Notes: generated by a model not told the origin, from the sequence alone. A stretch of DNA of 64,000 nucleotides from an uncultured Armatimonadia bacterium (GCA_964484945.1 CAZAHB010000002.1:16-64015); one strand, 5' to 3'. Positions 1 to 64,000 are shown, counted from the first letter of the stretch. Program-made: numbers and translations.

Positions 1-133
1 ACTCATGGAGTTCGCGCGGCGCTGTCATTTGGCGCCACGCGAACTCCCAACCCCGAGCGTAGCGAGTGGGTCGCCGTTCGGAGGTCGGGCGAGCCTTCGC
101 CCGACGCGGGCCGCAAGGCCCGCATTCGTTGCC

Positions 134-169
134 GTGATAGTACCAATCCTTTAACCTTGATACGGACCC
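134..169. repeat. Terminal-motif fragment of dispersed GC-rich palindromic repeat family 1
   Basis: The segment ...gtgatagtaccaatcctttaaccttgatacggaccc matches the conserved right end (cttgatacggaccc) of the copies at 11062, 37338, 46565 and 56731. Its interior differs, so it is a partial or variant copy. Confidence 0.35.
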
Positions 170-341
170 CGCAAGCAACGGCAACGGCGGACGATGTCGT
201 TGCCATTGTCGTTTCCCCTCCGGGCAACGGGCGCTCGCGCCCGGTGGCTGTTCGTTGGCAACGACGCACGGGTGAGGCCACCCGTGCCACGGAACGACGC
301 CGGAGCCGTTCCCTCTCCCCTCTCCCCCATCCCCGCTCCCC

Positions 342-1607
342 TTAGTCTGCGCCGTAGGCGCGGGCTATCGCCGACCGGTGGTCGAACATCTCCTCGATCG
401 GCCCCAGCTGCCGCTCAAGCTCGCACGGCGGCTCGTAGCGGTCCAGGTCCTCTCCGTTGCAGAAGCCCCGCGCAAGCTCCACGTAATACAGGAAGTTCCG
501 CAGCGGGATGTCCGGCGGCACGCCGTGGTCGGTGTGCGGGATGAAGGTCCCGTGCTTCCACGCCGTGCGGTAGCGCGTGGCAACCTCCGCCCGCAGGCGC
601 TCGCGGGACTTCGCGAGTTCCCGCTTATCCACGCCGCCGCGGATGAACAGGCCAGGATGGTCCCGGAGCATCTGCTCGGGGTCATTGCCGGCTGCGATCT
701 CCACCGGCTCGATCCCGTCCAGCGCCTCCGGGTAGAGCACATCCAGGATCTGCCCGTTATACCCGTCACTGTCCATCACCACCGCCTCGACCCCGCGCTC
801 CTTGAAGAACTCGTAAAGCTCCAGGTAGCGCGGTAACAGGAACTGCTCCATCAGCGGCGGCGACATCATCGCCTGCTTCTTGAAGGCCATGTCCTCGTTG
901 AGCGTGATCGCATCCACCTGCATCTGCGTGAAGGGCTCATCGAGCATCTCCATGATGAACCACGTCCAGTACTCGAACATCTCGTGCACCAGCGAGGGGT
1001 CGTCATAAAAGAGCATCGACAGCCCCTCCATCCCGCAGAAGTCGCGGATCGCCCAGTAGGGGCCGTTGAAGGACGTGCGCACCGGGTACTCGCTGGTCTT
1101 CGTCCGCTCGACGAGTTCGCTCCAGTGTGTCCCGCCCACAGGATGATGCCGGTAGCCGTCCGGATTGAGCGACGTCGGCACCTGGTGCTCCGCGATCGGC
1201 TCAGTCCGCGCGGGAGAGTGTGGATCGAAGTGCTCCTTCAGCGCCTCCCAGTCAGCGCGATCCTTTACCGGATACTCCAGATACTGTCGCGTCGCGAAGC
1301 CCTCGGTGGGCTGGTCGATCGCGTCCACGCGCAGCGCGCCCCACGCATCGCGCCAGATGCGCTTGTTGCCGCGCTCCTCGACGATCTCTTCTTCCCGCCC
1401 GGGCCACGGCCCCGTGAAGAACTTGCCGATGCCCATGCCTCCATCCGCCCCGGTGAACTGATGCCAGTTGGCGCGCTGCTGTTCGGACAGGCCCTGTTTG
1501 TACCATGCTGCGAATGTCGAGGCCCTCGGCCCTCCGAACATGTACGGAATACGGTCAACCTCTTCACCGCGGATAATGGCGAGGTAGCGTTCGCGCTGGG
1601 TCATCAA
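342..1607 (-). CDS. Uroporphyrinogen-decarboxylase (URO-D) superfamily protein, MtaA/CmuA-like methyltransferase-type, long (421 aa) paralogue
   Basis: The ORF is complete. Its N-terminus, [20 protein letters not shown], matches the URO-D/MtaA-family N-terminal motif (t.rERl.aal.Ge.vDRvP). It is about 80 aa longer than canonical URO-D. It is a close paralogue of 20270..21532. Confidence 0.55.
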
Positions 1608-1916
1608 GTGATCGCTCCTGAGTGGACGGCACAGGATGGTCGTAGCGGCGAGGATATTTCGACGCGGATGAACGGGGGCCTTCGTAACGTCGTTTGGCCC
1701 GGCCGTTGGTCGTCACGTCGTCTGTCGTACGACCGTCTGCAGGACGGGCTTCCAGCCCGTCGCCGTTTGTCGTGTCGGCCGCCTCAACGGCACGATGATG
1801 ACAGCACTGACGGGCAGGATGCTCGTCCTGCAAACGACAGTCGAGCGGGGTCCGACTCGATCTTGTAGGTAGATGCCGACGACAACCTCCCCCACCCTCG
1901 CACACGACGCTCGGGC

Positions 1917-2097
1917 ACCCCCTCCCTGGTCCCGCCTAAACGGCAGGCGGGACTGGCGGGAGGGGGAGGCAGTTCTCGTAATCTATGGACCGCTACGCAT
2001 CGCCTCTGCGCTCACAGTTGTGCGCACCCCCTCTCCCGCCTGAAACCGCGTCGTTTGCGGTTTCCAGGGAGAGGGGGCTGGGGGGGGTGAGGCCGCC
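1917..2097. repeat. Compound copy of GC-rich palindromic repeat family 1, two partial units in opposite orientation
   Basis: It contains cccctccctggtcccgcctaaacggcaggcgggactggcgggagggggagg, the same inner hairpin as the copy at 46565. It also contains cccctctcccgcctgaaaccgcgtcgtttgcggtttccagggagaggggg, which is a reverse-complement variant of the core of the copy at 31457. Confidence 0.5.
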
Positions 2098-2155
2098 GTG
2101 TGCCGTTCACGCAGGCTACCTACAAACTTCGCCCACACCCGTCGAGCGCAAACCC

Positions 2156-2208
2156 TTGCACTCTTTGCCTCACTTGTCTACTATACCGTACACAATATCG
2201 TACACATA
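2156..2208 (+). promoter_or_regulatory. Sigma-70-like promoter plus direct-repeat operator upstream of the antitoxin gene
   Basis: TTGCAC, a 17-nt spacer, then TACTAT at 2156-2184. This is followed immediately by two direct repeats, (a/t)taYCGTACACA, at 2183-2206. The RBS ataggag precedes the ATG at 2221. Confidence 0.4.
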
Positions 2209-2220
2209 GGAGCAACCGCC

Positions 2221-2466
2221 ATGCCCTCCACGGTCCGTGTCAGCGAGGAGACGCACAGCGCCCTGCGGGAATTGAGCGAGCGCCGCGGCCAGTCCATGAC
2301 GGAGGTAGTGGCGGAGGCGGTGGAGCGCCTTCGCCACGAGGACCTTCTGCGGCGAACCAACGAGGCTTACGCCGCAGTTCGCGAGGACCCGGAGGCCTGG
2401 GACGAAGTCCTCCGTGAGCGCTCGGAGTGGGACTGCACACTCGCCGACGGGCTTGATGACGAGTGA
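2221..2466 (+). CDS. Type II antitoxin, MazE/ribbon-helix-helix-like
   Basis: An 81-aa acidic protein, MPSTVRVSEETHSALRELSERRGQSMTEVVAEAVERL.... It has an RBS. Its stop overlaps the GTG start of the downstream MazF/PemK toxin (GTGA overlap). Confidence 0.6.
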   Translation: MPSTVRVSEETHSALRELSERRGQSMTEVVAEAVERLRHEDLLRRTNEAYAAVREDPEAWDEVLRERSEWDCTLADGLDDE

Positions 2467-2813
2467 TTGCGCCCGCGCGAGGTGAGGTGTACGACGCGGA
2501 CCTCGACCCGCTGCGCGACCACGAACAGGCCGGGCGCCGACCGGTGCTGGTATTCTCGGCGACGCTTTTCAACGAGGGCCCGGCGAACCTCGTGGTAGTG
2601 CTGCCTATGACCACGCGTGACCGTGGGATCCCGCTGCAGGTGGCCATCGAGCCGCCGGAGGGCGGGGTTGCGAAACGGTCGCTCATCAAGTGCGAGGATA
2701 TTCGTTCCATCGATCGCCGGCTCCTCGAGAGTCGCCTCGGGGCGGTCTCCTCAGCCACGATGGCCGCCGTCGAGGATCGCCTGCAGGCGCTGCTTGGTCT
2801 GCGAAGCACATGA
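2463..2813 (+). CDS. Type II toxin, MazF/PemK-family mRNA interferase
   Basis: GEVYDADLDPLRDHEQAGRRPVLVFS matches the PemK/MazF N-terminal signature (GdIy.vdl.P..GsEq.g.RPvlVvs). The protein is 116 aa and is translationally coupled to the antitoxin. Confidence 0.75.
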   Translation: MIAPARGEVYDADLDPLRDHEQAGRRPVLVFSATLFNEGPANLVVVLPMTTRDRGIPLQVAIEPPEGGVAKRSLIKCEDIRSIDRRLLESRLGAVSSATMAAVEDRLQALLGLRST

Positions 2814-2879
2814 TATGAAGACGCCGGCCTGAAGCCAGGCCGGCGTCCATATGTTCTTTGCCGTATGCGTCCCGGGCAG

Positions 2880-3509
2880 CTATCGCGTGTAGGGCTCGTT
2901 GCCCAGACCGAAGGCCGCCTGCGCCGACTGCCACTTGGAGTGTCCGTCCAGATAGGCGAAGTTGGCGCCACCATTGTGCGGCGCTTCATTCTGCCCATTG
3001 TTGAAGCTCAAACGATCCGCGTACTCTTCAACCGTGCCACAGTAGCTGGGATAGTAGGCATACTGGTTGTAGCTCTCGTGGAAGAGGTAGATGCTGGAAA
3101 CTTCTTCGTGCTGGGCCAGTTTATCGCCGGAGAGAGCAGAGTTGTAGCCATACGAGCGCGGTGTAATCCCACGTGGTACGATCTCAGGGTGTGGCCGTCC
3201 GGCAGAGTCGTAGATGTGCGGAGTGTCGCGCCGTGACGGGCAGGCGTACACACCAAGATTCTTCACGTATGGATAAATACATATCTCCCAGTACCAACTG
3301 TGAGAATGAAATTCGTACCGAGGCAACTTCTCGTCGTAGTCCTGGATGTACTGCTGGAAGGCGAGGTTCAGCTGCTTCGTATTCGAAAGGCACTGCGTCT
3401 GGCGGGCCTTTTCCCGCGCCCGTGCGAAAACGGGGAAGAGGATAGCCGCCAGGATTGCGATAATCGCAATCACAACCAGCAACTCAATCAGGGTGAAGCC
3501 TTTCCGCAT
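2880..3509 (-). CDS. Prepilin-type N-terminal cleavage/methylation domain protein (DUF1559, H-X9-DG pseudopilin)
   Basis: The N-terminus [37 protein letters not shown] is a class-III signal and pilin-like helix. The C-terminal [13 protein letters not shown] is the H-X9-DG motif. Confidence 0.85.
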
Positions 3510-3620
3510 CCAATCACCTCATGTCAGAGCTTTTATCACACCGACTTAAGGTGATAGTTCGCGGTGGCCTAATTCAACACCTTTACACGCGTGACGAAAA
3601 CTTCGCCGGGCCCCTCTCCC

Positions 3621-4376
3621 TCACGTCCGTATTGCCGCCGCCGGCCAGTCCGCAAGCTCCGCTTCCCCTGCTATCGCCGCTGCAGCCCGCCCCAGCAGTT
3701 CCTGAGCGCGCACGGGCAGTACATTCAGCACCCGCGCAATCTCGGGCAGTGTAAGCTGCTGGTCGAAGTACAGCGAGATCACAAGCTTCTGATCCTGCGG
3801 CAAACCGTCCAGGGCCAGTGCCAGCCCCGTTTGTACGTCATGGCCGCGCGGCAGCAGGGCCGCCGGCTCGACAGCGAAGACCGTGGCCAGTTCCACGTAC
3901 CGCTCGATAAGCTCCGCCTCCGACAGCCGCAACCGCGTGCACAGGGTCCGATCCGTGGGCTCCCGACCGGCCAGGACCGCTCCGCGCCATCCCTCACAGA
4001 GCGGCCGCGCGCGCTTCAGCATGGCATCGCGATACCACTCCGTGCCTCGCAACAGCGTGCGCAACCGCTCGCAGATCGCGCCGACACCCTCCTCGGGCAG
4101 CTCCTCCGGGCTTTCCACCCGTGCCGCGGTGTGCGACAGCGCAACCATCGCGTGGCTGCGGACCCACTGCGCGTCGATCGCCTCCGGCCAGCGCGCGGCG
4201 GTCCGCTCCAGCACCCGATCGACCATCCACGTGTGGCTTTCCGCGAGCTTCGAAGCAGCATCCATATCCCTGCGCAGCTGTGTCGCCGAGGATTGATCTT
4301 CCTCACCGATGTAATGCAAACGCGGCTGGACCTCTCGGTCGGGCTCCCGCAGTGATTCCTCCGACACGATTGACAT
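3621..4376 (-). CDS. RNA polymerase sigma factor, sigma-70 group 3 (FliA/WhiG/SigF-like)
   Basis: The C-terminal region 4, LPQDQKLVISLYFDQQLTLPEIARVLNV...AQELLGRA, resembles FliA region 4.2 (LSLYY.EELTLKEIGEVLGV). There is an RBS ggag before the ATG at 4376. Confidence 0.55.
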   Translation of the reverse strand: MSIVSEESLREPDREVQPRLHYIGEEDQSSATQLRRDMDAASKLAESHTWMVDRVLERTAARWPEAIDAQWVRSHAMVALSHTAARVESPEELPEEGVGAICERLRTLLRGTEWYRDAMLKRARPLCEGWRGAVLAGREPTDRTLCTRLRLSEAELIERYVELATVFAVEPAALLPRGHDVQTGLALALDGLPQDQKLVISLYFDQQLTLPEIARVLNVLPVRAQELLGRAAAAIAGEAELADWPAAAIRT

Positions 4377-4785
4377 CTCCCTTGCTCATCGGTGCTTGCT
4401 GTTCCGATAAGCATTAACGGCGCCTGCACATCAAGCTTTAGCGACTGGACCAATTGGGTATGCTTCTTATGATGCATCGGTAAACCGAGGTAACTATCTC
4501 CCCGCGAACGAGCAAAAACCGTTGCCGACGCACATCGGCGCTACAGCCAGAATGCGGTTACTGCCGATTACAGGAATGGGACACGATGATCTCGCGAGGC
4601 CCATTGATAGCCGGCGGATCATTCTTACAAAATGCATCCGGTCACAAAGATCGACCGATCATGTCCCCTGTGACCACGAAACACGCGGGGGGAAACTGGA
4701 CACGCGGGTTGAATGTACCGCAAAAGCCGGCGGCGGGGCCGATCGGCCCCGCCGCTTTCGAATCGCGCTCGTCCTCGCGCGATGT

Positions 4786-5199
4786 TCACTCGTCAATCGC
4801 ATCGACCGGACAGGCCTGTGCGCCCCGGTGCACAGCCTCGGGCGACGCGCCCTCAACGACCTTCGCCTTCTTCGTCTCCGAATCCATCGCGAAGGCTTCG
4901 GGAGCGATATTCACACATCGCGCACATCCGATGCAGCGCTCCGCATCCACACTGGCCTCATTCTGCTCATCGTCCTCACGCACATCTCCGACATGCCCTG
5001 ATGCATCGCACTCAGTCGAATCCGCATGCGGGCATGTGGCACAGGCACCGGTGCACGGCGTCTCGCCGGCGCGCTCAGTCACAGGCGCCTCAACGGTGCC
5101 CGGCCCCTCTGCCGCCTGTAACCCCGCGAAAACAACTGCCACCAGCGCCAGGCACGCCATTGCTGTCAACATAACGCGCAGATGTTTGCTCAATTCCAT
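4786..5199 (-). CDS. 4Fe-4S ferredoxin-domain protein with predicted N-terminal signal peptide
   Basis: The C-terminal ERCIGCARCVNIAPEAF...ACPVDAI is a single-cluster ferredoxin motif. The N-terminus MELSKHLRVMLTAMACLALVAVVFAGLQA looks like a signal peptide, followed by an extra Cys-rich stretch TPCTGACATCPHADSTEC. The start is taken at the internal MELSK; the ORF track starts 18 nt upstream. Confidence 0.55.
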   Translation of the reverse strand: MELSKHLRVMLTAMACLALVAVVFAGLQAAEGPGTVEAPVTERAGETPCTGACATCPHADSTECDASGHVGDVREDDEQNEASVDAERCIGCARCVNIAPEAFAMDSETKKAKVVEGASPEAVHRGAQACPVDAIDE

Positions 5200-5359
5200 A
5201 ACGCATCTCACCCTCAACCAATCCGACCCCGCATTTCGGACGACAGATGTCGCCGATACTCGTAGTCATGGACGCTCAAGCCGCCGTGGAGATTCCTTTT
5301 TACGTGAGCAAAATGCGAGGTGTGGTGGAACTTTTCCGCTGTAGAATTCCTCCATCTAT

Positions 5360-5393
5360 TGCGCAATATTGCCAGTGTGATATTATAACGAAC
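5360..5393 (+). promoter_or_regulatory. AT-rich palindromic promoter/operator-like region upstream of the XRE regulator gene
   Basis: attgcgcaatattgccagtgtgatattataacg contains overlapping palindromes ttgcgcaa and caatattg. It also reads as -35-like TTGCGC, 17 nt, then -10-like ATTATA. The region is unusually AT-rich for this genome. Confidence 0.3.
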
Positions 5394-5478
5394 AATAAAG
5401 CCACGAATATGGACGCTCCGGTGAGATCGGGCGCCGTTAGTTATGGGTGGGGGCCGCCCCTACGAGAGGAGACCGGCC

Positions 5479-5997
5479 ATGGAAGAGCAGGCGGAAAAGC
5501 AGGAGAAAGAAGACCGCCAGGCTCAGGGCGCGCGAGAAATGGGCAATCGCATCGGCCAGGCACGCCGGGAGGCAGGCTTTCGCACGGCTCAGGACTTTTC
5601 CGACGCGCTGGATGTCAGCGTCTGGACAGTGCGTTCGTGGGAGTCAGGTAAGAGCCAGCCGCGGTACGACATGCTCGCGACGATCAGCGAGCTGTGCGGC
5701 CGCCCGAAGGCGTGGTTCCTCGGTGAAGGCGCGGTTCACGATCGACTCGACCGCGCCATGGGCGAGTTGCTGTCCCGACGCCAGAGTCGAGATGGCGATG
5801 AAGAGGATGAGCCGGGCGTGTACGGCATCCCCGCCCATGACCGAGCCGCCGAGGAGGAATTGCAGGCCCTGTCAAGTGACGCGCGAGACTGGGGAGTACT
5901 CATTCGCCTCACCACCCCCGTCCCGCCCGTCGCTGCTGAGGAGATTGCGGCCCTGCATCTGGCCATAGCGAATCTCGTCGCCCGTGAGAAGGAGTAA
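5479..5997 (+). CDS. XRE-family helix-turn-helix transcriptional regulator
   Basis: GNRIGQARREAGFRTAQDFSDALDVSVWTVRSWESGKSQP is a classic Cro/C1 HTH. The RBS gagagg lies before the ATG at 5479. Confidence 0.55.
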   Translation: MEEQAEKQEKEDRQAQGAREMGNRIGQARREAGFRTAQDFSDALDVSVWTVRSWESGKSQPRYDMLATISELCGRPKAWFLGEGAVHDRLDRAMGELLSRRQSRDGDEEDEPGVYGIPAHDRAAEEELQALSSDARDWGVLIRLTTPVPPVAAEEIAALHLAIANLVAREKE

Positions 5998-6337
5998 TCG
6001 ACGACAGGGGCCTTCACTGCCAAACGCGTCCGTCGTCGAGCATAATACGCCGCCCACGCGGACGGCGGAATTGGGTCTTGCCTGTTATCATTGGAAGAGC
6101 CCGCCGGCAGATCTACGCCATGAGACCACATCCAGATCCGGTTGCGTGATGCGCCCGAAGGACAACCTCCTCCCTGTCTTGCGCCTCACCGGCTTCGCCC
6201 TCGCGGTTGCCACACACCTGCGGTTCTGTGTGCTGCCGATGAATTAGGATGCCCCCCTCACCCCCTCGCATCTTGACGCACCGCTCCTGGCACAGTACCA
6301 TAGGAACGCGGTTGAGAACTGGACAGGAGGGGTTGAG

Positions 6338-6706
6338 ATGCGCAGGGAACTCACGATGCTGCTGGCCCTGCTGGTCGCTGCGACAGTCTGGGCTCAGGGT
6401 AGTGACATCGCGCTGTTGGCGAATGGGAACACAGTCGATTCGGACCCACCGCCGACAATGCGCGAGGGTCACGTTTTCGTCCCGCTTCGCGCCGCCGCCG
6501 AGGCCCTGGGAGCCAGGGTGGAGTATGACGCCGATGCCAGGCGCGTGACTATCTGCCGAGGTGCGATGTGCACGTTCGTCATGCAGGATGAGGGCCTGAC
6601 TGTGGACGGCCGCCTGCTGGTGGGCATCCGCCAGGTCGGCGAAGCGCTCAACGCAAAGGTTGACTGGGACGGGGACACCCGAACCGTGCGCATCACCGCG
6701 AACTGA
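6338..6706 (+). CDS. Secreted copper-amine-oxidase N-terminal (Cu_amine_oxidN1, stalk) domain protein
   Basis: It has a signal peptide, MRRELTMLLALLVAATVWAQ. It carries two repeats of the (V)DG..L.......A.GA.VEWD motif (VFVPLRAAAEALGARVEYD and VGIRQVGEALNAKVDWD) that typify the Cu_amine_oxidN1 domain. Confidence 0.5.
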   Translation: MRRELTMLLALLVAATVWAQGSDIALLANGNTVDSDPPPTMREGHVFVPLRAAAEALGARVEYDADARRVTICRGAMCTFVMQDEGLTVDGRLLVGIRQVGEALNAKVDWDGDTRTVRITAN

Positions 6707-6792
6707 GCCGCTCGAAGTCGTCGCGGACCCGCACATCAACTACAACGCCGCGGCCGGCGAATCGGTCGCGGCGTTCGACCTGTATTCTCTGG

Positions 6793-7776
6793 TTGCACAC
6801 TACATCGGGAGAGATCGGCGTGCCACAGGCCTCTGTGCCAGAAGACCGCTCGATGCCGGCCCGCGCCCACCTGCTTTTCATCGCCCTGCTCTCGCTGGGT
6901 CTTCTCATCGCTGGGTGCCGCGAGGAGGCTCGCCAGGTACCTCCCACACCGGCCATCGATGGCTCGCACGTGAGCCTGACCGCCTACCTCGACGCCGCCT
7001 CCCCGTGCCAGCAGAAGACCATCGATCTGCTCCGCAACCTGGAAGCCGACCATCCTGCGCGCCTGGACGTGACCGTCGTTGACATCAGCACCCGCGAGGG
7101 CTGGCACCGATGGCAGCAGGCACAGTTCGACGCCGTGGCGCTCGTTATTGACGACAGCACGACGGTCTCCTGGGGCTCAGGTGACAGCCGCCGCACCGTC
7201 TCCTTCGAGCATCCGGCGGGATTCGCATGGACCCACGAGGACCTCCGGGCGGCTGTCAAAGCTGCGGTCAGCGGCCGACTGGCCACAGCAAATCCGGCCG
7301 AAGCGGAGGGCGTCCGGTTGATGGATGTCACTGCCCGCGGACAGTCGATCCGCGTGGGCGATAACGGCTCGGAGACAGGGCAGCTTGTTATCCGCGATGA
7401 GATCGCGATCCAGCTGAGCCACCCGCGCGGGCAACTGGCGCCCGGCCAGCGGGTCAACATCGCCGCCGAAACGCTCAACGAGGTGCTCGCGAAGGCATTC
7501 ACGCCCAACCAGTTGACACTCGCGCAGGTAGAAGAGGGCGTCGCCCTGATGGCGGCCGACCAGCAACTACTGCTTGCGACCGATACCGATGTTAACCAGG
7601 AGTACAATTCCCCGTGGGACGTTGCCGAGCACTGGCGCCGCGCGGTTCGCGAGGCGCTGTGCGAGGCGGCATTGCACCGGTCTGATGCCGCCCAGGATGC
7701 GGCCGAGCCATCTCCCCCCGAACCTGCCGCGACGCCCGCCGACGAACTGGCCGAACCTCTCCAGCCTGCTGAGTAA
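6793..7776 (+). CDS. Hypothetical lipoprotein
   Basis: Long ORF with a lipobox-like LLIAGC after an internal Met (MPARAHLLFIALLSLGLLIAGC). The true start is probably near 6853. There is no recognisable domain by eye. Confidence 0.4.
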   Translation: MHTTSGEIGVPQASVPEDRSMPARAHLLFIALLSLGLLIAGCREEARQVPPTPAIDGSHVSLTAYLDAASPCQQKTIDLLRNLEADHPARLDVTVVDISTREGWHRWQQAQFDAVALVIDDSTTVSWGSGDSRRTVSFEHPAGFAWTHEDLRAAVKAAVSGRLATANPAEAEGVRLMDVTARGQSIRVGDNGSETGQLVIRDEIAIQLSHPRGQLAPGQRVNIAAETLNEVLAKAFTPNQLTLAQVEEGVALMAADQQLLLATDTDVNQEYNSPWDVAEHWRRAVREALCEAALHRSDAAQDAAEPSPPEPAATPADELAEPLQPAE

Positions 7777-7827
7777 TCTCTCCACCGTCCACTGTCCGCG
7801 GCTTCACTGCCGGCGCGGCAGGCCCCC

Positions 7828-9666
7828 TCACTCGATCGCCTCAGGCTCCACCATCTCGCCCTGCATCTGTGGCGGCAGGCGCCGGGCATGTGAGCCATCT
7901 ATGTCGCAGAAGTACAGCCGCGAGTCCGACGGCTCCCGCGCATGGCCATCCGCCCAGAAGCCCGCGAAATCCGGATGCGCGTTCACCGGCCGGCGGACAT
8001 ACGTGTGGTTGTACTCGCTGCCCTCCGTAAGCTGCCGCAGCATCTCCCAGCTTTCGCCCCCATCTTCCGACCGCCACAGGGCCACTTCGCCCCCGGGGTT
8101 ATACGGCTGCGGCCCCTGCTGTGTCGGGCCGATCAGCGTCCACGTCTCTCCGTCGATGTGCAGGCTCCCCGTGTCGTAGTTGCTGTCGGAGGTGCAGATC
8201 CCTTTGAGGCGCCACTCATCACCCGTCCAGTGTGCGGCGAGCCATCGGCGTGGACCGTTTTCAGGCCCGGACTCATACCCATCGCTCGTCACTACCAGCA
8301 CTACCGGCCGCCCCTCATCATCGAAGACGAGATCCTTCATGTACACGTTGCGCTCGACACTCTCAAAGTCATGCACCAGCGCCGCGTTCTGCGGATCGCT
8401 CAGCGGCGTCTGGACCTGCTCGCCGGAGGCGCTCCACCAGCTCTCTCCCCCATCGGCTGTCTCCATATAATACAAATTGGTGCGCCAGTTGAGCCCTTTC
8501 GGATCCGGGTGATAGTTGAAGGCGGTCGCCGCGCGCGTGCCGCAGGCGTTGGTCACCTGGTAATGCCCCATCTCGATGCCCGCTGTCCGCGTCGGCTCGG
8601 TCCAATCATACAGATCATCGCTGGTCTTGAAGTGCAGCCTGCGGCCGCCGGTGTAGAGAGTGTGGAAGAAGAACCAGCTTCCATCCTCCAGACGATGGAT
8701 CTGCGGGTAGGAGAAGTTGTCGATATCCACCAGGTCGAAGCGCTTCACCGAGTGCGGTTCCTCGGAGCGGTACACAAACGAGGGGCGGCTGAGGCCGTGA
8801 GAGCTGACGAAGACCCACACGTGCCCGTCCTCCGCCAGCGCGATCACAGGGTTGTCGTGCGCGTCGGAGGTACGCTTGTCACACACGATCGTGGGGCGGG
8901 GGACTTCGCCGGTCTCGTGGTCGTAATACGAGGCCATCGCGAGCAGATTCCGCCGGCCCTCGGATGTCCCGCCATACACGAAGAAGGTCCGGTTCGCCTC
9001 TTCTGAATAGACCGCGAACGGAATGTGTTTCGCGCAGTAAGTCCCCAGTCCGCCCGAGTACTTGTACACGTATTCGTCTCCGGACTTCTGGTTGTAGTAC
9101 CATATCCCGCGATAGCCGTCAGCGGTGCCGAGATCCTCAGGGACCGGGTCGATCTCAATCGGGCGGATGTCACCCGCCGCCTCGGCGTCGGGGAACACCA
9201 GATACTCATCGACCACCACGGTCCCGACGGGTGCCTTGATAGTCGTCTCGCGATCCCCGGCCGGCACCGGGACAACGTACAGCGCCCCGACATCGATGGT
9301 CTCCTTGCCCTCCCACTGCTGCAGATACCAGCGCTCGGCATTACCGACGGCCAGGTACGCTCCACCGGCCGATGCCGCGCGCACATTGAGCACCAGCAAA
9401 CCCTCGGTGGCGAAGCCGGTGCGGATCGTGACCATGTTGCGCGGGCCGCGGGGACCGTACAACCTCGTGGTGATTCCGGCTCCCAGGTCACGGGCGTCGC
9501 CGGGATCAACATCACGCAGGTCGATCATCTCATCACGGTTCTCTGCCTCCCGCTCATCGGTGGCAGGGACGATACGGAATGTGCCCTCCGGGAGAGCTGT
9601 TTCTCTGGTCGGCATGATACGCGTTCCCTCCTGGGCGAATACAGCGCAGGCGACAGTCAGAGCCAC
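7828..9666 (-). CDS. BNR/Asp-box repeat glycoside hydrolase (exo-alpha-sialidase-like)
   Basis: Multiple Asp-box motifs (TADGGESW, SEDGGESW) and a beta-propeller-like sequence. The likely start is GTG at 9666, giving the signal peptide MAISRLHCALPFLVALTVACAVFAQ, with gaggtgag as SD. The ORF track extends to 9867. Confidence 0.6.
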   Translation of the reverse strand: MALTVACAVFAQEGTRIMPTRETALPEGTFRIVPATDEREAENRDEMIDLRDVDPGDARDLGAGITTRLYGPRGPRNMVTIRTGFATEGLLVLNVRAASAGGAYLAVGNAERWYLQQWEGKETIDVGALYVVPVPAGDRETTIKAPVGTVVVDEYLVFPDAEAAGDIRPIEIDPVPEDLGTADGYRGIWYYNQKSGDEYVYKYSGGLGTYCAKHIPFAVYSEEANRTFFVYGGTSEGRRNLLAMASYYDHETGEVPRPTIVCDKRTSDAHDNPVIALAEDGHVWVFVSSHGLSRPSFVYRSEEPHSVKRFDLVDIDNFSYPQIHRLEDGSWFFFHTLYTGGRRLHFKTSDDLYDWTEPTRTAGIEMGHYQVTNACGTRAATAFNYHPDPKGLNWRTNLYYMETADGGESWWSASGEQVQTPLSDPQNAALVHDFESVERNVYMKDLVFDDEGRPVVLVVTSDGYESGPENGPRRWLAAHWTGDEWRLKGICTSDSNYDTGSLHIDGETWTLIGPTQQGPQPYNPGGEVALWRSEDGGESWEMLRQLTEGSEYNHTYVRRPVNAHPDFAGFWADGHAREPSDSRLYFCDIDGSHARRLPPQMQGEMVEPEAIE

Positions 9667-9836
9667 CAAAAAGGGGAGGGCACAGTGAAGCCTCGAGATA
9701 GCCACCTGCCGTCTCACCTCTTTGCTGACGATACCATAATTGCCACAGCCCTTTCGACGGGGACGCACTGAGGCCTTCTGTCGTTCGAGGGGGCAACCAG
9801 CATTCTTCGCGACGCACACACGGCGACACCGTCCGC

Positions 9837-10949
9837 TTAGTCCGCCCACACGCGCGAAAGTACCCACGCGCCGCTCTCACCATCACCGATCTCCGCCCGC
9901 CGGGTATCCAGAACCGGAATGACGACGCGAAGCTCCCCCAGATCGAGCCGCTCGTTCTCGTCAGTGGTCTGCGTGTCCGGGCGAAAGTCCTCAAAGGGCA
10001 GTGCCAGTGTGTACCATCCCCGCGCGGGGTCGAGCCGGTGGCCAATCAGATACTTCGATCCGTCCCGCTCCTCGAGCACCACCTGCAACGGCGCCGCCTG
10101 CTCCGCGCGCAACTGCAGGCAGATCCGCTCCCGGTCGGTCAGATCCACGTACCCGACCGCCGCCACAAATCCCACCCACCTGTAATGCTCACGATCATAC
10201 TCCACCCGCATCGCAGATGGGTCATCATCGCCCGGGCCGTCCGTGAGCATCAGGCGCGGCCCACCGAGGGGCAGGCACCGGAAAGGTTCCCGATCGAAGT
10301 CGTCGATCACGATCTCGCCGTCAGGCCCGCGGTCTGAGCGATGAGGCGCAAGCTCATCGCTGAGCGCCACATCATCCAGCCACATCTGCTGACGGCCCGT
10401 CTTAATCCCCAGCGACTTCCCCGCCTCTCCGGGGAGATTGCTCAGATCCGCCACCATCACCCCGTGGATCTCGCGAACGTCGAGACGGTCATTCTCATCG
10501 TGCGACCCTTCCGAGAGCATCAACTCATCGAGGTCCACCGCCAGATCATGCCAGCATCCGCCCGGTGTGTACAGATATCCCTGGTAGGATGACCCGTCGC
10601 GTTCGCGAACCCCGTACATCACCGGCGACTGCTCGGCCAGCTTTACACTGAGGCGAAGCGAGCGCGGCCGCGTCTCAATGCTCACCGGTGAGACCGTGAG
10701 GATGGCCAGGCGGCCGTCTGTCGCATCCCAGCTCAGCTTCAGCGCCCCCTCGCCGCTGCGCACATTCTCCGCCACGGTCGTGATCTGTAGCTTCGCGTTG
10801 CACGCCGTTGTCGTCCACGCGTCGGCAGGGGTCTTTTGCTCGAAGTCGAAGTGTGGTTTAAGTGGCGGCTGCCCCCACGCCCACGTGGTGGCCAACAACA
10901 GCGCAATAGATGCCGTCGCGACTCGTCGGATACGAGCGTTCGTGGCCAT
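9837..10949 (-). CDS. Secreted protein with two carbohydrate-binding-module-like (CIA30/CBM11-like) domains
   Basis: Signal peptide MATNARIRRVATASIALLLATTWAWG. It has two internally similar halves with acidic Asp-rich loops. The domain assignment is tentative. Confidence 0.45.
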   Translation of the reverse strand: MATNARIRRVATASIALLLATTWAWGQPPLKPHFDFEQKTPADAWTTTACNAKLQITTVAENVRSGEGALKLSWDATDGRLAILTVSPVSIETRPRSLRLSVKLAEQSPVMYGVRERDGSSYQGYLYTPGGCWHDLAVDLDELMLSEGSHDENDRLDVREIHGVMVADLSNLPGEAGKSLGIKTGRQQMWLDDVALSDELAPHRSDRGPDGEIVIDDFDREPFRCLPLGGPRLMLTDGPGDDDPSAMRVEYDREHYRWVGFVAAVGYVDLTDRERICLQLRAEQAAPLQVVLEERDGSKYLIGHRLDPARGWYTLALPFEDFRPDTQTTDENERLDLGELRVVIPVLDTRRAEIGDGESGAWVLSRVWAD

Positions 10950-11061
10950 CTGATCTCCTGTGCAGCCGGTAAACGATGGCGCCAGTTTGGCGATTGCCGT
11001 GTTTAGGAAAACGTGAACCTGTTGATTTGTTCCACTTGCGTGCCCGAAAAGCCTTCGTACG

Positions 11062-11243
11062 GGGTCTGTATCAACGATTAGGGGTTACGTTCACAGCGCG
11101 CGTTTGTCGTTCTCCCCCTCGTCCCGCCGGCGATGTCGTCTATCGCAATGGGAGAGGGGGGGAAGCGATGTCGTTTATCGCAGGCGGTGAGGCCCGGCCT
11201 GCCGACGCGTTGTGGGTCAACCCTTAGATTCTGATACGCACCC
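11062..11243. repeat. GC-rich palindromic repeat family 1, full-length copy in reverse orientation
   Basis: Its reverse complement aligns end to end with the copy at 37338..37528: gggtgcgtatcagaatcta...ggccgggcctcacc...cgatagacgacatcgc...gggcgggacgaggggg...ttgatacagaccc. Confidence 0.7.
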
Positions 11244-11521
11244 CTTCGCATGGGCCGCATCCGGTAACACGACACGCCGATCGTAAAAAACTCTGCCGTG
11301 CTCAAAGGACTTCACCGCTCTCGCGAAGAATAATATTGCTTCTACGGTACGTCTCGTGGTGTGACCGGCCCTCTCGCCCTATTGGCCGAAGGATGTCGAA
11401 CCGGTGCGAGAGATTGACACCTATCAACGAATGATCTGTATTCCCGGTCCATGACCTCCGGTCGATTGACCCGGGTCTCCACCGGCGGAACGACAATATC
11501 TCCGCAGTAAGGGAAGAGACC

Positions 11522-13156
11522 ATGCGCCTGTATTACGAGGAAATTAACCGCGCAATCGAGCAGTTGCGGGACCAGGATAACGTGGCCCGCCCGGACGGTG
11601 AGCAGCTCCGCCGCATGGCCGAGCCCTACGGTGTCCGAACCGAGTTCGGCAGCGTCAACTTCTCCAGCACCATTCGCGCGCGCAGCAAGGACCTCACCGT
11701 CATCTTCGGCAGCGACAAGGTCATGCAGCAGGACCTCAATCCGGACCAGCAACGTATCGTGCGCGAGCTGCCCGAGACCCTCAAAAAGGTCCATCGCTAC
11801 ATCCAGCACGCACCACTGGTATGCACCGCGCGCACGCTCGGCAATAACTCCGAGTTCGCGCCACACTGCACCATGTACGTCTCCACGCACAGAAAAGACT
11901 GCATCCGCCTGCCATATATGTGGTACAGGACCCTGTTCGACCCCAAGTACGCGACGGGGCCGGAGATGAACCTTGTCTATATCCCTGAATGGCAGGAGAA
12001 GGACCGCCAGGCCCTCGTCTTCCCCGAGATCGGCGTCACCTACGTGCTGGGCACCGACTACTTCGGGGAGGCCAAGAAGGGCTTCCTGCGCATGGCCATG
12101 TGGTACGCCAAGGCCCGCGGGATGCTCGGCCTGCACGCCGGAAGCAAGCTCATCACCGCGCGCACCGAATCGGGTGAACTGAAGCGTTACGGCATGCTGC
12201 TGCTGGGCCTGACCGCCACCGGCAAAACCACCCACTCGGCACATACCCACTACCTCGACAAGCCCGGTGAGGAGGTCAAGCTCGCTCAGGACGATGTGGT
12301 CTTCTGGAAAGAGGACGGCGCGGTCCTCGGCTCCGAGTCCGGCCTGTTCATCAAGACCGATTCGCTCGAGGATGGCAGCCAGGAAGTGCTGTACAACGCG
12401 GCGCCCTCGCCCCAGACCATCTTCGAGAACGTGATGGTCGATTATCTCGGCCGCGTCTACATGTCCGATGAGACGCTGACCGGTAACGGCCGCGCGGTCG
12501 TGCAACGAGAGGACCTCGGCGGTCTGGCCGCCGAAAGCATCAACCTCCCGCCCATCGATGAACTCGACAAGCTGCTGGTGTGCTTCATCACCCGTCGCAA
12601 CACCATCCTGCCGCCGCTGGCGCGGCTCAGCCCCGAACAGGGCGCTGCCGCCTTCATGCTCGGCGAGTCCGTGCACACCTCCGGCTCCAACCCGGCGCTG
12701 GCCGGACAGTCCATCCGCGTGGTCGGCACCAACCCGTTCATCGTCGGCGACGAGGCCTTCGAAGGGAATCGCTTCTACGAAATGGTCTGCAACCACCCCG
12801 AGAAGGTGCAGTGCTATCAGCTCAACACCGGCGGTGTCGGCGAGATCATCAATATCAACGAGAAGACCGGCGAGCGCGACGTGATCCAGAAAGTCGATCG
12901 CGTGGAGATCGCGGAGATGGCCGCCATCATCCGAGCCATCGTGCGCGAGAAGGTTGAGTGGGAAGCAGACGACACCTGGGGCTACGAGGTCCCGAAGGAA
13001 GTCGAGGGCGTGAATCTCGATCGCTTCGACCCCCGCAAGTTCTACGACCAGGAGCAGATCGGCGAGTTCGTCCAGAACCTGCGCCGCGAGCGTATCGAGC
13101 ACCTCGAGCAGTTCAGCGGCCTCGACGACGACATCGCCACCGCGTTCAAGCTGTGA
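11522..13156 (+). CDS. pckA: Phosphoenolpyruvate carboxykinase (ATP)
   Basis: A 544-aa protein. The kinase-1a motif GLTATGKTTHS and overall PckA(ATP) architecture are recognisable. Confidence 0.9.
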   Translation: MRLYYEEINRAIEQLRDQDNVARPDGEQLRRMAEPYGVRTEFGSVNFSSTIRARSKDLTVIFGSDKVMQQDLNPDQQRIVRELPETLKKVHRYIQHAPLVCTARTLGNNSEFAPHCTMYVSTHRKDCIRLPYMWYRTLFDPKYATGPEMNLVYIPEWQEKDRQALVFPEIGVTYVLGTDYFGEAKKGFLRMAMWYAKARGMLGLHAGSKLITARTESGELKRYGMLLLGLTATGKTTHSAHTHYLDKPGEEVKLAQDDVVFWKEDGAVLGSESGLFIKTDSLEDGSQEVLYNAAPSPQTIFENVMVDYLGRVYMSDETLTGNGRAVVQREDLGGLAAESINLPPIDELDKLLVCFITRRNTILPPLARLSPEQGAAAFMLGESVHTSGSNPALAGQSIRVVGTNPFIVGDEAFEGNRFYEMVCNHPEKVQCYQLNTGGVGEIININEKTGERDVIQKVDRVEIAEMAAIIRAIVREKVEWEADDTWGYEVPKEVEGVNLDRFDPRKFYDQEQIGEFVQNLRRERIEHLEQFSGLDDDIATAFKL

Positions 13157-13335
13157 ACGGCAGCTACCAGTCGCCGGTCGCCGGCTGACAGCCAACGACT
13201 GACGACTTGAAGGCACCCACCAGTAAGCGCTTCGAGAACTGTGACGGCGACGGCCCGCGAGGGTCGTCGCCGTTGTCGCTGGTGTCGCCGTCGCTTGCGT
13301 TGCTGTCTTTGCCTTTGTTGCTTTCGTCGCCGCCG

Positions 13336-14160
13336 TTACGGCCACTGCGGGCGGTCCGGTACCGCGGGATGAGGCTCGGCATCCGTGTCCTCATCGTCCG
13401 AAGCAGCAGCGCCGTCTCCGCTGTCATCGCCATCCGCCGCTTCATCCCCCGCGGCTTGATCCCCGCCCGATTCGCCGGCGCCCTCCTCATCCGGCTCCGA
13501 CTCAGGCGGAACGAGCGGGGCGTCCACGGGCACAAGGCGCGCCGACACCGTCAACGTCCCGTCCCCTACCGCGACCGATGCCGGGCGCAGACCCGCTTCT
13601 CCGAGCCGATCGGCCAGAAGATCCGCCACCTTCTTTTCTGCGATCTGTCGCAACTCGCCCGGCAGTTCGACGTCTCCGGCCTTGATCTTCTTCACACGCA
13701 GCTTCAACTCGCCGGTCTCAACGCTCGGCTCCATGTCGATTGCGATCCGAGTGGAGAACAGGAACACCTTCGTGCTCACCAGCAGCCGCACCCGGCCCTC
13801 GGTGAAGCGCACGCGAGGCTTCGTGAAGTCTTTCGGCAGCCCGACCGCTTCCGGGTTCTCCTCGAGGTAGGTGTTGATATCTTCCTCGGTAAGTGTCACC
13901 TGGATCGTTGGTTGCACACCGCGAATCGCGCGGATCTGGTCCAGAGACAGCGAGGACCCGCCCTCCCCGGTGGTAACGATCGTGCCGTCGGCGCCAAAGA
14001 GCGAACGAACGGGGCCGGGAAAGTCGCCCGGGTTCCCCCGAACCACTCCGCTGAGCACCACTACCGCAATCATCGCCAGCACGATCCCGCTCAGGCATCC
14101 GAGCCCGAAGCCACCCCGCCATTTCTTCGCCAGTGCATTTGAGCCAAGCTTGCTGGACAT
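13336..14160 (-). CDS. Membrane-anchored hypothetical protein with acidic C-terminal tail
   Basis: N-terminal TM segment GLGCLSGIVLAMIAVVVLSGVV. The C-terminal 60 residues are Asp/Glu/Gly-rich. Confidence 0.4.
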   Translation of the reverse strand: MSSKLGSNALAKKWRGGFGLGCLSGIVLAMIAVVVLSGVVRGNPGDFPGPVRSLFGADGTIVTTGEGGSSLSLDQIRAIRGVQPTIQVTLTEEDINTYLEENPEAVGLPKDFTKPRVRFTEGRVRLLVSTKVFLFSTRIAIDMEPSVETGELKLRVKKIKAGDVELPGELRQIAEKKVADLLADRLGEAGLRPASVAVGDGTLTVSARLVPVDAPLVPPESEPDEEGAGESGGDQAAGDEAADGDDSGDGAAASDDEDTDAEPHPAVPDRPQWP

Positions 14161-14298
14161 AGTCGGTCAGATTACCTCCTCGCGTACGAACACGGGGCAA
14201 CCGCGACGGGCGGGAGCCTCTCCTGCAAGCGACGCAACGCACCCCCGCCCGCCCCTGCCGTCCCCTTTTCCCTCTTCACTTTTCACTTCGCCCGCGCC

Positions 14299-15117
14299 CT
14301 ACCGTCCGGGCATATCTTCAGGCATATCTTGCATGTCCATACCCTCCGGCATCTGCGGTCGTTCTATCTCTTCGATCGCCATGCCATCAGGAACCTGGAA
14401 CTCGCTGTCAGGCACCGAGCCGATCTGATCGTACTCGTACTCGACGGTGACGTCCGGCGACTCCATCTTCTGCATCAGGCCGTTATCCTTGGCCACCCAG
14501 GTCTTCACGGTCTCGCCATTCCTGGCGGTCTCGGTCACCCAGCAATCGACCCCGTCGATCGTTTCCGACCCGACGATCTTCGTGTCCGGATTGACGCTCT
14601 GGTATGGGTTCTGCGCACTCTCTCTCCGCTCCGGCAGATCCATCTTCGTCGCGGTATCAGACGAGGCGTCCCACGAATACATCACATTCGCCTCGTAGTC
14701 GAGGACCACACCACCGCCCTGCATCTGTGCCTTCATCTTCAGCGGCTCGGTGTCCTGAAGTTTCAACGCGTTCGTTGAGGTACTCGTCTGCCCACTGTCT
14801 TTGTTCGTCATTTTGGCGGTCATCACAAAGCTGGAGGGCCATTGCTTCATGACATCCGCCAGCTTCTTCGCATCTCCACTCAGAGCTTCAGCCGAACTGT
14901 CATCACCGGCCCCTTCGTCCTCTTCTGCCGCATCGTCGGTTGCATCGTCCGTCTCCTCGGCCGACTGATCCATCTGCTCCGGCGCCGGCTCCTGCATCTC
15001 CGGCGGTGGGCCTTCGGCATCCGTCTCCTGCGCCTGCTCCCCACAGCCGCCCAACATTCCCATCCCCAAAAGCGCCATCGCGCATACGCATCCCACCAAG
15101 AGCTTGAACCTCTGCAT
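14299..15117 (-). CDS. Hypothetical lipoprotein (LolA/DUF4412-like fold suspected)
   Basis: The start is at the internal MQRFKLLVGCVCAMALLGMGMLGGC, which carries a lipobox. There is an acidic low-complexity linker and then a beta-rich domain. Confidence 0.4.
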   Translation of the reverse strand: MQRFKLLVGCVCAMALLGMGMLGGCGEQAQETDAEGPPPEMQEPAPEQMDQSAEETDDATDDAAEEDEGAGDDSSAEALSGDAKKLADVMKQWPSSFVMTAKMTNKDSGQTSTSTNALKLQDTEPLKMKAQMQGGGVVLDYEANVMYSWDASSDTATKMDLPERRESAQNPYQSVNPDTKIVGSETIDGVDCWVTETARNGETVKTWVAKDNGLMQKMESPDVTVEYEYDQIGSVPDSEFQVPDGMAIEEIERPQMPEGMDMQDMPEDMPGR

Positions 15118-15310
15118 CCGTGCCGCCTCCCGATCCGTGAAGTAATTGTGATCCGTGATCCTCCAGTGACCTCCCAATGAGTATTCGTGCCTCGCGCTCG
15201 CTCCCCTGCGCGAGGACACGGAACATCTGCACTCGCGGAGTGTCTTTTCTAGTAATGTTCGGTCCGCCACTGACGCGGACCCCACTCGTTGACAACCGGA
15301 GGTCCCTGCC

Positions 15311-15574
15311 ATGGAACGGATGCACATCTATGTAACGAACGATGTCTCCGAGAAGGCACTGGCTCATATCGATGCGCTCGAGGGCGTAGAGGCGGGAGAC
15401 GGCGTGATTGTTGGCGTCGGCGAGCCGAGGCCACAGGAGAACTCGGTTGTGATGTTCTACCAGAGTGAAGAGGGCAAGGCCGAGATCCGTATCCCCTTCT
15501 CCAGCATCGCAATCGCCGATGAGGGCATCCTCCGCGCGACCATGAAGCGCACCGGTGGCGGCCCCGCAACCTGA
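15311..15574 (+). CDS. Small hypothetical protein
   Basis: An 87-aa ORF located between the lipoprotein gene and the kinase gene. There is no known motif. It may be non-coding. Confidence 0.2.
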   Translation: MERMHIYVTNDVSEKALAHIDALEGVEAGDGVIVGVGEPRPQENSVVMFYQSEEGKAEIRIPFSSIAIADEGILRATMKRTGGGPAT

Positions 15575-15735
15575 TCGGTTCCCGGGAGAGGACTCTCCGC
15601 CCCAACAGTGAACTATGACTTACGGCTGTGGGCGTTACAGCGACCGCATTCTTTCGGTCCCGTCTATGGCGTGTACGAATCCCATTCGATGCCGGCCCGA
15701 TGGCCGATGGGTCTAACAATCTGAGGGGATTTGAC

Positions 15736-18700
15736 ATGTCCGCGAAACTCTCACTTTTGATGGTCGGGACCCCTGAAGCCACCTGCCGGAAGCTCACGCG
15801 CCTTTTGCGAGAGGGTGGCTACGCGCCCACCGTCAAATCCGTCTCCGGACCTGACGCAGTCCCCGGAGCCCTCGATGCGTTCTCCCCCGATCTCGCTATA
15901 TGTGAGGCCGACGATTCAATCCAGGGAATTCGTGACACACTGCAGACCCTCAAAACTAACGGACTGCGCGTCCCTCTGCTCGCAATCTCTGACTGTGACG
16001 ATTCTGGAACCGCGGTGGATGCGATCAAAGCCGGCGTCTCTGACTGGATCATCCGCCATCACCTTGATGAGCGCCTCCTTCCTGCTGTCGAGCATACTCT
16101 GCGCGACGTCCGTCGCCTCGAAAGATCCCGCCGGTTCGCTACTGCACTTGAGACATCCCGCCGCGGATACCACGACCTGGCCGAAACGCTTCCACACGTT
16201 GTCTTTGAACTCGACCGCGACGGCCGCTTCACCTTCGTAAACCAGCGCGGTCTCAAGCTCTTCGGCTATACATCCGAGGACCTTGTCCAGCGCCGACCAC
16301 ACGTGACCGACGTCCTTGCCGAGGACGACCACGACCGCGCGATGGGTTGTATCAGGCGGGTGTTCGAGGGTGAGGCATTCGATGCCGGCGCAGAGTACAC
16401 TGTCCTCCATCGCGACGGTACGCGATTGCCCGGCATGGTCTACTCCGGGCCGATCACCCACAACGGCGATGTCATCGGCCTCCGCGCAGTGCTGGTCGAT
16501 CTGCGCGAGATCCGCGCCACCAGGCGCCGCCTGCACGCGAGTGAGGAGCGTTACCGTCGGCTCATCGAGACCATGGGCGACGGCCTGGTCACTATCAATC
16601 GGAGCGGGATTATCACCTATGCCAATCGCGCATTGGGCGAGATGTTCGGCGTGTCGGCCGACAAACTGATCGGGCGCGATGCCCGAGAGATGTTCGACGA
16701 CGAGAATGCCGAGATTCTGGACCGCAACATCCGCCGCCGCTTCTCCGCCGGGACGTCCGGCTCATACGAACTGGAAGCTCGCACGGCTGATGGGACCGCT
16801 GTGCCGATACTCATTACGTCCACTCCACTGCGCGATGAGGCTGGCCGCATCATCGCCAGCCTCGGAGTCATAAAGGACATCACCCACCAGAAGCAGGTCC
16901 GCGAAGACTTGCTCCGTATCAAAACTGCACTCGACAACGCCAGCGACGCCATCGGCATTGCCAGCGCTGATCGTGTCCCGATCTACCTCAACCCGGGCTT
17001 CGTGGAGATGTTCGGCTGCGATGCCGAACAACTGCGGCGCGCCGGCGGCCCGATCGCGAACTTCGCCCGCGAGGAAGATTACGAGCGCGTCTTTGAGGCG
17101 GTCGAAAACGAGGGCTCTTTTGTCGGCGAGTTTGAGGGCCGCCACATGTCCGGGCGCACCTTCCCGGTAATGGGCAGCGTGGACGCCGTCCGGGACCGCC
17201 GCGGAGAGTTGACCGGCATCGTCGCCGTCTTCACCGACATCACCGAGCGCCGCAAGCATGAGGAGCGGAGGCGACTCACGACCGCTCGCCTGATGCTGAT
17301 CAATCAGCTTAATCAAATGCTCACTGCTGGTACATCGATCGACAGTCTTCTCGCAGCCGGGGCCGAGGAACTGTGCAACATCCTCGATCTGCATCACCTC
17401 CATATCTTCATCCGAGACGGCGACGAACTCATCTTGCGATACTCAAACATGCCCGACCATGTCGAAAAACAGGGTTCCGGAGCGCCGCTGAAGCAGGCGA
17501 TGACGATGCCCTTCCGGCCTGAGATTCGCGCCTGGCCGCTCTACCAGTCCGGAGAGACTATCGAAGTGCGGGGAGACGAGATATCCGACACCGCTCATGA
17601 ATTGAAGCAGTGGGCCGATCCTCAGCCGGTAGTTCAAGCCGAAAGACTTCGCGATGCGCTTCCGATGAAGTACCTCTGCCTGGTCCCTCTTATTCATCGT
17701 GGTGAGATTATCGGCCACATCACGGTGTCCCGGTCCGAGGATGCCCCGCTGACTGATGCGGAGCAGGATTTGCTCTACTCCCTCACCCAGCAGGTGGCTC
17801 TAATCTTCGATAAGGCCCGGAGCCAGCGCAAGATCACCCGCCTGAATAACTTCCTGGAGGGAATCATTGAGAACGCGGACGTCTGGTTCTCTGTGCTTGA
17901 TGAAGACCAGACGCTTGTCATCTGGAACCGCGCAGCACAGCAGATAAGCGGCTACGCGCACGATGAATTCGACTCGGCCGCTGATCTGATGCGGCTGCTC
18001 TATCCAGACCCCGAAGACCGCGAAGAGGCCTACGGGCACATAACGGCAGCCTTCGAAAACGAAGAGCTTGGCGAGTTCGAGACCACAATTACCCGTTCTG
18101 ACGGAACAAAGCGCCGCCTGGCGTGGCATCTGCGGCGCTTCATATCCGAGGAGCGCGCCGTCGGGCTGGTTATCGTCGGCCGTGACGTGACCGAAAGCCA
18201 CGAGCTTCAACAGCAGCTCCAGCGCGTCCAGCGCATGGATGCCGTGGGAACGCTCGCCGGTGGCATTGCGCATGACTTCAACAACGTGCTCACCGCTATC
18301 ATCGGTCATGCGAACCTGCTGGAGACTGAGGCTGAGGATGACGATCGTGCCCGGTGGCACGCTACTCAGATCTCCGAGAATGCCGAGCGCGCTTCCCGGC
18401 TTACACAACAGCTTATCGCCTTCAGCCGCAAGCAGTCCTCTCAGCCCCAGGTGGTCGATCTCAATCGTTTGATCCACGAAATGGAAGAGATGTTGCGTCG
18501 GGTGATACCCGAAAACATCGACCTGCAGTTTGAACTCGGCCCCGATCTGGGCCGCGCGGAGATCGACCCCTCTCAGCTTGAACAGATCGTTATGAACCTG
18601 GCCCTCAACGCCCGCGACGCAATGCCGGCCGGAGGCAGTCTGGCCATCAGGACCTCCAACGCTTCTCTCTCTTCGGATTCGATTGGCCAACTCTTCGATG

Positions 18701-19371
18701 CCACGCCAGGATCATACGTCAGCATCGAAGTCGCCGATACCGGTATGGGGATGAACGAGGAAACCGAGGCGCATATCTTCGAGCCCTTCTTCACCACCAG
18801 GCAGGATCGCGGAGGCACCGGCCTCGGGCTTTCTACGGTCTATGGCCTGGTCCGCCAGAACGATGGCACGATTACGGTGTACACCGAACCGGGCGAGGGA
18901 AGCGTGTTCCGCGTGTACCTCCCGCGCTGCGACGCTCCCGAACACAATCCATCCTCGGGCACCGCGCACACCGACCATGATGCCGTGCGCGGGACGGAGA
19001 CCCTCCTGGTTGTCGAGGACGCGGACAGCTTGCGCACGCTCCTGAAGACTATCCTGACCTCATTCGGCTACACCGTATTCACCGCGGCGAATGGTCACGA
19101 GGCCCTTGCGCTCGAGCGAACACACAGCGGCGAATTCGACCTCGTCATCACCGATGTGATTATGCCCGAGATGTCGGGCACTGAGCTTGCCGACCGTATG
19201 TTGGAGAAGAGCCCGGATCTGCAGATTCTGCTCATCTCCGGCTATCCCACGGAACGCGCCATCAGTGCCGAACAACTCGACAGTCGCTTCCGCTTTTTGC
19301 AGAAACCCTTCTCGGCAATGGAGCTTGGGCGCACCGTCCGCCGCATGCTCGACGAGGGAAGGAGTGCTTGA
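15736..19371 (+). CDS. Hybrid sensor histidine kinase/response regulator with multiple PAS and GAF domains
   Basis: N-terminal degenerate receiver-like domain, then at least 4 PAS-like modules and a GAF. The HisKA H-box is MDAVGTLAGGIAHDFNNVL, followed by HATPase_c. The C-terminal REC is LLVVEDADSLR...DLVITDVIMPEMSG. The ATG at 15736 is preceded by gagggg. Confidence 0.85.
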   Translation: MSAKLSLLMVGTPEATCRKLTRLLREGGYAPTVKSVSGPDAVPGALDAFSPDLAICEADDSIQGIRDTLQTLKTNGLRVPLLAISDCDDSGTAVDAIKAGVSDWIIRHHLDERLLPAVEHTLRDVRRLERSRRFATALETSRRGYHDLAETLPHVVFELDRDGRFTFVNQRGLKLFGYTSEDLVQRRPHVTDVLAEDDHDRAMGCIRRVFEGEAFDAGAEYTVLHRDGTRLPGMVYSGPITHNGDVIGLRAVLVDLREIRATRRRLHASEERYRRLIETMGDGLVTINRSGIITYANRALGEMFGVSADKLIGRDAREMFDDENAEILDRNIRRRFSAGTSGSYELEARTADGTAVPILITSTPLRDEAGRIIASLGVIKDITHQKQVREDLLRIKTALDNASDAIGIASADRVPIYLNPGFVEMFGCDAEQLRRAGGPIANFAREEDYERVFEAVENEGSFVGEFEGRHMSGRTFPVMGSVDAVRDRRGELTGIVAVFTDITERRKHEERRRLTTARLMLINQLNQMLTAGTSIDSLLAAGAEELCNILDLHHLHIFIRDGDELILRYSNMPDHVEKQGSGAPLKQAMTMPFRPEIRAWPLYQSGETIEVRGDEISDTAHELKQWADPQPVVQAERLRDALPMKYLCLVPLIHRGEIIGHITVSRSEDAPLTDAEQDLLYSLTQQVALIFDKARSQRKITRLNNFLEGIIENADVWFSVLDEDQTLVIWNRAAQQISGYAHDEFDSAADLMRLLYPDPEDREEAYGHITAAFENEELGEFETTITRSDGTKRRLAWHLRRFISEERAVGLVIVGRDVTESHELQQQLQRVQRMDAVGTLAGGIAHDFNNVLTAIIGHANLLETEAEDDDRARWHATQISENAERASRLTQQLIAFSRKQSSQPQVVDLNRLIHEMEEMLRRVIPENIDLQFELGPDLGRAEIDPSQLEQIVMNLALNARDAMPAGGSLAIRTSNASLSSDSIGQLFDATPGSYVSIEVADTGMGMNEETEAHIFEPFFTTRQDRGGTGLGLSTVYGLVRQNDGTITVYTEPGEGSVFRVYLPRCDAPEHNPSSGTAHTDHDAVRGTETLLVVEDADSLRTLLKTILTSFGYTVFTAANGHEALALERTHSGEFDLVITDVIMPEMSGTELADRMLEKSPDLQILLISGYPTERAISAEQLDSRFRFLQKPFSAMELGRTVRRMLDEGRSA

Positions 19372-19455
19372 CCCCTAATTCTCAGTGAAGGTATTCTTCC
19401 CGGGCCAAAGGAAAAGTGTACAAACGCTCGACACGTCTCACAGGAGGTGTGTCCA

Positions 19456-20124
19456 ATGAAGCGAGGCTTCACCCTGATTGAGCTGCTCGTGGTGATTGCG
19501 ATCATCGCCATCCTGGCGGCGATCCTCTTCCCGGTCTTCGCAAGAGCGCGCGAGAAGGCCCGTCAAAGTTCATGTCTCAGCAACCTCAAGCAAATTGGCC
19601 TGGCGGGCCAGATGTACGCGCAGGACTACGATGAGACATTCAACCCCAGCGACCAGCATTGCGACCCGCCCAACTACGTCTGGAGCCAGCTTATCTACCC
19701 CTACGTCAAGAACGATCAGATCTTCATCTGCCCCAGCTTTGGCGGAGTACACACGTCCACCTGTGGCGCTGCCCACACCAAGCCCAGTTCATACGTGCAC
19801 GGCGGCTATGCCATCAACGCCTGGCGTGAGGTCGGCCAGGGTGGCACGACCACATACGGTCCCGGCCACGGCACCGGCCAGAAGCTGGCCGACATCGAAA
19901 CTCCTGCCGAGATCGTTTACGCCTGTGATCAGAGTACGGGAAGTGATGCGAGCAACTGCTTCCGTATCTCCGTTATGCGCCAGATGGTCGGTGGAAGTCT
20001 CTACGAGAACAATCAGAAGTACGCCGTCTCGTCGCGGCACAACGACGGCTTTAACGCGACCTTCTGCGATGGCCACGGCAAGTGGCTCAAGGAGCCCCTG
20101 CCGAAGTACTTCGGCGGCTCGTAA
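19456..20124 (+). CDS. Prepilin-type N-terminal cleavage/methylation domain protein (DUF1559)
   Basis: N-terminus [37 protein letters not shown]. The C-terminal [13 protein letters not shown] is H-X9-DG. The RBS caggaggtg precedes the ATG. Confidence 0.85.
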
Positions 20125-20147
20125 CTACCCGAGGATCCCCTGACACC

Positions 20148-20180
20148 ATCGCGCCCCCGGCCACGCATCAGCCGGGGGCG
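20148..20180 (+). terminator. GC-rich hairpin between convergent genes (terminator-like, no U-tract)
   Basis: gcgcccccggccacgcatcagccgggggcgc forms a perfect 11-bp stem immediately after the DUF1559 stop. Confidence 0.3.
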
Positions 20181-20269
20181 CCCTTCCTTCCGCGAGTGCC
20201 TTCATCCACCGTCGCTTCCGTTGCTGCCGTTCCCGCTCCCCGCTCCCCCATCCCCTCTCCCCGTGCCTC

Positions 20270-21532
20270 TCACTCCGTTCCGTACGCCCGCGCGATCGCG
20301 CCCTGTGGGTCGAACATCTCCTCGATCGGCCCAAGCTGTTTCTCAAGCTCACACGGCGGCTCGTAGCGCTCGAGGTCCTCGCCATTGCACAGGCCCCGCG
20401 CAAGCTCCACGAAGTACAGGAAGTTGCGCAGCGGAATGTCCGGCGGCACACCGTGGTCACAGTGCGGGATGTAGCGCCCATGCTCCCACGCGGTGCGGTA
20501 GCGCGTGGCCACCTCCACGCGCAGGTCCGCCCGGGATTTCGCAAGCTCGCGCTTGTCCACACCCCCGTGTATGAACAGGTCCGGCCAGCGCCGCCGCATC
20601 TCTTCGGGGTCATTGCCCGCCGCGATCTCGATCGGCTGAATGCCGTCGATCGTGTCCGGATACATCACGTCCAGGATCTGGTAGTTGAAGCCATCCGAGT
20701 CCATCACGACCGCCTCGACGCCGCGCTCCTTGAAGAACTCATACAGCTTCAGGTAGCGCGGATACAAAAACTCCTCCATCAGCGGCGGACTCATCATCGA
20801 CTGGCCCTTGAAAGCCATGTCCTCGTTCAGTATCAACTCATCGACTTTGATGTGCCGCAGCGGCTCGTCGAGAAGCTCCATCAGCATCCACGCCCAGTGC
20901 TCGAACATATCATGCACCAGGTCGGGCTTGTCGTAGAACATCACAGACAGGCCCTCCATCCCCGTGTAATCGCGGATACCCCAGTAGATCCCGGCGATGC
21001 TCAGGCGAACGGGGACGTCGGAGTTATTGCACGCTTCGATGTTGTCGCCCCAGTACGAGCCACCCGGCCGGTGGCGGCCGTAGCTGTCCGGGCCCATGCT
21101 GTCGGGGGCTTCGTGAGGCTCCAGCGGGCGCGTGCGTTCCGGCGAGTGCGGATCCAGCCGCTCCTTCACGCGCTTCCAGTCGTCCCAGTCCTTCACAGCG
21201 AAGTCGAGCCATCTGCGTGTCGCGAAGCCCTCGGTCGGCTGTTCGATGGCATCCTGGCGCGTGGCGCCCCATCCATCGACCCAGGTGCGCACATTGCCTT
21301 CCTCTTTGATCAGCTTCTCTTCGAACAGCGGATGTACGCCCGTGTAGAACTTCCCCACCCCGCGGAAGCCATCGCTCCCGGTCAGCTCACCCCACCTGCG
21401 GCGCTGCTCTTCGCTGAGCCCCTGCCTGCGCCATGCGGCGAATGTTGAGGCCCGCGGGCCCCCAAAGATGTACGGCAGTCGGTCTACCTCTTCCCCGTGG
21501 ATCACGCGGCGAAAGCGCTCTCGCTGCGTCAT
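20270..21532 (-). CDS. URO-D superfamily protein, long paralogue (segmental duplicate of 342..1607)
   Basis: A 420-aa protein colinear with the 342..1607 product along its whole length ([25 protein letters not shown]...[15 protein letters not shown]...). The 3' flanks are also similar at DNA level. Confidence 0.55.
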
Positions 21533-21705
21533 ACCCTGTCTCTCCTCTTCATCTCGAATGCTCCACAGCCGCGCTCATTGCTCCAGTTGCAGCCCGGCTC
21601 CGCCATCACTGGCCCCCCCCATGCCCGTGCCGACGGCGCGCGTTCACTGCCCGACTTCTGCCATCATAATGTTATCCAGGCATATCACCGCCCGCGCGCG
21701 GTGCT

Positions 21706-24537
21706 CTACCACACGTACACATGCACATCTCGCGGCTCGAAGGTGTCCCGCATGGCGTCGCCCTCCAGCGCCACCTCGCGCTCCTCCCACAGCACATCCG
21801 CGGTGCCGTCCTCGGGGCCCCACTCCGGTGTCCAGCCCGCATCCACGGCTTCGTCGCCGCTGTTTACCGCGATCGTAACCACCCGGTCGGCCAGCCGCTT
21901 CTCCCACACATGCACCTCGACATCCTCCGCCGCCTCCAGCACCCGCGTGGCGATCTCGCCCTCGGCCGTGAGCACCGGCTCCAGCTCCTGGATGTCCGCC
22001 ACTGTCTCCTGCAGCGAGCCCCACGCCTCCGGGGCGTTCGCCACCGTGTAGAAGCGGTTGCTCCCGCCGTAGCCCCACCACCACCACGACAGCCCGCTGG
22101 AGTTGTGCGCGATGGCCATGAACGCATTCGCGCGCATCATGCGCCCTGTGGGCTCGAACTCCGCTGGATCGGGCGTGCCACCGGCCTGCGCCAGCCCCGA
22201 CTGCGAGCGGTCGTAGCAGTGCAGAATCGCCGCCAGCGGCGTGCCCTCGCGCAAAATCTCTCGCTGCCGCTCCATCCGCTGCGCCACAAATGCCGTGTCG
22301 CGGTACACCATCGCCCAGTGTACATCCAACGCGTCGCGATACTCGCCCAGCTTCCCGATCTGTGCGACTGTCACGATCACCGGGTGGAACGGGTCCAGTG
22401 CCTTTATCAGGCGATAGTAACGCTCCAGCCACTCCGGTGACACGTACTGATGCTCAAGGTCCGGCTCATCATACAGATACCACGCGAATAGCCCCGGGTG
22501 GCGCATCAGCGCAGCGATGCGCTCGGCCACAAAGCGCTCGTCATGCGCCTGCAGCCGCGCCCGGCTCAGCCCCATGAATGCCTGCAGCCCGTGCCGCTGC
22601 GCCTCGTCAAGATACGCCAGGGCGCTCTCAGTGTCGCCGCTGCCGTCCCAGCTGTAGGAGTGGCAGAAGTCATATCCCGCCTGCGCGATCTGAGGCATGT
22701 CGTCCTCGTTCACGCCGTACATCCCCAGCAGGAAGCGCTTCTCTCCGTCCACGCTCACCCCGCCGCGCTCCTCCCAGGTGATGCGATGCTCCGGGCGTCC
22801 TGCCGTGAAGAAGATCGTCGCCTCCGCGACATTGCCCGCCGCGTCCTCAACCTGCACCTCCGCCACGTGCAGCCCATCAGACCACGGCTCTTCAGGCCTG
22901 TACGTCGCGCTCTCCTCCCCCATCTCCACGCGCTCGGATACGTCCTCTTCGTCCACTGTCATCCGCACGGTCGCGACGCCCACGTTGTCCGAGTACTCGA
23001 TGCGCATCGGCGCTTTCGGCGTGGCCAGCCAGTCGTGCGTACGCGCGATCTCAGGCTCCGTGGTGTCCTCGTCCAGCCCCGCCGTCTGCTGGAAACTCCA
23101 CACCCCGGACGCCCCGTCGTATCCCGGCACGGTCACGCGCCAGTGCCACTGTCCGGGCTCGATCGGCTCCTCAATCCGCAGCGGTGACCGCACCTCTTCG
23201 ACGCTCACCGTCGCATCCTCCGCGAACTGCGCGTCCTGCGACAGTTCCACCGTGGCCTGGGCGTCCTGCGGGAAGTGCCAGGTCAGTTGCGGTGTATTAT
23301 CATGCACCCTCGCGCCGTCCATCGGGTCGAGCAACACGGGGAAGTGGCGGACCTCCTCCAGCCCCACATCGTCGAACCACGCCGTCCCGGTCCCGCGGAG
23401 CGCGAGGTAGATGATCGCGTAGCCCGCGCCCTCGGGAGCGGTCACGATGTCTGTCTGCGCGCGGTCCCAGTCGAAGGTCTCAAAATGCGAATCGCCGTAG
23501 CTGCCGGCAGCGAACCACGAGCCATCGGGCCGGGCGAACTCCACGATGATCGTCGCGCCCACCGACGACATCCCGCCCTGCTCCAGCGCCTCGATTCCCT
23601 CGCCCCTGATCCACGCCTCCGCGCGATAGCGATGACCCGGCGTCACCGGTACACTGCGCGTGATATACACGTGATGGCGCTCTTCGACCTCGCCCTCGAT
23701 ATCCAGCCGCGCGGATTGCTTACCACCGTGCGCGACTTCCGTGTCCACGCTCGCCAGCGGGCTGCCGCTCCAGCCATCAAAGGGCTCGTCTGCCTCGAAT
23801 CCGGCATTCTCCAGCGTTACGTCGCTGATCTCAGTCGGCACCTGCTGCACAAGTCGTCGCCGCGCGGGAATGTCCTCCGCGGCCGCGGGCTGCACCTCGA
23901 CCTCCACCCACCGCTCGACCTCGCGCGGCTCATCTGTCCGATGGCCGATGACGCTCACCAAAAACAGCCCCGAGCCGCGATCGCGGCGATCCTGCAACTG
24001 GAAGCGACTTGAGCGCACGATCACGGTCCGCTCCGCGGCCTGCAGGCGCAACTCCTGCACTCCGTCGATGGTCTCCAGCGGCTCACCGGTCGCGAGCGTA
24101 TGTATATTCCCGTCCGCCCAGAGCAGACACCGGCCGTCCTCCAGTACCGCCTCCGGCGCGATCTGCACCGAAAACTCCGTCGGGCCCTGCGCGTAGATAG
24201 TGCTCTCCAGCTCATAGCGCGCGACGTCGTTGCCAGGCGTCAGCCGCACCGTCGCATCCTGATTGTCCGCCTCGTTCCGCGTCCAGATCACGCTATCCTC
24301 ATCGACCTGACGCTCCCAGTCACCATCTGGAAAGCGCCCTCCCTGCCACCCGGGCGTGTACCCTCTCAGGCTGCCGCGCTGCAGGATCATCTCACCCTGC
24401 CAGCTGAGGCCCTTGAGATCGGCGTCTCCAGCCGTAGCCGTCCACGGTCCGACATCCACCGTCGCGTCACCGGCGCACACGCCTCCGGTGAAAAGCATCA
24501 GAACAACGAGCATGAGCCACTGCGAGCTTCGCATCAT
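21706..24537 (-). CDS. Secreted multidomain glycoside-hydrolase-like protein (N-terminal beta-sandwich/CBM-like modules plus C-terminal TIM-barrel GH-like domain)
   Basis: Signal peptide MMRSSQWLMLVVLMLFTGGVCAGD, with the start set at 24537. The C-terminal region (FLLGMYGVNEDD...FAWYLYDEPDLE...) resembles GH5/GH42-like TIM barrels. The family is not assignable by eye. Confidence 0.5.
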   Translation of the reverse strand: MMRSSQWLMLVVLMLFTGGVCAGDATVDVGPWTATAGDADLKGLSWQGEMILQRGSLRGYTPGWQGGRFPDGDWERQVDEDSVIWTRNEADNQDATVRLTPGNDVARYELESTIYAQGPTEFSVQIAPEAVLEDGRCLLWADGNIHTLATGEPLETIDGVQELRLQAAERTVIVRSSRFQLQDRRDRGSGLFLVSVIGHRTDEPREVERWVEVEVQPAAAEDIPARRRLVQQVPTEISDVTLENAGFEADEPFDGWSGSPLASVDTEVAHGGKQSARLDIEGEVEERHHVYITRSVPVTPGHRYRAEAWIRGEGIEALEQGGMSSVGATIIVEFARPDGSWFAAGSYGDSHFETFDWDRAQTDIVTAPEGAGYAIIYLALRGTGTAWFDDVGLEEVRHFPVLLDPMDGARVHDNTPQLTWHFPQDAQATVELSQDAQFAEDATVSVEEVRSPLRIEEPIEPGQWHWRVTVPGYDGASGVWSFQQTAGLDEDTTEPEIARTHDWLATPKAPMRIEYSDNVGVATVRMTVDEEDVSERVEMGEESATYRPEEPWSDGLHVAEVQVEDAAGNVAEATIFFTAGRPEHRITWEERGGVSVDGEKRFLLGMYGVNEDDMPQIAQAGYDFCHSYSWDGSGDTESALAYLDEAQRHGLQAFMGLSRARLQAHDERFVAERIAALMRHPGLFAWYLYDEPDLEHQYVSPEWLERYYRLIKALDPFHPVIVTVAQIGKLGEYRDALDVHWAMVYRDTAFVAQRMERQREILREGTPLAAILHCYDRSQSGLAQAGGTPDPAEFEPTGRMMRANAFMAIAHNSSGLSWWWWGYGGSNRFYTVANAPEAWGSLQETVADIQELEPVLTAEGEIATRVLEAAEDVEVHVWEKRLADRVVTIAVNSGDEAVDAGWTPEWGPEDGTADVLWEEREVALEGDAMRDTFEPRDVHVYVW

Positions 24538-24628
24538 TGGGCCCCCGCCTTTCTGCGTCGGGTCGCCCGCGCGCGTGCCAGCGAGCGAAGTCATCTCGTA
24601 GCAACTACCAACTGAGAGCGTTATACCT

Positions 24629-25081
24629 TCAATGCACCGGTCCTTCGCCGGCGCTTTCGTCCTCGAGGTCCTCCAACTCCTCATCCACGTCGATCTCCTC
24701 TGCTTCCTCCGCGTCCTTGCGCGGGATCGCGCGGTCGAGCGCCTCCTTTGCCTTCTCCACCATCGAGCAGGCGCGATCGAACGGGCCCGATACGGTGAGC
24801 AGGCGCTCTCCGTCATCATCAACTACCAAAAACACCGGTGTCATTGTCACTCCACCACCACCACCGCCACCGGATCCTGTCTCCCGCTCTCCGCTCTCGG
24901 TATCTGAAGGGGCGCTGCCTCCTCCACCTCCAGCGCCGAATCCCATGCGCGTCACGACCGCCGGAATTATGACCTTGCCACCCACTTCCACCGGCTCACC
25001 GATCACCTCCAGTGAGTCGCTCAGCGTGGCCAGGCCGCTCACGATATCCTTCATGAATCCGCCGACATCGAAGTCTCCCAT
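24629..25081 (-). CDS. GerW/YtfJ-family sporulation-associated protein
   Basis: IGEPVEVGGKVIIPAVVTRMGFGAGGGGG...GGGGGGGVTMTPVFLVVDDDGERLL reproduces the YtfJ/GerW pattern. That pattern is the IGEPIEV.G.TIIP block, then Gly-runs, then V.P.a.lVi..dG.v. Confidence 0.6.
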   Translation of the reverse strand: MGDFDVGGFMKDIVSGLATLSDSLEVIGEPVEVGGKVIIPAVVTRMGFGAGGGGGSAPSDTESGERETGSGGGGGGGVTMTPVFLVVDDDGERLLTVSGPFDRACSMVEKAKEALDRAIPRKDAEEAEEIDVDEELEDLEDESAGEGPVH

Positions 25082-25947
25082 CAGTCTTTGTCCTCCTCGC
25101 GCGATGACTGCTCTTCTTCCATCTTCTCTATCAGGCGCCGGTCCTCATCCGAGGCACCACTCGCCTGCTCACGCGCCTTCTGCTGGCGGATGAATTCGCG
25201 GATGCGTCCATCCACCATTACCTGCACACCGGCGAGCGCGGCCCGCAACAAACCAATTCGATACAATGCCCGCACCCGTCGCGACTCCTCCCCTGCAAAC
25301 AACGTCACGTCAACGGGCCCCACCTGTCGCCGCCCGAATACTTCCTGAATGACTGAATCGACGGCCGCTCGCTCCGCCGGACTCTCGACGATGACACGTA
25401 TCTCCTCTGCCGCCCATATTAGCTCACAACTCGCCCCCAGGCCGCTCCCGATCAGGCGACAGAATGCTTCCACTGTTTCCGAATCGATCCCCCGCCAGGT
25501 TGGCGCGAGTTCCTTTGGCTCCTCCCGTCTCTCTTCAACGTCTCCTCCGGTATCCTCCACCGGCGGGATCTCTTCAATTTCGGCCTTTTCCGTCTTCTTC
25601 GGTTCTTCCGTTTCCTCTCGCTCTTGCTCCCCGCGCGCGGCCTTCTTCCTGAGCGTCCGACGAATGGGGATCCCGAGGATTCGGATAACCGCTCGAGTCG
25701 TCGTATCACCTGTAACGAATGAAACCTTCCCCCACCAGCCAATGCGCACCACCCCCCTGGGGCCCTCGCTGTCGAAGACCATCCTCAACTCACCCGGCCA
25801 GGGAAGCACAAGCAGCAGTAACATGATGCCGCTGCACAAAAGCCCCCACGGCACTCCTCCAAAGACGTAGAATCCCAGCGCGAAAGCGCCTGCCAGAAGC
25901 GCCTCGATAATCAATACGCCCACACTGACCGCACACGCCATGCGCAT
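25081..25947 (-). CDS. DUF2953-like membrane protein (YtfI-like), upstream partner of YtfJ
   Basis: Two N-terminal TM helices and a charged Glu/Lys-rich linker. The position immediately upstream and co-directional with the YtfJ homologue matches the ytfI-ytfJ pair of Bacillus. The sequence-level assignment is tentative. Confidence 0.45.
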   Translation of the reverse strand: MRMACAVSVGVLIIEALLAGAFALGFYVFGGVPWGLLCSGIMLLLLVLPWPGELRMVFDSEGPRGVVRIGWWGKVSFVTGDTTTRAVIRILGIPIRRTLRKKAARGEQEREETEEPKKTEKAEIEEIPPVEDTGGDVEERREEPKELAPTWRGIDSETVEAFCRLIGSGLGASCELIWAAEEIRVIVESPAERAAVDSVIQEVFGRRQVGPVDVTLFAGEESRRVRALYRIGLLRAALAGVQVMVDGRIREFIRQQKAREQASGASDEDRRLIEKMEEEQSSREEDKD

Positions 25948-26069
25948 GATGAGTGAATGCCTCCCGCGACGGCTCGAGGACTGGCATCAATGTTCGACTC
26001 CGCGCGCCCATATCCCTACTTTTCCGGACAAATCGTGATACCAGAAGGATTTACGCAGCAACACAGCGA

Positions 26070-26140
26070 ATTCGGGGAATGATTCCGAACTTGGGAGGAT
26101 TCTCCGGAATCGTGCGGAATCATCTCCAGACACTCGCGCG
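26070..26140. repeat. Cluster of GGAATC/GATTCC palindromic motifs upstream of the excisionase-like gene
   Basis: gggaatgattccgaac...ggattctccggaatcgtgcggaatcatc carries three or four GGAAT(C) half-sites arranged as inverted repeats. Confidence 0.3.
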
Positions 26141-26254
26141 AAACAACGCATCGAAGGTCAGTCCACATCAATGCGTTGCGATGACAGCATACGAAATCTA
26201 ACGCACGGGCCGACATACACCGCGTCGGCCTTGCGATAATTCGGTTTTCAGGGA

Positions 26255-26464
26255 GTGTATACCATGGCCGTTGAAACTGATGTGATGACACTCGACGAGG
26301 CCGCCGCGTACCTGCGCGTGCATCCTCGCACACTGCGCATGAAGGCCAGCGAAGGGAAAATCCCCGGGGCGAAAATAGGACGCGTCTGGCGCTTCCACCG
26401 ACAGCAGCTTGAGACGTGGCTGCTGCAGGGCGGTGTGCGCTCAACCGCGGATGCCGCCGATTGA
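26255..26464 (+). CDS. Excisionase-family (MerR-like) helix-turn-helix DNA-binding protein
   Basis: MTLDEAAAYLRVHPRTLRMKASEGKIPGAKIGRVWRFHRQQLETWL matches the excisionase-type HTH_17 pattern (l.v.eaA.yLgvs..T...l...G.ip..kiGr.wrf....l..wl). Confidence 0.55.
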   Translation: MYTMAVETDVMTLDEAAAYLRVHPRTLRMKASEGKIPGAKIGRVWRFHRQQLETWLLQGGVRSTADAAD

Positions 26465-26632
26465 GCGGCGCCCTGCGAGGCAGTGGCAATGCGCCTTTGT
26501 ACGAAGATCAATTAATTCGACTGATCGACCGTCCGGTGGGGAACTGCACTGAGTTGTGACGGCTTCCTCCAGCAGGAGCGCTCAGAACTGGCGCCCGACG
26601 AGGATTGGCCCAGGAGGCAGGACACTTTCGGA

Positions 26633-27697
26633 ATGCCCGACTTTCAAGCTGATGCTGACAATGATATCGACCGAGAACCTCTCGTCCAGTACGAGGATCT
26701 CGAACAGGCCACCGGCTTCACTCAGGTAAGCAACGCCGTACTGCGCTGCTACCCGGAGTTGTCCGATGGCGAGAAGATGACGTACGCGGTCCTTAAGAGC
26801 TTCGCATACGTGGGGCCGGAAACATTTGTGGGCCAGGAGACTCTGGCGCGCGCTCGCGGGATCACTGTGTCCACCATCTCCCGTCATCTGACGCGCTTGA
26901 TTGAAGTGGGCCTGGTGAAAGTCCGCCGACGCGGACAGGGTAAAACGAACATCTGGATCATCACCCGCATCCCGCGTAAGAAGCTCGAGCAATATATCAA
27001 TGACTGGCGCCCGAAACTGAGCGCGAAGCCGCAATCTGAGAATCCGCAAACCCAGACTTCGCAGAATCCGCAAGTCAGCAATTTGCAGAATCCGCAAACC
27101 AAGAACCGGCAGGATCCGCAAGCAGAAGAACAAGAACGTCTAGAAGACGAAGATAAGCCTCAGGGGCGGAGCAGCCGCCCGCTGAACGGATCGTCTTCGA
27201 TGGGGGATAACCTCTCACCTGCGGCCCTCACTGCCGAGGATACCCCTCCGGACTCTGTACTGGAGGGCGTTGTGGAAAACTGGGATGGCATAAAAGGCAA
27301 GTTATCCACATCAGGGGAAACTGTGGAAAACCTCGCTGCGATCGCCGCTGAGTGTTTCGCAGTGCCCGAGGAAGAGCCGAACATCGCCGGCTATTTACGG
27401 CAATACGATAAAGAGATTGTGAAGTCGGCGCTTGCAACCGTCGTGCAACGTCTCAACCGCGGCCAATCCATTCGGAATCCCGTCGCTTACTTCTATACCG
27501 TTGTGCGGGTCGCGCAGGCCGAGAACGATGCCGCTCAGGCGGACGAGAAGCGCGACGAGAATGAAAAGCAGGTCATCGCCTGCAACTGGGCCCGCAGCCT
27601 CCTGCGCGAGTGGCCCGCAGATCAGGTGCGAGCCATTCTGATGGACACGTACCATTCGGACGAGTTCGTAGATACAGTGATGGATCAACTGGACTGA
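26633..27697 (+). CDS. Replication-initiator/replisome-organizer-like protein with N-terminal winged HTH and internal NPQ repeat linker
   Basis: LSDGEKMTYAVLKSFAYVGPETFVGQETLARARGITVSTISRHLTRLIEVGLVKVRRRGQGKTNIW is the phage/plasmid Rep-type HTH. The C-terminal NPVAYFYTVV resembles the DnaD-like C-terminus. The middle region is encoded by an about 24-nt tandem DNA repeat. Confidence 0.45.
   Translation: MPDFQADADNDIDREPLVQYEDLEQATGFTQVSNAVLRCYPELSDGEKMTYAVLKSFAYVGPETFVGQETLARARGITVSTISRHLTRLIEVGLVKVRRRGQGKTNIWIITRIPRKKLEQYINDWRPKLSAKPQSENPQTQTSQNPQVSNLQNPQTKNRQDPQAEEQERLEDEDKPQGRSSRPLNGSSSMGDNLSPAALTAEDTPPDSVLEGVVENWDGIKGKLSTSGETVENLAAIAAECFAVPEEEPNIAGYLRQYDKEIVKSALATVVQRLNRGQSIRNPVAYFYTVVRVAQAENDAAQADEKRDENEKQVIACNWARSLLREWPADQVRAILMDTYHSDEFVDTVMDQLD
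27040..27125 (+). repeat. About 4 tandem copies of GCAGAATCCGCAA (period 22-26 nt) inside the Rep-like gene
   Basis: gagaatccgcaaacccagacttcgcagaatccgcaagtcagcaatttgcagaatccgcaaaccaagaaccggcaggatccgcaagcag. It encodes ENPQTQTSQNPQVSNLQNPQTKNRQDPQ. Confidence 0.7.
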
Positions 27698-27722
27698 GAC
27701 ACGTGGAGGAGCTGTTCAGGGG

Positions 27723-28136
27723 ATGACTATCGGAAAACGTTTGCGCAGGGCACGTCGTGAGACGGGCCTCACAGACGATCAGCTTGCCGAGGAACTGGGG
27801 GTGGAAGTCAGCACACTGCGCGCCTGGGAGCTTGAAGTCGAAACACCATCCGACGAGCAGCTTCAGCGCCTCGCTGAACTGGTCAACATGGATGGCGAGA
27901 CTCTCTCCCACCTTGCTGCCAGCCCCGCCCCCCAGGGCATCTGCAGTGCCGTGGATCTCGTCCCCGATCGCTCACAGGCGGAGGCTCTTGAACAGGTTGG
28001 CCTCCCTCCCGAGCTGTGGGACGATCCGGATCGCTGGGTCGCGTTTCTGCGCCTCGCAGCCGCGGCGGCCGATCTCTCCCCGGATGAGATCTCGCGCCTT
28101 GCCCGCGAGGCCGAGACGTGTGTCGTGGGGGACTAA
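27723..28136 (+). CDS. XRE-family helix-turn-helix transcriptional regulator
   Basis: MTIGKRLRRARRETGLTDDQLAEELGVEVSTLRAWE is a Cro/C1 HTH. Confidence 0.55.
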   Translation: MTIGKRLRRARRETGLTDDQLAEELGVEVSTLRAWELEVETPSDEQLQRLAELVNMDGETLSHLAASPAPQGICSAVDLVPDRSQAEALEQVGLPPELWDDPDRWVAFLRLAAAAADLSPDEISRLAREAETCVVGD

Positions 28137-28143
28137 TGTAGAA

Positions 28144-28232
28144 CTATACAGCCTCAAACCTATACAGCTAGAAGGGCCACAGCCCGTGAAGGTAAAGGTT
28201 TAGCCGCGAAACTTATACAGGGCTATACACAG
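28144..28232 (+). repeat. Four direct repeats of (A)AC(C/T)TATACAG (iteron-like), with a fifth copy at 28877
   Basis: ctatacag at 28144 and 28160, cttatacag at 28212, ctatacacag at 28223, and aagctatacag at 28877. The first four are just downstream of the XRE and Rep-like genes. The fifth lies on the far side of the rhodanese gene. Confidence 0.6.
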
Positions 28233-28393
28233 GTAATGGTCTGCTCAAGACCCGGGAGTAACAACACAGGCCGCATTGAAACAGTGGTGATTCAGAACCA
28301 ATGATTGTTTCAGACACGAAACCGCGAACAACCCGTCCGAAGAACGTCTGTCCAAACCCGCCGCTGCGACATGCTCGACTGATCCTCAGAACC

Positions 28394-28795
28394 ATGGCCG
28401 TAGCGTGTCTCGCCTTTGCTGTTGCGATCCTGTCTGGTTGTGAGGGGTCAAGCTCATCGCTGGTCTCCCCCACCGTGCAGGACATCTCAGGCAGCGAACT
28501 GGAGACACTTCTTGACGGGCCGAACGCACCGGTGGTCGTGGATGTGCGAAGCAGCACCGACTTCGAAAGCGGTCACATTCCGGGGTCGGTGAACATTCCT
28601 CTCAGTGAATTGCCCGAACGACTCCATGAGGTCAATGACGAGAGGGCGATTGTCTGTGTGTGTGCGGGTGGCTTCAGAAGCGCCCAGGCGGCACAGATCC
28701 TCGCGGCCGCGGGGGTTGAAACGGTCTACAACCTCGAGGACGGTCTCCGGTCGTATGAGGGACCATGGGAACCGGACTGCCCCAGTTGCGGGTAG
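28394..28795 (+). CDS. Rhodanese-domain lipoprotein (sulfurtransferase-like)
   Basis: Lipobox MAVACLAFAVAILSGC. The rhodanese fold motifs are VVVDVRSSTDFESGHIPGSVNIP and the active-site loop CVCAGGFRS. Confidence 0.7.
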   Translation: MAVACLAFAVAILSGCEGSSSSLVSPTVQDISGSELETLLDGPNAPVVVDVRSSTDFESGHIPGSVNIPLSELPERLHEVNDERAIVCVCAGGFRSAQAAQILAAAGVETVYNLEDGLRSYEGPWEPDCPSCG

Positions 28796-28888
28796 AAGTA
28801 TGCAAGCGAAGGCTACACAAACCTGCACAGTAAGTGGCTGGGTAAGCCGCAGATCGTGGAGGTGTGCCGCGTAAAGCTATACAGAAAG

Positions 28889-29356
28889 TCAGCCCAGCCG
28901 GCGCAGGATTTCGACCACCTCGCCATAAAAAACGCCGTGCGAGCGCAGTGCTTTCACGTCGGCGCTACTCGTAGGCGAGATTAGACCAAGGAGAAGGTGC
29001 CCAGTCGAGAGAGTCGGTTTGTTGGCCTCACCGCGTGCCGCCGCCACGGTCGTTCTGCGTGCCTCCACCTGGGCGATCTGGAGGGACCGGCGGGCCGGGT
29101 CACTGAGGCGCAGTTCATCTGGTTGATCACAGTCACCGGGGCCGGCGGGGGATGTTGTACGAAGGGTCTCAGCAAGATCGAGCACATCGATGCCCATGCT
29201 CTCGAGGACCGTAGCGGCAAGCGACGTATTGTCCGCGAGAATGCCGAGGGCTATGTGGTGCGGGGTAATCTGATGAGAACCGTCCTGCCGCGCGGTGTCT
29301 TCAGCGGCGAGAAGAGCCCGGCGGGCCTCATCGGACAGACCGATCGAAAGTTCCAC
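28889..29356 (-). CDS. Clp N-terminal (Clp_N) repeat-domain protein
   Basis: Two Clp_N-like repeats (QITPHHIALGILADNTSLAATVLESMGIDV and TLSTGHLLLGLISP...DVKALRSHGV) in a 155-aa protein. Confidence 0.55.
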   Translation of the reverse strand: MELSIGLSDEARRALLAAEDTARQDGSHQITPHHIALGILADNTSLAATVLESMGIDVLDLAETLRTTSPAGPGDCDQPDELRLSDPARRSLQIAQVEARRTTVAAARGEANKPTLSTGHLLLGLISPTSSADVKALRSHGVFYGEVVEILRRLG

Positions 29357-29449
29357 AGCATCTGATCCCCTGCAAGGTCATTCGATAGCAGGCGCGGCGT
29401 CCGGGCAGATCCTTCGCCCGGTGGCAGTGGTATTCGCCGCCTGCCCCAA

Positions 29450-29686
29450 TCAACCGGACTGGTCTGCCCCTGGTTGCTCTGCGGCTGCGGGCCGACGGAT
29501 CAATCGCATAATACCCAGCCCCACGCCGAGCCCGACCGCCACCAGGAACACGCAGAAGACAAGCAGAGGAACCAGTTCGGAACCCCCACCAAGCTTTGTC
29601 AGCGCCTGAAAGATCGTCCCGAGCAGTTCGATCATCGGATGCACCCTCTGTGTTGTGATGATGGAAGAGAAGTGCCCGCGCTTCAA
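29450..29686 (-). CDS. Small hypothetical membrane protein
   Basis: A 60-78 aa ORF with a single TM helix, LVPLLVFCVFLVAVGLGVGLGIM. The start is uncertain. Confidence 0.3.
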   Translation of the reverse strand: MKRGHFSSIITTQRVHPMIELLGTIFQALTKLGGGSELVPLLVFCVFLVAVGLGVGLGIMRLIRRPAAAEQPGADQSG

Positions 29687-29824
29687 GCGCGGGCACCAGG
29701 TATGATCGTTACTTTAAACAGCCTCATCCCCCGGGTAGTTCCGCGCGGGTCACGGGCGAAGCGCCCCGAGCGTGCAGGTGCGCAGCGGCCGCGGCCTCTC
29801 CCCTACCGCGCCGGAACGTGTGGG

Positions 29825-31129
29825 TCAGTTCTCGTCTTCGATGCGTACTCGGACCGCCTCGCCGTGCATCGGGAGGCCCTCCGCCTCCGCCAGACTCATG
29901 ACCGCCGGCGCGAGGTGTTCGAGGCCCTCCTTCGACAGAAGCTGGAAGGTGGGCTTTTTCAGGAAGTTGTCGATCGACAGTCCTGAGAACATCTTCGCGG
30001 TCAGGCCCGTGGGCAGCACGTGATTCGTCCCCGATGCGTAATCGCCGGCCGGGACCGGCGCGTAGTGGCCCAGGAAGATCGAGCCGGCGTGCTTGATCCG
30101 CGGGAGCAGCAGCATCGGCTCATCGACCGCGATCTCCAGGTGCTCGGTCGCGTACTCGTTCGTGAACTCGATGGCCTCGTCCATGTCCTCCACCAGGACG
30201 ACCGCGGAGTTGTTCTCCAGCGCCGGGCGGAGGATCTCCTGCCGGTCCGCCGCGTCGAAGGCGCGCTCGACTGCCTCGGCGGTGGCGTTCGCGAGGTCCT
30301 CGGACGCGGTCACCAGCACCGCCGCGGCGTCCTGGTCGTGCTCGGCCTGTGAGAGGAAGTCGATCGCGAGCCAGTCGGGGTTCGCCGAATCATCGGCCAG
30401 TATAAGAATCTCGCTCGGCCCGGCCGGCGCGTCGATGGAGACTGTGCCGAAGACCGCCATCTTGGCGGCGGTCACGTACTTGTTGCCGGGGCCGACAATC
30501 GTGTTCACCTGCGGGACGCTCTCGGTCCCGTAGGCCATCGACGCGATCGCCCAGGGGCCGCCGATCTTGTAGATATCGTGGCAGCCGGCGAGGTCCGCGG
30601 CGACCAGCGACGTCGGGTTCGCGGTCATGCCCTCATTGGGCGGAGTGCAGGCGACGATCTGCTCGACGCCCGCGGCCTTCGCCGGGAGGATGGTCATCAG
30701 GACGCTGGAGGGATAGCTGGCCTGGCGCCCGGGGATATAGCAGCCCGCGCTGTCCACGGGCCGGATGACGCGCCCGGCGAGGATCCCCGGCGCGATCTCC
30801 ATCGACCACATGTCGCGCTCGAACTGCGCCCGGTGGAATTTCTCGATATTGGCGGCAGCGAATCGCAGGTTGTCTACGACATCTGCCGACACCTCGCCGT
30901 AGGCGGCCTGGATCTCGTCCTCGGTGACCTTGAGGTCCTCGGTGGAGATGTCGCTTTTGTATTTCGTGTAGTGGTCGAGGGTGACGATATCGCCGCGCTC
31001 GCGGATGTCCTCGCAGATGGCGCGCATGTCCTCGTAGATATCGCCAAGCTCCTCCATCGAGCGCTGCATGATTGCCTCGTGGCGCTCGTCGCTGAGTTCG
31101 CTGAGCTTTTCGACGGTGATGATGCTCAT
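29825..31129 (-). CDS. hisD: Histidinol dehydrogenase
   Basis: A 434-aa product from MSIITVEK (start 31129). Conserved HisD blocks are present: GPGNKYVTAAK, SQAEHD and HLE. The ORF-track N-terminal extension is rejected. Confidence 0.9.
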   Translation of the reverse strand: MSIITVEKLSELSDERHEAIMQRSMEELGDIYEDMRAICEDIRERGDIVTLDHYTKYKSDISTEDLKVTEDEIQAAYGEVSADVVDNLRFAAANIEKFHRAQFERDMWSMEIAPGILAGRVIRPVDSAGCYIPGRQASYPSSVLMTILPAKAAGVEQIVACTPPNEGMTANPTSLVAADLAGCHDIYKIGGPWAIASMAYGTESVPQVNTIVGPGNKYVTAAKMAVFGTVSIDAPAGPSEILILADDSANPDWLAIDFLSQAEHDQDAAAVLVTASEDLANATAEAVERAFDAADRQEILRPALENNSAVVLVEDMDEAIEFTNEYATEHLEIAVDEPMLLLPRIKHAGSIFLGHYAPVPAGDYASGTNHVLPTGLTAKMFSGLSIDNFLKKPTFQLLSKEGLEHLAPAVMSLAEAEGLPMHGEAVRVRIEDEN

Positions 31130-31456
31130 CGATCGTGGGCCTCCCTGAATCGCAACGCGACCGCTCGGGCCATGCCGAACGCTCGCTGGAGTTTTGCGTG
31201 ATGGCGAGAGGCAGTTCGACGGGGAGCGCGGGGGGACCTGCCGGGTGGGAGGATGGCGGTGGAGCGGGGGAACCTTAAACTTATGTGACAGGCGAAAATT
31301 CATGCGCAAAGGAGAGCGCTCCGGTTTGTATATGAATAGAGGGCGACGGAAACGGCGCGGCAGCAGCGGGCGGCGCGTGGAGGGATTTCCCTTACTCTGC
31401 GTCGGCGGAACGCGCCGTGGGCTCGGTGCCTCATCCTCGGGAGGAAAGGCAACAGC

Positions 31457-31550
31457 GGCCCCACCCCCCTGCGATAGACGACATCGCTTTCCCCCCTCCC
31501 CCTGGACGCCGCAAACGGCGCGGCGTCAGGCGGGAGAGGGGGGCAACGGC
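31457..31550. repeat. GC-rich palindromic repeat family 1, core-only copy
   Basis: ggccccacccccctgcgatagacgacatcgctttcccccctccccctggacgccgcaaacggcgcggcgtcaggcgggagaggggggcaacgg shares the cgatagacgacatcgc and ccctcccc...ggggagg palindromes with other copies. Confidence 0.6.
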
Positions 31551-31584
31551 CAGGGGCGGCCGGGGGGCGGGATGTCGTTGCCCA

Positions 31585-31652
31585 GCCGTTTGGAGGGCCA
31601 AACCCCGCCGCAGGCGTGGGTCGCTACGTCCCCGCCCGCGGGCTACGCTTCC
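31585..31652. repeat. Repeat family 2 (gccgtttggag...ggctacg.ccccgccc), copy 1
   Basis: gccgtttggagggccaaaccccgccgcaggcgtgggtcgctacgtccccgcccgcgggctacgc parallels 52063..52100, gccgtttggagagagcggggctacgaccccgcccgg. Confidence 0.45.
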
Positions 31653-31740
31653 CCGTCGGCTTCACCCTCCCCACCCTCACCCAACTCGCGCCGCATCTGC
31701 TGTATCTGCGCGAGGAGTTCGACCGCGGCGGCGAGGTTGG

Positions 31741-31889
31741 CGGCTGCCGGGCCTCACCCCCCTCGGTCCCCCCTCTCCCTGCTTCCTGACGCTGCAAACG
31801 GCGCAGCGTCAGGCGGGACGAGGGGGGAGGAACGGCCACTGCGTACTGCAAGAGGGAGGATCGCTATACCGGACTCGTGATACGGAGCC
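31741..31889. repeat. GC-rich palindromic repeat family 1, copy with variant right end (gtgatacggagcc)
   Basis: cggctgccgggcctcacccccc...ctgacgctgcaaacggcgcagcgtcaggcgggacgaggggggaggaacggccactgcgtactgcaagaggga...gtgatacggagcc. It lies in tandem with the copy at 31457, separated by the family-2 repeat. Confidence 0.65.
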
Positions 31890-31968
31890 ACGGAAGGCCC
31901 TCTCCCCCACGTCGCGAATAATCACCCGTCGCCCAAACTTTCGTTCAAACACAAAGGGGATAGTTCTC

Positions 31969-34374
31969 ATGCGTCGCTTTATTGCTGCCGCGTGCATAAT
32001 CGCCATCACCGCCACTGTCGCCACCGCCGATAGCTGGCTCCAGCAGGGCTTCGAAGATCCCGGTTCACTGGAGAACTGGGAGGTCGATGACAGTCAGGGA
32101 TGGGCGCGTGTGAGGAGCCTCGACGGCCCCCAGCGCCTCGTGGAGACATTCAACAGCCGCGAGTACAGCACCATCCGCGTGTACGTGCGGCTGCATCGCG
32201 CTACGGGCACCGTGTGGTTTGACAGAGTCGATATCGACTCGCTTGACATAGAGAACTCCGACTTCTCGGAACACGAGGGCGACCGAATCGCCGGTTGGGG
32301 ACAGGACGACGTCGGTGAGACGATCTTCTGGGATGACGAAAAGCTCGGGGCTGGAAGCGTGCGGATATCGCGCACGGATGCAGACGGGATGAGCCGCGTG
32401 TATCAGAACGTCAAGTGCGAGCCTCAAACGGAGTACACCCTCGAGGTCTGGGCCGCCAGCGAAAACCTCCACGGCTCGGCGTACGCCGAGGTCTACGGTG
32501 TCGCCGATGACGGACTGGGAAGCCAACTCGGCTCCACGCAGAATGTGCGCCCTCCTGACGCCACCCTCGGTCAGCGGGCGCTGGCACTGCATCCGCGAGA
32601 GGGCCCGGTGGCTGTGAGCCAGACGGTGGACCCGCGCGGCGACCGCCTCGCGACACTCTCGGTTGAGGTCAACACAGACGCGATGGAGCAGGGCGCGATT
32701 ACGCTCGCGGTGGCGGACGCAAACACCGGCGCGCTGCTCGCCCAAAAGACGCGCGAGGTCGATCCCCTGGCGCGACAGTTCGTGCCCATGCGGCTCGGGT
32801 TCTGCTCACCGGCCCACAGTGCGGCGCAGGTGCGGGTCTCGGTGGCCGGTGACGGGACCGCGCTGCTCGACAACATCACGGTTGGCGATGTCGAGCTTCC
32901 GATACCTCCGCAGAAGATGGACCTGGGCACACTCGCGGATGGCTGTGCGGTGGGCGTGGTCTCGAGCGAGATCGATGACCCGGTGCTTGCGAACGCGGCC
33001 GCGCTTTTCGAGGAAGGGTTGACCACCCGCGCGCCTGATCCGGTGGAGATCGCCGTCACCGGTGGCGCTGTGCAGTGGCCCGACACGGAGCGCTATGAAC
33101 TCGTCGCCGACGCCGATGGCGCGCGCATCACCGCGCCGACCGCGACAGGCGCGGCATACGGCCTGATGACGCTGCTGGACCTCGCGGAAGCCGGCGATGG
33201 ACGCGTCCCTGCCTGCAAGATCGAGGACTGGCCCGCGATGCCCTTCCGCGGCACCTACCGCGGCGGCGTGCCGGGCGGCGATGCCCTCCAGGACTTCTGC
33301 CGACAGTTGATGCGCCTGAAGATGAACGCGGTGGTGATGGAGAGCGGTGTCTGGTACAGCCTTGACGACGAGGATGTCCGGAAGAAGACGCGAGCGTCCT
33401 TCGAGACCCTTCGTGCCTGGGGGATCGAGCCGATTCCCGAGCTTCAGAGCCTCGGGCACGCCTCGCCGCAGCTTTCGCGCAATCCACACGCCGTCGAGGG
33501 CGCCTGGCAGCAGGACGAGGAGCTTACGCTGACCGGGACCGAGCCTGTCGCGCTGGAGCACAACAATTTGCTGCGCACGGAAGCAACCGACATCGTCATC
33601 ACCAGCGAGGACGGGGAGACCACGTTCGTCGAGGGCGAGGACTACGAGATCATCGACGGGGTGACGGACTTTCCCTACAGGCGGGACGCCGAGCCGTATC
33701 GGATCCAGCGCATCGAGGGCGGCGCGATCGCCGATGGCGCGACGGTCCTGGCCTCGTACGATCACGCGGTGAAGATGGGCAGCCGCAATGTCCCCTACTG
33801 TCCGTCGGAGCCTGCGGTGTACGATATCCTGTTCCCCGCCATCGAGGATATCATCACATATCTGGAGCCGAAGACGTTGCACATCGGCCACGATGAGCCG
33901 CGGATCGTCAACTCCGACAGCCGCTGCCTCAAGCGCGACATGACCGGCGGGGAGCTTCTGGCAGAGGATATCACGAAGCTCAACGACTTCGCGCACTCCG
34001 TGGACGGGGACGTCACGCTGATGATGTGGGCCGATGCGCTGAACCCCTATCACAACGGGACGTGGTTCAGCGGCGAGGATGAGCACCAGCTTGACCTCGT
34101 CCCGAAAGACGTGGTGCAGAACATCTGGTTCTACGGCCCGAAGCAGCCGCTCTCACACGGTCGCGACAGCTTCGAGCACTTCCAGCGCTACGGCTTCACC
34201 TTCACCGGCTCCCCGTGGGATGACACCACCTGCTGCCGCAACTGGGGGATCGTGGCCGGAGAGGCGCGGCGTAAGGGCATGAACTGCCCTGGTTTGCTCT
34301 ACACAAGCTGGAGCGGCCGCTGGGCGGGCCTTGAGACGATGGCGTCCGTGGCCTGGAACCCGCCGCGGGAATGA
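31969..34374 (+). CDS. Secreted glycoside hydrolase family 20-like protein (beta-N-acetylhexosaminidase-like) with N-terminal CBM-like module
   Basis: Signal peptide MRRFIAAACIIAITATVATA. The RBS aaagggga precedes the ATG at 31969. ACKIEDWPAMPFRGTYRG matches the start of the GH20 catalytic domain (I.D.PRF.YRG). The ORF-track start at 31417 runs through repeats and is rejected. Confidence 0.55.
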   Translation: MRRFIAAACIIAITATVATADSWLQQGFEDPGSLENWEVDDSQGWARVRSLDGPQRLVETFNSREYSTIRVYVRLHRATGTVWFDRVDIDSLDIENSDFSEHEGDRIAGWGQDDVGETIFWDDEKLGAGSVRISRTDADGMSRVYQNVKCEPQTEYTLEVWAASENLHGSAYAEVYGVADDGLGSQLGSTQNVRPPDATLGQRALALHPREGPVAVSQTVDPRGDRLATLSVEVNTDAMEQGAITLAVADANTGALLAQKTREVDPLARQFVPMRLGFCSPAHSAAQVRVSVAGDGTALLDNITVGDVELPIPPQKMDLGTLADGCAVGVVSSEIDDPVLANAAALFEEGLTTRAPDPVEIAVTGGAVQWPDTERYELVADADGARITAPTATGAAYGLMTLLDLAEAGDGRVPACKIEDWPAMPFRGTYRGGVPGGDALQDFCRQLMRLKMNAVVMESGVWYSLDDEDVRKKTRASFETLRAWGIEPIPELQSLGHASPQLSRNPHAVEGAWQQDEELTLTGTEPVALEHNNLLRTEATDIVITSEDGETTFVEGEDYEIIDGVTDFPYRRDAEPYRIQRIEGGAIADGATVLASYDHAVKMGSRNVPYCPSEPAVYDILFPAIEDIITYLEPKTLHIGHDEPRIVNSDSRCLKRDMTGGELLAEDITKLNDFAHSVDGDVTLMMWADALNPYHNGTWFSGEDEHQLDLVPKDVVQNIWFYGPKQPLSHGRDSFEHFQRYGFTFTGSPWDDTTCCRNWGIVAGEARRKGMNCPGLLYTSWSGRWAGLETMASVAWNPPRE

Positions 34375-34487
34375 GGGGCGGATCGTATGGCGTTGTCGTG
34401 CGGCCCGGGAACGACCGGGCCAGCATCGCGCAGGTAAACGACAACGGCACAGGCTGGCACGGGGGCCAGCCTCTCCAACGACAAAGG

Positions 34488-35795
34488 ATGACAGCTATGC
34501 CAGAACCCGATGGCCCGCGCCCGAACATCATCCTCGCGATGACCGATGACCAGGGATGGGGGGATGCCGGTTTCAACGGCCACCCCGTGCTGCAGACCCC
34601 GCACCTTGACGAGATGGCCGAGGCGGGCCTGCGCTTCGATCGGTTCTACGCCGGCGCGCCGGTGTGCTCGCCAACGCGCGGAAGCTGTCTCACCGGCCGC
34701 CACCCGTGGCGCTACGGCATCCTTTTCGCCAACTTCGGCCCGCCCGACGAGCCCTCGAAGTATCCGCTGCCCATGCCCGAGGTGACGCTCGCCGAGGCAG
34801 TGAGCGATCTCGGCTACGAGTGCGGGCACTTCGGCAAGTGGCACCTCGGCGATTTCGAGGGGCCGATGAAGTCCGCACCCGACCAGAGTGGCTTCGACGA
34901 CTGGCTCTCCACCGTGCGGAAGGTCGCGACAGTTGATCCGGAGGGCTACTGGGATAACGGGGAGCCGGTCGCGGGGGCGCTGGAGGGCGATGATTCGCGC
35001 ATCATCATGGACCGGGCGCTGCGGTTCATCGAGGGCGCGGTCGATCGCGAGCACCCGTTCCTTGCGGTTATCTGGTTCCATACGCCCCACCTGCCGGTCT
35101 TCGCCACCGACCAGTTCCGCGCGCTTTACGAGGATCACCCCGAGCAGTGCCAGCACTACTGGGGCGCGCTGAGCGCGATGGACGCGCAGATGGGGCGCCT
35201 GCGGTCGGCGCTGCGGGAGATGGGCGTGGCGGATGACACGATCCTGTGGTTCTGCTCGGACAACGGGCCCGAGGGCGACGCGCAGACCGAGGAGCGCCCG
35301 GGCTCCGCGGGTGACTTCCGGGGGCGCAAGCGCAGCCTCTGGGAGGGCGGTATCCGCGTCCCCGCGATCCTCGAGTGGCCGGAGCGCGTCACCGAGCCTT
35401 GCGCCACCGACCTGCCCTGCTGCACCTCCGACTTCTACCCGACGCTGATGGATGTGCTCGGCTATGAGCCGCCGAAGCAGCCCCGCCCGATCGACGGTGT
35501 GAGCCTGGTGGATCTGATCGATGGCGACATGCAGGGCCGGCCCATGGCGATGGCTTTCGAGACGCTGGAGGGCACCACTCGGGGTTCACCGAGCACCGCG
35601 CTGATCGGGAATCGGCACAAGCTGCTGATGGACCCGGACGGCGAGCCGGTGCTGCTGCATGACCTGCTGGACGATCCGGCAGAGGAGCAGGACCTCTCCG
35701 CGGACCGCCCGGATGTGGTGGAGACTATGCGGGCGACGTTGCAGGGTGAGCGCGACTCGTGGGCGCGGTCAAGAGACGGGGAGGATTACCTCTGA
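34488..35795 (+). CDS. Cys-type sulfatase (formylglycine-dependent arylsulfatase family)
   Basis: The sulfatase signature CSPTRGSCLTGR (C-x-P-x-R) follows NIILAMTDDQGWGD. A GKWHLG block is also present. Confidence 0.85.
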   Translation: MTAMPEPDGPRPNIILAMTDDQGWGDAGFNGHPVLQTPHLDEMAEAGLRFDRFYAGAPVCSPTRGSCLTGRHPWRYGILFANFGPPDEPSKYPLPMPEVTLAEAVSDLGYECGHFGKWHLGDFEGPMKSAPDQSGFDDWLSTVRKVATVDPEGYWDNGEPVAGALEGDDSRIIMDRALRFIEGAVDREHPFLAVIWFHTPHLPVFATDQFRALYEDHPEQCQHYWGALSAMDAQMGRLRSALREMGVADDTILWFCSDNGPEGDAQTEERPGSAGDFRGRKRSLWEGGIRVPAILEWPERVTEPCATDLPCCTSDFYPTLMDVLGYEPPKQPRPIDGVSLVDLIDGDMQGRPMAMAFETLEGTTRGSPSTALIGNRHKLLMDPDGEPVLLHDLLDDPAEEQDLSADRPDVVETMRATLQGERDSWARSRDGEDYL

Positions 35796-35810
35796 ACGGG
35801 TCCCCGCCCC

Positions 35811-37241
35811 CTACCCCAACTCCTCGCGCGCCCGGTCCACGATCACGCGCATCTGTGCAAGTTGCTCCTCGCGGCCTTCGGGCTTCTCGTACGCATCCAG
35901 CAGCGCGTCCACGCGGTCCGCGGTCTCTGCGAGGAGCGCCTCCTCGCGATCGAAGCCCGCGTAGCCCGAGCGGTCGATCAGGTCCGGCAGCCACACGCTG
36001 TCGCGGAAGCGCTTCGCGGTGTGCATCGTCTCCAGGTGGCTCTCCCCTATTCCCAACCCCACCTGCAGGATCTCATCCAGCGCAAGGTTCTCCGGACTCG
36101 GGTCGAATGTGCGCGTCAGGTGCGCGCTGCCCGAGGCGAACTCGCGGTCCAGCAGAAGCTGCACCGCCGAGAGCTTCTTGCCCTCATCGACCATCCCGCC
36201 CCCCGATGACAGCGACTGTCCGGTGAAGGCCGTCACCACCGCCGACTTGTACGCCTTCTCCAGCGCCGCGTACAGGCCCGGGACCCTGGCGTCACAGTAC
36301 TCGCCCGAGCCCATCGGGATGGTCATCCCGCACCAGCGGCGGATGAACTCCACGCACGCGAAGCCGTAGTAGAGCGCATCCCAGGCGGCGTAACTGACCG
36401 CCCCGGTGCCCATGTCCACCGTGCCCGGCCACATACTGCCCCGCAGGGGGACCTCCGGGTTCACGCCGCGAGCGGCCATCCACGTGGCCACGAATTCTGC
36501 GGTCGAGACCGCGACGAAGCCCTCGGCCGTCACCGGGGTCGAGACACCCGCGACCGGCATCGCCGTCAGCCCGCAGGGCTCACCGGCCTTCGCGCGGAGG
36601 ACGTACTTCCCGGCGAGGTCGCGGTCCATGCGCAGCGGATGGGCGAAGCACACCGCGCCCCACGCGAACCAGTCCTCCAGCCCCAGCACCTCCCCCATCT
36701 CGCGCAGCCACGGGATCTGATCGGCATGCCACGCGAAGGGACCGTGCGGCCTGTGGGCGTACTCCGCCAGCAAGAGGCCCGCCTCCAGCGGCTCGAGCAT
36801 CGGCGGCACATCCGTCAGCGACAGCGCATGCCCGACACCGCGCTCGCGGTGCAGGGCGTCGCCGAACTTGATGAGGGTGGTCAGGTCGTCGCGGTTGGCC
36901 TGGCGCTCCTCGCCCGTGCGGTGGTCCTCGTAAAGCTGCGCGACCTGCGTGCCGACCACCGGCAGCGAGGGAGCGCCGAGAGTCATTCGGTCCTCCGCGG
37001 CACCTGCGGGGCGGGCTTGCGGCCCGCCATGCTCTTCGCGAACGCCTTCCATGAACTCCGCGGTCAACTCGCGCGGGAAGTAGACGCGCTCGTCGGGGTA
37101 GCTGACCTCTGCGCCCATCGCCTCCATCCCCCGCATGAGTTCCTCGTTCTGACACAGCGCCCCGACCTCTTCGAGAATGGTCAGGACCGCGTCGGCCAGT
37201 GGCTCGATGTGCTCGTCCCTGATGATCGCGCGCTGGAACAT
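35811..37241 (-). CDS. MttB-superfamily (trimethylamine methyltransferase family, non-pyrrolysine) methyltransferase
   Basis: The N-terminus IRDEHIEPLADAVLTILEEVGALCQNEELMRGMEAMGAEVSYPDERVYFPRELTAEFM matches the MttB-family N-terminal block. That block is lseeqlerIh.asl.iLeevGv.v.....lell...Ga.vd..rvrfp..lve. The protein is about 476 aa, with no in-frame TAG. The start is set at MFQRA (37241). Confidence 0.65.
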   Translation of the reverse strand: MFQRAIIRDEHIEPLADAVLTILEEVGALCQNEELMRGMEAMGAEVSYPDERVYFPRELTAEFMEGVREEHGGPQARPAGAAEDRMTLGAPSLPVVGTQVAQLYEDHRTGEERQANRDDLTTLIKFGDALHRERGVGHALSLTDVPPMLEPLEAGLLLAEYAHRPHGPFAWHADQIPWLREMGEVLGLEDWFAWGAVCFAHPLRMDRDLAGKYVLRAKAGEPCGLTAMPVAGVSTPVTAEGFVAVSTAEFVATWMAARGVNPEVPLRGSMWPGTVDMGTGAVSYAAWDALYYGFACVEFIRRWCGMTIPMGSGEYCDARVPGLYAALEKAYKSAVVTAFTGQSLSSGGGMVDEGKKLSAVQLLLDREFASGSAHLTRTFDPSPENLALDEILQVGLGIGESHLETMHTAKRFRDSVWLPDLIDRSGYAGFDREEALLAETADRVDALLDAYEKPEGREEQLAQMRVIVDRAREELG

Positions 37242-37337
37242 GGCAGATGCCTCCCGTCTGGAGTCGTGGTTGGAATGAGGTTCACCCTTCGGGAGGAAAT
37301 CCCCTTTTATCCTGGCGCCCGCTACACATTGCAAGGA

Positions 37338-37528
37338 GCGTATCAGAATCTAATGGGTTGACCCACAACGCGTCGGCAGGCCGGGCCTCACCCCCCTGCG
37401 ATAAACGACATCGCTTCCCCCCCTCTCCCTGGCGATAGACGACATCGCGGGCGGGACGAGGGGGGAGGAACGGTAACTGCGTACCGCAAGAGGGAAGTAT
37501 CGCCATCCATAACTCTTAATACGGACCC
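37338..37528. repeat. GC-rich palindromic repeat family 1, full-length reference copy (about 190 bp)
   Basis: gcgtatcagaatctaatgggttgacccacaacgcgtcggcaggccgggcctcacccccctgcgataaacgacatcgcttccccccctctccctggcgatagacgacatcgcgggcgggacgaggggggaggaacggtaactgcgtaccgcaagagggaagtatcgccatccataactcttaatacggaccc. The ends are imperfect inverted repeats (GCGTATCAGAA / TTAATACGGACCC). Confidence 0.7.
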
Positions 37529-37601
37529 ACATTGCAAGGACCCGCCCCTGCTTCTATCGAACCTCCCATCACCACCGACCAGGCCGCCTGGAGGCTGTCC
37601 C

Positions 37602-39527
37602 ATGAAGCGCACGCTCATCGCTGTCATCGCGGTCGCGCTGCTCTCCCCCACTCTCGCCGGCGCGCAGGATTTCGACACTCATCCGCGCGTTATCGCCGGC
37701 TACACCGGCGCGTTCCTCGGCGACGAGGACGAGCGCTGGCGGGACTATCTGCCGCTGCTGGCCGAGCACGGCTTCACCGCCGTGGACTTGAAGCTCCATC
37801 CGAAGAACTTCCCGCTCGACGATGATGCCGCGATGCGCGAGTTCGTCCACGAGGTAGCGAATTCCGTCGATGAGGCGGGACTGGACTTCTACGTGTATCT
37901 GTATGACCGCGGCGCCAAGCGCGATCCGGAAAGCGACGCTCACCTCCCCGCGTTCATGGCAAAGGATGGGTCGGTCAACCCGAACATGTACTGTCTCTAC
38001 TCGCCGGAGGTCTGGCTTGCGCTTTTCGAGCGCGTCTTCTGGATGGCCGAGCGTTCCAACGAGGTTCCCATCGCGGGCGTGAAGATCGACATCGAGCACC
38101 TGCAGAATTACCGGCCATGTGTGTGCGATTCGTGCTTCTACGGCTTCGCGCGGGAGTGTACCGTGGATGAGGGCCTGGTGATCGACTGGGACCGGGAGAC
38201 GGTCGCGCCCGACCACCGCTGGGCGTGGATCGCCGAGCACGGTGGCGAGGAGGCATACATGGCCTACCTCGAATCGCGCGTGGACGAGGCCGCGAAGCAG
38301 TACGAGGCCCGCGCGCATGCGATCAACCCCGACCTGCAACTGGGCATGATGCCGGTCCGCGACTCACACCTGCACCGCCCCTGGATGACGCACCTGGCCA
38401 CCGAGCGCGCGCCGGCGATCAACGACTCGTGGGCGATGTACGGAGGCCTCGGCTGGAGGGACGCGGTCGCCGAGGTCCAGCGGTTCGTGAAATCCCTCAA
38501 CCCGCACAACCGTTTCGTGCCATGGTTCCGGCCGAATAACTACCGGCCCGAGGACATGGGCCGGCACGCCTTCGTCGCGGCGGTGCAGGCGGATGGGTAC
38601 AACCTGTGGCAGCTCAATATGCTCCACCCCGACCAGCCGCGCTCGCACGTCGCGGCGTACTCGCTCCCGACCGATTACGAGGACCCGATGGCGTACTGGG
38701 AGGCGCTGGGCGAGGCGAACGTGCGGGTGAGCGAGTGGCTGGGCGATCCGCATGAGATCGAGTACGAGCCGATCGAGATGCTGGTGGAGCGCGCGGACAC
38801 CGGGGGCGTGAGCATCCCGGACCTGCAGCCGATGTGGGAGGGGCCGTCCTCGATGCAGGAACCGCGACTTGCGACCGGCCTGCGCGGGGTCAACACGATC
38901 TACATCCATGTGAGCGACCCGGCGGAGCCGATTCGGGCGCTGATCCGTCACGTGGCGGGCGACCGGCGGCCGAAGCCGATCGCGTGGGCGCTGGCGGAGG
39001 GCCCCGACCGGCCAATCGCGGAGGGGCGGGTGGAGCCGGGCGAGACCGTGGACCTGTCGCTGGAGGTGGAGCGAGCGGGGGTGTACGCGCTGGTGATCCA
39101 GGCGCAGGAGGGCGGCGGCCCGTGGTATTCGGTGCGGGTACCCTCACATCCTTACGGAATCGACGCCTCCGGTGAGGCCTACTACTTCCGGCGCAGCCCG
39201 AAGCAGTACGTCTGGGTGCCGGAGGGCCTCGAGAGCTTTCGGGTCCGCGCGGAGACCGGCGGCCACAATCAGGAGATGCGGGTGCAGGTCTGGCGGCCCG
39301 ATGGTGAGCGCACCCTCGACCATGTGGTGAACTCGGATGTGGCGCACCGGGAGACGCTGGAGGTGGCGGTGCCGGAGGGCATGTCGGGTGCGGTGTGGTC
39401 GCTGAAGGTCGGCGCACCGGAGGAGGTCGCGCCCACGCACTACTCGGAGAACTACTGGGTGCGGGTGATGGACGCCGAGCCGTGGCTGGCGGCGCGGCCG
39501 GGGGCGGTGCTGGGGCGGGAACGCTGA
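37602..39527 (+). CDS. Secreted hypothetical protein (glycoside-hydrolase-like TIM-barrel suspected)
   Basis: Signal peptide MKRTLIAVIAVALLSPTLAGAQD. A 641-aa protein with no motif I can name confidently. Confidence 0.45.
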   Translation: MKRTLIAVIAVALLSPTLAGAQDFDTHPRVIAGYTGAFLGDEDERWRDYLPLLAEHGFTAVDLKLHPKNFPLDDDAAMREFVHEVANSVDEAGLDFYVYLYDRGAKRDPESDAHLPAFMAKDGSVNPNMYCLYSPEVWLALFERVFWMAERSNEVPIAGVKIDIEHLQNYRPCVCDSCFYGFARECTVDEGLVIDWDRETVAPDHRWAWIAEHGGEEAYMAYLESRVDEAAKQYEARAHAINPDLQLGMMPVRDSHLHRPWMTHLATERAPAINDSWAMYGGLGWRDAVAEVQRFVKSLNPHNRFVPWFRPNNYRPEDMGRHAFVAAVQADGYNLWQLNMLHPDQPRSHVAAYSLPTDYEDPMAYWEALGEANVRVSEWLGDPHEIEYEPIEMLVERADTGGVSIPDLQPMWEGPSSMQEPRLATGLRGVNTIYIHVSDPAEPIRALIRHVAGDRRPKPIAWALAEGPDRPIAEGRVEPGETVDLSLEVERAGVYALVIQAQEGGGPWYSVRVPSHPYGIDASGEAYYFRRSPKQYVWVPEGLESFRVRAETGGHNQEMRVQVWRPDGERTLDHVVNSDVAHRETLEVAVPEGMSGAVWSLKVGAPEEVAPTHYSENYWVRVMDAEPWLAARPGAVLGRER

Positions 39528-40043
39528 TGTTCGTGCGCTCATCTGGCACCAGCAGACGCCGGACCGGAAAAAGCAATGGCGGACAGCATAGCAGGATGGA
39601 CAGGATGAACAGGAGAGGACGATGGCGGCCGCATCTGGGCCTGCCGGGCGGGATACGTCTTTGCGGACGGTAAGGGCAGCGGTCTCACGCGCGCGGCGCC
39701 CTCAATCCCGAGGCGGAAGCGGGCTCCAATCGGCGGCAGGTGTGGTCGAACAAATGTTTCACGTGAAACATTGACCGATAACGCATTATACCGTTTTGCC
39801 AGCAAAAGGGCCCCGTGGTCGATAACGGTATTCCCAGGCAGTACGCCATATTCCAGAGATCGGGAGCGAGGCAAGCTCAGACGACGGGGAAAGAGTTTCT
39901 GGTGTCCACGTCCAGCCAGGTCGCCGAAGGTCCATTGGCGTCAGCGGTGTGGGGCCGCCGCAGTCCCGCCACCGGGTGGGAAAGCAGTTGCGCGTGGGCG
40001 GTCGTGCAGGCTCCGCCCAGGGCTCCACGCCGACCCGCAGGCC

Positions 40044-41768
40044 TTACATCATCACCGTACAGTCCAGATCAAGCGTCGCGTGCTCGACGGCTTCGGCAGT
40101 CTCGATCGCCACGAACGGCACCTCGTGATCGACCTCGACCCGCACGCTCACCGGCTCGGACGGCGTCGCGCAGATGTGCAGTTCGGCGGGACCGTTGCGG
40201 ATGATAATGCAATCCTCGCGCACCCGCGCCTCGGCGTCCGGATCGTAGTGTAACAGCCACGTGAGTGTCGCGGGATGCGTGGGCTGCACCTCGTCGGCGA
40301 TGCCAACAGTTGGCGACTCGCCGAGAGTAACCTCGAAGGCCCGGCGATGCAGCTTAAGGCCGTCCCTTTCTGCCCGCACTTCCACGGTCATGTACTTCCG
40401 ATCGCCGAGATCCTCCAGCCGGGTGATTTCCGCCTGCTGCTCGAAGCCACCGGTCTGACCTTCCCCATCGACGAGAACGCAGTTGTGGCCGATGGTCTCT
40501 TTGCCGTAGGTGAACTGATAGTGCGTCCAGTAATCTTTCGAGTAGGTCGGGCAGCCCGGGTCCACGATGAGTCCGCGCCCCCCGGCGCGCAGCAGGAAGG
40601 TGCCGAGGTCGTAATGCGTGTGCGTCATCGCGTTGTTGCCCGCGCGCGCCGCCAGCAGGAAGCCGTCGGATTCGGTCAGGTCAGAGCGCAGGATGCCCCA
40701 GCCGGCGCCATGGAATGCGCGCGAAGGCTGAAGGTCGGCGGGTGGCTCGGCCGACAGGTCCGGGTCGTGCCAGATAAACGCCAGCGGGCTGTCGGACTGC
40801 AGGCGGTCGGCGAGCCACTGCAGATGCGGATCCTCGAAGAGGCGGGCCAGGCACCGCAGAGGCGCCTCCATCCGCGAGGCCTCCTGCACGTGGGTGTCTC
40901 CGAAGTTGACGACGTATTTGTCGCCCTGGACGCAGTAGAGCGGGAAGTAGCCGGTTCGGGAGAGGTTCGGAAGGCCGGCGTGGCGGCACTTCGGGATCTC
41001 GTGCAGCCTGTCTGCGTGGCGCCATCGGAGGGTCGGAGGCAGATCATCAGCGCGGAGCCGAAGTGCCTCCATGAGCGGCAACGCGTGTTCCATCCCGAAG
41101 GCCCAGTAGTTGCCACCCTCGTTGGTGCTGCCATCGTCATTCACCCATGTGAGGTAGCGGCGCAGGTGATAGACGCAGCGTTCGAGGATGTACTCGTGAA
41201 AGGGCTCGCGATCGATGAGCAGCAACGACATCAGGCCCGCGCCACTGACCATGACCGCGACCCAGTTATTCACATTGTCGCGGAAGAATGAGAGCGGTGC
41301 GTCCATGTCGTGGAGCAGTGGCTCAACGGCCTTCTTCCGATGGTGATCGGCGATGCGGTCGATCTCGTTGTCATCGACGGCCGCGGCGCACCAGTCGAGG
41401 TAGTGTGCCAGCGACTGTGTAACGACCCCGGTCATCAGTCCGTATCTGCGGCCGAGATCGAGGTGGACGGGATCGCACCAGCAGTCCCATTCGAGGATCG
41501 CGTCCACGCTTGCTTTCGCGCGGTGATGGAAGTCATCCTCACCGGTCAGAAGGAATGCGAGTGCGCAGCGCTGGATGGTGTCCATGCGGCGGCTGGCGCT
41601 CCCCAGGTGGGCGCCCCAGAGACTTTCGGGATCAGGCTGGGGGACCGGCTGCTCGAGGCATTCGCGCGCCGAGGCGATGATGCGCTCGCGCCTCTCCCCC
41701 ATCGCACCATCGGCTGCGCGGAGTCGCTCGAGTTGAGCGTCGGTCACCAACAGGTTGCGTTGAATCAT
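40044..41768 (-). CDS. Heparinase II/III-like family protein (polysaccharide lyase-like)
   Basis: A 574-aa protein, cytoplasmic, with no signal peptide. The alpha-helical N-terminal half and beta-rich C-terminal half are separated by ...AMTHTHYDLGTF..., which resembles the Hepar_II_III catalytic His/Tyr region. Tentative. Confidence 0.5.
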   Translation of the reverse strand: MIQRNLLVTDAQLERLRAADGAMGERRERIIASARECLEQPVPQPDPESLWGAHLGSASRRMDTIQRCALAFLLTGEDDFHHRAKASVDAILEWDCWCDPVHLDLGRRYGLMTGVVTQSLAHYLDWCAAAVDDNEIDRIADHHRKKAVEPLLHDMDAPLSFFRDNVNNWVAVMVSGAGLMSLLLIDREPFHEYILERCVYHLRRYLTWVNDDGSTNEGGNYWAFGMEHALPLMEALRLRADDLPPTLRWRHADRLHEIPKCRHAGLPNLSRTGYFPLYCVQGDKYVVNFGDTHVQEASRMEAPLRCLARLFEDPHLQWLADRLQSDSPLAFIWHDPDLSAEPPADLQPSRAFHGAGWGILRSDLTESDGFLLAARAGNNAMTHTHYDLGTFLLRAGGRGLIVDPGCPTYSKDYWTHYQFTYGKETIGHNCVLVDGEGQTGGFEQQAEITRLEDLGDRKYMTVEVRAERDGLKLHRRAFEVTLGESPTVGIADEVQPTHPATLTWLLHYDPDAEARVREDCIIIRNGPAELHICATPSEPVSVRVEVDHEVPFVAIETAEAVEHATLDLDCTVMM

Positions 41769-41826
41769 GATGCACTCCCGTCAGTCTGAGGACCGTTCGG
41801 TTTCATCGGGCCGGAGGCGCCACTCA

Positions 41827-44742
41827 TCATTTAAAGATGAGGTAGCCGGAGACGATACCGGTGACAGCGCTGAGTATGCGCTCAAAGGTGTCGGGTTTGT
41901 TGACGTCGCGGAAGATGTAGTCCGAGGGCACCAGGATGATGTCTCCGGGCTTGATGTCGGCATCCAGACCCTCGGGAGTAACTTCGCCATTCGCGCGGAT
42001 GACGACCGTGCGCTGCTTCCTGGCATCCGGTGTCAGATCACCGGACTGGTCGATGTAATCGGAGGAATCGAGGCCCTCACGGTATGGAATGGCGCCGGGC
42101 CTGACAACCGCGCCCATGACGGTGACGGTCGTCGGTTTCGTCGGAGCGACGATGACATCGCCCGGTGCAAGCGGGAAGTCGCCCTCTCGCCCGTCAGTGG
42201 CGATGAGTGTCTCACCATCGATCGGCACCGCGCGCGCCCAGCGGTTTTCCCGGAGTCGGCGAGGCGGGATGATCACAGTGTCGGCACCTTTGGACAGTGC
42301 TGCCGAGAGGCCCTGTGAGATCTGCGCGGCGGTACCTGCACTGCGCTGCTCATCGCCCTCGACAGTGCTCGCGGCAAGTTCGCGGTTGAAATGCGCGATC
42401 ATCTGCCGCAGGTCATTTTGCTGTTCGTCGGCGATGATCTCCTCGCGCAGCCGGTAGAGCACAAGGCCGTGGGGGTTCGCGTCTGACAGCAGGCCGCCGG
42501 CGCGCTCGATGAGCTTATACACGGTGTCCGCCCTGTCGGCGGTCCCCATCAGCGCATATGTGCCGGGCCGGGCGACGCGACCGCGGATGGTCACCGAAGG
42601 CGGACTTGCTATCAGATTGCCGGTGCCAAGCACCGCGACGAGATCGTTGTCGCCCAGTACCGGATCCGGCTCGACAGTGAAGGTGTCGCCCTCACGGCGC
42701 AGCATCAGGTAGGTGGGCTCGACTTCGTCCATGGCTCCACCGGGCGTGTACTCAACCTGCTCGCCGGCATTCTCGGTCAGGCCGCCGGCGGCCAGGATCG
42801 CGTCGGACACGCGCATGCTCTCGGGTCGTGGGTACCAGCCGGTTTCGCGGACCATGCCGGTCACGTGGATCTCGCTGACCTCGGCGACCTCGCTGCGGTG
42901 CAGCACCTGCAGGGTGTCGCCGCGCTTGAGGAGCAGGTCGTCCTCCGGATCGCGCTGCAGAGCCGCGGCGAGATCAACCGGGATGAGCTTCTGACGCTGG
43001 TTTTCGCCGATGCGCAGGAGGTTCGCGCGGGTGGTGTAGGCTCCCTCGATGAGGCCGCCGGCCTGCTTGATGAGGTCCGAAACGCGGATGCCCTCCGTCC
43101 AGATGATATCGCCCGGCTGTCGAACCGGGCCCTTAACGGAGACGCGTCGCGGTGCCTCGACATCCTCCTCGGACAACACCACGAGGCGGTCGCCCGGTGA
43201 CAGTGGTTGGTTCTCGGATGGCGTGCCGCGCAGCGCGGCCCGCAGATCCACCGTACTCATCTCGTAATCGAGGTCTTCGTTGAGGCGCCACAGGTAGGCC
43301 TGTTCCATGTGCGCGTCCATCGTGAGGCCCTGGGCGGCGCTGATAAGCCCGCTGATGGTCATGCCCTCGCGGTGTTGATAGCTTCCGGGCCTGCGCACAG
43401 GTCCCATGATGTCGATGACGTTACGGGCCTCTTCCAGCACCGACGGGATGACCACAAGGTCGCCGCCGTGAAGCTGGAATTGCTCATGATCTGCGCTGGA
43501 CAGATCCACGTTCAGCAATTCGCGCTCGCCTTCGGGATCGATGCGCCAGATCCTCACGGTGGGTTTGTAGGCGGTCGCGGCGAGTCCGCCGGCCATCTCG
43601 ATCAGACCGGGCAATGTGGCGCCGGGGGTCATCTCATACCGCGCCGGTCGCTGGATCTGGCCGGTGATGCCGACGGTGGGTCCGGCGGGCCCGACGAAGA
43701 CGGTGTCCTCGGGCGCCAGAGGGAGGTCGCCGGCGGGGTCGCCCTCGAGAAGATAGTCATACAGGTCGATCTGCGTGGGTGGCGTACCGTCGCCGCGGAT
43801 CAACTTGATGTGGCGCAGGCTGCCGATGTCGCTGGGGCCGCCGGCTGCGTAGAGGGCGCTGAAGACGGTGGGGGCACCGCTGAGGCGGTATTTGCCGGGC
43901 CGGGTGACATCGCCGGTGACCCGGACTTCGATCACCCTCGTGCGGGCCATGCCGACCTGCACATTGGCGCGATCGAAGAACTCGGCGAACCTGGCCTTGA
44001 GCATGGTGCGGACCTCAGCCAGCGACTCGCCGGCGACATTCTGTGCGCCGAGCAGGTCGAGGTAGATGTTGCCGTCGGTATCTACGGTCGGCGTGGCGTC
44101 GATGTGTTCGACCGCGTCCGTCCACACGCGGACGGCAAGCTCATCACCGGGGCCGATGATATATCCGGGCGGGACGGCTTCGCCGCGAGTTTTGCGCCCC
44201 TGCCGGCTTTTGGAAGACGGTTGGTCCTCATCTTCCCTGTCTTCCTCGTCTTTGGTGTCTGCCCCCTCGCCGAACACGTTCATGCCGAACCGCGGGAGTT
44301 CGGCAAAACGCTCGCTGGGGGTCCCGCGGGCTGCTCTGGTCTGGTCGGAGGCGTCGCGAGCATCCGTCTGATCGTACGGTGTTTGCCTTCGGAGACGGAC
44401 GGATTCGCTGTCGGAGTAGACGGTCGTTCCCGTGGACGCATCAGCCCCGTACTCATCGCGGGTATGGCCGCTGTCGAAGTGCCACAGTGACGGGTACTCG
44501 GTGTCCCGGCGGTTCAACTGCACCACACGCAGGTCCGAGGTCGGTCCCGGTGTCCGATGGTCTGCAGCCACGAGCGTCAGCGACCGAGCGCCGGGAAGGT
44601 CATCAGCGATGGCAACAGTGCAATCGGGATGGCTCCCGGGAAGCTCCGTCGCCCCAACATGTAATGAGGTGAGCAGAAACGCGATGATGCAGATACTCAG
44701 CAGCGTGGTAACTGTGGTACGTCCCCGTGATCTGTTCGTCAT
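41827..44742 (-). CDS. Polysaccharide export protein (Wza/KpsD-like Poly_export domain plus multiple SLBB repeats)
   Basis: N-terminal TM/signal. The Poly_export motif is VPPGYIIGPGDELAVRVW. It is followed by at least 6 SLBB-like units (recurring PG.Y.......TL..LI..AGGL). 971 aa. Confidence 0.7.
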   Translation of the reverse strand: MTNRSRGRTTVTTLLSICIIAFLLTSLHVGATELPGSHPDCTVAIADDLPGARSLTLVAADHRTPGPTSDLRVVQLNRRDTEYPSLWHFDSGHTRDEYGADASTGTTVYSDSESVRLRRQTPYDQTDARDASDQTRAARGTPSERFAELPRFGMNVFGEGADTKDEEDREDEDQPSSKSRQGRKTRGEAVPPGYIIGPGDELAVRVWTDAVEHIDATPTVDTDGNIYLDLLGAQNVAGESLAEVRTMLKARFAEFFDRANVQVGMARTRVIEVRVTGDVTRPGKYRLSGAPTVFSALYAAGGPSDIGSLRHIKLIRGDGTPPTQIDLYDYLLEGDPAGDLPLAPEDTVFVGPAGPTVGITGQIQRPARYEMTPGATLPGLIEMAGGLAATAYKPTVRIWRIDPEGERELLNVDLSSADHEQFQLHGGDLVVIPSVLEEARNVIDIMGPVRRPGSYQHREGMTISGLISAAQGLTMDAHMEQAYLWRLNEDLDYEMSTVDLRAALRGTPSENQPLSPGDRLVVLSEEDVEAPRRVSVKGPVRQPGDIIWTEGIRVSDLIKQAGGLIEGAYTTRANLLRIGENQRQKLIPVDLAAALQRDPEDDLLLKRGDTLQVLHRSEVAEVSEIHVTGMVRETGWYPRPESMRVSDAILAAGGLTENAGEQVEYTPGGAMDEVEPTYLMLRREGDTFTVEPDPVLGDNDLVAVLGTGNLIASPPSVTIRGRVARPGTYALMGTADRADTVYKLIERAGGLLSDANPHGLVLYRLREEIIADEQQNDLRQMIAHFNRELAASTVEGDEQRSAGTAAQISQGLSAALSKGADTVIIPPRRLRENRWARAVPIDGETLIATDGREGDFPLAPGDVIVAPTKPTTVTVMGAVVRPGAIPYREGLDSSDYIDQSGDLTPDARKQRTVVIRANGEVTPEGLDADIKPGDIILVPSDYIFRDVNKPDTFERILSAVTGIVSGYLIFK

Positions 44743-44910
44743 CTATGATCCCTCTGCCGTGTGGATATCCATCAGGTGGTGCGCGGCCCGGCCCCGTCCG
44801 GCGATATCGGGTGCAAGCATGACGGCTTCGCGTAGCCGGGATTGTACCAGCACGGCTTGCGAAGCGTCAACTTGCCGCACATGTGCAAAAGCGCGACTTT
44901 CCCGGACGGA

Positions 44911-45348
44911 TCAGTCGCGCCGCAGGTCGTCCGCCGCCGCCTGGAGGTCATCGAGCCCATGGCGGATGGCGAAGTCCGCAATCGCCGACTTACTTGTCTT
45001 CACATCGTATTCCGTCAGGAGGCGGAACTTGACCTCCTCGAGCATGTGCGCAACCGGCTCAGTCAGGTAGAGGGTCACCGCTTCCTTGGGTCCCTCCTGC
45101 GCGGGCGGCCGCCCGATGCGCGAGTTGTCTGAGTTCGCGCCATCGGAGGAAGTTTCCTTCTCCCGCGTGGCCTGCTGCGGCGGAGGATCGTTACGCCGAG
45201 GTTGCTCCATCGACCTGGCGAGCACCTCGCCATCAGTGCCGCGCTCAGGCTGCTTTTCGGGTTCTTCGTCCGGCTCATCTTCAGGCTGCCCATCATCCGA
45301 GGTGACATCGAAGAATACGTCCTCGGGGATCTCCGGTCGCTTACGCAC
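44911..45348 (-). CDS. Small acidic protein with C-terminal ribbon-helix-helix-like segment (ParG-like partner of ParA?)
   Basis: The N-terminal 90 residues are Glu/Asp/Pro-rich. The C-terminal EAVTLYLTEPVAHMLEEVKFRL...SKSAIADFAIRHGL fits a beta-strand, helix, helix RHH. Its start overlaps the parA stop by 8 nt. Confidence 0.4.
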   Translation of the reverse strand: MRKRPEIPEDVFFDVTSDDGQPEDEPDEEPEKQPERGTDGEVLARSMEQPRRNDPPPQQATREKETSSDGANSDNSRIGRPPAQEGPKEAVTLYLTEPVAHMLEEVKFRLLTEYDVKTSKSAIADFAIRHGLDDLQAAADDLRRD

Positions 45349-46093
45349 GGTCGATCACCTCCTGAGCAAGTTCGCGGTAGGCTTCGGCGCCGCGGCTGTC
45401 GGGCCGAAGATGCACCAGCGGTGTGCTGGCGACGGTCGCGTAATCGAAGGCGACAGTTCGCGGAATTACCGTGTCGAACACCTGGTCGCCGAAATGCTCC
45501 TTCAGACGGTTGGATACCTCTTCGGCGTGAACCGTTCGCGCATCGTACATGGTTAGTAAAAGTCCCAGGATCTCGAGGTCAGAGTTGGCGCGGTTGCGGA
45601 CGCCCTCGACGGTGCGCAGAAGCTGCTGGAGCCCTTTCATCGCGAGGAACGCGCACTGGACCGGGATCAGCAGTTCATCCGCGGCGGTGAGAGCGTTGAT
45701 CGTAAGAAAGCCCAGGCTCGGCGGGGTGTCGATGAGCACGATTGTGCCCTCGGCAACGCCATCGAGCTTGTCCGCAAGGCGCGACTGACGTCGCTCGGCC
45801 CCGGCGAGTTTCGCCTCCGCAGCGGCGAGGGCGTACTCGGCAGGGGCTACGAGCAGGTTCTCGAAGGGTGTGGGCTGGACGATCTCGCGCAGGTCCACGT
45901 CAGGTGAGAGCAGAAGATCGTGGGTGCTCAGCTCAACCTCGTCGGCGCCGGAGATGCCGGTGAGATTGGCCTGGGGGTCGAGGTCGATGAGGATGACCCT
46001 CTCCCCCATTTCGGCGAGGGCGGCGCCGAGGTTGAGGACACTGGCTGTCTTACCAACCCCGCCTTTCTGGTTGGCAACGGCGATGGCGCGCAT
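45341..46093 (-). CDS. parA: ParA/Soj-family partition ATPase
   Basis: Deviant Walker A AVANQKGGVGKTAS. ParA blocks are LIDLDPQANLT and IVLIDTPPSLGFLTINAL. The start is set at MRAIAV (46093). Confidence 0.85.
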   Translation of the reverse strand: MRAIAVANQKGGVGKTASVLNLGAALAEMGERVILIDLDPQANLTGISGADEVELSTHDLLLSPDVDLREIVQPTPFENLLVAPAEYALAAAEAKLAGAERRQSRLADKLDGVAEGTIVLIDTPPSLGFLTINALTAADELLIPVQCAFLAMKGLQQLLRTVEGVRNRANSDLEILGLLLTMYDARTVHAEEVSNRLKEHFGDQVFDTVIPRTVAFDYATVASTPLVHLRPDSRGAEAYRELAQEVIDRA

Positions 46094-46159
46094 GGCATAT
46101 CCTCCCTTGATGATGCCGGCGGCAGCCGGCGTGCTGCGATCATTGCCACAGCCTGACGA

Positions 46160-46560
46160 TCGACGCCATCTTAGCAGCATAGCGTCATGCCGTCAAACAG
46201 CTTCCCTGTTATAGTTGTACAGCGTTATGCTGTCAGGCCATGAACGAAGTAAGGGGTTAAGACATTAAAACAGGGATCGGATGGGCCTGCGCATTATGCT
46301 GTTATAACATGGAAAGACGGCGTATAGCAGCAGAAAGACGCGTCATGGCATATGGCGCGATTTAGAGGAATAATGTTTTAACAGCATAAGTGCACGATGG
46401 CGAATGGTCGGGCTGAGAACCGCACCTGCTGGCAAGAGTAGAAAACGAGAAAACAGCAAAACGGTAGAACCCGATAACAGTACAACAGCAGAAGCTTAAA
46501 AGGCAAAAACGAGGGCTCGTTAGAGAGGGATAAGCCGGGCGGTGGCGGAGTAGAAGGGAT
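46160..46560. repeat. AT-rich region with iterated ACAGCAT/ATGCTGT-containing repeats (candidate centromere-like/iteron site) upstream of parA
   Basis: GC content is markedly lower than the surroundings. The motifs are ttagcagcatagcgtcatgcc, cgttatgctgtcagg, cattatgctgttataacatgg, tagcagcagaaagacgcgtcatggc and ttttaacagcataagtg. Confidence 0.5.
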
Positions 46561-46564
46561 GGAG

Positions 46565-46769
46565 GGTTTGTATCAAAAGTCTAATGATTGTCTTCTGCCG
46601 TGCTGCGGCTGCCGGGCCTCACCCCCCTGCGATAAACGACATCGCTTTCCCCCCTCTCCCTTGTCCCGCCGAAACGGCAGGCGGGACTGGCGGGACGAGG
46701 GGGGAGGAACGACAACTGCGTCCCTGCAACAGGGAATTATCGCTATCCTTAACTCTTGATACGGACCCC
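46565..46769. repeat. GC-rich palindromic repeat family 1, full-length copy with cccgccgaaacggcaggcggg inner hairpin
   Basis: gggtttgtatcaaaagtctaatg...gctgccgggcctcacccccctgcgataaacgacatcgc...cccgccgaaacggcaggcggg...gggacgaggggggaggaacgacaactgcgtccctgcaacagggaattatcgctatccttaactcttgatacggaccc. Confidence 0.7.
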
Positions 46770-46817
46770 GGGGATGGAGGCGGCATTGGGGCGCGAGTGG
46801 AAGAATGGAGTGCACGA

Positions 46818-49088
46818 GTGAAGACGGGTGGATCGGATGCGGGGTTGGTGAGTCGAGTGAAGATCGACAGAATTCTCAGTCTGGACGGGGCGGGGGCATA
46901 CCCGGGGCGCGGTACGATTGACATGGTGATGTACCTGGGGTGCTTCCGAGGGTCGGTCGTGCGGCTGTGGGTCTTTACGGATGCCGAAAGTCCGGTAGTG
47001 CGTATCGATGAGCACCAGTTCGAGGTGGTGGGAGACGCGGGAGAGCGCGAAGGCGGGATGCGGTGGCTGGATCTGGGCGTGACGGATGGACTGGATGCGC
47101 GGTTCGGACAGTTGCGGATCGAAGGCATGACGATGCGCCAGGCGCAGAATGCGAGGCTGTTGATCACGCGGGATGTGGACCTGGAGGTCGAGGGATCGCT
47201 GGGGGATGCCGAGGAGGCTGTGTTCGGGATACGTCGGTGCAACGCCGGGCATACGACCCTCAGTCCGCAGCGCGTGGAGGTGGGGGAGAGCGCGTCATTT
47301 GAGGGCACATACACTGCAGGCGCTGAGGGACTTCCCGCTGGCGCGCGAGTTCGTTTCGCGGTGCCCCGGGCCTTCTCCCGGCCGCAGATGGATGACGCGG
47401 AGACGCCCGGATACACCTCCGTGCAGGGCGTCGGGCCGGGCGGGGAAGAGGTAGACGTGCGGGTGGAGTCGGCCGATCTCTCCGAGGATGGGCACGAGGA
47501 AGTTGACATCATCTGCCTGCTGCCGGAGGGTATAGGAGCCGGTGGGCGCGTGATTGTGCGGTATGAGACGGCGGAGATGTACATCTTCCCGTGGCAGCGC
47601 GATGCGGTTGAGCGGCCGATGTGGTTTGCGCACCTGGCACCGCTGGCGGCGGCCGTGGCGGTGGATGAGCGGAGGCGCTGGGTGGAGCTGTTGCCGGAAA
47701 ACAGTCACGTGTTCGAGACGGTGCACGGGCCGGCCGAGCGCCTGCACCTGATGCTGCCGGGGCAGGTGCATGCGGGCGAGGAGGTCTCGCTGCAGGGGAT
47801 CTTCACCGACCGGTTCCGCAATGTGCCGGACGCGCGCGGGATCCCGTCGCGCGTGCGACTTACGATCGAGGACGAAGCGGGGGAGAGGGGCATGGGAACA
47901 CCGCGCGGGAGGTTCACTGCCCCGCATCGCTTCACGATGCCCCTGGGGCGAATGGACCCGGGTCTGTATCGGATCCGCGCATGGGACGCCGACACCGGTG
48001 ATCTGCTCGCCCGGAGCAATCCGATGCGGGTGCTGAATGAGGATGATGAGCGACTGAATGTGTACTGGGGGGAGATCCACGGGCACACGGAGATGAGCGA
48101 TGGCAGCGGCGGGTTCGAGGCGATGTTCCGCCACGCCCGTGACGAGGGCGCCCAGGATTTCGCTGCAGCCGCCGATCACGCCTGCTACTTCACCGACAAC
48201 GAGTGGGAGTGGATGCAGGATGTGGTGAACTCATTCAACGAGCGCGGGACGTTCGTGGCCTTACTGGGCTATGAGTGGGCCGGCAAGCAGGGCCATCGGT
48301 GTATTTATGCGCGGGGTCGAAGCATGCGGTTGTTTCGGGGGATGTGCGAGGGAGAGGACACGCTGGACGTGGTCTACGATCACTTCCACGACGATGATAC
48401 TGTTGTGGCGGGGCCGCACCATACGGGCGCGAACGGCCGGATGCAGGTCCACGATCCGACGATTGAGCGGTTCATCGAGATCTACTCCATGTGGGGCGCG
48501 AGTGACCGTATCGGCTCACCGAAGGCGCCGTTGTTTCCGGGGAAGCACCCGTTGCCGGCGCACCAGTGGCTGAATGAGGGCGCGAAACTTGGCTTCACGG
48601 GTGGGGGAGACTGCCATGAGGGGAAGAGCGGATGGTCTCCGGAGGATCCTGACGGGCAGGGCACGGCGCTTCACGGCTTTGCGCGGCAGTTGCGCTACCG
48701 CTGCGGGATGACCGCCGCACTGATGCCACAGTTGCGCCGGCGGCATCTGATCGAGGCCCTGCGGGAGCGGAAGACGTGGGCCACGACGGGAGCGCGGATT
48801 CTGCTGGAGTTCGAGGCCTCCGGCGTGCAGATGGGTGATGAGGGGGCAGCGGATACGATCGAGGTGAACGCGACGGTTCACGGCGCCGAAGCCCTGCGGC
48901 GGCTGGAGATTATCCGCGACGGCGAGGTGGTCTGGACCGAGGAGATCGAGGGGCTGGACGCGGAGCTTCAGTGGACCGACCCGGAGCCGGTGGGGGAGAG
49001 GACGACCTGGCTTTACCTGCACGTGATCCAGCGAGACGGCGAGGAGGCGTGGTCCTCGCCGATCTGGTTGACCGCCGGTGACCAGTGA
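46818..49088 (+). CDS. DUF3604-family protein (PHP-like metal-dependent phosphoesterase domain)
   Basis: NVYWGEIHGHTEMSDGSG is the PHP/DUF3604 His-cluster motif. The start is uncertain: GTG at 46818 or ATG at 46923. The ORF-track start at 46584 lies inside a repeat element and is rejected. Confidence 0.5.
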   Translation: MKTGGSDAGLVSRVKIDRILSLDGAGAYPGRGTIDMVMYLGCFRGSVVRLWVFTDAESPVVRIDEHQFEVVGDAGEREGGMRWLDLGVTDGLDARFGQLRIEGMTMRQAQNARLLITRDVDLEVEGSLGDAEEAVFGIRRCNAGHTTLSPQRVEVGESASFEGTYTAGAEGLPAGARVRFAVPRAFSRPQMDDAETPGYTSVQGVGPGGEEVDVRVESADLSEDGHEEVDIICLLPEGIGAGGRVIVRYETAEMYIFPWQRDAVERPMWFAHLAPLAAAVAVDERRRWVELLPENSHVFETVHGPAERLHLMLPGQVHAGEEVSLQGIFTDRFRNVPDARGIPSRVRLTIEDEAGERGMGTPRGRFTAPHRFTMPLGRMDPGLYRIRAWDADTGDLLARSNPMRVLNEDDERLNVYWGEIHGHTEMSDGSGGFEAMFRHARDEGAQDFAAAADHACYFTDNEWEWMQDVVNSFNERGTFVALLGYEWAGKQGHRCIYARGRSMRLFRGMCEGEDTLDVVYDHFHDDDTVVAGPHHTGANGRMQVHDPTIERFIEIYSMWGASDRIGSPKAPLFPGKHPLPAHQWLNEGAKLGFTGGGDCHEGKSGWSPEDPDGQGTALHGFARQLRYRCGMTAALMPQLRRRHLIEALRERKTWATTGARILLEFEASGVQMGDEGAADTIEVNATVHGAEALRRLEIIRDGEVVWTEEIEGLDAELQWTDPEPVGERTTWLYLHVIQRDGEEAWSSPIWLTAGDQ

Positions 49089-49263
49089 ACCTTCGCCTGG
49101 GCTCGTGCTTGACCGATCACCGTGTGGCATGTTGTATTGGTCCCAGAGCAGGGCGCCCGCACGGCGGCGCAGTGTGGAACAAGGGGCCGGTCACGGCGCG
49201 TTAGGACCGGTGAACGGTGTCTTCGACATCGGAGTGTGAGGTTCGGAGCACGCGGATAATGAG

Positions 49264-49923
49264 GTGCAATGGATGAGCACAAAGTGGAAGACCGTGCTGA
49301 TTATCGTGTCTCTTCTGGCGATCATCGGCCTTTTCAACAAGTATGTTCTGAAGATGGATCCCTCGCAGCTTGCGGCGAGGGGTGTAGGGAAGGACCCGCA
49401 CGCACAACAGCATGAGGAGGAGGATCCGGGGGAGCAGGCCAGGGCGATAGCCGAGCAGATGGAAAAGCAGAAACAGATCGTCAAGCCCATCGGGCCTGAG
49501 GATGCCGAGGTGACGATCACGGTCCTGTGGCGGGACATGAGTGATCTGGAGAAAGCTCTTCGGCCGATGATGGAACATGTTGCATCCACGTATGAGGGAC
49601 ATGTGCGCGTGGAGTTTCCCGATCCGAAATCTGATGAGTACAGGCGGCTGGTCACGGACGTGACGAAGGGGGTTGGCTCCGGATTGGTGATCAACGGGGA
49701 GATGATCAAGGAGGTCCCCGACGCGCCGCTGGGGATGATTGCGTTCAGCGGCTCCCCGACCTTTGAGGAGTGGGGTGTGGATGAGGTGCGGCTGGCGGTG
49801 GAGCACGAGCTGATGGAAGCCGGCGTGGAGTTCACACCGAAGCAAGAGCACGACCATAGTGCTCCCTCCGGCCCCGCTCAGTCGCCACGCGCGGGGGATT
49901 CCCACGCCGGGCATGGCCACTGA
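49264..49923 (+). CDS. Membrane-anchored hypothetical protein with His-rich C-terminus
   Basis: N-terminal TM helix KTVLIIVSLLAIIGLF. The C-terminal tail is HDHSAPSGPAQSPRAGDSHAGHGH. Confidence 0.4.
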   Translation: MQWMSTKWKTVLIIVSLLAIIGLFNKYVLKMDPSQLAARGVGKDPHAQQHEEEDPGEQARAIAEQMEKQKQIVKPIGPEDAEVTITVLWRDMSDLEKALRPMMEHVASTYEGHVRVEFPDPKSDEYRRLVTDVTKGVGSGLVINGEMIKEVPDAPLGMIAFSGSPTFEEWGVDEVRLAVEHELMEAGVEFTPKQEHDHSAPSGPAQSPRAGDSHAGHGH

Positions 49924-50066
49924 TCGGCGAGGGCCACCATCCATTCGCACGACAATGACGCGACTTTCAGCGGGCGAGGGTCCGGCGGGCCTTCGCCCGG
50001 CGCGAGCCACAAGGGCCGCATTCTGTCCGATCAAACGTAGAGACAGCTTATCAGGGAGAGATTATC

Positions 50067-51941
50067 GTGCGTAAGTCAGCAGGGCTGGTCGCAGCAGCAG
50101 CACTTCTCGGGATTGTGTTCGCCGCGAGCGCATGCAGCGCGGAGTTGACGCGTCACGACCTGGGGCGAACGGTCAAGTTCAAGGTCCTGGTGGACAAGGT
50201 CATGCAGCCGGAAGCGGGATGGCACACCGAACAGTGGATGGTACAGGAGGCGGCCGCAGCCGGCTTTAATGTCTTCTGCCCGCGGCGCGCCCGGGACCTG
50301 GAGGAAGTTCGCAAGGTGACGCAATGGTGTGAACAGGAGGGTATGCTGCACATCCCGTGGATGCGCGGGACGCTGAATGCCTCGCTCGATGACGAGGCGG
50401 CCGATGGCAAACGACTGGTCTGGGCGTCGGGGCTGGAAAGCTCGCTGTGGAGCCCCAACTCGGATGAGTTCTGGGAGTGGACCAACGAGAAGATTCTGTC
50501 CTACGCGAAGATCAGCGCGGAGATGCCGACACTTTTCGGCGTGTTCCTCGATTACGAGAACTACGCAGAGGGCTCGAACTGCTACCGGCTTTCGTATGAT
50601 GATATCATCATGGGCAAGTTCGCCGAGGCGCAGGGCATCGAGCTTCCCGAACTTGCGCTGGATGAGCGCGCGCAGTGGCTGAAGGATCAGGGCCTGCACG
50701 ATGCGTTCGAGGCCTTCCAGGTCGCGCACTGGCGCGAGCGCTGCCGGACACTGCGGGAGGCCGTTGACGAGATCGACCCGGAGTTCATGTTCATGATCTA
50801 CCCCGCGCCGGGGACGAAGTTCATGACAGAGGCATGCTACCCGGAGTGGGCCACCGAGCAGGCGCCGCTGATTCTGGCGGATGCAAGTACGTATGGCCGC
50901 GCAGCGGTCCTGCCGCATAAGCAGGCGCTGAGGGCAAATCGCAACAAGCTCGTGGAGCGGCAGGAGTCTGCGATGGAGATGGGGGAGAACCTGCTTTACA
51001 CCGGCGGGATCGACCCTGTGGTCAAGGGCGCGGACCCGGAGTTTTCGGGCCGCAACGCGGCGATGATCATGCACGTCACCGACGGCTACTGGATCTTCTA
51101 CGAGGGCCCCGAATATGAGGGCACGCACCCGGACTACTTCAAGTGGTTCGCGCGGGCGCATGAGGCGGCGGAGGACGAGAACTGGGACTGGGCGTGGGAG
51201 GAGCGCCAGACGCCCGACACCTACGGACTGGACGATTTGCAGATCGAGCACCCGGACAGGAAACAGCTTATCGTCTATGGCGCGAAGAAGCCGTTCCTGG
51301 CGACACTGCGCGCGAATGATGAGTACGAGGTCCACGAGATGGCCGGCGCGTCGCTGAGCTACTTCGAGGCGGCCGATGTGGTGATCCTGCAGAACTTCAA
51401 CGAGTCGCTCGATCGCGATGCACCGTTTGTGCAGATGCTGCAGGCTTACGTGGATCAGGGCGGCGGGCTGATGCTGGCGCACGATACCGCGTGGTTCATG
51501 GCGAGTCCCTTCCCGGAGATCGCGAAACGGGGCTACCCGACGCAGAAGGTCGAGGCCGAGCGGCACGTGGCGGAGGTGGACCTGGTCATCGGGGATGTGC
51601 ACCATCCGGCACTGCGCGGGGTCGAGGCCGGGACGACCTTCTATCCGGAGTTCCGCGACCACATGATCTTCCGCCCCGGTGAGTACGGCACAACGCTGGT
51701 GCGGAACGTGTTCGATGACCCGGTGTACGTTGCCGGCGAGGCGGGGCAGGGGCGCGTGATCTTCGCGGGCTCCTACTTCGGCTACAGCAACCAGCTTGAA
51801 GGCGCCGAACGCGAACTTCTGTGGGCGAATCTCGACTGGCTGGCCGGTGAGGGGCCGAGCTACGGGCGGCCAATCATGATGGACCGGGATGAGGGCCCGC
51901 ACCCGGCGGTGAAGTGGAGCGATCGGCCGGGATTCGAATAG
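50067..51941 (+). CDS. Secreted hypothetical protein with C-terminal ThuA/class-I glutamine amidotransferase-like domain
   Basis: Signal peptide MRKSAGLVAAAALLGIVFAASA. The C-terminal ADVVILQNFNESLD...AYVDQGGGLMLAHDTAWF resembles ThuA-like domains. The N-terminal half is GH-like. Confidence 0.45.
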   Translation: MRKSAGLVAAAALLGIVFAASACSAELTRHDLGRTVKFKVLVDKVMQPEAGWHTEQWMVQEAAAAGFNVFCPRRARDLEEVRKVTQWCEQEGMLHIPWMRGTLNASLDDEAADGKRLVWASGLESSLWSPNSDEFWEWTNEKILSYAKISAEMPTLFGVFLDYENYAEGSNCYRLSYDDIIMGKFAEAQGIELPELALDERAQWLKDQGLHDAFEAFQVAHWRERCRTLREAVDEIDPEFMFMIYPAPGTKFMTEACYPEWATEQAPLILADASTYGRAAVLPHKQALRANRNKLVERQESAMEMGENLLYTGGIDPVVKGADPEFSGRNAAMIMHVTDGYWIFYEGPEYEGTHPDYFKWFARAHEAAEDENWDWAWEERQTPDTYGLDDLQIEHPDRKQLIVYGAKKPFLATLRANDEYEVHEMAGASLSYFEAADVVILQNFNESLDRDAPFVQMLQAYVDQGGGLMLAHDTAWFMASPFPEIAKRGYPTQKVEAERHVAEVDLVIGDVHHPALRGVEAGTTFYPEFRDHMIFRPGEYGTTLVRNVFDDPVYVAGEAGQGRVIFAGSYFGYSNQLEGAERELLWANLDWLAGEGPSYGRPIMMDRDEGPHPAVKWSDRPGFE

Positions 51942-52009
51942 CGACGAGCTGCGAGCGACGAGCGACAAGCAAACGACAAAGGCAACGGCATCGCTCGGGG
52001 ATGGGCGGT

Positions 52010-52110
52010 GCCGTTGTCGTTGGAGAGGCCGGCCCCCGTGCCGGCCTGTGCCGTTCGTCGTCGAGCCGTTTGGAGAGAGCGGGGCTACGACCCCGCCCGG
52101 CCGCTGTCCC
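52010..52110. repeat. Repeat family 2, tandem/degenerate copy
   Basis: gccgttgtcgttggagaggccggcccccgtgccggcctgtgccgttcgtcgtcgagccgtttggagagagcggggctacgaccccgcccgg. Confidence 0.4.
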
Positions 52111-52581
52111 GGACGGGGAATTTTTCACACGGGAGGGAACACGCAAGCTGCTTCGCCGCCTGAAGAGACTGCGAGACATAGTTGCCCATGGTGAGCTTCT
52201 CGGTCAGGATGATAGTGCAGAGCTGACAGAGTTGCGAGGCACCCTGCTGCAAAATGGTTTTCTTCAGCGGTACTTCGAGGCACTGTTGGGATCATCATAG
52301 CGCGGGCTCGGACGGAGCGACGCTGCGCTGCGTGCAGGTTGTTGGCCCTTCCAGACGATTGGGCAACAGCAGCGACAACGGCAAAAGGACCGGGCGGGGT
52401 CGTAGCGACCCTGTGGGGTTACCTCTTCAAGAGGGCTGAGCAATGGAACCAAGGCTCCGCCGGGGCGATCGCAGGGAATCGCGAGGCCGCGGGAGGCAGT
52501 GTAATGCCTCCCCTCCAGACGGCTGAGCGAACGGCGCGCGGGTCCCGCCCGTGGGCGGGATGCCACGTAACGGCAACGACG

Positions 52582-53946
52582 TTAACTCATCGCCATCCCC
52601 GCGACCTCGAGTATGACCGCTTCCGCGATGGCCTTCGTGGTCTCGCAGGACGTGCGGGCAGTCGCGTCTCCGCTGGCAAGGAAATCCGCGCCGATACAGC
52701 CGCTGCACAGAGGGGCCGCCCAGCACTGCGAACACTCAGAATGCGCGTCCCTGTCACACGCGTTGACCACCGGCGCGACCTCCGACAGGCGCTCGTCGGT
52801 GATGCGACCGTCCTCGGTGAACCGCGCCACGCGGAAGTCGTCCTCGCCCGCGAACATGAAGCACGGGTACAGGTATCCCTCCGGGTCGATCGCCATCGTG
52901 CCTGAGCCGGCGGGGCAGTAGGCCGCGATCGGCTCACGGGTGCGCAGGGCGTCCATCACCCGCCAGGAGAAGCTGTTCGCGCGGGCGCGGCCCTCGATGA
53001 GCTGCTGCACCGAGTACCGCGCGGCCTCCGCGTACACCTCGGCCTTCACCTCGTCGGGGAGGTAGAGCGCGCTGCCCTCGGGCGCGGATACGTGGGCGAT
53101 GTGCGTGACGCCGCGGTCGTAGCGCTCGGAGAAGAAGTCGATGAGGTCCACCACCGAGATGCCCTGCTCGAGGTGCTCGGGGGTGTACGTGCACTCGAAG
53201 TCCACCGCGATGTCGCCTGCGTCGAGGCAGCGGCGGGCGAACTCGTCGGCGGCCTCGAAGCTACCCTCCCCGCGCAGCGCGTCATGCACCTGCGGCGGGC
53301 CGTCGATGCTGATCGTGGCTGAGATGTCGTAGCGCCGCATCATCTCCATGGGGCCCTCGCCGCCGAGCACTCCGTTCGTGACCATCGCGAAGCGCGGAAG
53401 TTCGTCGATGTGCCCCTCATCGCGGAGGGCCCTGCAGTACTCGCACACCTGGAACATCAGCTTCGGATTCAGGAGCGGCTCGCCGCCGAAGAACTGGATC
53501 GTGCGCACGCCGCCGAAGTTGCCCACCGCCCAGTTGATCGCGGTCATGGCGATCTCGCGCGGCATGTCATCGCGGGGGCGGCCGTAGCAGCCACCGTCGG
53601 CGTAGCAGTACACGCAGCGGAGGTTGCAGTCGTGGGTGACGTGCAGCACCAGGCGGTTGAGGCGCCCGTCCTCGCAATCGCAGTTGTCGCGCGAGGCTGC
53701 GCCGGGGTCCTCGGGAAGGTCTGCAAGCTGCGAGACAGCTTCTTCCGGACACTGCTCCGCGCAGGAAAGGTCCTCGCACGCGTCAGGATCGGCCTCAGTG
53801 ATTTGCGGCAGGTCAGGGAGGGGGTTGCCCGCCTGCAGTGCCGCCAGCGTCTCCTCGTGCAATCCGAGCGCGAGCATAGTATCTGGCAGGAAGACCGCGT
53901 GGCGGTCGCCGTCCGATATGAGGTGTGCGGATGGGCGCGTGTTCAA
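52582..53946 (-). CDS. Radical SAM/SPASM-domain protein (peptide/protein-modifying maturase type) with about 100-aa Cys-containing N-terminal extension
   Basis: The radical SAM motif is HDCNLRCVYCYADGG (CxxxCxxC). The C-terminal SPASM is CPAGSGTMAIDPEGYLYPC...CSQCWAAPLCSGCIG. The N-terminal extension carries CEDLSCAEQCPEE...DNCDCEDG. It lies directly downstream of two CXXX-repeat Tat proteins. Confidence 0.85.
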   Translation of the reverse strand: MNTRPSAHLISDGDRHAVFLPDTMLALGLHEETLAALQAGNPLPDLPQITEADPDACEDLSCAEQCPEEAVSQLADLPEDPGAASRDNCDCEDGRLNRLVLHVTHDCNLRCVYCYADGGCYGRPRDDMPREIAMTAINWAVGNFGGVRTIQFFGGEPLLNPKLMFQVCEYCRALRDEGHIDELPRFAMVTNGVLGGEGPMEMMRRYDISATISIDGPPQVHDALRGEGSFEAADEFARRCLDAGDIAVDFECTYTPEHLEQGISVVDLIDFFSERYDRGVTHIAHVSAPEGSALYLPDEVKAEVYAEAARYSVQQLIEGRARANSFSWRVMDALRTREPIAAYCPAGSGTMAIDPEGYLYPCFMFAGEDDFRVARFTEDGRITDERLSEVAPVVNACDRDAHSECSQCWAAPLCSGCIGADFLASGDATARTSCETTKAIAEAVILEVAGMAMS

Positions 53947-54119
53947 GGCTTCCGGAGCGCTCCTTCGTCATGCCCATAACGGATGGAACGGGAGTGGGCA
54001 ATCGGCAATTGGGAATTACGGCAAATGCATACGACACGGCGACGGGCAGGATGCCCGTCCTGCAAACGGCTGCATCGGAAGCAACAGCGGCAACGAAATG
54101 CCGGCGATCGCCGGGCTCT

Positions 54120-54926
54120 TCAGCCCTCGCGCTCGAAGGGACCGCCGAGATCGGTGTCAAAAGCCTTGTCCGCGTTGCGCATCGCGGCGGAGAGGCGCTT
54201 CATGGAGAGGCCCTTGAATTTGATGCCCTTCGTGGCCACGCCCTCGCGGTCGAAGCTGGTCTGCTTCAGGCCGGTGGCAGGACAGCCGCCGCCGCAGATG
54301 ATCCCCGCGGCATCGACGCCCGGGCAGCCCTGACCGCAATCGCCGCCACAGGCGAAGCCTCCCGTGATCGCGGACATGCAGCCACTGCCGCAGCCCGTTC
54401 CACAGCCGTTGCCACAGCCGTTGCCAAGGGCGCGGGGGCCGCCACCCTGATCGGGCGTCACGCCCTGCTCGCGGATGGCGTCCATCCCCGCGCCGAGGGT
54501 GCCGAAGAGCCTCGCGAGATTATTGCCGAGATTCGGCGCCTCCTTGAAGCGCTGGCGGAGCTGGAGGATGATCACACCGGCCAGCCAGTCGGCGTGGTTC
54601 TGGTCGGCGAATACCTCCGCCCACGATTCCGCGGGTGCGTTGGTGTCGGTGTATGCGGCGATCTGTTCATAAGCTTCCCTGTATTCCTCCACGCCGGCGA
54701 CGTTCGCGCTTTCGGGAAGCTCCATCGGGATGTTCTCGACTGTCGGTTTCATCCGCTCCTGTGGTCCGGTGCGGATATCGCGCTGCGCGTCCGCAACGGA
54801 AGTCAGTCCGGCAATGGCGGCGAGTGCGCCACCGCCGACCATCCCGGCCTGTTTGAGGAACTCGCGTCGGTCCGTCGTCTCGTCAGGTTCGTCAGTTGTC
54901 TCGTCTGTGCGCACGTCTTCCTCCAC
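54120..54926 (-). CDS. Tat-signal exported protein with C-terminal CXXX-repeat cysteine cluster (candidate radical-SAM substrate), paralogue B
   Basis: Twin-arginine motif TDRREFLKQAGMVGGGALAAIAGLTSVADA. The Cys cluster is GNGCGNGCGTGCGSGCMSAITGGFACGGDCGQGCPGVDAAGIICGGGCPATG, with Cys at every 4th position within three blocks. Confidence 0.7.
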   Translation of the reverse strand: MEEDVRTDETTDEPDETTDRREFLKQAGMVGGGALAAIAGLTSVADAQRDIRTGPQERMKPTVENIPMELPESANVAGVEEYREAYEQIAAYTDTNAPAESWAEVFADQNHADWLAGVIILQLRQRFKEAPNLGNNLARLFGTLGAGMDAIREQGVTPDQGGGPRALGNGCGNGCGTGCGSGCMSAITGGFACGGDCGQGCPGVDAAGIICGGGCPATGLKQTSFDREGVATKGIKFKGLSMKRLSAAMRNADKAFDTDLGGPFEREG

Positions 54927-54997
54927 GGTTCTTCCTCCTCAGGTGCGCTGATGCGGCAAAATGACGACGAACGACCTGGTGAGGGGCGGTAGCAATC

Positions 54998-55840
54998 TCA
55001 GCGACCGAACACCTCGCTATACGCACGGTCTGCGTTGCGCATGGCCGCGCTCGTAGCCCGCATGTCGAGACCTTTGAGTCTTACGTCCTTAAGCGCAATT
55101 CCTTCGCGGTCGAAGCTTACCTGTTTGAGGCCGGTGGCATCGCATCCTCCACCGCACATCAGGCCCGCGGCCTCGGCGCCGTTGCAGCCCTGGCCGCAAC
55201 CATCGCCGCAGATGAAGCCGCTTGCGACCGCGGACATGCAGCCTGTTCCACAGCCATTGCCACAGCCGGTGCCGCAACCGTTGCCGAGGGCCCGAACGTC
55301 CGCTATGAATCCGCCGCGACTTTCGCGCGAACCGGTGCCCGTCGCATGAGGGCCGCCACCGGCGCCCGCCCCCGTGCTGACTCGGTCACCCGGCATGACG
55401 CTCTCCATACCCGCCGCGAGTGTGCTGAAGAGCACGACGAGGTTTCTGCCGACATTCGGGGATTCTTTGAAGCGCTGACGCATCTCCAGGATCGCCACTC
55501 CGCCGACACGGTCCGGGGGGGACATGTTGGCCATGGTCTCAGCCCACGACGGTGCCGGGCCCTGTGTGTCTGTGTACTCCTTGATTCTCGCGAACGCCTT
55601 CTTGAATTCTTCCACACTTGCTACGTCCGGCGCCTTGATGAAGTTCTCCGGGATGCGTGGCTTCATGCGGCTCTCCGGCAGCGTCCGGATGTCGCCCTGT
55701 GCGTCCGCCGCTGAAGCCAGTCCGGCGAGTGTCGCAAGGGCTCCTCCGCCGACCATCCCGGCCTGTTTGAGAAACTCGCGTCGGTCCGTCTGATCGTGGG
55801 TTTCGTCAGTGGCTTCTTCTTCGTGCGTATCCCTGCCCAT
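54998..55840 (-). CDS. Tat-signal exported protein with C-terminal CXXX-repeat cysteine cluster, paralogue A
   Basis: Tat motif TDRREFLKQAGMVGGGALATLAGLASAADA. The Cys cluster is GNGCGTGCGNGCGTGCMSAVASGFICGDGCGQGCNGAEAAGLMCGGGCDATG. It is colinear with paralogue B and has an extra Gly/Ser-rich insertion. Confidence 0.7.
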   Translation of the reverse strand: MGRDTHEEEATDETHDQTDRREFLKQAGMVGGGALATLAGLASAADAQGDIRTLPESRMKPRIPENFIKAPDVASVEEFKKAFARIKEYTDTQGPAPSWAETMANMSPPDRVGGVAILEMRQRFKESPNVGRNLVVLFSTLAAGMESVMPGDRVSTGAGAGGGPHATGTGSRESRGGFIADVRALGNGCGTGCGNGCGTGCMSAVASGFICGDGCGQGCNGAEAAGLMCGGGCDATGLKQVSFDREGIALKDVRLKGLDMRATSAAMRNADRAYSEVFGR

Positions 55841-56085
55841 GTGTCTTCCTCCTCAGAAGCGCGATTGGCCTGTCGAAAATGCACCATCTGAGTTAACTTT
55901 ACGGGCTCATCGAATTCCTCCTGCCGGGAATCAATATCCGGTGTTTGCAGGGAGGCAATGAGCATGGTCATTCGCGAGTTCATTCACCAATAATTAACAT
56001 CAAAAGACTGTTCCACGAATTGTCTTTCGGTTAGACTAATTTAATTGACAGGAAGAGCTTACCAATCGACAGGAGGGCGCAGTCC

Positions 56086-56691
56086 ATGAGGCGACGAGGG
56101 TTTACCCTAATCGAATTGCTGGTTGTGATTGCGATTATCGCGATCCTGGCCGCAATCCTGTTCCCGGTTTTCGCCCGGGCGCGGGAGAAGGCCCGACAAT
56201 CGAGTTGTTCGAGTAACGTCAAGCAGATTTGTCTGGCGGTGCACATGTACGTCCAGGACTACGATGAGAGGATGCCCATGGCGGTTGCCGGTGTTCCGCC
56301 GGCGATCTGGACATTCGAGGAGCTGCTCAATCCGTACATCAAGAACGAGCAGCTCTGGGACTGCCCCAGCAAGCCGCGGTCGGTAGACCTGTCGCAGCTT
56401 GGAAAGCCTAATGTGAGCTACATGGTCGATGTCGGTACACCATTCCCGTCAGGATCGAGCACAGGTCGCCTGTTCGGCGCACCGGCGGCAGGGACGTCCT
56501 CATGCAGCCTGGCCCAGATCGAGCAGCCGGCCACTACTCCGATCATGTGTGATGCAGAGGGCTCTGTAGATGCCTCCTTCACAATCGACATCAGCGAGGC
56601 TCCGCGGCATAATGACGGCTGCAACTACGGCTTTGCGGACGGTCACGTAAAGTGGGATCGACCCGAGAAGATTGATATCAGACTGGAGTAG
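56086..56691 (+). CDS. Prepilin-type N-terminal cleavage/methylation domain protein (DUF1559)
   Basis: N-terminus [38 protein letters not shown]. The C-terminal [13 protein letters not shown] is H-X9-DG. Confidence 0.85.
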
Positions 56692-56730
56692 CAGGTCGGG
56701 AAGGGGACCCTGAAAAGGCAACGACGACGG

Positions 56731-56839
56731 CGCCCCTCCCCTGCGATAGACGACATCGCTGGCGGGACGAGGGGGGAGGAACGGCAACTGCGTACTGCAA
56801 GAGGGAATTATCGCTACTATTGACTTTTGATACGGACCC
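56731..56839. repeat. GC-rich palindromic repeat family 1, 5'-truncated copy
   Basis: cgcccctcccctgcgatagacgacatcgctggcgggacgaggggggaggaacggcaactgcgtactgcaagagggaattatcgctactattgacttttgatacggaccc. Confidence 0.65.
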
Positions 56840-56919
56840 GCTGTGAAGGTCCATGCGAGGTCTCCGGCGCAAGAAGCTACTGCGCTGGAGACCTTTTCTA
56901 TTGAGAGGGGCCTGCCCCG

Positions 56920-59760
56920 ATGACCCACCGGAGAGCCGCCTGTGTCGCCGTGCTCGCGCTTGCAGCGACTTTGTGCGCCGCACAGCAGCCCCCTGAAGAG
57001 GGCTTACTCTTCCATCTGTCCTTCGACAACCGCGACGTGGCGGCCGAGTACGCTCAGGGCAGCGCGCAGTCTACGACCTTCACCGAGAGCCTCGAATTAC
57101 GTGGCGTCGAAGGCATCCACGAGTACGGCTTTCAGATCGCCGAGGACGAGCGGCTGGACTACGACCTCGCCAGTAACTTCCACCTGCCGAAAGGCACTGC
57201 TTCGATGTGGATCAAGCCCGTCAACTGGAAGGGCCGTAACGACCGTTTCGAGGTCTTTCTCGACATTCGCTCCCCGCAGCACCTGTGGCGGATCTACAAG
57301 TACTCCCAGCCCAATCACCTTTTCGCCTACCTCAAGCCGGGCGGCGGCGAAGCCGCCATCGCGCGCACCTCCGCGGAGGACTGGCGGCCCGGCGACTGGC
57401 ATCACATCGCGGTTTCGTGGACCGGGGAGTTCGTGCGCCTGTACCTCGACGGACAGCTTAAGCACGAGAAGACCATCGAGCCTCCGATGGACCTTCCAAA
57501 CGTGAACGAGGGCTCGATCATTGTCACGCCGCCGAAGCTGTGGAAGAAAGGCTTCGACCCGAGTGACCGGACCGTGGTCGATGAGGTGAAGATCTGGGAC
57601 CGGGTGCTTGATGACGGCGAGATCCGCCGCATCTTCCTCACGCACGCCCCCGAGGAGACGGACGTCGAGCCGCTGGATGTGCAGTGGGAGATCGACCCGC
57701 CCGAGGGCGCGGTGCTGCTGGACGTGGACGCCTTCCGACTGATGGGCGATGGGGGAGAGCTTTCAATCAGGGCACGTCTCACGGACGCCACCGGCGCGCA
57801 GGTCGCCGAACAGACCGCGCGGACCGAGGACGGGGCCGCGAGCTTCGCGCTGGAGTACGGCGAGCTTGCGCCGGGCGAGTACACGCTGACCGTCGCTGCG
57901 CTGGGCGCCGATGGCGCGGAGAAGGCTTCGATCACCGACAGATTCGGGCGTCCGGAGGTGACCTGGGAGGATGCGCCGACCTTCGAGGGCGTGGTCCCGG
58001 AGCCATGGACGCCGATTGAGCGTGCGGGGAATACACTGCAGGTGTGGGGGAGAGGGCATCAGTTCGGCGAGGGACCGCTGCCGGTCGAAGTGACCTCGCA
58101 GGACCATGAGATTCTCACCGGCCCCATCCAGTTGCTCGTCAACTCCGAAGACCCCGCGTGGAGTGGGGGAGAGGTTACCGCCGAGGCTCCGGATGCGCTC
58201 GAGCGCGAGGGCGCGGGGAGCGCCGGGGACGTCGCGGTGGACTGGCACACGCGCATGGAGTTCGACGGGATGCTCCGCTGCGACCTGACAGTGCGGCCGG
58301 TGGGGGAGAGGGCGGAGGTGCAGTCGCTGGCGCTGGAGCTTCCGGTGACCCGCCAGTGCGGAGAATACGTGCTGGCTCCGGTAATGGAGGAGTGGGACGA
58401 GGACACGATCGCGATGGACTGGCGGGACATGATCTGGTTGACAGGCCACGAGGCGGGCATCTGCTGGTTCGCCGAAAGTGACGCGAACTGGGTGGCGCCT
58501 GAAGGCGCGACGCCGATCGTGGTTGAGCGCGGAGATGATACGACCACGCTCACACTGACCATGATCGGTGAGCCGGTGACGATCGACGGGCCCGTCAGGT
58601 ACACGTTCGGCCTGCAGGCAACGCCGGTGCGGCCGCTCCCGGAAGACTGGCGGAACCTGAATCTGGGCAATGCCAATCAGGTTGAGGGAAACCACGCAAT
58701 GCTCGTGGCGCAGGGCGGCGGCTGCTTCAAGCGCAACGCATACCTGGTGCCCGCCGAACAGGTGGATATGGACGCAGTGCACGAGCGCTGGTCAAAGTGG
58801 GGGAGAGTGCTGCCCTACTCGACCCCGACCTTCCTGGCTGACCACACTGCGCTGTGGGATTTCTACCAGCGCGCCTGGCGGAATTCCGAGCGCCACACGT
58901 ACGTGGGATACAGGGCACACGATGGCACCGAATACGCGCTCCAGGCGACCTGCCCGCGCAGCGACTTCTCGGAGGTGATGGTGCACTGGGTGGATGAGCT
59001 TCTGGCGGACTACCCGTGGATCGGCGGGATCTACTACGACTGCTGCTCGGCCACGGAATGCCGCAACACCGAGCATGGGTGCGGGGGCGTGGACGCCTTC
59101 GGAAAGTCCTATGCGAGCCACCCGATTTTCGCGCTGCGTGATGTGCTGCGGCGGGTGCTGACGATCGCGCACTCGCACGGGGACATTGTCATGAACCACG
59201 CGCACAGCCGGTTCTATCCACCAATTCACGGCTTCAGCGACTACTGGTTCCCCGGCGAGCAGTACACCACGCGGCTGGGTGAGGACCTGTGGTACTACAC
59301 CGACCGGATTCCGCCGGAGGTATGGCAGATCGAACTGAACTCACAGGTGCGCGGAGTGGGGATCAGCTTCCTGCCCGAATTCGGGCGCGGGACCGATGAC
59401 AAATACCGGTGGGAGGATGTGGCGCCGAGTCGGGCGCTGCTGGCGGCCTGCATGGTCCACGACGTGCCCTGCAGCGGTCACTGGGTGCACCCTGAGGCGA
59501 TCGAGGAAGTGTGGGAGATCTACGATCACTACTGGCTCTCGGATGCCGAATTCTCCGGCTACTGGGAGGCGGACTGCCCGGTGAGCGTGACACCGCCGTT
59601 GAAGGCCAGTGTGTACGTGACCGATGACATGATGGTGGTTGTGGTCGCGAACCTCACGCCCGAACCGGCGGCGGGGACGCTGCGCGTGGGCGGTGAGGAA
59701 CGGCCGATGAGCGTGGGGGCGCGAGATTATGTGGTCGCCGAAGTGCAAAGAGAAGAGTAA
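56920..59760 (+). CDS. Secreted LamG/concanavalin-A-like lectin domain protein with large C-terminal glycoside-hydrolase-like region
   Basis: Signal peptide MTHRRAACVAVLALAATLCAAQ. The N-terminal LamG-like block is WIKPVNW...WHHIAVSWTGEFVRLYLDG. The C-terminal half, 946 aa in total, contains a Cys/His-rich segment YYDCCSATECRNTEHGCGG. Confidence 0.5.
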   Translation: MTHRRAACVAVLALAATLCAAQQPPEEGLLFHLSFDNRDVAAEYAQGSAQSTTFTESLELRGVEGIHEYGFQIAEDERLDYDLASNFHLPKGTASMWIKPVNWKGRNDRFEVFLDIRSPQHLWRIYKYSQPNHLFAYLKPGGGEAAIARTSAEDWRPGDWHHIAVSWTGEFVRLYLDGQLKHEKTIEPPMDLPNVNEGSIIVTPPKLWKKGFDPSDRTVVDEVKIWDRVLDDGEIRRIFLTHAPEETDVEPLDVQWEIDPPEGAVLLDVDAFRLMGDGGELSIRARLTDATGAQVAEQTARTEDGAASFALEYGELAPGEYTLTVAALGADGAEKASITDRFGRPEVTWEDAPTFEGVVPEPWTPIERAGNTLQVWGRGHQFGEGPLPVEVTSQDHEILTGPIQLLVNSEDPAWSGGEVTAEAPDALEREGAGSAGDVAVDWHTRMEFDGMLRCDLTVRPVGERAEVQSLALELPVTRQCGEYVLAPVMEEWDEDTIAMDWRDMIWLTGHEAGICWFAESDANWVAPEGATPIVVERGDDTTTLTLTMIGEPVTIDGPVRYTFGLQATPVRPLPEDWRNLNLGNANQVEGNHAMLVAQGGGCFKRNAYLVPAEQVDMDAVHERWSKWGRVLPYSTPTFLADHTALWDFYQRAWRNSERHTYVGYRAHDGTEYALQATCPRSDFSEVMVHWVDELLADYPWIGGIYYDCCSATECRNTEHGCGGVDAFGKSYASHPIFALRDVLRRVLTIAHSHGDIVMNHAHSRFYPPIHGFSDYWFPGEQYTTRLGEDLWYYTDRIPPEVWQIELNSQVRGVGISFLPEFGRGTDDKYRWEDVAPSRALLAACMVHDVPCSGHWVHPEAIEEVWEIYDHYWLSDAEFSGYWEADCPVSVTPPLKASVYVTDDMMVVVVANLTPEPAAGTLRVGGEERPMSVGARDYVVAEVQREE

Positions 59761-59919
59761 AGAGTGAAGAGTGAAAAGGGAAAGGTGAAAAGGGGACGGC
59801 GGGCGGCGTTGTGCGGCGCTCCCGGCGGCCTGGAGGCAGTATGTGCTTCCCCTCCGGACGACTCCACGACTAACGACACAGGCCGGCGCGGGGGCCGGCC
59901 TGTCCAACGGCACCCGCCG

Positions 59920-60411
59920 TCAGAATGCCCAGCCGAGTATCCCCTGGCTGCCGGAGATCGGACCGTCGAAAATGTAGCGGTATTGGTAGAAAATCCCCTT
60001 TGTTTTGTGCTCGAAATCGCCCGCGCCGACCCAGAAACTGAAGCTGTCATCGTCATCCTGGTCATCGGCATCAGGAGTGAAGCGGTAGCCGCCTACACCC
60101 ACCACAAACGGATTGCCCTGATAGCCGGGCATGAAGGCCTTCGGGCTGACGCCTAACTCCAGTGCGATGACATCGCCACCGCCCATGGCGTCGTAATTAT
60201 CGGGCGAAAAGATGCCGGCGTCCACGGTGAAGCTTTCTTTGGCGAGTTCGAGGCGGTATCCGTTGTCACTTCCGCTGTAGGCCCACGAGGCAGCAACACC
60301 AAGCCTGTCGGGCTCCTGCCACTGCGCAAGGGCGGTGCTGGGGGCGAGTACGAGGGCGACAAGTGCGCCGACTATCGCAATGATAGACAGGCGGGCGATG
60401 TGCGTGGTCAT
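59920..60411 (-). CDS. Small secreted beta-rich protein, possible outer-membrane beta-barrel
   Basis: Signal peptide MTTHIARLSIIAIVGALVALVLAPSTALA. It has alternating hydrophobic beta-strand patterns and a C-terminal aromatic residue (GWAF). Confidence 0.4.
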   Translation of the reverse strand: MTTHIARLSIIAIVGALVALVLAPSTALAQWQEPDRLGVAASWAYSGSDNGYRLELAKESFTVDAGIFSPDNYDAMGGGDVIALELGVSPKAFMPGYQGNPFVVGVGGYRFTPDADDQDDDDSFSFWVGAGDFEHKTKGIFYQYRYIFDGPISGSQGILGWAF

Positions 60412-60997
60412 GACGATCAACTCCCCGTTGGCACGGTCGATGTCTGGGACGATTGTAGATGCCGATTCGGCGCAAGTCAAGCACGCAGGCGGTCGGTACG
60501 AAAGTTCCGGGGCTATTGCTTCGCGACTCGCGCCGGGCATCGGTGCAGCGCCCGCTCCGACTTTGCGTCAATTGCGTATGATGGTGTTGAACGCACTGCC
60601 CGGACCTCCCACGAATGCACTGCAATGTCATATCGCGCCGCGATATGACATAAGATATCTTATACGAAGAGAAATATGAGACCGGCCTGTTATTGTGGCG
60701 TTTGCTGTAGCTCCCGTATTGCAGGCAAAGGACGTTTAGCAATTGCACGGACCTTAACATCATGTTATACTCTCGTATGGACTGGTAGAAATCAGACGAG
60801 AGATAGCCCCGATGCACTGCGCGAAGACGTGGGGTCGTACCCCCCAACGCGTCGCTTCTCTTCCGGTGAGACCGGTCCAACGTCCATATTGAACTTGCGC
60901 ATGGTGACATCCGTTACTGCGTACGCGGCCAAATCGTCCGGAGCAGTTCCGGCAGCGATCACGCAGATGTGTACATCAATCAGAAGGGAGACGCATC

Positions 60998-61642
60998 ATG
61001 AGCACACGTCGAGGATTTACCCTTATCGAACTGCTGGTTGTCATCGCGATCATCGCGATCCTGGCAGCAATTCTGTTCCCTGTGTTCGCGCGTGCGCGCG
61101 AGAAGGCGCGGCAGACGTCCTGTCTTTCTAATGTAAAGCAGATCGGGACCGCGCTGATGATGTACGTTCAGGACTATGATGAGATGATGCCGCAGTATCT
61201 CATCCCCACCGGTCGGAGCCTCCAGCCGGACCTTCCCGACATTGGGTACGATCATACTGTCTGGCAGGACCGCCTCTATCCGTACGTGAAGAACTGGCAG
61301 GTGTGGGTCTGCCCCAGCGGTGGTGGCTACAGCGGCACTGCACGCGAATATCAGGGCTCGTACGCCGGCAACTACCGGTACGTCTTCTCTCACTGGGACG
61401 ACTGGACCTACAGTCTCGCGGACTTCACCCATCCAGCGGAAACTTTTACGGTCCTCGAGGGCACCAGTTACATCACCCGCTACGACCCCGGCATCCCATC
61501 GTCCAGTGGTGGCTACTGGGGCCAGCTTGACTCGCGGCACAATGACCAGAACAACGTTCTTTTCCTGGACGGCCACGCCAAGACCCAGCACGACCGGGTC
61601 GTCTCGCCCCAGTCCCCCAACTGGACTGGCGATTTCGAATGA
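60998..61642 (+). CDS. Prepilin-type N-terminal cleavage/methylation domain protein (DUF1559)
   Basis: N-terminus [39 protein letters not shown]. The C-terminal [13 protein letters not shown] is H-X9-DG. Confidence 0.85.
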
Positions 61643-61690
61643 ACGTCAGCTAACGACAGCGTGCGACAGCACACAGCAGCGCACGTCAGC

Positions 61691-61740
61691 AACGGCGAAT
61701 GGCAACGGCCCCCGCGGCCTGCGTCATTCGCCGTTTTGCT
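61691..61740. terminator. Bidirectional rho-independent terminator between convergent DUF1559 and URO-D genes
   Basis: aacggcgaatggcaacggcccccgcggcctgcgtcattcgccgttttgct has the stem ggcgaatg/cattcgcc enclosing a GC-rich inner hairpin. It is followed by a TTTTG run on the + strand. It abuts the URO-D stop codon. Confidence 0.5.
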
Positions 61741-62729
61741 TATTCTCTTGCGGCCAGGGCCACGGCCCTGAGATTCTCCGTCGGCGTCGTCAGCGGCACC
61801 GCGCACTCCGGTGCGATGATCTCCACGCCCGCCGCAAGCGCCTCCCGCACCTGTTCCGCCACATCCTCCGGCGTCCCCATCAGTAATGTTCGCGGATTGT
61901 TGATGTTGCCCATCAGCGCGATCCGATCGCCTGCCGCCCAGCGGGCCTTTGCCGCGGGGACCTGCGACTCGAAATGAAAACACTCCAGCCCACTGCGCGA
62001 TATCCATGGAATCCTATCCAGAGTGTCACCACAGATATGCAGAATCACCGGGCCCGGTATCGCCCGCGCAAGCTTCTTATGCAGCGGCCACAGGAAATCG
62101 CGGTACATCTCCGGTGCAACCAGATCGCCCGTGGCGTGGTCGGCCAGCGTCACCACGTCCGCGCCCGCCTCGAACTGCTCCCGCGCGAAGAGGCCCGGCA
62201 GAGCGACCAGCGCCTGCAGAATCCTGTGCACCTCGCCCGGATCATCGAGCGTCATCATCAGGAAGCGCTCGACACCGAAGAGGTGATACGCGAGCGTCCA
62301 CGGGCCGAAGACCTTCCCCACCAGCGCTACCTCCGGATAGCGCTCGCGGAGGACCCGCAGCGCGTCCGTGACCACCGTCAGCGACGGGTGGCGCAGGATA
62401 TTGGCCGGGAGGTCGATGTCAGCGGCGGTCGAGCACGGATGAACGGTGACCTCCGGCATCAGGTCAACGCGCCCCCAGTCCACCTCACAGCCCAGTGCAT
62501 CGGCCTCATGCTGGACGCTGAAGACCGGTGCGATCGTGTCATAGCCGAGGATATCATGCCCAGCCGCGGCGAGGCCCGCCATCGTCTCCGCGTCGGTGTG
62601 CGCGTCCGGGAAGAAGCGTCCGGTCGCCTCCATCAGTTCCACCGTGGCGATGGAGACGGCATTGCCTACCGCCGGCGGATCAGTGAAGTTTCCCTGGAGG
62701 GCCTTCAGAATACGCTTGCGCGGCGTCAT
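61740..62729 (-). CDS. URO-D-family methyltransferase (MtaA/CmuA-like, canonical length 329 aa)
   Basis: TPRKRILKALQGNFTDPPAVGNAVSIATVELMEATGRFFPDAHTDAETMAGLAAAGHDILGYDTI follows the MtaA/URO-D N-terminal pattern. ILHICGD and LMGNINNP blocks are also present. Confidence 0.7.
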   Translation of the reverse strand: MTPRKRILKALQGNFTDPPAVGNAVSIATVELMEATGRFFPDAHTDAETMAGLAAAGHDILGYDTIAPVFSVQHEADALGCEVDWGRVDLMPEVTVHPCSTAADIDLPANILRHPSLTVVTDALRVLRERYPEVALVGKVFGPWTLAYHLFGVERFLMMTLDDPGEVHRILQALVALPGLFAREQFEAGADVVTLADHATGDLVAPEMYRDFLWPLHKKLARAIPGPVILHICGDTLDRIPWISRSGLECFHFESQVPAAKARWAAGDRIALMGNINNPRTLLMGTPEDVAEQVREALAAGVEIIAPECAVPLTTPTENLRAVALAARE

Positions 62730-62952
62730 TGGCGACTCACCCGGTTATCGCGAGAGTTGCGGGACGGGAATACCTTCGACGCGGAGGGGGCTGAATCATG
62801 CGTTGAGGCGGGAAACACACCGTCGTCTCATTCTCCCGCATGTGATTAAACTTCACCTCCTCATACGACGGACGCCCCGCGCCCGAAAGGTCCCCTCGCT
62901 GTCCCCCGCGAATCCTTGTGCGCCTCAGGAGCCTCACACAGGGAGCCCACTG

Positions 62953-63717
62953 ATGCCCGAGCGCGAACCGCTTACCGCCGCAATCATCACCCAGGATGAG
63001 CCCTTCGTGGTCCCGTTGCTGCTGGATCACCTGCTGGTCGAGAAGAACGACCGCATCGCCGCCATCTTCGTGGCCGAGAACCCGCAGGCCGAGGGGCTGA
63101 TGGCCACCATCCGCCGCTGGGGATCGGTCTTCGATCCACTGACATTCGTGCGCTACGGTTTCCGCTACGTCCGGGCGAAGCTGTCGGGCGCGGACCCCGC
63201 GAAGGTGGCGCGCAAGTACGATGTTCCGATTCGGCCGGTCGAGAACGTCAACGCCCCGGGGGTTATCGATGACCTGCGGGAGATGGGCGTGGACCTGGTT
63301 ATAAGCGTTTCGTGCCCGCAGATCCTCGAGTCGGAGCTTCTGTCGATGCCGGCGGAGGGCTGCATTAATGTCCACGCGGGTCCGCTGCCGCGTTATCGAG
63401 GGATGCTTCCGACCTTCTGGGTGCTGTATGAGCGCGAGGCCGAGACGGCGGTGACAGTGCACTACATGAACGAAGAACTCGATGACGGGCCGATCATCCT
63501 GCAGGAGACGGTGCCGATTCGCGAGGACGAGACGCAGGCAAGCCTGATGCGCCGGTGCAAGATCGTCGGCGCCCGCCTGTTGAGCCAGACGATAGACCTG
63601 ATCGAGATGGACCAGGTACAGCCGGAGCCGAATCCGAGCGAGGAAGCGACGTATTACTCATTCCCGAGCCCGCAGCAGGCCCGGGAGTTTCGCGCATTCG
63701 GCGGGCGCTGGATGTAG
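62953..63717 (+). CDS. Formyltransferase-family protein (Fmt/PurN-like N-terminal domain)
   Basis: VDLVISVSCPQILESELLSMPAEGCINVHAGPLPRYRGMLPTFWVLYE matches the formyl_trans_N catalytic block (d..v.......il......p..g.iN.H.slLP.yRG..p..wai..g). The start is set at MPEREP (62953). Confidence 0.65.
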   Translation: MPEREPLTAAIITQDEPFVVPLLLDHLLVEKNDRIAAIFVAENPQAEGLMATIRRWGSVFDPLTFVRYGFRYVRAKLSGADPAKVARKYDVPIRPVENVNAPGVIDDLREMGVDLVISVSCPQILESELLSMPAEGCINVHAGPLPRYRGMLPTFWVLYEREAETAVTVHYMNEELDDGPIILQETVPIREDETQASLMRRCKIVGARLLSQTIDLIEMDQVQPEPNPSEEATYYSFPSPQQAREFRAFGGRWM

Positions 63718-63736
63718 GCGGGGATGAGGGTGACTG

Positions 63737-63976
63737 TCAGTCGCCGGCATTGGCCCCGGCGGGGGTCCACAGTTCCTCGCGAGTACCGGTGATGACCTGG
63801 ATCATTCCGCGCGTGAATGCAAATGTGACGACGCATATTGACATCGGAATGCCGAAGATGGGGATACGCGACACGCGCGTGCCGTCTCCGAGGTAGCCGA
63901 TGAAGGCTGCCAGATAGAATGCCGCCTGCAGATAGAAGAGCACCTCATAAAGCGGGATATTGTAAAAGCCCCACAC
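63737..63976 (-). CDS. Hypothetical integral membrane protein (possibly N-terminally truncated by window end)
   Basis: Two or more hydrophobic helices (LFYLQAAFYLAAFIGYL, ICVVTFAFTRGMI). The ORF reaches within 24 nt of the window end. Confidence 0.3.
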   Translation of the reverse strand: MWGFYNIPLYEVLFYLQAAFYLAAFIGYLGDGTRVSRIPIFGIPMSICVVTFAFTRGMIQVITGTREELWTPAGANAGD

Positions 63977-64000
63977 AAGCGCGCTGGTGATGAAGGCTCC

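Follow-up and report, generated by a model that had tools for sequence, protein, structure and literature searches.

A candidate maturation system pairing a radical SAM/SPASM enzyme with Tat-signal cysteine-ladder proteins in an uncultured Armatimonadia bacterium

In an uncultured Armatimonadia bacterium, the gene for a radical SAM (rSAM) enzyme with a SPASM domain lies beside two tandem genes for proteins (A and B) that carry a twin-arginine (Tat) signal and a ladder of cysteines. The pairing of a Tat-type protein with such an enzyme was found again in some 20 unrelated metagenome loci, comparative evidence that strongly supports the central claim of an earlier note on this DNA, namely that the rSAM/SPASM enzyme acts on the adjacent Tat proteins as its substrates, in an undescribed architecture. 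Based on this linkage and on the enzyme class, we infer that A and B are modified and favour, with moderate confidence, a two-component protein-maturation system in which the CGxx units would be stapled by thioethers in the cytoplasm and the product then exported through Tat. To our knowledge, nearly all rSAM/SPASM maturases described so far act on short leader-core peptides; QhpD and anSME are the exceptions that act on proteins.

Gene Organization

The window, i.e., the whole stretch of 64,000 nt that was analysed (GCA_964484945.1 CAZAHB010000002.1:16-64015), contains the locus at positions 52582-55840. As the earlier note had described, three minus-strand genes stand in a row, and all the ORFs were found where it had placed them (Table 1). 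A and B are indeed paralogues (55% identity, E 8e-83) and have in common the Shine-Dalgarno context CTGAGGAGGAAGA, located upstream of each. The TTG start of the rSAM gene aligns with the Met of its homologues in the alignment of the rSAM clade (A2), and in the public annotation the gene (P0030, 431 aa) begins 23 aa too late.

The intergenic gaps measure 71 nt (A-B) and 173 nt (B-rSAM). The co-transcription named in the earlier note is only putative, and the second gap carries a weak terminator-like hairpin. An attenuator role for this spacer is speculative; its fold did not surpass that of shuffled sequence (z -0.85), and it was rejected as a structured attenuator. The neighbours of the locus encode a DUF1559 protein, a 624-aa secreted protein and a DUF3604 protein. 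No match was obtained in the Rfam search of the window or in the plasmid DNA comparison, and PADLOC reported for the window generic viperin-core similarity and nothing else. The absence of tatC from the 64-kb window by tblastn is uninformative, as the window is only a genome fragment.

Table 1. Features of the locus (positions in the window) and loci showing the same gene pair
Feature	Position	Strand	Remarks
Gene A, Tat-signal CGxx-repeat protein (putative substrate 1)	54998..55840	-	280 aa, ATG start; P0001
Tat signal of A, residues 1-47	55700..55840	-	Acidic n-region, TDRREFLK, Gly/Ala-rich h-region, ADA↓Q cleavage motif
RR codons of A	55778-55783	-	RR invariant in A1 and A4
Cys cluster of A, residues 186-233	55142..55285	-	CGTGCGNGCGTGC ... 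CGDGCGQGC ... CGGGC
12-nt imperfect tandem repeat in A	55239-55285	-	Inside the Cys-cluster DNA
Asp244 of A (FDREG)	55109..55111	-	Invariant in A4; sole invariant residue besides Arg, Gly and Cys
Gene B, paralogue of A (putative substrate 2)	54120..54926	-	268 aa, GTG start
Tat signal of B	54786-54926	-	RR at 54864-54869
Cys cluster of B	54282-54425	-	Same 4+3+2 chain arrangement as A
Asp226 of B	54249-54251	-	Counterpart of Asp244 of A
B-rSAM spacer	53947..54119	-	173 nt; weak terminator-like GC hairpin at 54114-54101
rSAM gene, radical SAM/SPASM maturase (putative)	52582..53946	-	454 aa, TTG start; gene order A, B, rSAM
RRE-like N-terminal domain, residues 1-57	53776..53946	-	Conserved HLISDGxxHAVFxPxT (A2 and partial genes)
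Linker with subclade-specific Cys (C57, C62, C66, C89, C91)	53662..53775	-	Low confidence, pLDDT 39-56
CX3CX2C radical SAM cluster motif (C107, C111, C114)	53605..53628	-	Invariant in A2 and A3
SPASM domain, seven Cys (C344, C362, C405, C408, C414, C417, C434)	52645..52917	-	Invariant in A2
Loci with a Tat-type homologue next to a same-clade rSAM gene			Window, L001-3, L005, L006/7, L009, L010, L011, L012/13, L014, L015, L016, L096, L097, L098, L099, L100/101, L103/105, L104, L110, L115

Tat Signals of A and B

The canonical twin-arginine signal attributed to both proteins is present in each (TDRREFLKQAGMVGGGALA...ADA↓Q). In searches that admitted E-values of up to 1, TIGR01409 (Tat signal) was the only Pfam or NCBIfam model matched by A and B, with 20.2 and 18.2 bits, respectively, vs a cutoff of 16.7. 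Residues 18-47 are the best-conserved segment of the Tat protein (majority fraction 0.82). The RR pair is invariant in A4, an alignment of 32 sequences covering all the Tat clades, and occurs in 63 of the 68 family proteins; of the other five, two are truncated gene calls and three seem to be truncated as well. Profile matches in the PDB were weak and confined to Tat signals (NosZ, AioB, FdhA, hydrogenase small subunit). By motif, h-region, AxA site and TIGR01409 score, A and B are thus predicted Tat substrates that would be exported by this route. For some of the distant members, a membrane anchor is a possible role of the h-region, in place of a cleaved signal.

The Cysteine Ladder

A and B contain exactly nine Cys each, all of them in CGxxC chains of 4+3+2 (residues 189, 193, 197, 201 / 211, 215, 219 / 229, 233 in A), which bears out the strict 4-residue spacing in three blocks that had been proposed. 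The 12-nt repeat perceived in the underlying DNA does exist, although its copies are imperfect (3.4 copies with 86% match; 3.9 copies with 77%). Among 68 distinct family members, 509 of the 562 Cys fall in CxxxC motifs and Gly directly follows the first Cys in every one of these motifs (335/335), indicating that the ladder is not due to chance. Homologues differ in their number of CGxx units (2 to 8 or more), as do tandem paralogues, and many family members have only 4-5 Cys.

The residues invariant across the family (A4) are the RR pair, two GxxCGxxC motifs and one Asp, the core thus comprising exactly four Cys, all in these two motifs. Such a Cys4 core would be suitable for a tetrahedral metal site or an Fe-S site as well, an observation that speaks against thioether stapling. 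The invariant Asp (Asp244 in A) is a candidate thioether acceptor, and the xDxxG motif to which it belongs is also found in relatives that have no signal. Except for the Gly at +1, no obvious conserved acceptor recurs at constant spacing from the Cys residues.

In the AF2 model of A, the Cys cluster (pLDDT 27-44) is flanked by two well-predicted segments; the ladder is predicted to be disordered, as would be expected if cross-links were needed for order. The low AF2 confidence in the ladder may merely come from a shallow alignment. The structure search of the Tat proteins gave no match to any known fold. The earlier note had considered that the cluster might be a known metallothionein-like domain; no metallothionein or other Pfam/NCBIfam domain matched it.

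The Radical SAM/SPASM Enzyme

The assignment of the third gene to the rSAM enzymes with a SPASM domain was confirmed by the CNLRCVYC motif, by PF04055 (67.2 bits vs a gathering score of 29.5) and PF13186 (21.6 vs 21.5 bits, a marginal score), and by the finding of all seven SPASM Cys, of which C405, C408, C414 and C434 are nearly invariant in a wider rSAM alignment of 68 sequences (A3). The predicted model superposes on both CteB and anSME, with 375 structurally aligned residues to the former vs 335 to the latter. By analogy with CteB, the seven SPASM Cys would serve two [4Fe-4S] clusters and leave one open iron site; in CteB, the open iron site of the auxiliary cluster binds the substrate Cys (PMC8326336).

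The "unusual about 100-aa N-terminal extension" of the earlier note did not stand as such, since this region of ~95 aa corresponds in the predicted model to the usual RRE-like domain of CteB-type maturases (E8-11, E16-20, E25-29, H31-38, H46-50, H54-57; pLDDT 82-94), with a putative function in substrate binding. This domain is colinear with CteB from residue 95. The CEDLSCAEQC and DNCDCEDG motifs singled out in it are present but limited to the closest subclade, with members at least 74% identical. The highest NCBIfam scores were those of PapB (148 bits), nif11 (142), SCIFF (136) and QhpD (108). As the enzyme falls below every curated family cutoff, its chemistry is extrapolated from families that are only 24-30% identical.

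Distribution and Genetic Linkage

Relatives of the Tat proteins are rare (about 45-70 among billions of proteins). In nearly every locus in which the contig reaches far enough, they adjoin an rSAM of the same clade, as the proposed partnership would predict. The substrate genes, in 1-3 tandem copies, may precede or follow the rSAM gene, and the genes around the pair vary from locus to locus. In one locus (L016), the only one of this kind, tatC directly follows the rSAM gene (199 bits vs a cutoff of 132.7). A rough NJ tree groups the rSAMs by substrate type, suggesting that the enzyme and substrate clades co-diverge. In single-copy loci (L001), the 660-nt gap showed no degenerate second substrate copy.

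Short substrate relatives with no signal exist, evidencing that the Tat form is a branch of a wider undescribed family; the architecture, undescribed as had been claimed, is therefore not an isolated invention. Tat export is then not intrinsic to the chemistry, a point that counts against the mechanism proposed below. Dedicated exporters or proteases were not found beside two of these relatives (L114 and L120). Scanning of genome and metagenome contigs with the Tat-protein alignment (A1), based on overly generic patterns (GCG repeat, Gly/Ala h-region), gave no match among the 600 stretches covered, and the genome-contig scan with A2, also with generic patterns, gave among the matches listed only distant rSAMs (<=33% identity), so that the clade may still occur in GTDB representatives. 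A full-text literature search on Tat plus rSAM/SPASM, CXXX-repeat or Armatimonadota systems retrieved nothing relevant.

Comparison With Known Systems

PapB (NF047865), which matures freyrasin, is the highest-scoring curated family, at 148 bits vs a cutoff of 340. Its formation of one thioether per repeat along a CX3D motif is a direct analogy to the CGxx ladder; here, however, the i+4 residue is Cys, not Asp or any acidic residue, and the precursor is large and predicted to be exported. The SCIFF maturase model (TIGR03974) gave 135.6 bits vs 425, and CteB, the ranthipeptide thioether synthase of this family (PDB 5WGG), is only 24% identical to the rSAM. SCIFF substrates are ~45-aa peptides with six Cys and no signal, whereas those considered here are proteins of 240-280 aa (268-280 aa for A and B) that combine a Tat signal and a helical domain with a CGxx ladder. 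With this size, a signal and a folded domain, the precursors depart from the usual RiPP definition.

QhpC, the gamma subunit of quinohemoprotein amine dehydrogenase, functions in the periplasm; it has a short leader with a dedicated exporter and protease and is not known to carry a Tat signal. The QhpD-QhpC pair resembles the present one in that an rSAM/SPASM enzyme acts on a protein, and differs in that the substrate family is unrelated to A and B; QhpD introduces intramolecular Cys thioethers in a protein subunit and not in a RiPP natural product (PMC10114670; PMC8326336). The QhpD model (TIGR03906) scored 107.6 bits vs 453, and neither qhpA nor qhpB was seen among the neighbours examined. 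Altogether, PapB, CteB and QhpD all make Cys thioethers (PMC8326336; PMC10114670).

Membership in the CXXX-repeat maturases (TIGR04115), suggested by a CXXX-periodic target beside an rSAM/SPASM enzyme, was not borne out (79.5 bits vs a cutoff of 350; 62, 79 and 62 bits in the distant clade members L015, L016 and L023, respectively); the substrates match no NCBIfam family model, and no TIGR04114-like companion protein was found among the neighbours tested. The possibility that the enzyme belongs to the anSMEs failed as well (TIGR03942, 48.9 bits vs 349), and anSME has no RRE domain, whereas the rSAM described here has an RRE-like one.

Proposed Maturation Mechanism and Alternatives

The precursors A and B would consist of the twin-arginine signal, a small helical domain, the CGxx ladder and a C-terminal xDxxG/helix segment that may pack back onto the helical domain. 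In the proposed mechanism, the CteB-like enzyme would dock on the precursor in the cytoplasm via its RRE-like domain, a substrate Cys would be bound at the open iron site of auxiliary cluster I, and the 5'-deoxyadenosyl radical would take a hydrogen from an acceptor carbon, the candidates being the C-alpha of the invariant Gly after each Cys, the N/S/D/T-rich +2 position and the invariant Asp. Gly is a known sactionine acceptor (PMC8326336; PMC10114670). Closure of the Cys-S-C thioether would then be repeated along the ladder. As a cross-linked protein could not be threaded through Sec, it would be exported folded by Tat, with the signal cut at ADA↓Q, and in the periplasm the mature product may serve as a stapled, rigid loop or as a module that binds metal.

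Export through Tat is classically explained by a metal cofactor. We consider it unlikely, however, that the ladder is a metal or Fe-S module (a Cys4 core with extra thiolates) loaded in the cytoplasm, in which the rSAM would build or insert the cofactor or make a minor modification and the Cys would stay as free ligands and not thioethers. The invariant four-Cys core and the many members with only 4-5 Cys would fit such a module, whereas CGxx numbers that vary so widely, even between tandem paralogues, are unlike a fixed cofactor site; Gly-rich loops would be flexible enough for wrapping a metal, but no ferredoxin, metallothionein or Csp/DUF326 model was matched. Cytoplasmic loading would account for the Tat signal, and Tat substrates are typically cofactor proteins, such as those in the weak PDB matches; against this, the rSAM belongs with the CteB-type peptide maturases, as an enzyme that has an RRE-like domain, and not with the cofactor-assembly rSAMs, and multi-copy tandem genes beside one rSAM gene are the pattern of RiPP precursors.

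It seems quite unlikely that the rSAM modifies these proteins by non-thioether chemistry, i.e., formylglycine-like Cys oxidation, C-C or C-O cross-links, or another modification of the Gly C-alpha. SPASM enzymes catalyse many reactions (PMC10114670) and this one lies under every curated cutoff, but thioethers are what each of the five top-scoring characterised families that act on Cys-rich substrates produces. The constancy of Gly at +1 suggests that Gly itself may be the target; conversely, the ladder contains no conserved aromatic or Lys residues as used by C-C or C-O cross-linkers. Neither a sulfatase domain nor a conserved C/SxPxR motif was found in A or B, the SPPDR of A, tried as a sulfatase-type SxPxR motif, being conserved neither in B nor in the homologues. 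Finally, inherited synteny with an rSAM that acts elsewhere, as might be read from the closest Armatimonadota loci, where the whole neighbourhood (DUF1559, 624-aa protein, DUF3604) is also conserved, is extremely improbable and effectively refuted by the comparative data, since the pair survives the change of all other neighbours and inverted gene order and its two clades co-diverge.

Thioether stapling followed by Tat export is retained as the preferred reading. A broader proposal, which we put forward tentatively and at slightly less than even chances, is that these full-length Tat-exported proteins form an undescribed class in which the ladder becomes a thioether stack in the cytoplasm and Tat is obligatory since unfolding of the product is no longer possible. 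The signal and the helical region, which are unusually conserved, may also be what the RRE domain recognizes. The class would be a protein-scale counterpart of ranthipeptides and sactipeptides, in which the cross-links would have a new topology and possibly join Cys to the C-alpha of Gly.

Concluding Remarks

Neither Pfam nor NCBIfam nor the searchable literature contains this system, so that Armatimonadota and other environmental lineages have a gap in their annotation here. A new rule for acceptors may emerge from the strict C-G-x-x unit, in which Gly is fixed at +1. If the proposed maturation is correct, it would add secreted proteins of 200-280 aa with an invariant twin-arginine signal to the targets of radical thioether stapling, offer a simple two-gene system for the study of substrate recognition and repeat-by-repeat processivity, and represent a natural case in which cytoplasmic cross-linking dictates the export pathway.

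Organization of the gene cluster

Three ORFs follow one another on the minus strand, exactly where an earlier note, which read the sequence alone, had placed three genes in a row: the putative substrates A and B and a radical SAM/SPASM enzyme (rSAM). A and B are indeed paralogues (55% identity, E 8e-83) and have the ribosome-binding context CTGAGGAGGAAGA in common. The A-B and B-rSAM gaps are 71 and 173 nt long, respectively; the latter holds a weak terminator-like hairpin, and its overall fold was no better than that of shuffled sequence. Co-transcription of the three genes is plausible.

Features of the window and of related metagenome loci
Feature	Position	Strand	Description
A	54998..55840	minus	ORF, 280 aa
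B	54120..54926	minus	ORF, 268 aa
rSAM	52582..53946	minus	ORF, 454 aa, TTG start
rSAM start region	53878-53946	minus	true TTG start at 53946
rSAM linker	53662-53778	minus	residues 57-91, extra Cys
Antisense ORF	53925-54992	plus	355 aa
DUF1559/N-methyl pseudopilin-like gene	56086-56691		synteny block, divergently transcribed
GH123_N/Laminin_G_3 protein	56920-59760		synteny block
624-aa signal-bearing protein	50067-51941		synteny block
219-aa protein	49264-49923		synteny block
DUF3604 protein	46584-49088		synteny block
Hybrid sensor kinase	15628-19371	plus	1247 aa
GC skew minimum	~24000-27000		near 26 kb
HTH_36 protein	26633-27697	plus	first gene after orientation flip
GH20b-domain protein	31417-34374		polysaccharide-related
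Heparinase II/III-like protein	40044-41768		polysaccharide-related
Poly_export protein	41827-44742		polysaccharide-related, six SLBB repeats
Putative substrate, rSAM, tatC	L016 3668-7040	one strand	marine MAG
Transposase gene	L006 903-2057
Transposase gene	L114 3529-4655

Both substrates begin with an acidic n-region followed by TDRREFLKQAGMVGGGALA and then ADA|Q, and the Tat-signal model TIGR01409 scored 20.2 (A) and 18.2 bits (B), above its curated cutoff of 16.7, in agreement with the twin-arginine signals originally proposed. Each contains nine Cys, all within CGxxC chains of 4+3+2, evidencing the three blocks with four-residue spacing. The 12-nt tandem repeat described for this cluster was recovered in both genes as a periodicity of their first block, but the copies are imperfect (3.4 at 86% match and 3.9 at 77% match; Tandem Repeats Finder). 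Long ORFs antisense to B, A and rSAM have no homologues and are an expected artefact of the 63-67% GC sequence.

The public rSAM gene call (P0030, 431 aa) begins at Met24; the true start is the upstream TTG, as shown by the Met that homologues have at the aligned position and by conservation of the N-terminal motif HLISDGDRHAVF. Similar start errors were found in several relatives, including a substrate called without its Tat signal (L011) and a 146-aa call that is really 194 aa (L012).

The radical SAM/SPASM enzyme

The assignment as a radical SAM enzyme with a SPASM domain was supported by Pfam (Radical_SAM, 67 bits; SPASM, a marginal 21.6 vs 21.5 bits) and by the clade alignment, in which CX3CX2C and seven SPASM Cys are invariant. 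The enzyme lies outside all curated families, as its scores were below every NCBIfam cutoff tested: PapB (148 bits, cutoff 340), nif11-type maturase (142, 519), SCIFF maturase (136, 425), QhpD (108, 453), CXXX-repeat maturase TIGR04115 (79.5, 350) and anSME (48.9, 349). The TIGR04115 system and anSME are thereby ruled out, the latter being the placement that the earlier note had set against its own reading. Membership in the CteB, PapB and QhpD families is likewise denied, although the system would resemble them in its mode of action.

By sequence, the rSAM is closest to Cys-thioether formers, its best solved relative being the SCIFF thioether synthase CteB (whole-sequence E 8e-32), with a colinear match of residues 95-442 to CteB 95-443. 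In the AF2 model, three strands and several helices span residues 8-57 (pLDDT 82-94); they constitute the RRE-like domain, which in CteB binds the leader peptide (PMC8326336). The N-terminal extension of about 100 aa, regarded initially as unusual, is thus what enzymes of this type normally carry at their front. Its motif HLISDGxxHAVFxPxT is kept throughout the clade, also in truncated genes at contig ends. The CEDLSCAEQC and DNCDCEDG motifs are present as described and lie in a linker of low AF2 confidence that joins the RRE-like domain to the rSAM core; the extra Cys, four to five in number with the pattern C-x2-4-C ... C-x-C, are limited to the six nearest sequences (identity of at least 74%) and could represent a subclade-specific additional metal or cluster site. 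With seven SPASM Cys shared by two [4Fe-4S] clusters, one iron would remain open; in CteB such an open site binds a substrate Cys (PMC8326336).

The Tat-protein family and its signal-less relatives

Apart from the Tat signal, the substrates have no Pfam or NCBIfam match, and the weak matches of the family profile to the PDB were all Tat signal peptides. The family is very small: a search of 5.8 billion clustered proteins gave 28 homologues, and an HMM scan run exhaustively on 1.84 billion proteins gave 43 representatives at E<1e-3, or 45 when the profile was broadened. Those members that have names come from Armatimonadota MAGs. An alignment of 32 sequences spanning the Tat clades, down to ~22% identity, retains RR, a pair of G-x-x-C-G-x-x-C motifs and a single Asp (D244 of A) as invariant positions. 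Among 68 distinct members, CxxxC motifs contain 91% of the Cys, followed by Gly at +1 in 335/335 motifs, an N/G/S/D/T-rich +2 and a G/N/D-rich +3 position. CGxx units vary in number, from two pairs up to at least eight units, and tandem paralogues differ in how many they have. Copies of gene 1 are 63-68% alike across genomes, compared with 50-60% between gene 1 and its own gene 2, indicating that the duplication is old. Conservation in the closest clade is highest in the signal region (residues 18-47; majority fraction 0.82), ahead of the Cys ladder (0.73) and the helical domain (0.54). Signal peptides are not usually so well conserved, which hints at a further binding partner.

Scanning metagenomes with the SPASM part of the enzyme also retrieved rSAMs related to it (35-39% identical over that part), which adjoin signal-less proteins (65-130 aa overall) of two kinds, one of ~125 aa (GFGCGGGC-x5-GFGCGGGC ... 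YAIDVLG) and one of 65-110 aa (e.g., CGNGCGSGCGSGC ... LIFDRFGH), at L107, L109, L111, L112, L114, L116, L117, L119, L120, L157, L173, L177 and L023. Neither these proteins nor their rSAMs reached any NCBIfam cutoff, and no exporter or protease gene was detected beside them at two loci examined. Profile comparison linked them to the Tat-family core (Prob 96.6% and 95%, values that composition may inflate). The CGxxC ladder plus xDxxG thus forms the conserved module, and the twin-arginine signal and helical domain mark out the branch to which the window belongs.

Genetic linkage and genomic context

At all Tat-type loci examined with a long enough contig, an rSAM of the same clade adjoins the substrate gene(s). 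Armatimonadota loci L001-3, L005, L006/7, L009, L098 and L099 share a wider synteny block (46584-51941 and 56086-59760 in the window), while L010, L011 (FAD oxidoreductases; Tat motif recovered once the start codon was corrected), L014 and the contig of protein P0049 (CsgG and Zip genes) have unrelated neighbours. As the block is not kept in distant loci, its genes are probably unrelated to the system. A deep branch, homologous to the window family (hhalign, Prob 96.4%, E 1.3e-9), has the rSAM first, with between one and three substrate genes in tandem behind it (L012/13; L015, whose contig spans 4.1 Mb; L096/97; L100/101; L103-105; L110; L115). In L016, a divergent Tat-motif Cys-cluster protein, an rSAM/SPASM and tatC (TIGR00945, 199 bits, cutoff 132.7) are consecutive. 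In a rough neighbour-joining tree the rSAMs cluster by substrate type. No other gene was consistently associated among the loci compared, which makes the system two-component.

Two loci have transposase genes (DDE_Tnp_1, DDE_5) no more than 1-2 kb away from the system, a hint that the gene pair is occasionally mobile. Elsewhere in the window, cumulative GC skew reaches its minimum where gene orientation flips from minus to plus strand; this could reflect a replication-related switch or only transcription-strand bias. The window also encodes a sensor kinase with several PAS (up to four matched stretches per model), GAF, HisKA/HATPase and receiver domains, and polysaccharide-related genes (31417-44742).

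Proposed maturation and export

In the best-supported model, the rSAM would recognise the precursor via its RRE-like domain and, while the precursor is still in the cytoplasm, install Cys thioethers on the CGxx ladder; the stapled protein would then be exported folded by Tat and its signal removed. Stapling is favoured because the nearest relatives of the enzyme all make Cys thioethers, including QhpD, which acts on a protein subunit (PMC8326336, PMC10114670). Candidate acceptors are the invariant +1 Gly, which would give a C-alpha sactionine (a role in which Gly is known; PMC8326336), the polar residue at +2 and, through a PapB/QhpD-type C-beta link, the invariant Asp. The main rival, a metal or Fe-S site built from the four-Cys core, would likewise account for Tat export; however, the repeat number varies, any known metal-domain signature is absent and the enzyme has peptide-maturase architecture, all of which make it less likely. 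Thioether stapling followed by Tat export is further favoured by that same variability, the multi-copy tandem arrangement, as in RiPP precursors, and the invariant Tat motif, with tatC adjacent once.

Uncharacterised rSAM/SPASM-precursor families are numerous, and maturation of Cys-rich substrates by such enzymes is known; what is new is a Tat-exported 200-280-aa protein as putative substrate. Full-text literature searches on Tat with rSAM/SPASM, CXXX repeats and Armatimonadota yielded no description of such a system, in line with the earlier view of an undescribed architecture. The pair is a clean system of two genes that lends itself to testing, and its export logic is unusual.
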